Source: Fidelibacterota bacterium (GTDB lineage: Bacteria > Fidelibacterota > UBA2242). From it: a DNA stretch of 29,564 nucleotides. The DNA lies in the NCBI GenBank assembly GCA_049975265.1, contig JBNGDF010000029.1:1-29564 (forward strand), read 5' to 3'. Under the pieces are notes generated by a model. It made no database searches. It saw only the letters and a list, made by a program, of their open reading frames with translations, and was not told the origin of the DNA. Position numbers and translations under genes: made by a program. Positions 1-29,564 of the stretch are shown here, piece after piece; position 1 is the first letter of the stretch; every line of letters starts with the position of its first letter.

Positions 1-194
1 GTATCAAAATCGATATCACGCAGGATCAACTCTTTCTGATAGGTTGACAGATCTTCCGGAAGCGGCTCTTTTTTCCACACATTGTTTAAAATTCGTTCTC
101 TCTCAGTACGGATTTCGAGCAGCTTGCGCGTAAAGTCAGAACCACAATGTTCCTCTGCCAACTTGAGAACGTCGAATAAAAATTGTTTATTCAT
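1..194 (-). CDS. Hypothetical protein, N-terminal part only (runs off the left edge of the window)
   Basis: Not in the ORF track. Translated by hand from ATG at 194: MNKQFLFDVLKLAEEHCGSDFTRKLLEIRTERERILNNVWKKEPLPEDLSTYQKELILRDIDFD..., with no stop before the edge. A purine-rich GAGAGAGA stretch lies upstream, and it follows the co-oriented lipoprotein gene by 53 bp. Confidence 0.7.
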   Translation of the reverse strand, partial: MNKQFLFDVLKLAEEHCGSDFTRKLLEIRTERERILNNVWKKEPLPEDLSTYQKELILRDIDFD

Positions 195-247
195 TTATCT
201 CTCTCACAGTTAACATTTTTTTATCCCCACAGAACATATGATTCTGC

Positions 248-823
248 TTATATTCCCCAACCAAACCGAGTAAAATGGTCGATCTTGAAAGTGGCGGTTT
301 TCAAATCGTAATCGATGAGCATTTCCGCCTCAGCCGGGAGCCAATATTTGCCGTTGTCCTGGCTGTAATAGACTTTCAGATTCTCGATTAAATTTTCCGC
401 CCTCAAATCCAGGTGTTCCCAGGAGAGAGTTACCTCAACCATTTCGTTGAAGTTACCGCTGGGCAGGAATTCGACGTAAAACAGTTTCTGGCGATTTTGT
501 TTCACCTGGACAGTCACATAGGTATCTTCACTGACCGCATTGGGTGGGAAATTGACACTGTTGTTGTAAGTCTGAGGTCCACCGACGACACCCCCCTCAG
601 AAGCGGTGATCAGTTTACCATCAACTACGAATTTTTGCAGGGCGGTAAACTTTTCGGCGAATTCCGGTTTGGCTTCAATCCACTGAATATCGTCAACATG
701 GATGCCGACAGCCTGGACCGCATCGCCGGGGTTTGAGACACTGTTTTCGCTGCAGCCCATGATAAAAAGGGCAGCGGCAAAAATCAACAAACCCATCACT
801 GCAACTTGTCTTTTCATTTTCAT
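248..823 (-). CDS. Lipoprotein with ZU5-like beta-sandwich domain and C-terminal HFT motif
   Basis: Start moved from 871 to ATG 823 (RBS GAGGT upstream). Signal peptide MKMKRQVAVMGLLIFAAALFIMG-C has a lipobox-type Cys. ZU5-like motifs: 'ASEGGVV...VNFPPNAVSEDTYVTV', 'LPSGNFNEMVEVTL', 'VYYSQDNG..W', 'ATFKIDHFTRFG'. Confidence 0.75.
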   Translation of the reverse strand: MKMKRQVAVMGLLIFAAALFIMGCSENSVSNPGDAVQAVGIHVDDIQWIEAKPEFAEKFTALQKFVVDGKLITASEGGVVGGPQTYNNSVNFPPNAVSEDTYVTVQVKQNRQKLFYVEFLPSGNFNEMVEVTLSWEHLDLRAENLIENLKVYYSQDNGKYWLPAEAEMLIDYDLKTATFKIDHFTRFGWGI

Positions 824-876
824 AGCATACCTCACTAAATTTAAAAGGTTCACGATACTAAATACGGGCATCTAAG

Positions 877-892
877 TACAAATTACATACCA
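877..892 (-). promoter_or_regulatory. Putative sigma-54 (-24/-12) promoter for the lipoprotein gene
   Basis: Minus strand reads TGGTATG-TAAT-TTGTA against consensus TGGCACG-N4-TTGCW. GG-N10 spacing is correct but -12 is GT instead of GC. It lies ~55 bp upstream of the ATG and directly downstream of a sigma-54 activator gene. Confidence 0.5.
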
Positions 893-931
893 ATATACGG
901 TAAAATTGATGTGAAGTAAAATGAAATCTTT

Positions 932-952
932 TAAGTCCTTGTTTTAAAACAA
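932..952. promoter_or_regulatory. IHF-like AT-rich bending site with 14-bp palindrome
   Basis: Minus strand AAACAA-GGAC-TTA is one mismatch from WATCAA-N4-TTR. It overlaps the perfect palindrome TTGTTTTAAAACAA (939-952) and lies between the putative -24/-12 element and GC-rich upstream repeats. Confidence 0.35.
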
Positions 953-1077
953 TTAATCGTGATATTTTGTGATGCCGGGCACACTTTCCTGGCTGATCGT
1001 TTTGGATCATGCCGCCGTTTTTGGGCGATTTGAACTTACCCGGGGCAGAAAGCGGGGCATATCAACCAATTGAGGTG

Positions 1078-2439
1078 TCAGCATTTTATTTTGTATTTTT
1101 TCAGACGATACTTCAGGGTCTCCCGGGAAATGTTCAAAAGTCGGGCGGCTTTGGTTTTATTATGGTTTGCCTTATGAAGTGCCTGAATGATGAGTGACCG
1201 TTCGATATCATACAAAGAGACGCCCTGCTCAGGGATGGTAATCGGGGCGGGATCACCCGGTTTTTCCGCAGGACGCTCCGCTAAACTGATATTGTTGCCT
1301 GTTAGCAGCTCGCCCTCCTCGAAGAGAACCGCCCGCTCGATGATGTTTTTTAGTTCGCGGACGTTGCCGGGCCAGTGGTGATTCACCAGCTTTTTCTGCA
1401 GAGGTGCGGAGATGTCGCGGATATTCTTTTTAAATTCGTTGTTGTAAAATTTTAAAAAGTGCCGGGCCAGCAGCAGAACATCCTCTTTACGGTCCCGCAG
1501 GGGTGGCAGGGTGATTGAAGCGACGTTCAGGCGGTAGTAGAGGTCTTCCCGGAAACTACCGTCGGCGATGCACTGCTCAATGTCGCGGGAGGAAGCGCTG
1601 ATAATACGGGTATCCACCATAATCTCTTTGGTACCGCCAACCCGCCGGAAGGTCTGTTTTTCGAGAACCTTTAGAATTTTCGCCTGCAGTCCGGGAGCCA
1701 TATCACCGATTTCGTCCAGAAAAAAGGAGCCGTGATGCGCCAGTTCCAATAATCCCTTTTTACGGTGACTGGCGTTGGTAAAGGCGCCGGGTTCGTAGCC
1801 GAACAGCTCCGCTTCCAGCAGCGTCTCCTGAAAGGCGGAGCAGTTGATTTCGATAAAGGGCTTGTTACCGCGGTCGCTTTTAAAGTGAATCGCCCGGGCA
1901 ACGAGCTCTTTACCGGTGCCGGTTTCGCCGCGAATCAGAACCGTTGTTTTGGGCGTACCGGAGACCTGTTGAATGAACCGGAAAACCTCCTGCATCGGTT
2001 TGCTGTTTCCAATAATATCACCGAATCCGAAAATAGCCTCTTTCTGTTTCTGAAAGTATTCCAGCTGCTCATCCCGCTGCTTTTCCGATACAATTTTATC
2101 TACGATAATCAACAGTTCGTCAATGTTAAAAGGCTTGCAGATGTAATCGGTGGCGCCCAGTTTCATCGCCTGGACGGAGGTGTCGACATTGGCGTGACCG
2201 GTGATGACGACTACAGGAATATTGTATTTTTTCTGCCGCAGGGTTTTCAGGAAGCTGAGACCGTCCATACCGGGAAGCTTCAGGTCCAGAAAAATGAGAT
2301 CGGGCTCCTCTTTCTCGATGTAGTCAAGCGCATCCTCGGCAGTCATTAATGAAACGACATCATGACCGCCGGGAATCAGCAGGTCTTCAAAACTGCTGCG
2401 GATATATTTGTCGTCATCAACTACGATTATCGATGCCAT
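1078..2439 (-). CDS. Sigma-54-dependent response regulator (NtrC/AtoC family; REC-AAA+-Fis HTH)
   Basis: Receiver (VVDDD, FLDLKLP, ITGH, KPF), Walker A GETGTGKE, 'EAELFGYEPGAFTNA', Walker B FLDEIG, FREDLYYRLNV, WPGNVRELKN, C-terminal HTH 'NKTKAARLLNISRETLKYRLKK'. Confidence 0.96.
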   Translation of the reverse strand: MASIIVVDDDKYIRSSFEDLLIPGGHDVVSLMTAEDALDYIEKEEPDLIFLDLKLPGMDGLSFLKTLRQKKYNIPVVVITGHANVDTSVQAMKLGATDYICKPFNIDELLIIVDKIVSEKQRDEQLEYFQKQKEAIFGFGDIIGNSKPMQEVFRFIQQVSGTPKTTVLIRGETGTGKELVARAIHFKSDRGNKPFIEINCSAFQETLLEAELFGYEPGAFTNASHRKKGLLELAHHGSFFLDEIGDMAPGLQAKILKVLEKQTFRRVGGTKEIMVDTRIISASSRDIEQCIADGSFREDLYYRLNVASITLPPLRDRKEDVLLLARHFLKFYNNEFKKNIRDISAPLQKKLVNHHWPGNVRELKNIIERAVLFEEGELLTGNNISLAERPAEKPGDPAPITIPEQGVSLYDIERSLIIQALHKANHNKTKAARLLNISRETLKYRLKKYKIKC

Positions 2440-2493
2440 ATTTTACTCCAAAACGAGCGCCATCCTTATAATATTGATTCTTTTCGTGAAAAA

Positions 2494-5064
2494 TCAAAAC
2501 AATTGATGGGATTTCGAAAGTCCTTTTTCCGCTGCAAGTTCCGCCACAAGGTTTTTGATCTGCTCGACCTGAAAAGGTTTGGCGATCACCCGCTCCACAC
2601 CACACTCATTCAGGCGCTTCGGATCGAGTTGAGCGCCCCAACCGGTGATGAAAACGACAATGGAATCCGGAAAGCGTGCCTTGATGGCTTTGGACAGCTC
2701 CCAGCCCGACATATCCGGCATACCGAGGTCAGAGAAGATGATACGGATATCCGGTTCCTTTTCCAGAATCTCCAGAGCCGCTGCACCGGATTCGGCGGTC
2801 AGTACCTGATGGTGATACATTTCCAGAATATCTTTCAATAAAACCAGAGGGTCCTCCTCATCGTCTACCACCAGGATTTTGGTGCCGTACCGGTCTGCTG
2901 ATTGAAAAACCTGCGTAGATTTTTCCGGTTTAGGAGATTGCCGGTGGTTGTATTGGGGCAGACGGATTGTCACGGTGGTGCCCAGACTTGGGGTGCTGCT
3001 GACGTCGATTGTCCCGCTATGGCGATGGATAATGCCGAAACTGACGCTGAGCCCCAAGCCGGTGCCCCGGACCCCTTTCGTCGTGAAAAACGGGTCGAAG
3101 ATGCGTTTTAAGGTGTCGGCATCCATCCCGGTGCCGGTATCCTGAATGGTGATATTCACGCTACCGGACGCGGCAACGGTTTTACAGGTAATCGCTCCCC
3201 CGTCAGGCATGGCTTCGATGGCGTTCAGGATAATGTTTGTAAACACCTCGCGCATTTCGGAACCGTTGGCAAGTACGAGAGAGTTGCCCTTAAAATCGGT
3301 CTCGATTTGATACTTTATGCCCCGTTCGTCGGCATCGCTTTTCCAGCGGGTTTGGGTATATTTGATGGAATCGCGGATAATCTCGGTAACGTCGATAACG
3401 TCGAAGTCACGGTCCTTGCGCAGACGAGTAAATTCCTGGATGCGCCTGACCGTTTCGGCGCCGTCCATCGCTGCTTTTTCGATAATCTCCAGGCCGTGCA
3501 GGATTTCGGGATCGCCAACATCGCGTTTTAGCAGCTGGGCGCGTCCCAGGATAGCGCTCAGGACGTTGTTAAAATCGTGGGCGACGCCTCCTGCCATTTC
3601 TCCAAGGGCTCGCAGCTTTTCAGATTGCTGAAACTGCTCTTCGATTTTGTGTCGCTCTTCCTCCAGCTGTTTCAATTGTAAAAGCTGGGAGATGTGGTTG
3701 GCGAAAAGTTCCAGAGGTTTGACGGTTTCGTCGCTGGGTTTTTGACCGCTTTTGGAATCGTCCAGCGAGATCATACCGATGAAATCGCCGGACTTGTTTT
3801 TCAAGGCTACCAGCAGATTGTCTTCTCTGTGCCAACCGCCGGTCTGACCGGAATATTCCCGTTTTCCGTAATCCACGGTGTATTTACCGACCAGATGTTT
3901 CATGGTGTGAGGGATATAACAGGACTGATTGCCGAGCCGAACACCTTTCTCAAACAGGGCGATGTATTTTTCTATGGGTGCTTCAGCCTCTATGATCCGA
4001 CTGAGCGCCTCATTGGAGATACCGACATGTCCCAGAATCGTTCGATAAGGTGGTGCATCTTTAAATGTATAAAAGAGCACGCGGCTGAAATCGGAGATTT
4101 CCACAATGGCGTTGCTGATCCGTTGAAACAGCTCCTTTTCATCAGTAATAGTGATAATATCCGCCGATATTCGGCTGAACTGCTCGATCTGTGCCGATAG
4201 CGATTGGATTCGTTCTTGGAAAAGTTTTTGCTGGCTGATATCCCGGACAATCACCTGAACCAGGGTCTGCTCTTCTTCTGTTAGGAGTTTGGTGCAGATT
4301 TCCACATCGATCAGATGACCGTTTTTGTGACGGTTTTGAGCCTGCAGCCTGACGACGCCTTCCTGCTTCAACCGGTTGGTCAGAGCGGGCATTTTGGTGT
4401 AAATATTTTCTGGAATGAGCTGCTGAATATTCATGTTCAGGAATTCTGACTGACTGTAGCCCAGCATTTCGGAGGCGCGTTTATTTACCGCATGGATTTG
4501 ACCGTCCAGTGACTCGATAAAGATAGCGTCAAAGGCGTAGTCGAAGATATTACGGAAGCGATTCTCGCTCTTTTTTAATTTTTCCTGAGCCCTGAACTGG
4601 CTGGTGATATCCCGGTGGATCCCCCAGGCTTGGACGAGGTGGCGGTGTTCCAGGATACCAAACAGGTTAAGGATGTAGATCCGTTCCGGTCCATCGCCGG
4701 TAGTAAGACGGTATTCGACATTTTTCAGCTGGAAACCGCTGTGGATGAAGCTTTTTAATATCTCCCGGTTTTGGGGATCGTCGGTCTTGATCAGTTCGGA
4801 AAGCGGTGTTCCGATCAGATCGCCGGTTGAATTGCGATGGTGTATTTTGGCATAGGCAAGGTTGCAGTCGGCTAATATGCCGTGTTCAAGAATGCCCTGC
4901 ATTAGGTCCTCTTCCGGCAGATCCACCGGAAGAGGTTGAGTCGTTTCAAAGCACCATACGCCGTCGTCGCCGTAGTTAATGAGAGCGTTATAGCGCTGTT
5001 CGATTTTCGACAGGCGGTTCAGGTCGGGATTTTTATTGGAGGCTGATTTCCGTTTGGGCTGCAT
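2494..5064 (-). CDS. Cytoplasmic hybrid sensor histidine kinase (PAS-PAS-GAF-HisKA-HATPase-REC)
   Basis: PAS ends 'RDIT' and 'RDIS'; GAF-like segment; H-box GVAHDFNNVL; N-box FTNIILNAIEAM; G1 DTGTGM; F-box IFDPFFTTK; G2 GTGLGLSV; C-terminal receiver VVDDEED/FSDLGMP/KPF. No transmembrane segment seen. Confidence 0.95.
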   Translation of the reverse strand: MQPKRKSASNKNPDLNRLSKIEQRYNALINYGDDGVWCFETTQPLPVDLPEEDLMQGILEHGILADCNLAYAKIHHRNSTGDLIGTPLSELIKTDDPQNREILKSFIHSGFQLKNVEYRLTTGDGPERIYILNLFGILEHRHLVQAWGIHRDITSQFRAQEKLKKSENRFRNIFDYAFDAIFIESLDGQIHAVNKRASEMLGYSQSEFLNMNIQQLIPENIYTKMPALTNRLKQEGVVRLQAQNRHKNGHLIDVEICTKLLTEEEQTLVQVIVRDISQQKLFQERIQSLSAQIEQFSRISADIITITDEKELFQRISNAIVEISDFSRVLFYTFKDAPPYRTILGHVGISNEALSRIIEAEAPIEKYIALFEKGVRLGNQSCYIPHTMKHLVGKYTVDYGKREYSGQTGGWHREDNLLVALKNKSGDFIGMISLDDSKSGQKPSDETVKPLELFANHISQLLQLKQLEEERHKIEEQFQQSEKLRALGEMAGGVAHDFNNVLSAILGRAQLLKRDVGDPEILHGLEIIEKAAMDGAETVRRIQEFTRLRKDRDFDVIDVTEIIRDSIKYTQTRWKSDADERGIKYQIETDFKGNSLVLANGSEMREVFTNIILNAIEAMPDGGAITCKTVAASGSVNITIQDTGTGMDADTLKRIFDPFFTTKGVRGTGLGLSVSFGIIHRHSGTIDVSSTPSLGTTVTIRLPQYNHRQSPKPEKSTQVFQSADRYGTKILVVDDEEDPLVLLKDILEMYHHQVLTAESGAAALEILEKEPDIRIIFSDLGMPDMSGWELSKAIKARFPDSIVVFITGWGAQLDPKRLNECGVERVIAKPFQVEQIKNLVAELAAEKGLSKSHQLF

Positions 5065-5383
5065 TACTAATAATCAGGGCTACCTTGAATTTTAAATGTA
5101 AGTCTGTCGTGCACGCAATAACCTGCGGAAGGGCGATAATTTATCCCCAAATAATCGTTTTCCAAAGGGTAGGCGGTTGTAAATGAACGGCGCATGCAAA
5201 TATCCAACAGGACTTTTAACGTTGTAATAAAATGACCCCTGCGGGAATAATATACAAGAACCTGCTCTTTTTGGGAAGCAGAAATCAAAAAATGTGTCCC
5301 CGAGGGTATTTTTCATGGTAAATTATGATGAAACATAGTAAACTTTCGGGTTGATTTAAGAGCGATTCATTACTCAGGTTGAA

Positions 5384-6721
5384 ATGCGGGAAGTGTACGA
5401 TGTATTGATAATTGGTGCGGGTTCGGCGGGTCTGTTTGCCGCCGATCGCCTGGCGGAATCCGGCTTGAAGGTTATGGTGGTTGAACGCGGCGCTGAGCCG
5501 GAGAAGCGCCAGGACATGAATTTTGGAGTGGGGGGCGCGGGCACATTTTCCGACGGTAAATTGAACCTGACCCACCGCATCGGCGGCGATCCCGGCAGTT
5601 TTGGACGGACGGCGCGCGAAGTGGAAGCTTATATTGAAAAGATCGATTCTATTTTTACGGAGCTGGGTGTCCGGGGTGGTTATTCGGGTACCGATGGAAA
5701 ATCGCTGCAAGACCTGATGCGGATGGCGCATTCGGTGGGAGTGGATTTTATTTACGCCAAGCAGCGCCATATCGGGACGGATCGGCTGCACGTGGTTACG
5801 AATCATTTTTATAAGCGGCTGATGGCGCGGGGAATTAAATTCCGGGTCAATTTTCAAGTACTTTCGATCAAACGGAAGGGTGACACGTTTTTATTAAAAA
5901 ATGGTAACGAGACACTGGAAAGTCGGGCTGTGATTGCGGCGCCCGGACGGGCGGGTGCCTACTGGCTCCGGGAGCAGGCGAAGGTTCTGGACATAGAAAA
6001 TATGTACGGACCGATCGATGTGGGTATCCGGGTGGAATTTCCCGCCGATATTTACGCCGAAATCGCCAAAGTTATGTACGATGCCAAATTCCGGCTTTAC
6101 ACAAAATCCTACGACGATCTGGTGCGGACCTTCTGTACCAATCCAAACGGTTATATCGTCAAAGAGGAGTTTGATGATTTTGTGCTGGTGAATGGTCACG
6201 CCCGCCGGGATTCCAAGACAGACAACACCAATTTCGCGCTGCTGTCCCGGGTGACGCTCACCGATCCGGTGGAGGATACCACCAAATACGGGCGCGATAT
6301 CGCCCGTCTGGCGACGACAATCGGGGGCGGCAAACCGATATTGCAGCGGCTGCGGGATTTTGTCAACGGGCGCCGTTCTACCTGGGACCGGATCGGGAAA
6401 ACTGCCGTGTCGCCGACATTGACCGACGTGACGCCGGGCGACATTGCCATGGCATTTCCGCAACGGATCGTCACCAACCTGATGGAGGGATTGAGTGTTC
6501 TGAACCACATCATTTCCGGGTTGGAATCCAACAGCACGTTGCTGTATGCTCCGGAAATCAAGTTTTACGACACGAAATATAGGGTTTCCGCGAATATGGA
6601 GACCAATGTCCGGAATTTCTTTGTGGCGGGTGACGCCAGTGGTCACAGCCGGGGAATCATCTACTCGGCGGTGACGGGGATGCTGGCGGCTGAGGGTGTG
6701 ATCAACAATTTGAGACAGTGA
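5384..6721 (+). CDS. NAD(P)/FAD-dependent oxidoreductase (uncharacterised FAD-dependent dehydrogenase, COG2509-like)
   Basis: GAGSAG dinucleotide motif, GVGGAGTFSDGKL, RHIGTD, APGRAG, VDVGIRVE-like segment, RTFCTNP, VNGH, LLYAPEIKFY, FVAGDASG. Confidence 0.88.
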   Translation: MREVYDVLIIGAGSAGLFAADRLAESGLKVMVVERGAEPEKRQDMNFGVGGAGTFSDGKLNLTHRIGGDPGSFGRTAREVEAYIEKIDSIFTELGVRGGYSGTDGKSLQDLMRMAHSVGVDFIYAKQRHIGTDRLHVVTNHFYKRLMARGIKFRVNFQVLSIKRKGDTFLLKNGNETLESRAVIAAPGRAGAYWLREQAKVLDIENMYGPIDVGIRVEFPADIYAEIAKVMYDAKFRLYTKSYDDLVRTFCTNPNGYIVKEEFDDFVLVNGHARRDSKTDNTNFALLSRVTLTDPVEDTTKYGRDIARLATTIGGGKPILQRLRDFVNGRRSTWDRIGKTAVSPTLTDVTPGDIAMAFPQRIVTNLMEGLSVLNHIISGLESNSTLLYAPEIKFYDTKYRVSANMETNVRNFFVAGDASGHSRGIIYSAVTGMLAAEGVINNLRQ

Positions 6722-6725
6722 GGGG

Positions 6726-7865
6726 ATGATGGCGGAATTACTGAAAGAACAGAAATCAAAGCGCCTGGTGGCGCTGGACGTTTTCCGGGGAGCCACGATT
6801 GCGCTAATGATTATGGTGAATAATCCGGGCAGCTGGTCGCATATCTATGCACCGCTAAAGCATGCCAGCTGGTTCGGCTGTACGCCTACCGATCTGGTGT
6901 TTCCCTTTTTTCTGTTTATCGTCGGGGTGGCGATGTGGATCGCATTCACTAAATTTGAACACAAATTGACAGCGGATGCCGGTAAGAAGATTGTGCGCCG
7001 CACGATTCTGATCTTTGCCATCGGGCTCGGTCTGAATATGCTGCGCCCGGTGGACGGTTTTGCGGAAATAGTTACGGAGCTGAGGATACCCGGTGTTCTG
7101 CAACGCATTGCTTTGTGCTATGGTATTGCATCTGTGATGGTGCTAACCCTGAAAAAGAGACAGGTGCTTTGGATTTCCGGGGGTATGCTGGTTTTCTATT
7201 GGCTGCTGCTGGCGGCGACCGGCGGTTTTGCCATTCAGGATACGCTGGCGCGACGTTTCGATCTGTGGATTCTGGGGGAAAAGCATGTCTATCACGGGTA
7301 CGGAATGCCCTTTGATCCCGAAGGCATTCTCAGTACGATCCCGGCGATTGTCACCGTGATTTTCGGGTATTTTACCGGCAGTATGATCCGGGCGGAAAGC
7401 GACCAGAAGATTTTGGTCAAAAAGATGTTGATCCGGGGCGGGCTCTTCACCATCGGCGGTCTGTTCTGGGGACTTTTCTTCCCCATCGGTAAGCCGCTCT
7501 GGACCAGCTCCTATGTTCTGTATACCGGCGGATTGGCGATGATGGTGCTGGGGCTTGCAATTCTGTTTATTGATGTGCTTGGCTATAAGCAATGGACAAA
7601 ACCGCTGGTGGTATTCGGGGCCAATCCGCTGTTTATCTTTGTCTTTTCTGGATTGGTGGCAAAGGCGATGATCTATCTGGTACGCTGGGAGAGTGCCGCG
7701 GGAGATGTAATTACCCTGCAACGCTGGCTGTACGAAAGGGTCTTTGTGCCGTTGGCTGGCGGCAGTTTGATCGACGGGTCGCTGCTGTTTGCACTAACCC
7801 TGATCGTTATATACTGGCTCATTTGTGACATTTTGTATCGCAAGAGGATTTTCATAAAAATATGA
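6726..7865 (+). CDS. Heparan-alpha-glucosaminide N-acetyltransferase-like membrane protein (HGSNAT/NagX/DUF5009 family)
   Basis: RLVALDVFRG, MIMVNNPG, LKHASWFGCTPTDLVFPFFLFIVG (carries the His equivalent of the HGSNAT KHASW motif), RIPGVLQRI, DPEGILS, KPLWTSSY; multiple TM helices. Confidence 0.9.
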   Translation: MMAELLKEQKSKRLVALDVFRGATIALMIMVNNPGSWSHIYAPLKHASWFGCTPTDLVFPFFLFIVGVAMWIAFTKFEHKLTADAGKKIVRRTILIFAIGLGLNMLRPVDGFAEIVTELRIPGVLQRIALCYGIASVMVLTLKKRQVLWISGGMLVFYWLLLAATGGFAIQDTLARRFDLWILGEKHVYHGYGMPFDPEGILSTIPAIVTVIFGYFTGSMIRAESDQKILVKKMLIRGGLFTIGGLFWGLFFPIGKPLWTSSYVLYTGGLAMMVLGLAILFIDVLGYKQWTKPLVVFGANPLFIFVFSGLVAKAMIYLVRWESAAGDVITLQRWLYERVFVPLAGGSLIDGSLLFALTLIVIYWLICDILYRKRIFIKI

Positions 7866-7886
7866 TATAGTGATGGCATATTCCTG

Positions 7887-8378
7887 ATGAAAAAGAATGA
7901 CCTAAAAGATGGGAAATGGCTGGACGATATTCTGTCATCGGAGCTTACCCTGCCGGATAAGCTGCGGCGGATATGTGATACGCTGGCGGCAGGGAAGCCG
8001 CATTATGACTGGGTCGGATTTTATCTGGCTGACAACGCTACAGAAACGCTGCGGCTCGGACCTTATCGGGGAGCACCGACGAAGCATGTTCGGATTCAAT
8101 TTGGGCGGGGCGTCTGCGGGCGGGCGGCGCTGTCAGGGAAAACCCTTCTGATTCAGGATGTCAACCAGGAAACAAATTATTTGGCTTGCAGCATCGCTGT
8201 CCAATCTGAGATCGTGGTACCCATTTTACATAATGGGTGCCTGACAGCCGTGTTGGATATTGATTCTCACAAAAAAAGTGCGTTCAGCACGGACGATCGG
8301 GTCTTTCTGGAACGACTCAGTGCCCGGATCGCCCCTCTGTTTGCCGGCGATTTTGCGGAAACAAAATGCCGCGATTGA
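7887..8378 (+). CDS. msrC: GAF-domain free methionine-(R)-sulfoxide reductase (fRMsr)
   Basis: DWVGFYL, LGPYRG, GRGVCG, YLACS, SEIVVPI, VLDIDS..F motifs. Confidence 0.85.
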   Translation: MKKNDLKDGKWLDDILSSELTLPDKLRRICDTLAAGKPHYDWVGFYLADNATETLRLGPYRGAPTKHVRIQFGRGVCGRAALSGKTLLIQDVNQETNYLACSIAVQSEIVVPILHNGCLTAVLDIDSHKKSAFSTDDRVFLERLSARIAPLFAGDFAETKCRD

Positions 8379-8454
8379 TGTTAGACAAAGGGTAGACGGG
8401 AAGCGTGGAAATTGTATGATAACCGGAACCGAAAAAAGCAAGAAGGATGAAAGT

Positions 8455-10062
8455 GTGAAAAAGAAACTGCGATGGGTGACAATTCCCGGTATTTTGATGG
8501 TGGTAATCGGGCTGCTGGTCTCCCTGTCACCTTTGGGGCGGAAGATTGCCGCCAACGGCAATGATCTATTTTTGAAACTTAAGGTATTGAATGATATTAT
8601 CGGAATCGTAAATGACTATTATGTGGATGTGCCCGACTGGGACGAGGTAATGGAGGGTGCCTATTCTGGGCTGCTGGAGCAGCTGGACCCCCATTCGTTT
8701 TACATTGAGAAGAAGGAATTATCGGGAATAAACGAAGAGTTCACCGGGAAATTTGAAGGAATCGGCATCGAATTTGATGTACTCGACGGATATATCACCG
8801 TTATTTCACCGGTTGCCGGGGCACCGGCGGAAAAGGTCGGTCTGAAGGTAGGCGATAAAATCGTCAGAATCGACGGTGAATCGGCGTATAAAATCAAGCG
8901 GGAAGATGTATCAAAAAAACTGCGGGGTCCCAAGGGAACGGCGGTTGAAGTGACCATTCGGCGCAAGGGTGTCGAGGATTTTGACGTCACGATTATTCGG
9001 GATGAGATTCCGCTCTACAGTGTTTCGGCGGCTTTCATGATCGATGACAGCACCGCCTATATTTTCGTCAACCGCTTCAGCGGTACCACGAGTGATGAGG
9101 TGCGTGAGGCGTTGGCGCGTTTAGCATCCGTAGGAATGACGCGATTGATTTTGGATTTGCGAAATAATAGCGGCGGCTTGATGGATCAGGCGATCGAGAT
9201 TTCCGATCTGTTCATCGAAGGTCGCAAGATGATTGTATACACCCAGGGACGCATCCGGGGTGCCAACGAAGAATTTTACTCCGGCAGAATCGACGGCTAT
9301 GAAAACATCCCCATTGTGGTTCTGTTGAATCGCGGCTCTGCCAGCGCCAGTGAAATCGTTGCCGGTGCCATACAGGATCATGACCGCGGCTTGATTGTCG
9401 GCGAGACCAGTTTCGGCAAGGGGCTTGTGCAGCGGCAGTACCCGCTGCGGGACGGCTCGGCGATCCGCCTGACAGTAGCCCGCTATTATACTCCCAGCGG
9501 TCGGTTGATTCAGCGCGCCTATGATGGTACGCTGGAGGACTACTATAAAGATTTGTATGAGGAAAACCGGGATTCACTGCTGGCAGAGGAGGATTCACTG
9601 GAAGGTCGACCGCAATATCAGACAGACGCTGGTCGGATTGTCTACGGCGGCGGCGGGATCACTCCCGACTACCATGTGAAATATGAACAGGATCTCTCCC
9701 GCGATACATATAAATTGTTACGGCATCCATCGCGGGTGCTTTTTGAATATACGAGCCAGACGGCAGAAGAGTATAAGCGTTACAAGAATAAAAAAGAGCG
9801 GTTTATCAGCAAGTTTGAGATAAGCGATAAAGATTTTGAGGAGTTTCTCGAAATGGCGCGCAGCAAAGCGATTGCAGTAGACGACGAAAAAATTCGCAAG
9901 GATGCCGGGTATATCAAAATGATGCTGAAAGCAGAACTGGCGCGGGAGTTCTGGGGTTATGACGAGTACTACAAGGTTTTACGTCTCCATGACAATCAGG
10001 TGGAGGCGGCTGGTCAATATCTGGAAGAGGCGCGCCAAATGCTTGTGGGAACAACACGTTAA
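8455..10062 (+). CDS. ctpA: S41A C-terminal processing protease (PDZ plus Ser/Lys dyad) with N-terminal membrane anchor
   Basis: Start placed at in-frame GTG 8455 (AAGGA 7 nt upstream; ATG 8416 is an alternative). LDPHS, PDZ 'FEGIGI..', DLRNNSGG, GSASASEIVAGAIQD, GETSFGKGLVQ, ARYYTPSGR, GGITPD. Confidence 0.92.
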   Translation: MKKKLRWVTIPGILMVVIGLLVSLSPLGRKIAANGNDLFLKLKVLNDIIGIVNDYYVDVPDWDEVMEGAYSGLLEQLDPHSFYIEKKELSGINEEFTGKFEGIGIEFDVLDGYITVISPVAGAPAEKVGLKVGDKIVRIDGESAYKIKREDVSKKLRGPKGTAVEVTIRRKGVEDFDVTIIRDEIPLYSVSAAFMIDDSTAYIFVNRFSGTTSDEVREALARLASVGMTRLILDLRNNSGGLMDQAIEISDLFIEGRKMIVYTQGRIRGANEEFYSGRIDGYENIPIVVLLNRGSASASEIVAGAIQDHDRGLIVGETSFGKGLVQRQYPLRDGSAIRLTVARYYTPSGRLIQRAYDGTLEDYYKDLYEENRDSLLAEEDSLEGRPQYQTDAGRIVYGGGGITPDYHVKYEQDLSRDTYKLLRHPSRVLFEYTSQTAEEYKRYKNKKERFISKFEISDKDFEEFLEMARSKAIAVDDEKIRKDAGYIKMMLKAELAREFWGYDEYYKVLRLHDNQVEAAGQYLEEARQMLVGTTR

Positions 10063-10085
10063 AACGTTTCTCGTCGATAATAATG

Positions 10086-10114
10086 TTGACTTTTTGGAAT
10101 TATAGATGTAAAAT
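10086..10114 (+). promoter_or_regulatory. Sigma-70-type promoter for the exbB-exbD-exbD-tonB operon
   Basis: TTGACT (10086-10091) - 17 bp - TAAAAT (10109-10114); RBS GGAGG precedes ATG 10166. Confidence 0.7.
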
Positions 10115-10165
10115 TGTTAGCAATTTAACAGGTATTGAGTGAAACAGAATGGAGGATAATTTCTA

Positions 10166-10783
10166 ATGTTAATTGATCTTTTCAATCAAGGTGGGATTTT
10201 CATGTGGCCGATTTTGGTGCTGTTTGTTTTTGGTCTGATGATCTGCCTGGAAAGGGTGTATACCCTCTCGAAAGCATCTTTTACCACCAAACGGTTTATT
10301 CCAAAATTAAAACAGGCTTTGGAAGAGGATGGAGTCGCCGCTGCACTGAAGGTATGTGAAGAGACCCCCGGTCCGATTGCGGAAATCTTTCACGCCGGTT
10401 TATCCCGTGCCGACAAGGGTATTGAAGCGGTTGAGAAATCGATCGAAGCAGCCGGCTCCGTTGAAATGGCATTCCTTGAGAAGGGGATGATCTGGCTGGC
10501 GACGGTGATCACCGTCGCGCCGATGCTGGGTTTTACCGGAACGGTCTCCGGTATGGTCAGCGCCTTCCAGGACATTGCCGCTGCCAATAACATCTCTCCG
10601 GCGATTGTAGCCAGCGGTATTTCGGAAGCCCTGTTGACCACGCTGTTTGGACTGATTGTGGCTATGATCATTCAGGTCTTTTACAATCTGTTTACCGCCC
10701 GGGTGGACAGTATCGTTGTTGACATGGAAGAAAACTCTATCAATTTAATTGATACTTTGACGAGTATTCAAACCAAGAAATAA
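10166..10783 (+). CDS. exbB: MotA/TolQ/ExbB proton channel protein
   Basis: GGIFMWPI, LEKGMIWLATVITVAPMLGFTGTVSGM, GISEALLTTLFGLIVA; three TM helices. Confidence 0.93.
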   Translation: MLIDLFNQGGIFMWPILVLFVFGLMICLERVYTLSKASFTTKRFIPKLKQALEEDGVAAALKVCEETPGPIAEIFHAGLSRADKGIEAVEKSIEAAGSVEMAFLEKGMIWLATVITVAPMLGFTGTVSGMVSAFQDIAAANNISPAIVASGISEALLTTLFGLIVAMIIQVFYNLFTARVDSIVVDMEENSINLIDTLTSIQTKK

Positions 10784-10795
10784 GAGCTGCGGATT

Positions 10796-11191
10796 ATGAG
10801 CTTATTGAAGAATAAAGGTGTGCGTGAAGCCGAGATGCCATCGGGCTCACTGGCGGATATCGCCTTTTTGCTGCTGATCTTTTTCCTGCTGTCCACCACC
10901 ATTGATATGGATAAAGGAATTGGCATCGTTCTGCCGGCTGAGGGTGGTGAGATTGAAATGTCCAGCCAGAATATCACCAATATTTTAATAGACGCCAGGG
11001 GCTCTATTTTGATGGACGAGCGAGAGGTGGAACTGCATGAGATTAAAGGAATCGTGGAAAATCTCCAGATGCAGAATCCCAAAATGGTTTTCTCCGTGAA
11101 AGCGCACCCCCGCACGAAGTATAAAACCTATATCGAAGTACTGGATCAGCTGAAGCAGGCGAATACCCGCGTTATTTCCATTGCCGAATAG
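10796..11191 (+). CDS. exbD: Biopolymer transporter ExbD/TolR (copy 1)
   Basis: TM helix with conserved Asp 'SLADIAFLLLIFFL'; C-terminal 'YIEVLDQLKQA'. Confidence 0.9.
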   Translation: MSLLKNKGVREAEMPSGSLADIAFLLLIFFLLSTTIDMDKGIGIVLPAEGGEIEMSSQNITNILIDARGSILMDEREVELHEIKGIVENLQMQNPKMVFSVKAHPRTKYKTYIEVLDQLKQANTRVISIAE

Positions 11192-11201
11192 TGAGGGAGA
11201 G

Positions 11202-11606
11202 ATGGAGTTTAAGAAAAAAAGTAAAATGAAAATCGCCATTCCGACAACGGCGATGCCGGATATTGTCTTTATGCTGATTTTCTTTTTTATGGTCTCTTCG
11301 GTATTGAGGACCCATGAAGGCTTAGCCGTTGTGCTGCCCAAAGCCAAGCAGATTGAGAAGCTGGAATCCCGGGTCCATGTGACCTATATCTGGGTGTCTA
11401 AAGACGGCATGATTTCTATCGATGGTCGCCTGTACCAGCCTCAGAGTATTCGGAATGTGATGTATGAAAAGAGGACCGCTGATCCCCAGTTGATTGTATC
11501 CATCCGAGCCGATGAGCTGGTGAATATGGAGTTGATGAGTAAAATTCACAAGGAATTACGTCTCGCGGATGCTTTGGCGGTCAACTATTCCACCAGAGCA
11601 ATGTAA
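11202..11606 (+). CDS. exbD: Biopolymer transporter ExbD/TolR (copy 2)
   Basis: Start ATG 11202 after GAGGGAG; 'AMPDIVFMLIFFFMV'; 'SIRAD'. Confidence 0.9.
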   Translation: MEFKKKSKMKIAIPTTAMPDIVFMLIFFFMVSSVLRTHEGLAVVLPKAKQIEKLESRVHVTYIWVSKDGMISIDGRLYQPQSIRNVMYEKRTADPQLIVSIRADELVNMELMSKIHKELRLADALAVNYSTRAM

Positions 11607-11619
11607 GGACAGGAAAACG

Positions 11620-12285
11620 ATGATTATCAGACAAAATCCCGAGGTTAGTCTCAAATTGAAATACCCCTTAATATTGCGGATTAGTTTAGTCGTTACTCTG
11701 TTACTGATGATTATGATGTTCGCCTTGATCCCCAAATCCGGTGAGGGGGAACGCACGGCGAATGAGATTCGGATTGAGATCGAAACGGTTGACATTCCGG
11801 TGGTTGAGCAGCAGATGGAAGCCGCCAAACCGCCTTCCCGCCCCTCCATTCCCATCGAAGTCGAAAATGACGATCTACTGGATGATGTCACCATTGAGAT
11901 GAGCACCGATATCTCCGACTATCAGGCGTGGGAAGCGCCGCCGCCGCCGCCGGAGGAAGACGAGAGCGGTCCGCGGGTGCGCTTTATTCCCTATGATGAA
12001 CCGCCGGAGCCTTTGGGCGGATTTGCCGCGATTCAGCGCAACGTAAAATATCCCGAGATCGCTCAGGAAGCGGGTATCGAAGGTACGGTGGTGGTCCAGG
12101 CGTTTGTCAATGAATTCGGTCGGGTGACCGACTGTGTCGTTCTGAAAGGTGTGCCCAATACCGGTCTGGATGAAGCCGCTATCGAAGCAATTAAAAAGAC
12201 CAAATTCAAACCCGCCAAGCAGCGTGACCGCAACGTAGGCGTGTATATCTCAATACCGGTTATTTTTAAATTGCAGACGAATTAA
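11620..12285 (+). CDS. tonB: Energy transducer TonB
   Basis: Start ATG 11620 (AGGA upstream). Single TM, Pro-rich acidic linker (PPSRPSIP, APPPPPEE), TonB C-terminal domain 'YPEIAQEAGIEGTVVVQAFVNEFGRV...LDEAAIEA...FKPAKQ...PVIFKL'. Confidence 0.92.
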   Translation: MIIRQNPEVSLKLKYPLILRISLVVTLLLMIMMFALIPKSGEGERTANEIRIEIETVDIPVVEQQMEAAKPPSRPSIPIEVENDDLLDDVTIEMSTDISDYQAWEAPPPPPEEDESGPRVRFIPYDEPPEPLGGFAAIQRNVKYPEIAQEAGIEGTVVVQAFVNEFGRVTDCVVLKGVPNTGLDEAAIEAIKKTKFKPAKQRDRNVGVYISIPVIFKLQTN

Positions 12286-12314
12286 TTTTCGATTTTACCA
12301 ATATGATAACAGAT

Positions 12315-12342
12315 AAAATGCAGTGGTCAACCACTGCATTTT
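12315..12342. terminator. Bidirectional intrinsic terminator between tonB and the converging sprA operon
   Basis: Perfect inverted repeat AAAATGCAGTGG-TCAA-CCACTGCATTTT with A/T tails on both sides, between convergent stop codons at 12285 and 12399. Confidence 0.85.
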
Positions 12343-12398
12343 GCATTTCAAAGAGAAGCCGTCCGGATTATTTCCAGCATGGTGAATTGTCAGTGCTC

Positions 12399-13295
12399 TC
12401 AGGGTCGGTAGCTGATGGTCAGAATGTGAGGATTGTTCAGACCAGAGGGCATGAAAAGGTAGGCGTAATCGATGCAAAACCGCTCTCTCTTAATCCCGAA
12501 ACCGAGGGATTGGCGATTGATCGAACCGATATGGGAAAAGCCACCCCGCAATATCAACATATTCCGAAAATCCAGTTCGATTCCGGCGGATGCCAGAGAT
12601 TCACTGGAAATCAGGTGAGCGCCCAAATCCAGACCGATGCGGGCGTTCAAGTTTTCGCCCTCGAATAATTCAGGACGGACCATGCCAATGGTCAGCATGG
12701 CAGGCAACACGTTGGTATCTTTGTCGGCATGCAGCCTACCGACATTTTTCAGGGCAATCGACATATCCAGCATACTGGGAGCATCCCAGCGCACGGCGAA
12801 ATCGAAAGCCATTCCGTAGTCGCTGTAGGTATAGAGATGTTCGTGGAGATATTTACCGGTGGCGCCGATCAGGATATTGGTCACTGGTGACCAGCTGTAC
12901 GCCACGGCAGCGGCGATATACTGCGGTTCCACGGCGGCTAGTGGCTCCGCGCTGGGTGTCTCCCGGATTTCAACGCCCGGGATGCGGACGTAATTCAGCC
13001 CAAACCCAAGCGAAGATTTTTTTATGGGAATCGAAAAAGCCAGTGCGTCCATGCTGATATCGGCAAACCAGAAGTGATGAGACAGTGCAAATGTGACACT
13101 CTCCGCCATGATTCCCACCGGGTTTTCAAAAATCGCCAGCGGTGATCGGGCAGACGGAGAAAAGACACCCACTGATGCCGCCGAGGCGGCAGACGATGAT
13201 ATCCGCAGAAAGGACATACCGCTGTTGGTCAATTCCGCCTGAACGATTATCGTAGCGGACAGCAGGATTGATATAGTCAAGATTTTGTATTTCAT
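12399..13295 (-). CDS. PorV/PorQ-family (FadL-like/UPF0164) outer-membrane beta-barrel, divergent paralog
   Basis: Signal peptide; 'SFLRISSSAASAASVG' and 'IFENPVGI' correspond to the family motifs FLxIxxxARxxAMG and NPAGL; amphipathic strands; 'IDYAY...HILTISY' C-terminus. Confidence 0.75.
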   Translation of the reverse strand: MKYKILTISILLSATIIVQAELTNSGMSFLRISSSAASAASVGVFSPSARSPLAIFENPVGIMAESVTFALSHHFWFADISMDALAFSIPIKKSSLGFGLNYVRIPGVEIRETPSAEPLAAVEPQYIAAAVAYSWSPVTNILIGATGKYLHEHLYTYSDYGMAFDFAVRWDAPSMLDMSIALKNVGRLHADKDTNVLPAMLTIGMVRPELFEGENLNARIGLDLGAHLISSESLASAGIELDFRNMLILRGGFSHIGSINRQSLGFGIKRERFCIDYAYLFMPSGLNNPHILTISYRP

Positions 13296-13309
13296 GGTAG
13301 TTCCAAAGG

Positions 13310-14245
13310 TTAGAATTTGAATTCCCAGGAGAAGACATGCGTGCTGCCTTCCCCGACCAGTCCGATCAGGGCGCTGTAATCGATCTGGGTGCGGATGTTA
13401 TTTAGAAAACCGTACGCCAGTCCGAGCCCGAAGGTGGGATTCTCGTTATCGATTCCCATGCGCAGATATAAGATGTCACCAACGAGATACTCTCCCCCGA
13501 AATGTGCCCGGTAATCCTGTTTGTCGGAGATTTCAAAATCCCCGCTGAAACAGAAACCCTGGTCGTGGCGGTAGGCGAGACCGATTTTCAGAATCTGGGG
13601 AAACACTTCCGTATAGTTGCCGCCCTGTTCTCCAAAAAGGTCGTGGGTGTTCCAGGTGTAGCTGGCGCCCATATCCTTGAATAAAATGCCCAGCGTGACC
13701 CTTTCAAAGGGTTTCAGCAATATGCCAAGATCAAAGCCAAGCCCGCTGCCGGTCAGCCCAAGAAGCGAGTGATTGAGAATTTTAAAGTTCAAACCGACAG
13801 AGATACGGCGATGGAAGGCATTGGAAAAGGAGAGAAAGATGACATTTTCGCCGGTTTCATATGTCTCGTCGGGAAGCCCTGTCGAGGTGCGTCCCTGAAT
13901 GTCGGTAACGCCGGCATGCATCCAGGCTACGGATATTCCGGCGGAAGGCTTCAACGGCAGCGCTAGTCCGACGTAGTGGAGCTGACGGTCCAGGCTTAAA
14001 AAATAGTAGGTCAGCGAGAGGTGGCGGTCCTTTAGGTAGGACAGACCGGCGGGATTGTAATAAGCAGCGAATCCGTTTTCGCTGTCTGCGACGCCGGAAT
14101 TGCCCATTGCCAGCGACCGCGCTCCCAGTCCCATCCGTAAAAAGGCGCCGGCGTATCCGGCATTGTCACCGGTTTCCGCGCCAGTGAGGGTAAACAGGCA
14201 GATGGCGAAAGCGATGATTTTATATCGGTTTGACAGCAACTTCAT
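13310..14245 (-). CDS. PorV/PorQ-family outer-membrane beta-barrel
   Basis: 'AFLRMGLGARSLAMG', 'YYNPAGL', 'GFDLG', 'IDYS', C-terminal 'HVFSWEFKF' with terminal Phe; ATGA overlap with the upstream gene. Confidence 0.85.
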   Translation of the reverse strand: MKLLSNRYKIIAFAICLFTLTGAETGDNAGYAGAFLRMGLGARSLAMGNSGVADSENGFAAYYNPAGLSYLKDRHLSLTYYFLSLDRQLHYVGLALPLKPSAGISVAWMHAGVTDIQGRTSTGLPDETYETGENVIFLSFSNAFHRRISVGLNFKILNHSLLGLTGSGLGFDLGILLKPFERVTLGILFKDMGASYTWNTHDLFGEQGGNYTEVFPQILKIGLAYRHDQGFCFSGDFEISDKQDYRAHFGGEYLVGDILYLRMGIDNENPTFGLGLAYGFLNNIRTQIDYSALIGLVGEGSTHVFSWEFKF

Positions 14246-15828
14246 TTTACTACAATTAATTTAGTCCAGTACTCTTTTTCCGTATCGTTGATTTTTGTGG
14301 TTAATTTGCAAAAATAGGTGCCGTTGGCGACGATGTCACCGGCTTTGTTGCGTCCGTTCCAGCTCTCACTGTTATCGCCGGTGTGGACAATGTAGCGAGG
14401 CTCACCCTTGTAGACGCGGTTCATGGCAAAATCGAAGACCTCCAGTTTGACGGTGGCGGGGCTCTCAAGATGGTATTGAATCCGGACGTGCCCGTCCCCG
14501 TCGACATAATTATGAAAGCTCGGAGCAAAGGGATTCGGATAGGCATAGATGGGTGGTTGCCCCGGACGACTCGTGGAGAGAAACTGGCGATAGATGGTCC
14601 AGTTAATACCGTCATCGGTGGTTTTGGCGATTCCGTCGGACGAACCCAGCCATAGGTAGGGCAATCCCTGGCGCCGGTCAACGAGTGCGGCATACACGTC
14701 TTCGGAGTAGATATTTTCTCCCTTTTCGGCGTCGAAAGGCGGGGCGTAGAGCGCCCAGTTTTCACCGTCAATGGATTTGAAGAGCCCGCGTTCGGTACAG
14801 ACATAGATTGTCGGACCGTCAAAAGCAAAATTGTAGACCCGCTCACCGATCAGCGTCCGGCTCCAGGTTAATCCGCCGTTGCCGGTTTTATTGACCGCCT
14901 GAATCTGACCGCTCTCATCGGTGGTCAGTGCGCCGACCCAAATCGTCTCCTGCCCGTTGTAGTATTGGCGGGCGATGGCAATGATGAAATTACCGGAAAG
15001 GTTCGAATTCCGGGCATTGAATTTCTGCCAGCGGATGCAGTCGTCGGATTCGATGATTCCCAGATTCACACCATCGGCGGTGCCTACCCAGACAGTATCG
15101 CCGTAGGTAAGGACACTGAAACCTTTGTGATTGTGATTACCGTGTTGAGCGGGATCGCGGGGATCGATTTTAAAATCAATCTCATCACTGCAGAGGAGGT
15201 AGTCCAGATCATCGCTGGGCAGCGGCAGACGCTGCCAGGTTTTCCCAAAATCACAGCTGCGCCGGATCCCGCCCGCCCAACTGGTGATATAAACCCAGAC
15301 GGAATCGGGTGCGATTCGGCTGATGGCAATATCCCAGGTGGTATTGCTGACCGCCGTGGTGACAGGCAGATATTTAATCGTGTCGCCGTTCCAGACACCG
15401 GTGCTGTCGCCGCGCGTGTCCACCGGCTGATGCAGATAGGTCCAGCTCTGTCCATAATTTTTTGAATACGCCAGACCACCGCCGGTCTGCATGGAGCCTT
15501 CGACGGTGGTGGAGTCAAACACACCCGCGACGAAGATAATCGAATCAAGGACCGCAATGGCGGAAATGCCCCCTTTTGGTAAATTGCCGGCAGCGGAGTA
15601 ATAGGTGTAAAACGTCTCACCGAAATCGTCTGTTTTGCTCAGCCCGCCGCCGGTGGCATACCATATCAGCGAATCGCCCTGGGAAACGATCTGAGTGACA
15701 CCATTACCGCCAAGCCCCTCGTAAACCACCGAACTGTCGTTTAAAAAGGGTTTTGACAGCCGGAATGCCTGAGCAAAAAGAGTGCAGGACAGGAGGAGCA
15801 TAATGGTTATAAGACGTCGTTGGTTCAT
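14242..15828 (-). CDS. Secreted Asp-box (BNR) beta-propeller protein with C-terminal FlgD-Ig/T9SS type-A-like sorting domain
   Basis: Six Asp-box-like motifs (KTDDFGETF, SKNYGQSW, SCDFGKTW, TGNGGLTW, SIDGENW, TTDDGINW). CTD 'YAYPNPF...VKLEVFD..MNRV...WNGRNKAGDIVANGTYFCKL...TKLIVVK'. Confidence 0.85.
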   Translation of the reverse strand: MNQRRLITIMLLLSCTLFAQAFRLSKPFLNDSSVVYEGLGGNGVTQIVSQGDSLIWYATGGGLSKTDDFGETFYTYYSAAGNLPKGGISAIAVLDSIIFVAGVFDSTTVEGSMQTGGGLAYSKNYGQSWTYLHQPVDTRGDSTGVWNGDTIKYLPVTTAVSNTTWDIAISRIAPDSVWVYITSWAGGIRRSCDFGKTWQRLPLPSDDLDYLLCSDEIDFKIDPRDPAQHGNHNHKGFSVLTYGDTVWVGTADGVNLGIIESDDCIRWQKFNARNSNLSGNFIIAIARQYYNGQETIWVGALTTDESGQIQAVNKTGNGGLTWSRTLIGERVYNFAFDGPTIYVCTERGLFKSIDGENWALYAPPFDAEKGENIYSEDVYAALVDRRQGLPYLWLGSSDGIAKTTDDGINWTIYRQFLSTSRPGQPPIYAYPNPFAPSFHNYVDGDGHVRIQYHLESPATVKLEVFDFAMNRVYKGEPRYIVHTGDNSESWNGRNKAGDIVANGTYFCKLTTKINDTEKEYWTKLIVVK

Positions 15829-16895
15829 GGCGATATACTGAAATTGTTGTCGCTGATGTCGGAGCGATTCGGGTTGGTGGGATCAAAGATTTTAATTCTG
15901 CATTCCGTAGAGCGTCTGGCTGGGACGGTCCAGTCGTAGGCGCCAAGCGCCGCCGCGGTGGTCGTAATGGTTGTGTATTCCGGTGTCGCCGCATTGGCGT
16001 TGACGGTATACTGAATCGTGACCTGATTGATGTAGGCGCTCTCCCACTCAATCGTATAGGTTTGATTATATGTAAGTGTAACGGCATAATCGGGTGCCGT
16101 AAGATGGACTCCGGGATTGATCAGGGTTCTTTTCAGGGTGTCGCTGACCGCGCCGTGAATGTCCTCGGCATAGAAGTAAAAGACGAAGTCTCCCTGCAGA
16201 GTACTGTTGGCCTTTGTCGGAATGGTAATGGTGAAAATGCCGTCGCCGGCGATTTCGTCGCCCCATCCGCCGGACGCCGGCCCCTCATCGGACAGAAAGA
16301 AGCTTGGATCGGTTTTATAGGTGCCATCGGGTTGTAACGCGTGGAAAAGAACCGAGCCAATGTCCTGATAACCCTGGGGATCGGTGACGCGGATTTTGAA
16401 TATAACAAATTCACCTTTCTCGAAAGATCGCGGAATCTCCAGCGGGTAAAGCACCGGCGGGCTGTTGGGAGATACCAGCGCCTCCTGTTCCTCGATAGAA
16501 CTGCTGTTGCCGTCTTCGTCAAAAGCCTGAACGCTGACCCGGTAATATCCGTCATTATTTGCCAGCCGGGTGGAATCAATCAGGCAGGAGAAAACGCCGT
16601 CATACCTGATGATATCCAGCGGTGGTCCGGTATCATAGAGATAGCCGCTGCGAAACAGCTCTTCAGCAGTGGAATAAACGGAATCCCGCCGGTAAAGATA
16701 GTATACCACCGAGTCCACGGTTTCAATTCCCTGGGGATCAAACACTTCGACAGCCATAAACAGCGACTTATTCAACTGGGAATAGTTCAGAGAAACCGAT
16801 TCAATTACCGGATCGGTGTACAGCTCCTCCTGGGTCGTTTTGACACAGGCAACCGTAGTGAGAAGGATTCCGATTAATACAAGGACATGTTTCAT
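15825..16895 (-). CDS. Lipoprotein with two choice-of-anchor-X-like Ig domains and a C-terminal Ser/Thr-rich Ig-like domain
   Basis: Start ATG 16895 overlaps the prmA stop (ATGA). MKHVLVLIGILLTTVA-C. Internal repeat 'VEVFDPQG...LYDTG..DIIRYDGVFS' / 'IRVTDPQG...LSDEG...GDEIAGDGIFT'. Ends 'SDISDNNFSISP'. Confidence 0.75.
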   Translation of the reverse strand: MKHVLVLIGILLTTVACVKTTQEELYTDPVIESVSLNYSQLNKSLFMAVEVFDPQGIETVDSVVYYLYRRDSVYSTAEELFRSGYLYDTGPPLDIIRYDGVFSCLIDSTRLANNDGYYRVSVQAFDEDGNSSSIEEQEALVSPNSPPVLYPLEIPRSFEKGEFVIFKIRVTDPQGYQDIGSVLFHALQPDGTYKTDPSFFLSDEGPASGGWGDEIAGDGIFTITIPTKANSTLQGDFVFYFYAEDIHGAVSDTLKRTLINPGVHLTAPDYAVTLTYNQTYTIEWESAYINQVTIQYTVNANAATPEYTTITTTAAALGAYDWTVPARRSTECRIKIFDPTNPNRSDISDNNFSISP

Positions 16896-17740
16896 TTTTT
16901 CTCTGTCAGCAGTGCCACCCATTCATCCCGAAACAGCTCTTCTTTAATTATCAGGTCGTAATTTAGCACAGCAGACGTAAACATGTTATATTCATCTTTC
17001 AAAATACCGCTAAAAATGCAGGGTGGAATTTTACCATGTTTTACGATATTTTTCAACAACGCCAGGTTGGGCTTTTTTTCAATATTACTGAGAATTAAAT
17101 CGAATTGATACTTGTCATGTTTGGTTATATCACCAATCGTGAGAGTGAAACGGTCATGAATTCCGTTAAGTTCCAGCTGCCGGTGAAAATTCTCCACAAT
17201 GTCGGGATCGATGTCCCAGGCTTCCACGAAGCCGGCACCCAGTTTCAGCGCCGCAATGCTCAGTATTCCGCTGCCACAGCCGGCGTCCAGAACGGTTATG
17301 CCGGGGCGGATGGCTTTTTCCAGCAGCATTAATGCCATTTGCGTGGTGGCGTGCGTCCCGGTACCGAATGCCATACCGGGCTGAATGGCGATCCGGACGG
17401 CTTCGTTGCCCGTGTAGGTTTCCCAGGCGGGGAAGATGACGATTTTGGGACTGATGTGGATGGGCTTGAAGTACGCCTGCCAGTTGAGATGCCAGTCTTC
17501 GTTTTGCAGGAAATGGCGGGTGTATGAAATGGTTTCACCAGGGAAAAAATTTACCAGCCGGCGAATCCGGGCGCTGATCTGCTTCCGGTCACGGACATGA
17601 AAAAATGCTTCGATGGAATCATCTTTTTCCAGTATTCCGAGACAGGGCGGTTCGGACAGCAGCGCAATGAGAATCCCGGGATCGTAATCGCCCCGGGGAA
17701 ATTGGTAATACAGCCACTGTTTGGATTTACGGGTTGTCAT
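16892..17740 (-). CDS. prmA: Ribosomal protein L11 methyltransferase
   Basis: DWHLNWQAYFKPI, IQPGMAFGTGTHATT, SAM motif VLDAGCGSGILSI, DID, SNI, SGIL. Confidence 0.93.
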   Translation of the reverse strand: MTTRKSKQWLYYQFPRGDYDPGILIALLSEPPCLGILEKDDSIEAFFHVRDRKQISARIRRLVNFFPGETISYTRHFLQNEDWHLNWQAYFKPIHISPKIVIFPAWETYTGNEAVRIAIQPGMAFGTGTHATTQMALMLLEKAIRPGITVLDAGCGSGILSIAALKLGAGFVEAWDIDPDIVENFHRQLELNGIHDRFTLTIGDITKHDKYQFDLILSNIEKKPNLALLKNIVKHGKIPPCIFSGILKDEYNMFTSAVLNYDLIIKEELFRDEWVALLTEKK

Positions 17741-18657
17741 TTGGCGCTCTTTCCGGATGTGAAGATATAATCATAAAGAACCTGTCCGACGATCTGCAGG
17801 CTCCGGGGGCTGCATTTATCCGGGGTGTCCATGGTGGTGTGCCAGAAGTTTTGATAGCGGTTGGGATAGTCAAAATCAATCAGGTCTATAGACGGTATGC
17901 CGGCGTGTTCGATCAGCATGACATGATCATCGTGGATGTAGCTGCCGAATTTGTGCTGGAATTCGGAATAGCCCCTCTCCCGGGCGATTTCCCAGAGGGT
18001 TTTGACCAGCTGGGGATGGCTCCGGTAGGAATGGCGCTCGATGGGGATAGTCAGTTCTCTGTCGCCGATCAGATCAATGATTATCGCCTCATCGGGTTTG
18101 ACGATGGGCAGGTTTTTGGCGAAATATTCTGAACCCATGCAGTAGTAGTCTAGCGACCCGGAATAGCCGTAATCTTCACCGTCAAAGAGAACCAGATAAA
18201 CCGCCCGGTTAGGCGGGTTTTGATGAAGCAGTTCTGCCAGATGCATCAGTACCGCCACACCGCTGGCGCCGTCGTTGGCACCGAGGATCGGACGGGAGCG
18301 TTTGCGGGGGTCCGGGTCGTGATCGGCGCGGGGGCGGGTGTCCCAGTGAGCTCCGATCAGCAGCGGATTTTCACCATTGACACTAAATCCGGCAATGATA
18401 TTTGTCAATTCGAAAGTAATGCTATCTTCCGGAATTGGCTGGTCGAAACGTTGCAGAATCAGAGTATCCGCCAGATTTTTGAAGAAATTGTGGAAATATT
18501 GAAGTGCTTTGGCATGTCCCTCAGAACCGGGGTTGCGGAAGCCGATGGAGCACTGTTTTTCGAGGTAGACGAAAGCCTGCTCGCCGTCAAACACTTCGTT
18601 CTGACTGGTGCATGCGCCGAACATAATCAGCAACGCGGTGAGAATGATCCTTTTCAT
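17737..18657 (-). CDS. M28-family Zn lipoprotein, likely glutaminyl-peptide cyclotransferase (animal-type/Bacteroidetes QC)
   Basis: Real start ATG 18657 (RBS GAGGA), not 18915. Lipobox LIMFGA-C. 'FDGEQAF..LEKQC..GFRNPGSEGH', 'AHWDTRPRAD.DPD', 'GANDGASGV', 'FDGEDYG', 'GSEYF', 'DLIGD', 'DDH', 'FWHT..DT'. Confidence 0.85.
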   Translation of the reverse strand: MKRIILTALLIMFGACTSQNEVFDGEQAFVYLEKQCSIGFRNPGSEGHAKALQYFHNFFKNLADTLILQRFDQPIPEDSITFELTNIIAGFSVNGENPLLIGAHWDTRPRADHDPDPRKRSRPILGANDGASGVAVLMHLAELLHQNPPNRAVYLVLFDGEDYGYSGSLDYYCMGSEYFAKNLPIVKPDEAIIIDLIGDRELTIPIERHSYRSHPQLVKTLWEIARERGYSEFQHKFGSYIHDDHVMLIEHAGIPSIDLIDFDYPNRYQNFWHTTMDTPDKCSPRSLQIVGQVLYDYIFTSGKSAK

Positions 18658-18658
18658 A

Positions 18659-21600
18659 TTATCCTCTGATTGCAATGTTGACGTCAAAGCCGCCGTTGCG
18701 GGTGATACGCTTACCGGTGCGGGCATTCTTGCTCTCGCTGTAGGAGAAGAAGATCCCGCCGGTGACTTTCTGTGTGAAGGAGTAGCTGATGCGTGGTTCA
18801 ATTTTCCAGGTGGTGTTGCTGTTGGTCGGCTTAAAATCGCTGACGGCGTCATTACGCTGTTCGGTTTTGGAGGAGCTGTAGTCGAATGCCATGGTGAAGT
18901 TAATATTGTTTTCAAGACGCTTGTTTTTCAGAAAGGGAAGCGGGATAGTAAAGCCGCCCTTTTTCTGATAATTCATGGAGGCGTTGATGCTCTGGTCGGT
19001 GACCAACGATGCGCCGCCGTTCGGTTGATTGGTGATGGATTTGCCTCCGGACACGCGCAGGCTGGAGCTGATGTTGTTTTTGAATTGCATGGAGAGTCCC
19101 ACGAGGGGTTGGAAATAGAGTTTATAGCTGGAGTTTTGAATCTCTCCGTTGCGATAGACGACGGATTCCTTTCCGGTAAAGCCGTGGTCCAGGGAAAGTT
19201 TGGTAAAAACTTTGGACAGAAATTTGATCTTTTCCAGCTGGGAAATACTCAGGGTCCAGCCGGGAAAGGGGATACCCTCTTTCCCCGAATTGTCAAATGT
19301 AATATAGTCCCGGGTGAGATTGCGGTTGAAATTTCCCTGGGACTTAGACCAGGACATGTTCTGGCTGTAGGAGAGGGAGGTATTGATATTGTTGGTAATT
19401 TTGATCCCGCTGCGCAGGCTGGCGTCCGAGTTTATTGAAATGCTGTTTGGATAGACACCGGCTTCGGTGGCGATGGTATCCAGTCCCGGGTCCGACGCCA
19501 GACCCATCCGGTAGAGCAGACCGGGTTCGCCGACGCGCCCCTTGTTGTTGTTGCTGCGGCTGGTGGAGTAGCTGAACTGGATCGGCTGGACCCGGTTGAA
19601 TGCGCTGTAGAGATATTCCAGCAGCGGGATTTCCTTTGGTGCTTTATTCATATCTTCTTTTATTTCGTCCTTTCTCTCCGGTTCGGTTGTCTGATGTCTT
19701 CCCCGCCCGGTTGTGCGACCGGTACCGGCGGGTCTGGTGGCAGACTTACGCGCCGATTTGGGCGTGTAGAAGGTCTTCATAATGGCACTGGGATCGAGAC
19801 TGAAAGAGGTGGAAATCCGGTTTTGATTACTGAGATTGTCAACACTGCGGGTGCCGCTGGTAACCGGTTCGCCCCAGGTGTAGGCGGCACTGTAGGATAT
19901 GCTGGGGGTGAGCCAGCTGAAGATTTTCGGATTGAAGTTCGCCGAGTAACTTTCGTTTACGTTCACCTGCCTGCCGGGATTCAGTTCGCGGATCGCTTTG
20001 AGTTTATCGTCCCGAAAATCGGTCAGGCTGTTTTTGGCTTTCCAGGAATAGTTCAGGTTGAGATTATCAAATACTTTGTAGCCGGCTGTAATGGAGCGGT
20101 TGAGACCTAAATCGTAGGGCTCGGTGATTTTGCCTTTGCGGGGGATTTTGGTAGATTTGCTTTCGGCGGCATCGACGGAAAAGTCGAGGTTGCTGGGCGT
20201 ATAGTACCAGCGCAGGTCGCCGAGCCGGCTGCCGAGAACCGGGATGTTCTGTGCCCATTTAAAGGGTTGCAAAAAGTTATTGCGTCCGAAGGGAACCTTA
20301 TACGAAATGCTGCCCCGGTAATTTTCGGACTCATTTCTGCGGTCGGTGACCGAAGAGCTGTTGGACCACTGGGCGCTGACGGAGACCCGCAACTGATCGA
20401 TGGTGTATTTGGTCAACCAGAAATCTGATGATCGTTTGCTGTAGGAGACGTTGACTCCGTAGGATTCCGACAGGTTCAGAACGCTGTCCGGTGGTGCATC
20501 GCCTGCCAGAATGTCGGAATTGGGTAAAAACTTTGGGGCACTGAAGCGATTGGTATAGGAACCGGATACCGGCAGGCTCAGACCCCAGTTCGCCGGTGTC
20601 AGTTTGTCCAGATTGATGTTGCCCCGGACCGACAGGTTGCGGGTGTTGTTTAGCCCCGTGGTCTGCAGGTTGGGACGCTGCTCGACGGTGTGGAAATCGG
20701 CGTCCCGCTGGTCGATATTGACATTGACCCGGCCCAGATCGGCGACGGTTAACGCAACCGAGCCGCGGTAGGCGATACCGGGATCGCGGCGCACGTCGGA
20801 AAGACGCAGTTCGTCCAGCCAGACCTCGCCAAATACCGTATTGTCGTAGCGCGGCAGCGGCGACGAACGATCAACATCCTCCAGCGTATATTTCTGGTTG
20901 ATGACTCCCATATCAATTCGTTTTACCTTCGAAATGGTGGGGCTCCCAACGATGATAATCTCCTTGCCGGTGAAGCGACCGTCTTTGATCTCTCTCCAGT
21001 GGCGCTTTAAAACCCCGCCTTCGCCGTCATGGGTGATGGTAAACGGCTGCAAGCCGCTGTCGTTGGGATAGTGCTCGCTGAAATCCTCTTCGGTGGCAAA
21101 ACCCTTCAGACTGGTGAGAAAATCAAAATCGATTTCCATATTGTTCTTTTTATCCCAGCCGGGGTAGACGGGCTGGCGGTACTCATAGTAGTTGTAAATC
21201 TTATTTTCATCGTTGATGATGCCGAATTTAATGAAGAACTGGAGCGGTGTCTTTTCACCCTCATCGAAAAATTTGGTGCGGGTGCGCAGTTCGTGTCCGG
21301 CAACGAAAAGTTTCATTTTCTTATAGGTAATGAAGCTGGCGTCTTCGAAGAGGACTTTCTTCGCTGCGGCGGCTTCGCCGGGTCGCAGCCCGCGGTTGTT
21401 GTTGAAGGACATGACCAGCGATTGTTCCTTGAGCTGAATCTCGTTGACGGCGTCGTATTCGCCCCGGACGCCTTCCGGCGGGTCATAGGTGACCGGGTTG
21501 TCTTCCGTGTTCAAAACGCTGATACTGAAGGCTTCGTCGTTTTTTACATAGTTTCCGTCTGTTCCGTCACCGATGCCGAGCTCTTCCCATTCATTACCCA

Positions 21601-24600
21601 CCAGTTCGATTTTGGCGATCATGACGGTGTCCTCGGAGGTAACGCCGTCAATCCAGACCCGGCAGGCTTCGATGGTCTGCCAGCTGACGTCGCCGTTGGG
21701 CTTGGCTTTTTGAAATTCGTTCAGCGGAATGCGGTAGAGCTTCCAGCCCGTTGGGCTGCCGTTATCAAACTCCGTGCGCCCGGCAACGTAATTTTCGTCG
21801 ATGCGGTCATCCAGCAGAAAATCGATAGTGTAATAATCATTCACCAAATTGACTTCGAAATCCCGATTAAGGTCCTCTGAATCGGGGACATATCCCGTGG
21901 CGTCACCCTCGCTGCTGTTTTCGGTGCCGTTGATGTGGCGGTAATCGCGGGAACCTTCCGACCATTTCCAGTTGTCGCTATGGGGATCGGTTTTGCTGCG
22001 ATTGTAAAAGGTAAGACTATCACTACCATATCGAATAGTATCACCGAGACAATTAACGATGAATTCATCTTCATCAAAGACACCGTCAATACCTGTATCT
22101 TCGCCGTCATCCAGCAGATCGTTGCCCAGGGTGAAGCCGGCTTCCGGCTGATCTTCGGTGTCCAGCTCTCCGTTTTGAATGTAGTCTTCGCTGATATAGC
22201 CCAGGTCGATATGCATTCTCCCCGCCGTTCCGCGGACCCAGACCTCCAGAAATTTGGTTTTGGACTGGTCATAGTAACTGGTAGGGAAGGCGTAGGTGAT
22301 ACCGCCCCAGGCTTCTTCGGGCTGTGAGAAGCCATCAACCACTTCGATCGACCAGTATGGATCGAGTACCATGACCATGATTTCCGTTAGATTGTTCTGT
22401 GCCTGAGTACTGACCTGTTTATTGGGCCAGATTTTTTTGGTGGCGACACCGCCGTAGGGATTGTACCAGAAAAAGAAACCGCGCTGTGAATCCCGTTTTG
22501 AGAGAGGCGCAGCGGCGTGTGACCAGTAGCGATAAATAATCGGCGGCGAGGTGATCCGTTTCGATCCCTCAAAATCGTCAATGAAACCGACACCGTTCGG
22601 GTCGCCGGTCTCTTCATTGCTCAGGGTGTTGGGATTGGGACGTACCTGGGCGATTTCGCCTTCAATCGTTATAGATGAGGGCTTGTCTGTTTCAATAAGT
22701 GGCAGCCAGTTGACCGCCCGGGTCAGGAAATTCAGATTCTGGTTCAGGCGACCGTTGAGGTCCCAGACGAAGTTGCGCATCGGTTCGTAGCCGACATCCA
22801 CCTTTTCGTCCACGACCGACTGGCTGAAATAGAGCGCCGTCCCGCCGATAAACGAATTGTCGCCGAAATCATACTGTGCCCGGGCACCCAGAATGGTTTT
22901 CTTGTCCAGTTGAAAAAACTGGTTGCGCTCGTATTTGATATCGAGTTCGGCATTGGGCTTCGTGGCTTCGGGATTGATCAGGGTTAAGGTACCGGTAAAG
23001 TAATCAATCGTATAATCCACTCCGCGGGTCAGGGTTTGACCGCTTAGCATAACGGACTCACTACCCTCGATCACCATGGCACCGAGATTGATGACGGAGC
23101 TGCGGTTCTCGTATTTACAGATGATTTTAAATTTGGAGTCCTGGGTAATATCCGTAATGTTGGTACGGTTGCTTTCGTACATTGCCGAGCAGTTATAGTC
23201 GGAGTTTAAATTTTCATTGCCGACACCCGAGCCGGTAGAATCGTACTGAAAAGGTCGCAGAAAGGGGAGCCAGAGTTCGCCGGACTGAAGGCTGAGAACG
23301 TTCGGATTCCCGGTATCCACGATGCCGTCGGGAGTGAGATCACCGGATTCCGCTTTGAGGTCCAGCCCGAATTTCTGAATAAAGGGTACGCCATCCACCG
23401 GGTCCCGCTCGACATCGCCGGTTTTTCCGTATATGTAGACGATATCCAGTTCGAATCCCTCGCTATTGATGCCGGTGGTTCCCAGATAGTAGACGTTTTT
23501 GAATTCCAGGTCCCAGCAGGGATGGCTGGGTCGGTTCTGGCGGGGTTTGATCATTTTTAACTGAATATCGCTGGAATCCTTCTTATCCCAGTCGCCGTAT
23601 TCTTCGATCGGGTTTTTTCCGGGATCGAGAACGCGATAGACGACGGCAATGATTTCCGATTCCTGTGCCGGGGTTCGCAGCCGGATGAATCCCAAGTCCA
23701 GATTGGCGCTGTAATCTTCGTCTACCACCAGACGCTGAAAAACACGCTTTTCGGTATAGGAGGTATCCTGGTCCGGGAAATTGGGGTCGACAAAGGCTTT
23801 GCCGGAAATGCTGCCGGCAATTTCACCGGTAATGGATTTATACACCTCCAGATCGACGACGGTTCTGCCGCTCAGTTTGAAGACGCCGCCGGACTCAAGG
23901 AATCCGTCATAGAAGGAATCACGGAATTTATCATCCAGAAAAAAATACTGCCGTTTGACATATTCGTAGTCTTTGATCGCCAGGGAGGTTTTCTGGGCAC
24001 CGCCGTCGACACTCAGTTTCTCTTTTTTGCCTTTTTCCACACTGGCAATCGTCGTAATGTCGATAGCGCCCAGCTTCATCAACGCCTTAAATCCAAACAG
24101 ACCGTTGTTTGTACCGGAGAAGGTGACGAACTGGGTTCCCGGCAGCGACAGCGAGATATTCCCGGCTTCGACTTTCTGGACAATGTCGTCCTCTTCACCG
24201 GTATAGATAATCTTCAGATTGTTTTCGAAATCAAAATCCCTCTCGCTGTCCTGGTCGACGAGGATGCTGATCCGGTCGCCGATTTTGCCCTCGATGTTCA
24301 GCTGCTGTTTCTGATCCACGATAAAGGTGGTGGAGCTCCCGGCATTATAACCGGTGCGCACCTGAGACTGCTTTTGGTTCTGGAGACGACCGTTGATATT
24401 GACATTACCCGAGACCCGCAGGGCAACTCTCTGACCGGCGATGTCGGCGCCGATCAGCTCCAGTTTTTCGGAACGAACGGCGCTTTTGGGTTCGACAAAG
24501 GATTTCCGGCAGATTTCATGCAGCTCATTGCGCAGCAGGTGCGCTGATTTCTGCTGAAAATAGGAATCCAGCGAGATACCACGTGGTGCTCGTGTTGGCA

Positions 24601-24913
24601 AACCTTTGTATTCTTCAATAAAAATGAGATGCTGACCCGTATCATCCAGGCGGGTTTCGGTTTTTAATTGGCGCGGATCATATACGTTCAGGATAAACCG
24701 GTTGGTCTGGTGCGCGTAGGGTGAGAGCAGCGACAGACCGCGGGGCGTTTCCATCTTCAGGGAGGCGAACCGGTTTGACAACCAGTCGACCCTGAGCGGA
24801 AAGAGAGCCGCCTCTCCGTCACCGGCGGAATCCTGCCCAGCCGCCGGCACCAGCAGTAAAGCCGCAAGCATTACCCAAAATATATAGATTCCTTTGCGAT
24901 TCAGTGTCGTCAC
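18659..24913 (-). CDS. sprA: Cell surface protein SprA / type IX secretion system translocon (Sov)
   Basis: 2084 aa with signal peptide. Family-like motifs: 'QLNIEGKIGDRI', 'DFDFENNLKIIYTGEEDDIVQKVEAGNISL', 'LFGFKA', 'WDLEFKNVYYLG', 'LTRGVDYTIDYFTGTLT', 'FIDDFEGS', 'WKLYRIPL', 'GEVWLDELRL'. Long C-terminal amphipathic beta-strand region. GTG start is uncertain. Confidence 0.92.
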   Translation of the reverse strand: MTTLNRKGIYIFWVMLAALLLVPAAGQDSAGDGEAALFPLRVDWLSNRFASLKMETPRGLSLLSPYAHQTNRFILNVYDPRQLKTETRLDDTGQHLIFIEEYKGLPTRAPRGISLDSYFQQKSAHLLRNELHEICRKSFVEPKSAVRSEKLELIGADIAGQRVALRVSGNVNINGRLQNQKQSQVRTGYNAGSSTTFIVDQKQQLNIEGKIGDRISILVDQDSERDFDFENNLKIIYTGEEDDIVQKVEAGNISLSLPGTQFVTFSGTNNGLFGFKALMKLGAIDITTIASVEKGKKEKLSVDGGAQKTSLAIKDYEYVKRQYFFLDDKFRDSFYDGFLESGGVFKLSGRTVVDLEVYKSITGEIAGSISGKAFVDPNFPDQDTSYTEKRVFQRLVVDEDYSANLDLGFIRLRTPAQESEIIAVVYRVLDPGKNPIEEYGDWDKKDSSDIQLKMIKPRQNRPSHPCWDLEFKNVYYLGTTGINSEGFELDIVYIYGKTGDVERDPVDGVPFIQKFGLDLKAESGDLTPDGIVDTGNPNVLSLQSGELWLPFLRPFQYDSTGSGVGNENLNSDYNCSAMYESNRTNITDITQDSKFKIICKYENRSSVINLGAMVIEGSESVMLSGQTLTRGVDYTIDYFTGTLTLINPEATKPNAELDIKYERNQFFQLDKKTILGARAQYDFGDNSFIGGTALYFSQSVVDEKVDVGYEPMRNFVWDLNGRLNQNLNFLTRAVNWLPLIETDKPSSITIEGEIAQVRPNPNTLSNEETGDPNGVGFIDDFEGSKRITSPPIIYRYWSHAAAPLSKRDSQRGFFFWYNPYGGVATKKIWPNKQVSTQAQNNLTEIMVMVLDPYWSIEVVDGFSQPEEAWGGITYAFPTSYYDQSKTKFLEVWVRGTAGRMHIDLGYISEDYIQNGELDTEDQPEAGFTLGNDLLDDGEDTGIDGVFDEDEFIVNCLGDTIRYGSDSLTFYNRSKTDPHSDNWKWSEGSRDYRHINGTENSSEGDATGYVPDSEDLNRDFEVNLVNDYYTIDFLLDDRIDENYVAGRTEFDNGSPTGWKLYRIPLNEFQKAKPNGDVSWQTIEACRVWIDGVTSEDTVMIAKIELVGNEWEELGIGDGTDGNYVKNDEAFSISVLNTEDNPVTYDPPEGVRGEYDAVNEIQLKEQSLVMSFNNNRGLRPGEAAAAKKVLFEDASFITYKKMKLFVAGHELRTRTKFFDEGEKTPLQFFIKFGIINDENKIYNYYEYRQPVYPGWDKKNNMEIDFDFLTSLKGFATEEDFSEHYPNDSGLQPFTITHDGEGGVLKRHWREIKDGRFTGKEIIIVGSPTISKVKRIDMGVINQKYTLEDVDRSSPLPRYDNTVFGEVWLDELRLSDVRRDPGIAYRGSVALTVADLGRVNVNIDQRDADFHTVEQRPNLQTTGLNNTRNLSVRGNINLDKLTPANWGLSLPVSGSYTNRFSAPKFLPNSDILAGDAPPDSVLNLSESYGVNVSYSKRSSDFWLTKYTIDQLRVSVSAQWSNSSSVTDRRNESENYRGSISYKVPFGRNNFLQPFKWAQNIPVLGSRLGDLRWYYTPSNLDFSVDAAESKSTKIPRKGKITEPYDLGLNRSITAGYKVFDNLNLNYSWKAKNSLTDFRDDKLKAIRELNPGRQVNVNESYSANFNPKIFSWLTPSISYSAAYTWGEPVTSGTRSVDNLSNQNRISTSFSLDPSAIMKTFYTPKSARKSATRPAGTGRTTGRGRHQTTEPERKDEIKEDMNKAPKEIPLLEYLYSAFNRVQPIQFSYSTSRSNNNKGRVGEPGLLYRMGLASDPGLDTIATEAGVYPNSISINSDASLRSGIKITNNINTSLSYSQNMSWSKSQGNFNRNLTRDYITFDNSGKEGIPFPGWTLSISQLEKIKFLSKVFTKLSLDHGFTGKESVVYRNGEIQNSSYKLYFQPLVGLSMQFKNNISSSLRVSGGKSITNQPNGGASLVTDQSINASMNYQKKGGFTIPLPFLKNKRLENNINFTMAFDYSSSKTEQRNDAVSDFKPTNSNTTWKIEPRISYSFTQKVTGGIFFSYSESKNARTGKRITRNGGFDVNIAIRG

Positions 24914-24977
24914 TCCGAAAATTGGTAATATAGGATTAGTTACTTAAGAAAGTCGTAGCAATTTTATTGACGACACC

Positions 24978-25589
24978 TCAGTTTAGATTCGTTAGCGATG
25001 GAAATTCTTTTCTAAGGGACTGGTAGAGGCGGGTGAATGCCTGTCCGCGATGACTGATGGCGTTTTTTTCCCTGGGGCTCAGCTCTGCCAGTGTTTTGCG
25101 GTAGGCGGGAACATAAAAGATCGGGTCGTAGCCGAACCCGTTCTGACCGCGTTGTTCCGTCAGAATCTGCCCCTCAATAGTGCCTTCGGCACGGAGGACG
25201 ATCTCCGGATGATAAAAGACGGCAACGGTCCGGAAACGGGCGCTGCGGCGCTCCTCCGGCACGTTCTGAATTTCCTGAATCAGTTTCTGCACATTGTCGG
25301 CATAGCTGGCGTTTTCTCCGGCATAACGGGCGGAATAGACGCCGGGCTGACCGTTTAAACCGTCCACTTCGAGACCGGTGTCATCGGCAATGGTCGGCAA
25401 TCCTGAAAATTCGTTGAGCATAGATGCCTTTTTTAATGCATTTTCGGAAAGGGTGTTCCCGTCTTCGATGACTTCCGGTGCGTCGGGGAAATCCGCCAGC
25501 GTCAGGAGCTCGACGCCGGGCAGCCGAAAAATGGCTCTGATTTCCTTTATTTTATCCGGATTGTTCGACGATATTAATATCTTTGTCAT
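24978..25589 (-). CDS. rdgB: dITP/XTP pyrophosphatase (RdgB/HAM1)
   Basis: SSNNPDKIKE, ENALKKA, ADDTGLEVDGLNGQPGVYSARYAG, GFGYDPIF, KNAISHRGQA. Confidence 0.96.
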   Translation of the reverse strand: MTKILISSNNPDKIKEIRAIFRLPGVELLTLADFPDAPEVIEDGNTLSENALKKASMLNEFSGLPTIADDTGLEVDGLNGQPGVYSARYAGENASYADNVQKLIQEIQNVPEERRSARFRTVAVFYHPEIVLRAEGTIEGQILTEQRGQNGFGYDPIFYVPAYRKTLAELSPREKNAISHRGQAFTRLYQSLRKEFPSLTNLN

Positions 25590-25623
25590 ACAGATTTACA
25601 TGTTCAATTAAAAAACGCCAAAA

Positions 25624-25652
25624 ATGTTATTGAAAAATCCCGCCAATGTCAA
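25624..25652 (-). promoter_or_regulatory. Sigma-70-type promoter for the rdgB-sprA operon
   Basis: Minus strand TTGACA (25652-25647) - 17 bp - TAACAT (25629-25624), 35 bp upstream of the rdgB ATG. Confidence 0.65.
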
Positions 25653-25670
25653 GCGAATTGACGGGATTTT
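25633..25670 (-). terminator. Intrinsic terminator of the YtrA/ABC operon
   Basis: Minus-strand RNA AAAAUCCCGUCAAU-(9-nt loop)-AUUGGCGGGAUUUUU. The single mismatch is a G-U pair only in the minus orientation. Confidence 0.7.
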
Positions 25671-25737
25671 CGGACAGGTCAGAGTAAAAAATGTTAAAAT
25701 GTGACCGCTGTTAAAATATAATTTTCTGCCAATAATT

Positions 25738-26439
25738 TCAGCGCCGTCGCACCGATACCGCCCCAGCTGTAGCAATATCTTGTAGATGGACTTCGCCGTA
25801 ATACACGATAGAGGCGGCTCCCGCGGCATTGCCGGTCAATTCGCCGCCACCCATGGTCAGAACGATCCGGCTGGCACCATTCACATTCAGGTTGGCGTTG
25901 ACCACTTCGGCATCTCTGAAATTGGCATTGGCGGCACCTTCGCAGCGCAGTTGCAGATATTCGATACGGCAGTTATCGGCGTCGATTTCAGCCGCACCGG
26001 TGATTCGGATCGCCAGCTTGTCGCAATCTACATCCCGGAGAAGAATGGAGGCTCCGTCACGGGTCTCCAGTCGTTCCAGATGAGGCATGGTGATGCGTGC
26101 CCGGAACGGAGCCCGGTGATTGTGTTGGCTGGCATAGTTTTCGAAATGGAGACAGGCGTCCCGGACCTCCGCCTCGACATCCCCGGCAGCGGATTCGGGA
26201 TATTGAATCTCGATGAAATAGTCTTCGCCGTGTTCAATGTCAATCCGCCAGACACCGCCGGTTTCAATCGCCGTAAAATCCCTCAGGTCGAGAGTACGGG
26301 TTTCCATTTCGTCAGAATAAGCCGATCCGTTGTACTCTGAAAAGCGGGTTACCAGCAGGCGGCTGGTGATGATTAATGCGGCGATAATGATGAGAACTGC
26401 ACATAGACTGATGGAAATGATTTTGTTACTGGTTTTCAT
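25738..26439 (-). CDS. Membrane-anchored GIN/DUF2807 beta-helix protein
   Basis: N-terminal TM helix; 'RTLDLRDFTAIETGG', 'ITMPHLERL', repeated xGAx beta-helix turns (DGAS, TGAA, EGAA, NGAS, AGAA, AGAV), 'IVYYGE'. Confidence 0.8.
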   Translation of the reverse strand: MKTSNKIISISLCAVLIIIAALIITSRLLVTRFSEYNGSAYSDEMETRTLDLRDFTAIETGGVWRIDIEHGEDYFIEIQYPESAAGDVEAEVRDACLHFENYASQHNHRAPFRARITMPHLERLETRDGASILLRDVDCDKLAIRITGAAEIDADNCRIEYLQLRCEGAANANFRDAEVVNANLNVNGASRIVLTMGGGELTGNAAGAASIVYYGEVHLQDIATAGAVSVRRR

Positions 26440-26804
26440 GTTTGACCCCCGTTCTGTTTTGCGTAAATAGATTTTAGATCGTCAATGCTGATGTTCAGCA
26501 GAGCCATCATTTTAAATAGCTGGGGAATTTGAGTATTGATAAACTCCTCTTTTTTCAACCGGCGGGTCTGCTCAATGGCACCCGGTGCGACGAAGTAGCC
26601 GATTCCCCGTTGGTTTTGAATAATGCCTTTGTCCTGGAGCCAGGTGTAACTGCGCATGACGGTGTTTGGGTTCACTTCGGCGGTCATCGCCAGTTCACGA
26701 ACTGACGGGATGCGCTCATCTTCCGCCCATTCCCCGGAAAGGATATTTTCGCAAATCAGATCGGCGATCTGGAGATAAATCGCCTGGTCCTTTTGAAATT
26801 CCAT
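26436..26804 (-). CDS. GntR-family transcriptional regulator, YtrA subfamily
   Basis: AIYLQIAD, RIPSVRELA, VNPNTVMRSY, QRGIGYFV; short helical C-terminus (122 aa). Confidence 0.93.
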   Translation of the reverse strand: MEFQKDQAIYLQIADLICENILSGEWAEDERIPSVRELAMTAEVNPNTVMRSYTWLQDKGIIQNQRGIGYFVAPGAIEQTRRLKKEEFINTQIPQLFKMMALLNISIDDLKSIYAKQNGGQT

Positions 26805-26805
26805 G

Positions 26806-27582
26806 TCAGACCTCCTTCTCGCCCAGCCGGATATAGGACAATATCCAGAAGAAAGGTGCCAGCACCAGCCAAAAGAGATATTTGGCTATGGAAAACAGCG
26901 TTTTACTGAAATCTTCCAGATAGATAAAATCATGCGTCAGATAATCGTCCATGAATTGCATGTGATGGAAAAAATCGTGATAGATGACGCGGAAGACAAT
27001 AGCAGAAAACAGGGCAGTTGCAACGGTAAGCCCGAAAAGCGCCAAACCGGTTTTCATGAACGCATGGGATTTGAAATAGATGCTGCCGAACAGAAACAGC
27101 GCCTGGGTTACCAGATAGACACCCATTACGAAGATCATCTCTTTGGAAAAGAGCTTCAATACCGGGAATTGGTGATAGGTGAACAGCCGTGTAATGAGCA
27201 GCGAGATGAGATTGAGCAGTAGGTAAAAGATACCGACGAACAGGATAAAACCGATGGTGGTCAGAAGCAGGCGACTCGTGAATTTTTCGAGTGTCGTGGC
27301 GGGCAGCAGGAAAAATGCCGTGTTTTTGGGGGCATTATGAATCTCGCTGAATGCGGCGGCGCTGAGTAAAAAACCGCCAATATAGAGAACTGCCGGAAAG
27401 AATCTGCTGTGAAAGTCATAGTCAATGCTGCGGTGAGAGAAGATCAGCGGCGGCAACGTCGCGATAAAATAGATGGCGGCGACCGTTCCGGCACCCATCA
27501 GAAGGAGACGATAATGACGAAACAGATCGTTCCGCAGTAACAAAGCAAAGCGTTTTGGATGAAACAGGCAGTGATGGTCCAT
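26806..27582 (-). CDS. ABC-2-type permease-like membrane protein
   Basis: About six TM helices; 'FLLPATTLEKF' motif; abuts the ABC ATPase gene. Confidence 0.8.
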   Translation of the reverse strand: MDHHCLFHPKRFALLLRNDLFRHYRLLLMGAGTVAAIYFIATLPPLIFSHRSIDYDFHSRFFPAVLYIGGFLLSAAAFSEIHNAPKNTAFFLLPATTLEKFTSRLLLTTIGFILFVGIFYLLLNLISLLITRLFTYHQFPVLKLFSKEMIFVMGVYLVTQALFLFGSIYFKSHAFMKTGLALFGLTVATALFSAIVFRVIYHDFFHHMQFMDDYLTHDFIYLEDFSKTLFSIAKYLFWLVLAPFFWILSYIRLGEKEV

Positions 27583-28425
27583 TTATACCTCCCGGTTGAA
27601 GATATCATTTATGCGTTGTCGGTTGCTGATGACCGCATTGAACAGCAATTCGATATCCAGATTGCTGTCCTCCGCACCATTATTTTCATTGATAAGCACA
27701 TATCCGCCCAGGGTCTTTTCCCAGTACAGCGCCCTGTTTTCCTCGGGTTCACTCTTTTCCAGTCTTACGGAGAGTTTTTTTGAAATGGCTTCGATGGTGT
27801 AGTGAAAAATGATATCGCCGTCATTGAGAATGATGATCGGGTCGATCAGATTGCCGATGTCGCGTACCTGATGGGTGGAGATGATAATAATACGGTTTTC
27901 ATCCACCACACCGGTCAGGAGCTTGCGAAACTGGCTCTTGCTGGGAATATCCAGACCGTTGGTTGGCTCATCCAGAATCAGAATATGGGTGTTGGTAGCC
28001 AGTCCAAAGGCAATTAGCAGTTTCTTTTTCTGACCGTAGGACAGCGAGGTCAGTCGTTCGTTCAGCGGAAGTTCGAAGGTTTCGATATAGCGGTCAAAGG
28101 CGTTGCGGTCAAAATCCGGATAAAATGGCGCATACAGAAAAATATATTCGCTGATTTTGAGTGGCGGTGTGTAAAATTCTTCAGGGATAAAGTAGATATC
28201 CCGCAGTATGGCGACGTTTCTCTGCTCCGGTTTACATCCGAGGACCGTGCAGTCGCCGGTCTGAGGAAAGAGTAGCCCGCAGAGGATTTTCAGCAGGGTG
28301 GTTTTTCCGGCGCCGTTTTTGCCTAGCAGTCCGTAGATGTTGCCATCGGACATGGTGAGATTCAGCTGCTCAAAGAGGGGCGGCTTGTTTTTGTAGGCGA
28401 AACTCAGGTTTTGCAGTGTAATCAT
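27583..28425 (-). CDS. ABC transporter ATP-binding protein (YtrB-like)
   Basis: Walker A GKNGAGKT, signature LSYGQ, Walker B ILDEPTNGLD, H-loop STH; RBS GGAG upstream. Confidence 0.95.
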   Translation of the reverse strand: MITLQNLSFAYKNKPPLFEQLNLTMSDGNIYGLLGKNGAGKTTLLKILCGLLFPQTGDCTVLGCKPEQRNVAILRDIYFIPEEFYTPPLKISEYIFLYAPFYPDFDRNAFDRYIETFELPLNERLTSLSYGQKKKLLIAFGLATNTHILILDEPTNGLDIPSKSQFRKLLTGVVDENRIIIISTHQVRDIGNLIDPIIILNDGDIIFHYTIEAISKKLSVRLEKSEPEENRALYWEKTLGGYVLINENNGAEDSNLDIELLFNAVISNRQRINDIFNREV

Positions 28426-28439
28426 AGTGTTCTCCGTTT

Positions 28440-28465
28440 TAGTGTACTAAATTACTAATACACTA
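28440..28465. promoter_or_regulatory. YtrA-type operator (long palindrome)
   Basis: TAGTGTACTA-AATTAC-TAATACACTA: 10-bp arms with one mismatch, resembling the TGTA..TA-N-TA..TACA motif of YtrA-subfamily GntR regulators. It lies between the -10 element and the RBS. Confidence 0.8.
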
Positions 28466-28467
28466 TT

Positions 28468-28496
28468 AATGTAATGAGCCGGGTTGAGATTGTCAA
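28468..28496 (-). promoter_or_regulatory. Sigma-70-type promoter of the ABC/YtrA operon
   Basis: Minus strand TTGACA (28496-28491) - 17 bp - TACATT (28473-28468). Confidence 0.75.
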
Positions 28497-28505
28497 GGAT
28501 TTTTT

Positions 28506-29396
28506 TCAGGGAGTAAAAATATCGCTGATCCGCAGCAGGCGTGCCTGGTTTTGGTTGAAGGAAAACGAGATCCCGTAATGTGGATTATGACCGCCATACT
28601 GGTTCTCAGTCAGCCAGAGTGCCAGACCGTAGCGCTCCTTATACAGTCCGGTAGCCATGAGGGCGTATCCGAAACCCCGTGAGAACATTGGTGCATTGAA
28701 TCTGTCCCGGTTGTAGTAACGGAAATATCCGGCATGCCCCTGAACGGTAAGTGAGAGGAACGACGTAATCCTGGCGAAATGCCGGCAGCCGTTCAGACCG
28801 GCTCGCAGCTGGCTGGGTCCGGCGGCGGTCCGATGGGTGTGCGTGAAGGATAAATGGAGTGTCCGTGTGCTCTGATTAATCAGGTATGGTTCGATTTTGG
28901 TAAACATTGACAGTCCCACCGCCCAGCCACTGATATAGGGCAGGTTCAGGGCGCTGCATCCAAATGTGTTATGGTAGCGGTTCTGAATGGTCGCACCGCC
29001 GAAATTTCCCCGGGCTGTCAATCCTGCCCCCAGTTGCAGAAGAGTCCCGGAGGTCTCTTTTTCGACGGATAATCGCAGGTCAATCAGGTCGAAACGGTAG
29101 TAATCCGATTTGTTGGTCAGGACATGATAATAGGTGTCAAAAATAATCCAGTACCGGTTTTTGGAGCAGGCAAGCTGAGACCAGAAACAGCTGGTTATGA
29201 AATCATCGGGACCGACATCTACGATTTTTTGTAGAAAGTCCTGGAAAATCAGATTGTCGTTCCAGTAACCGACACTGATTTGATAGGGAGCACGGGAACT
29301 TTCCGGCGGGTAAGATGGCTGCAGAACACGGGTCATGATTAATAGGAAAAGCAGGCATGGAAGGCAGATTATCGGGTGATATGACAATTTCATCAT
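28506..29396 (-). CDS. Putative outer-membrane beta-barrel, LpxR/DUF2219 (lipid A deacylase)-like
   Basis: Likely start ATG 29396 or 29393, followed by a hydrophobic signal segment. 'WNDN...DDFIT' and 'GNFGGATIQNRYHNTFG...GW' resemble the LpxR-family ND..D..YT and Q..H..GW motifs; alternating aromatic strands. The family call rests on motif resemblance only. Confidence 0.55.
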   Translation of the reverse strand: MMKLSYHPIICLPCLLFLLIMTRVLQPSYPPESSRAPYQISVGYWNDNLIFQDFLQKIVDVGPDDFITSCFWSQLACSKNRYWIIFDTYYHVLTNKSDYYRFDLIDLRLSVEKETSGTLLQLGAGLTARGNFGGATIQNRYHNTFGCSALNLPYISGWAVGLSMFTKIEPYLINQSTRTLHLSFTHTHRTAAGPSQLRAGLNGCRHFARITSFLSLTVQGHAGYFRYYNRDRFNAPMFSRGFGYALMATGLYKERYGLALWLTENQYGGHNPHYGISFSFNQNQARLLRISDIFTP

Positions 29397-29564
29397 GGGG
29401 CGAATATAAAAACAATATTCGTTGTTATCTATAAAAAGCTGGAGCAATGCCGGATGGTTTCACGAAAAAGGAGCTGTGACTTTTTTTTACATTATTACAT
29501 AATTTTATTTCACTGCTGTCCCGTTAAGAAAAATGAAAAGGGCGTTATATAATTGATAATCAAC

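Follow-up and report, generated by a model that had tools for sequence, protein, structure and literature searches.

A type IX translocon operon facing the only Ton motor operon of a Marinisomatota genome

The window analysed here is a 29,564-nt stretch of DNA (contig JBNGDF010000029.1, assembly GCA_049975265.1) from a genome assigned to the phylum Marinisomatota/Neomarinimicrobiota. On its plus strand, exbB (10166-10783; PF01618, 107.6 bits) is followed by two copies of exbD (10796-11191 and 11181-11606; PF02472, 81.6 and 60.7 bits, respectively) and by tonB (11620-12285; PF03544, 72.1 bits), the likely start of which, at 11620, was set by alignment. ExbB, ExbD and TonB all scored above their Pfam cut-offs, and the 221-aa TonB has one membrane helix, a proline-rich linker and a C-terminal domain. 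A perfect 12-bp hairpin (12315-12342), likely a bidirectional intrinsic terminator, lies between the converging stops of tonB and the last gene of a minus-strand unit. It was the best terminator-like match on the minus strand (29 sites found compared with 18.6 ± 4.7 in shuffled sequences) and folds at -17.8 and -16.9 kcal/mol on its two strands. The original prediction had both units ending at one terminator; the position of the hairpin agrees with this, but it was not among the sites returned by the plus-strand terminator scan, and its common use by both units is plausible from the sequence.

The minus-strand unit starts with rdgB (24978-25589; PF01725, 214.5 bits), encoding a non-canonical purine NTP pyrophosphatase, and continues with sprA/sov (18659-24913; TIGR04189, 853.6 bits against a cut-off of 200; PF14349), encoding the T9SS (type IX secretion system) outer-membrane translocon of 2084 aa. 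The genes that follow encode a glutaminyl-cyclase-like lipoprotein of the M28 family (17737-18660; PF04389), the housekeeping ribosomal protein L11 methyltransferase PrmA (16892-17740; PF06325, 193.3 bits), an unnamed Ig-like lipoprotein of 357 aa (15825-16898), which has no Pfam family and was placed by operon synteny, and a 528-aa beta-propeller protein with a CTD (14242-15828). Two divergent PorV/PorQ-family barrels complete the unit: barrel b (311 aa; 13310-14245) and barrel a (298 aa; 12399-13295), with 94.5 and 103.1 bits on NF033709 (cut-off 90). From sprA to the last barrel, neighbouring genes overlap or are at most 14 nt apart. The gene identities confirmed the single minus-strand unit that had been predicted, with sprA, two barrels and a CTD gene, and added rdgB, the M28 lipoprotein, prmA and the Ig-like lipoprotein, which the prediction had not included. 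The predicted lack of TonB-dependent receptor, gld, porU and porT genes in the window was also borne out by the ORFs scanned (20 with Pfam and 15 with NCBIfam).

The 528-aa protein consists of a single beta-propeller and the CTD, and its alignment-based model reached a pLDDT of 84 (39 for the single-sequence fold). PorZ (5m11) was the second-ranked Foldseek match (E 8.6e-12, TM 0.41, 15% identity), behind a two-component sensor propeller, and the CTD was recognised by a local HMM (E 5.7e-12). On NF052228 the protein scored just 30.4 bits, in its CTD region. From its predicted structure, this protein is likely PorZ-like and likely belongs to an attachment module instead of being ordinary cargo; it would likely pair with one of the window barrels for attachment, in the manner of PorZ-PorQ and in cooperation with PorU. 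Barrel a scored 57.3 bits for PorQ and 42 for PorV, both under the cut-offs, and did not group with canonical PorV, while barrel b scored 71.1 bits for PorV2, 56.5 for PorQ and 34.1 for PorV, also all under the cut-offs. For the M28 lipoprotein, PDB matches included the glutamine cyclotransferases 6qro and 6qql (E 5e-44 and 3e-42), and the two highest matches were named exopeptidase/aminopeptidase. The Ig-like lipoprotein belongs to unnamed Atlas clusters, in which Fidelibacterota/Ignavibacteriota are the commonest, and is kept in the sprA operon across the class.

The T9SS of this genome is not minimal, as had been proposed, because many of its parts are encoded outside the window. PorU is found elsewhere (NF033707, 696 bits against a cut-off of 420), and the best PorV gene is at C6:29015-30301 (PF19572, 92 bits, above the cut-off; NF033710, 143 + 39 bits, cut-off 250), compared with only 31 and 23 bits on NF033710 for the window barrels. 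There were 90 TIGR04183 matches to type-A CTDs, 86 of them above the cut-off, and these 86 are outside the window. An SprE-like gene (NF052312, 137.4 bits, E 6.6e-40, cut-off 250) encodes a protein with a lipobox and the conserved N-terminal motif, which from its sequence is likely orthologous to SprE/PorW, and a PorD-like gene outside the window scored under the NCBIfam cut-off. The genome carries 19 PorV-family paralogues, and as most of them directly follow (3') a gene that has a CTD subtype of its own, they are likely to be private carriers or anchors of CTD proteins. DUF6089, which we take to be the PorG equivalent, was found in 0/5 genomes; PorP/SprF (TIGR03519) was above the cut-off in none of five genomes, with weak matches in two, and an NCBIfam scan at 1e-5 found no SprT/PorT among 111 envelope proteins of G086, a 970-kb genome of the phylum. 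In G086, orthologs of the propeller protein and of PorU are both missing and only two PorV-family genes remain, which fits the loss of an attachment module as a block.

The Ton motor had been described as receptor-less. However, 24 TonB-dependent receptor barrels are encoded elsewhere in the genome. The window exbB is the sole ExbB-type gene among three MotA/TolQ/ExbB family members, the other two being MotA-like (carrying MotA_N or accompanied by MotB/FliG), and the window TonB is the only plain TonB, as the other two TonB_C proteins are BlaR1/M56 fusions. Receptors were present in 201/201 genomes of the phylum, so the Ton set needs no further job. In 6 of these 201 genomes TonB was not detected, which is likely an assembly gap because all six carry receptors. 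As both Ton and SprA are near-universal in the phylum, their co-occurrence is uninformative. In gene order, 10 of the 24 receptors are located in units of receptor, unnamed CTD protein and PorV (permutation mean 0.6, maximum 5 in 5000), one of which is retained in G086. Therefore, the T9SS likely supplies surface partners to Ton-energised receptors, and these units are likely the firmest functional tie between Ton and the T9SS, an indirect one.

The linkage between Ton and sprA is not conserved. Of the 23 informative relatives from the class, 6 have the adjacency, all within one clade (support 1.0), and it has already been lost in a genome of the same genus (G014), while in eight streamlined genomes tonB is about 130-143 kb from sprA. 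The sprA operon itself is intact to the last barrel in 27/34 relatives (six are cut by contig ends and one lacks it), rdgB is upstream of sprA in relatives, and the M28 lipoprotein gene still adjoins sprA in G086. As the adjacency is limited to one clade, it is probably a local rearrangement, judging from these gene orders. In addition, the converging transcription and the terminator argue against co-expression of Ton and sprA, and the arrangement behind the original prediction is, in itself, ordinary.

In its strongest form, that prediction would make the window a self-contained minimal T9SS, whose dedicated Ton set grips the N-terminus of SprA or a PorV paralogue. We consider this very improbable, and it has been largely refuted by the 24 receptors, by PorU being located elsewhere and by the one-clade adjacency. 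It would account for the adjacency and shared hairpin in 7/24 informative genomes, including this one, and for the lack of detected Gld genes, but the supposedly dedicated motor is the only Ton set of the cell, and the window lacks the best PorV gene as well as those for SprE and PorD. A TonB-box matrix, built from box-like motifs found by pattern in 7/24 receptors and therefore weak, gave no match when the 200 N-terminal residues of SprA and the barrels were scanned, and the barrels have no N-terminal extension ahead of the family motif. The top SprA score (12.3 bits at residue 1315; 99th percentile 11.2 per 200 residues) was rejected as a TonB box, being about chance level over 2084 residues and inside the PF14349 match, a region which we take to be the extracellular cap. 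Moreover, SkpA encloses the N-terminus of SprA in Flavobacterium johnsoniae (PMC10994853).

The absence of the usual motor, in contrast, stands on sequence grounds and extends further than originally thought. With profiles run without a Gld-positive control genome, GldL and GldM were found neither in this genome nor in any of the 201 genomes of the phylum, GldN was found in 0/201, and GldK gave only partial matches (best 72.6 bits against a cut-off of 350; 0/201 at 1e-60); no gldKLMN operon was therefore detected in this genome or the 200 others. SprA was nevertheless found by profile search in 200/201 genomes, some as small as 0.8-1.1 Mb. Plasmid records were also searched: across the 388 kb of a Parabacteroides distasonis record carrying sprA, nothing matched GldL, and no gldK was present in the best 60 of 509 records when searching with an FGE-domain protein. 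In outline, a motor-less T9SS is probably not new, as sprA and CTD proteins without gldKLMN have reportedly been noted in Rhodothermus and Ignavibacteria (McBride and Zhu in 2013, Kulkarni in 2017 and McBride in 2019). Full-text literature searches gave no report of a T9SS lacking Gld proteins in Marinisomatota.

One explanation is that SprA is driven by an unrecognised or highly diverged motor and track, either GldLM/KN homologues below detection or, in this class, a flagellum-less MotAB-FliF'-FliG cluster. The missing positive control for the Gld profiles would allow this, as would the many G086 envelope proteins, among the 111 scanned, with no family at 1e-5, and GldLM has little sequence in common with the other 5:2 motors (PMC9389320). 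This genome also carries motA-motB-fliF(C-term)-fliG without flhA. However, profiles trained on Bacteroidota detected counterparts of SprA, PorU, PorV, SprE and PorD here, and a topology screen for adjacent GldL-like/GldM-like pairs gave two candidates in G086 and four in this genome, none of them shared or plausible. As a general energiser, the MotAB-FliFG cluster was discounted, since MotA paralogues are missing from three of five single-contig genomes (G086, G047 and G155), where the window-type ExbB is the only MotA/TolQ/ExbB protein. A diverged motor is unlikely in our view.

Another possibility is that the T9SS is Ton-energised through SprE, rather than SprA or PorV, with ExbBD-TonB ejecting the PorV-cargo complex in FCB lineages that lack GldKLMN. 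The coupling point would be the C-terminal end of SprE/PorW, and the adjacency in the window would be incidental. TonB_C was found at the C-terminus of SprE/PorW-like lipoproteins in 18 of the 150 top representatives (profile from 21 unfused sequences), and in 16 of the same 150 when the HMM was trained solely on the TonB family of the window plus the two M56 fusions. The fusions are spread across 10 clades in a quick tree and come mostly from other lineages, including Balneolaceae, Eisenbacteria and Hatepunaea. TonB_C ends were present in 16/90 motif-bearing SprE-like proteins compared with 0/35 without the motif, and in 21/61 complete metagenome ORFs, a ranking biased towards fusions; of 27 C-termini chosen for a Pfam check, 26 had the domain, with 25 reaching the cut-off. 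No paper on SprE::TonB_C was found in full-text literature searches, and the fusion is new in this analysis.

PorW's C-terminal domain binds PorN in Porphyromonas gingivalis and was proposed as a powertrain (PMC8754138), and the TonB_C of SprE-like proteins is placed where PorW binds the PorKN ring, making it a candidate coupling point. In Marinisomatota, TonB would dock directly to the C-terminus of SprE, while in other lineages the pairing partner of the fused TonB_C would be TonB or a TonB-box-like strand. A related motor working outside receptors is known from Myxococcus, where gliding is driven by AglRQS, related to MotAB/ExbBD (PMC9389320). The original idea of a Ton-energised system gains nothing from the adjacency, and its support comes separately from elimination in the closed genomes and from the fusions in other lineages. 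Several observations speak against coupling through SprE: no fusion occurred among 43 close relatives of this genome, and no exbB, exbD or sprA was found near 80 SprE loci (flank up to 7 kb). TonB_C is a mobile domain here, as the M56 fusions illustrate, and on an outer-membrane lipoprotein with no inner-membrane anchor it could not pull alone. Another SprE clade ends in a peptidoglycan-binding SPOR domain (P0203, P0218), so the tail may be a mere tether, and TonB was undetected in the six genomes with likely assembly gaps. In F. johnsoniae, the SprE tail is also dispensable (PMC10994853). Co-folding of SprE (residues 21-605) and TonB's C-terminal domain (residues 116-221) scored 0.00 in two runs without control pairs, which speaks neither for nor against. 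Taken together, we regard coupling through SprE as possible but less likely than not.

Our preferred explanation, with a probability of roughly 0.55, is that the window contains two separately transcribed units, a general Ton motor and a pore-and-carrier operon, with no TonB pull on SprA. They likely became neighbours through one rearrangement in an ancestor shared by a small clade. ExbBD-TonB would open the 24 receptors, while SprA would export CTD proteins onto PorV-family barrels, with the other T9SS parts scattered in the genome and the Gld/Por motor or ring undetected. The least certain step is that the carrier-cargo complex would leave SprA without a pull from the window TonB. Against this explanation, release from SprA requires energy and SprE in F. 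johnsoniae (PMC10994853), and G086 keeps SprE-, PorD- and Skp-like genes at 970 kb, which suggests that an energy input still exists. The lone ExbB in three of five single-contig genomes and the recurrent TonB_C on SprE-like proteins also point away from this explanation, and it is further weakened by Gld searches run without a positive control and by a TonB-box matrix drawn from 7/24 receptors.

To our knowledge, all mechanistic work on the T9SS assumes a GldLM motor and a GldKN track. The near-universal SprA with no detected Gld chain, even in the smallest genomes, speaks for a translocon that predates this chain or can be separated from it, and such a phylum raises the question of what ejects cargo from SprA. 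The T9SS has been derived from the gliding machinery in a recent model (PMC12635249). A rather speculative view, less likely true than false, is that outside Bacteroidota the FCB set of SprA, SprE, Skp, PorD and PorV is a core gliding-independent machine older than GldKLMN and powered by Ton through SprE, to the C-terminus of which TonB_C has become fused repeatedly, with GldLM/KN later replacing Ton at this point in Bacteroidota. As the SprE::TonB_C fusions pinpoint a specific coupling point, the energy source of non-Bacteroidota T9SSs becomes directly testable. Fidelibacter multiformis has been cultured from the phylum studied here (PMC11652737).

The Ton set resembles the stand-alone exbB-exbD-exbD-tonB operons present in Bacteroidota such as Bacteroides, having one motor operon, two ExbDs, no adjacent receptor and many receptors elsewhere; only the neighbourhood differs, and nothing else that matters. 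As in the P. gingivalis attachment complex (PorU-PorV, PorZ-PorQ), a gene for a propeller with a CTD directly precedes PorV/PorQ-family barrels and PorU is present. However, PorZ presumably has two propellers, compared with one in the 528-aa protein, known here from sequence and predicted structure, and the window barrels are under both the PorQ and PorV cut-offs (PorQ about 57 bits against 220). Type-A CTD cargo and PorU are shared with the Bacteroidota T9SS, whereas here the GldLM motor, GldKN ring, PorG and PorP/SprF carriers were undetected, the PorV family is expanded, SprE and PorD are under their NCBIfam cut-offs and sprA is in an operon with PorV-family genes. The order of a cargo gene and then its own barrel gene recalls the pairs of type B CTDs and PorP-SprF carriers (PMC12635249), except that here the private barrels belong to the PorV family and the CTDs to type-A-like subtypes. 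AglRQS of Myxococcus (PMC9389320) is a precedent for a MotAB/ExbBD-like motor driving a non-receptor envelope machine, but it is dedicated and has its own partners, whereas the sole candidate here is a shared Ton set with a hypothetical partner. The system is also similar to the Extended Translocon of F. johnsoniae (SprA, PorV, SprE, SkpA and PorD; PMC10994853), with SprA above its cut-off, PorV-, SprE- and PorD-like genes in this genome and a Skp-like gene in G086.

The sprA, PorV-family, CTD-protein and Ton genes named in the original prediction were all found in the window, which is contig C29 of a genome of 2.86 Mb (completeness 95.3%, contamination 1.2%). The minus-strand unit runs in the order rdgB, sprA, M28 lipoprotein, prmA, unnamed lipoprotein, 528-aa CTD protein, PorV-family b and PorV-family a, with an intergenic spacing of -7 to +14 nt downstream of sprA, and a perfect 12-bp hairpin lies between it and the converging exbB-exbD-exbD-tonB operon. 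The M28 lipoprotein (17737-18660, minus strand) matched bacterial glutaminyl cyclases in the PDB. Its gene overlaps the sprA stop, and the two stay neighbours from this class down to one genome of 970 kb; the product may be a T9SS-linked maturation enzyme. Another unnamed lipoprotein (248-871) and an unnamed 313-aa protein (28506-29447), both on the minus strand, have no Pfam family.

SprA was matched in 200 of the 201 phylum genomes, in all 87 genera (87/87). The SprA fragments on G056 contig C105 and G188 contig C158 scored far above the rest of the phylum; these are probably misbinned Bacteroidota contigs. GldL_N, GldM and GldN at E 0.001, and GldK at 1e-60, were found in none of the 201 genomes, a result to be read as "not found" and not as proven absence, because no control genome gave a match to the Gld profiles. 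As internal controls, Bacteroidota-trained SprA, PorU, PorV, SprE and PorD profiles detected their counterparts, and a topology screen gave no GldL/GldM-like pair. The streamlined relative G086, a single contig of 969,550 bases with about 1,020 ORFs, retains rdgB-sprA-M28, two PorV-family genes, the Ton operon, SprE-, PorD-, Skp- and BamG-like genes and at least three cargo proteins; no Gld family was matched among 111 envelope candidates scanned, nearly all out of its 239 N-anchored proteins. The sole MotA/TolQ/ExbB gene is the ExbB orthologue in G086 and in two other genomes (G047, G155), and three such genes are present in each of G055 and G118. A Gld-less T9SS across the phylum is likely to be real. 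Three McBride-lab papers reportedly mention Gld-less sprA genomes.

On contig C7 of the source genome (74769-83745; L153:4770-13746), a lipoprotein, two TPR proteins and a 447-aa protein are followed by motA, motB, the C-terminal part of FliF, fliG and another TPR protein, and a lone second motA is located at L154:2079-2927. flhA was not found in this genome and is present in four relatives. The cluster is possibly a flagellum-less rotor.

The secretion system had been predicted to be minimal, which did not hold at the level of the genome, as PorU (696 bits), a second C25 protein, the best PorV, SprE-like and PorD-like (DUF4835) proteins and 86 CTD matches that exceed the cut-off (of 90 in all) are encoded outside the window. 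The SprE/PorW-like TPR lipoprotein scored 137 bits, below the cut-off. There are 19 PorV-family genes, the best of which (contig C6, near bamD) groups with the bamD-linked PorV of G086; the two window barrels are divergent PorV-family paralogues. The 528-aa protein was modelled as a single propeller plus CTD (pLDDT 84), with a sensor propeller ranked first and PorZ second by structure. Since it is missing jointly with PorU from G086, it is likely to be an attachment component. Its propeller-CTD orthologue is longer (~790 aa) in G014, a congener without Ton adjacency (L057:3339-5714), and at L053:19108-21483. Elsewhere, on contig C23 (L164:357-7173), a Lamin-tail/OB-fold CTD protein, a PorV-family barrel, an 863-aa helix-hairpin-helix barrel and a FadL-like barrel form a cluster resembling a DNA-handling surface module.

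The sprA operon was present through to the last barrel in 27 of 34 class relatives; six of the other seven were cut by contig ends and one (G033) had no operon within 4.8 kb. The M28 gene was missing in G008. After excluding four operon-bearing relatives with <2.5 kb of downstream sequence, the Ton operon adjoined the sprA operon in 6/23 and not in 17/23, so the proposed linkage is not conserved. The six linked relatives and the source genome form one clade (support 1.0) in a tree of six operon proteins from 28 genomes, seven without coverage being left out, and G014, inside this clade, has lost the adjacency. Outside the class, among the best 150 matches per table, tonB and sprA are separated by ~130-143 kb in eight streamlined genomes and by 50-250 kb in six further ones. 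The likely explanation of the pattern is one rearrangement, and the adjacency is very probably incidental.

Although the Ton set was described as receptor-less, the genome encodes 24 TonB-dependent receptor barrels. Of its three MotA/TolQ/ExbB family members one is of the ExbB type, and of its three TonB_C proteins one is a plain TonB. Ten receptors are followed within four ORFs by a PorV-family gene on the same strand (mean 0.6 and maximum 5 over 5000 permutations). In nine of these units, an unnamed protein of 580-1220 aa, whose CTD tail is distinct, stands between the receptor and a private PorV-family barrel (L159:3075-11468, L160:7731-13185, L161, L162, L163, L165, L166, L167 and L168), and one such unit is retained in G086 (L107:4365-11835). 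The barrels of these modules group together in one clade (support 0.81), and no Pfam family was found for the middle proteins, either in eight scanned from the source genome or in the G086 one. One receptor and one middle protein have an ORF broken in two (L161:1771-4405, L162:5172-8148), reflecting a frameshift or assembly error.

Ton could alternatively energise export through SprE. TonB_C was found on 4/72 homologues of the source SprE-like protein. The lipobox and N-terminal motif are preserved in these four, whose scores on the PorW/SprE model are 76-152 bits and whose C-termini carry one to three TonB_C domains. When two homologue sets were pooled (125 proteins), seven of the 90 motif-bearing proteins had a clear TonB_C and a nine-member clade a divergent one (96.8% to the window TonB family by HHalign, against 0.04-0.12% for three control groups), with none in the 35 without the motif. 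When 1.84 billion representatives were searched with a profile built from 21 unfused sequences, 18 of the best 150 matches carried TonB_C; these fall into 10 clades, and 8 parsimony changes were counted on a quick tree of the 133 motif-bearing matches (without shuffle control). In metagenomes, 21 of 61 complete ORFs were fused among the best 80 of 479 SprE loci, ranked against a fused query. Pfam verified TonB_C in 26/27 selected C-termini, 25 at or above the cut-off. Fused lipoproteins occur in several FCB lineages (P0052, P0062, P0065, P0071, P0214, P0216 and the P0206 clade; loci L176 and L179-L245), the few with source names coming from Balneolaceae, Ca. Eisenbacteria and Ca. Hatepunaea; no description of this fusion was found in the literature searched. 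However, none of 43 close relatives of the source SprE is fused, and exbB, exbD and sprA are all missing from the flanks of 80 SprE loci. Furthermore, SPOR replaces TonB_C on P0203 and P0218, SprE-like proteins of another clade, suggesting that the tail of SprE serves as a periplasmic docking site that can be exchanged. A TonB_C domain anchored in the outer membrane could act as a tether to the wall, as a receptor-box dock while receptor-cargo-PorV units assemble, or as a partner of TonB.

The PorW C-terminal end of P. gingivalis binds PorN and is a proposed energy carrier (PMC8754138), but F. johnsoniae can do without the equivalent tail; in that species substrate loading is energy-free and release requires the motor and SprE (PMC10994853). 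Therefore, here, either release differs, or Ton or something unrecognised supplies the energy. Within the best explanation, the absence of pull from the window TonB has a probability of roughly 0.55. Energisation by Ton through SprE seems rather unlikely, and export powered by an unrecognised motor more doubtful still; the three estimates overlap slightly.

SprA is described as FCB-specific, occurring in FCB phyla except Chlorobiota, and Marinisomatota is not named in nine supplements of that study (PMC12611786). One model has the T9SS arising inside the gliding machinery (PMC12635249). Term searches of PMC5445135 and PMC12618676 gave nothing relevant, and passages of 10.1101/031039, PMC11205867 and PMC5317091 contained nothing further on energisation. 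Judged by its genes, the Marinisomatota system would behave as a T9SS translocon and attachment module, but the motor and ring that mark the T9SS of Bacteroidota were not found.
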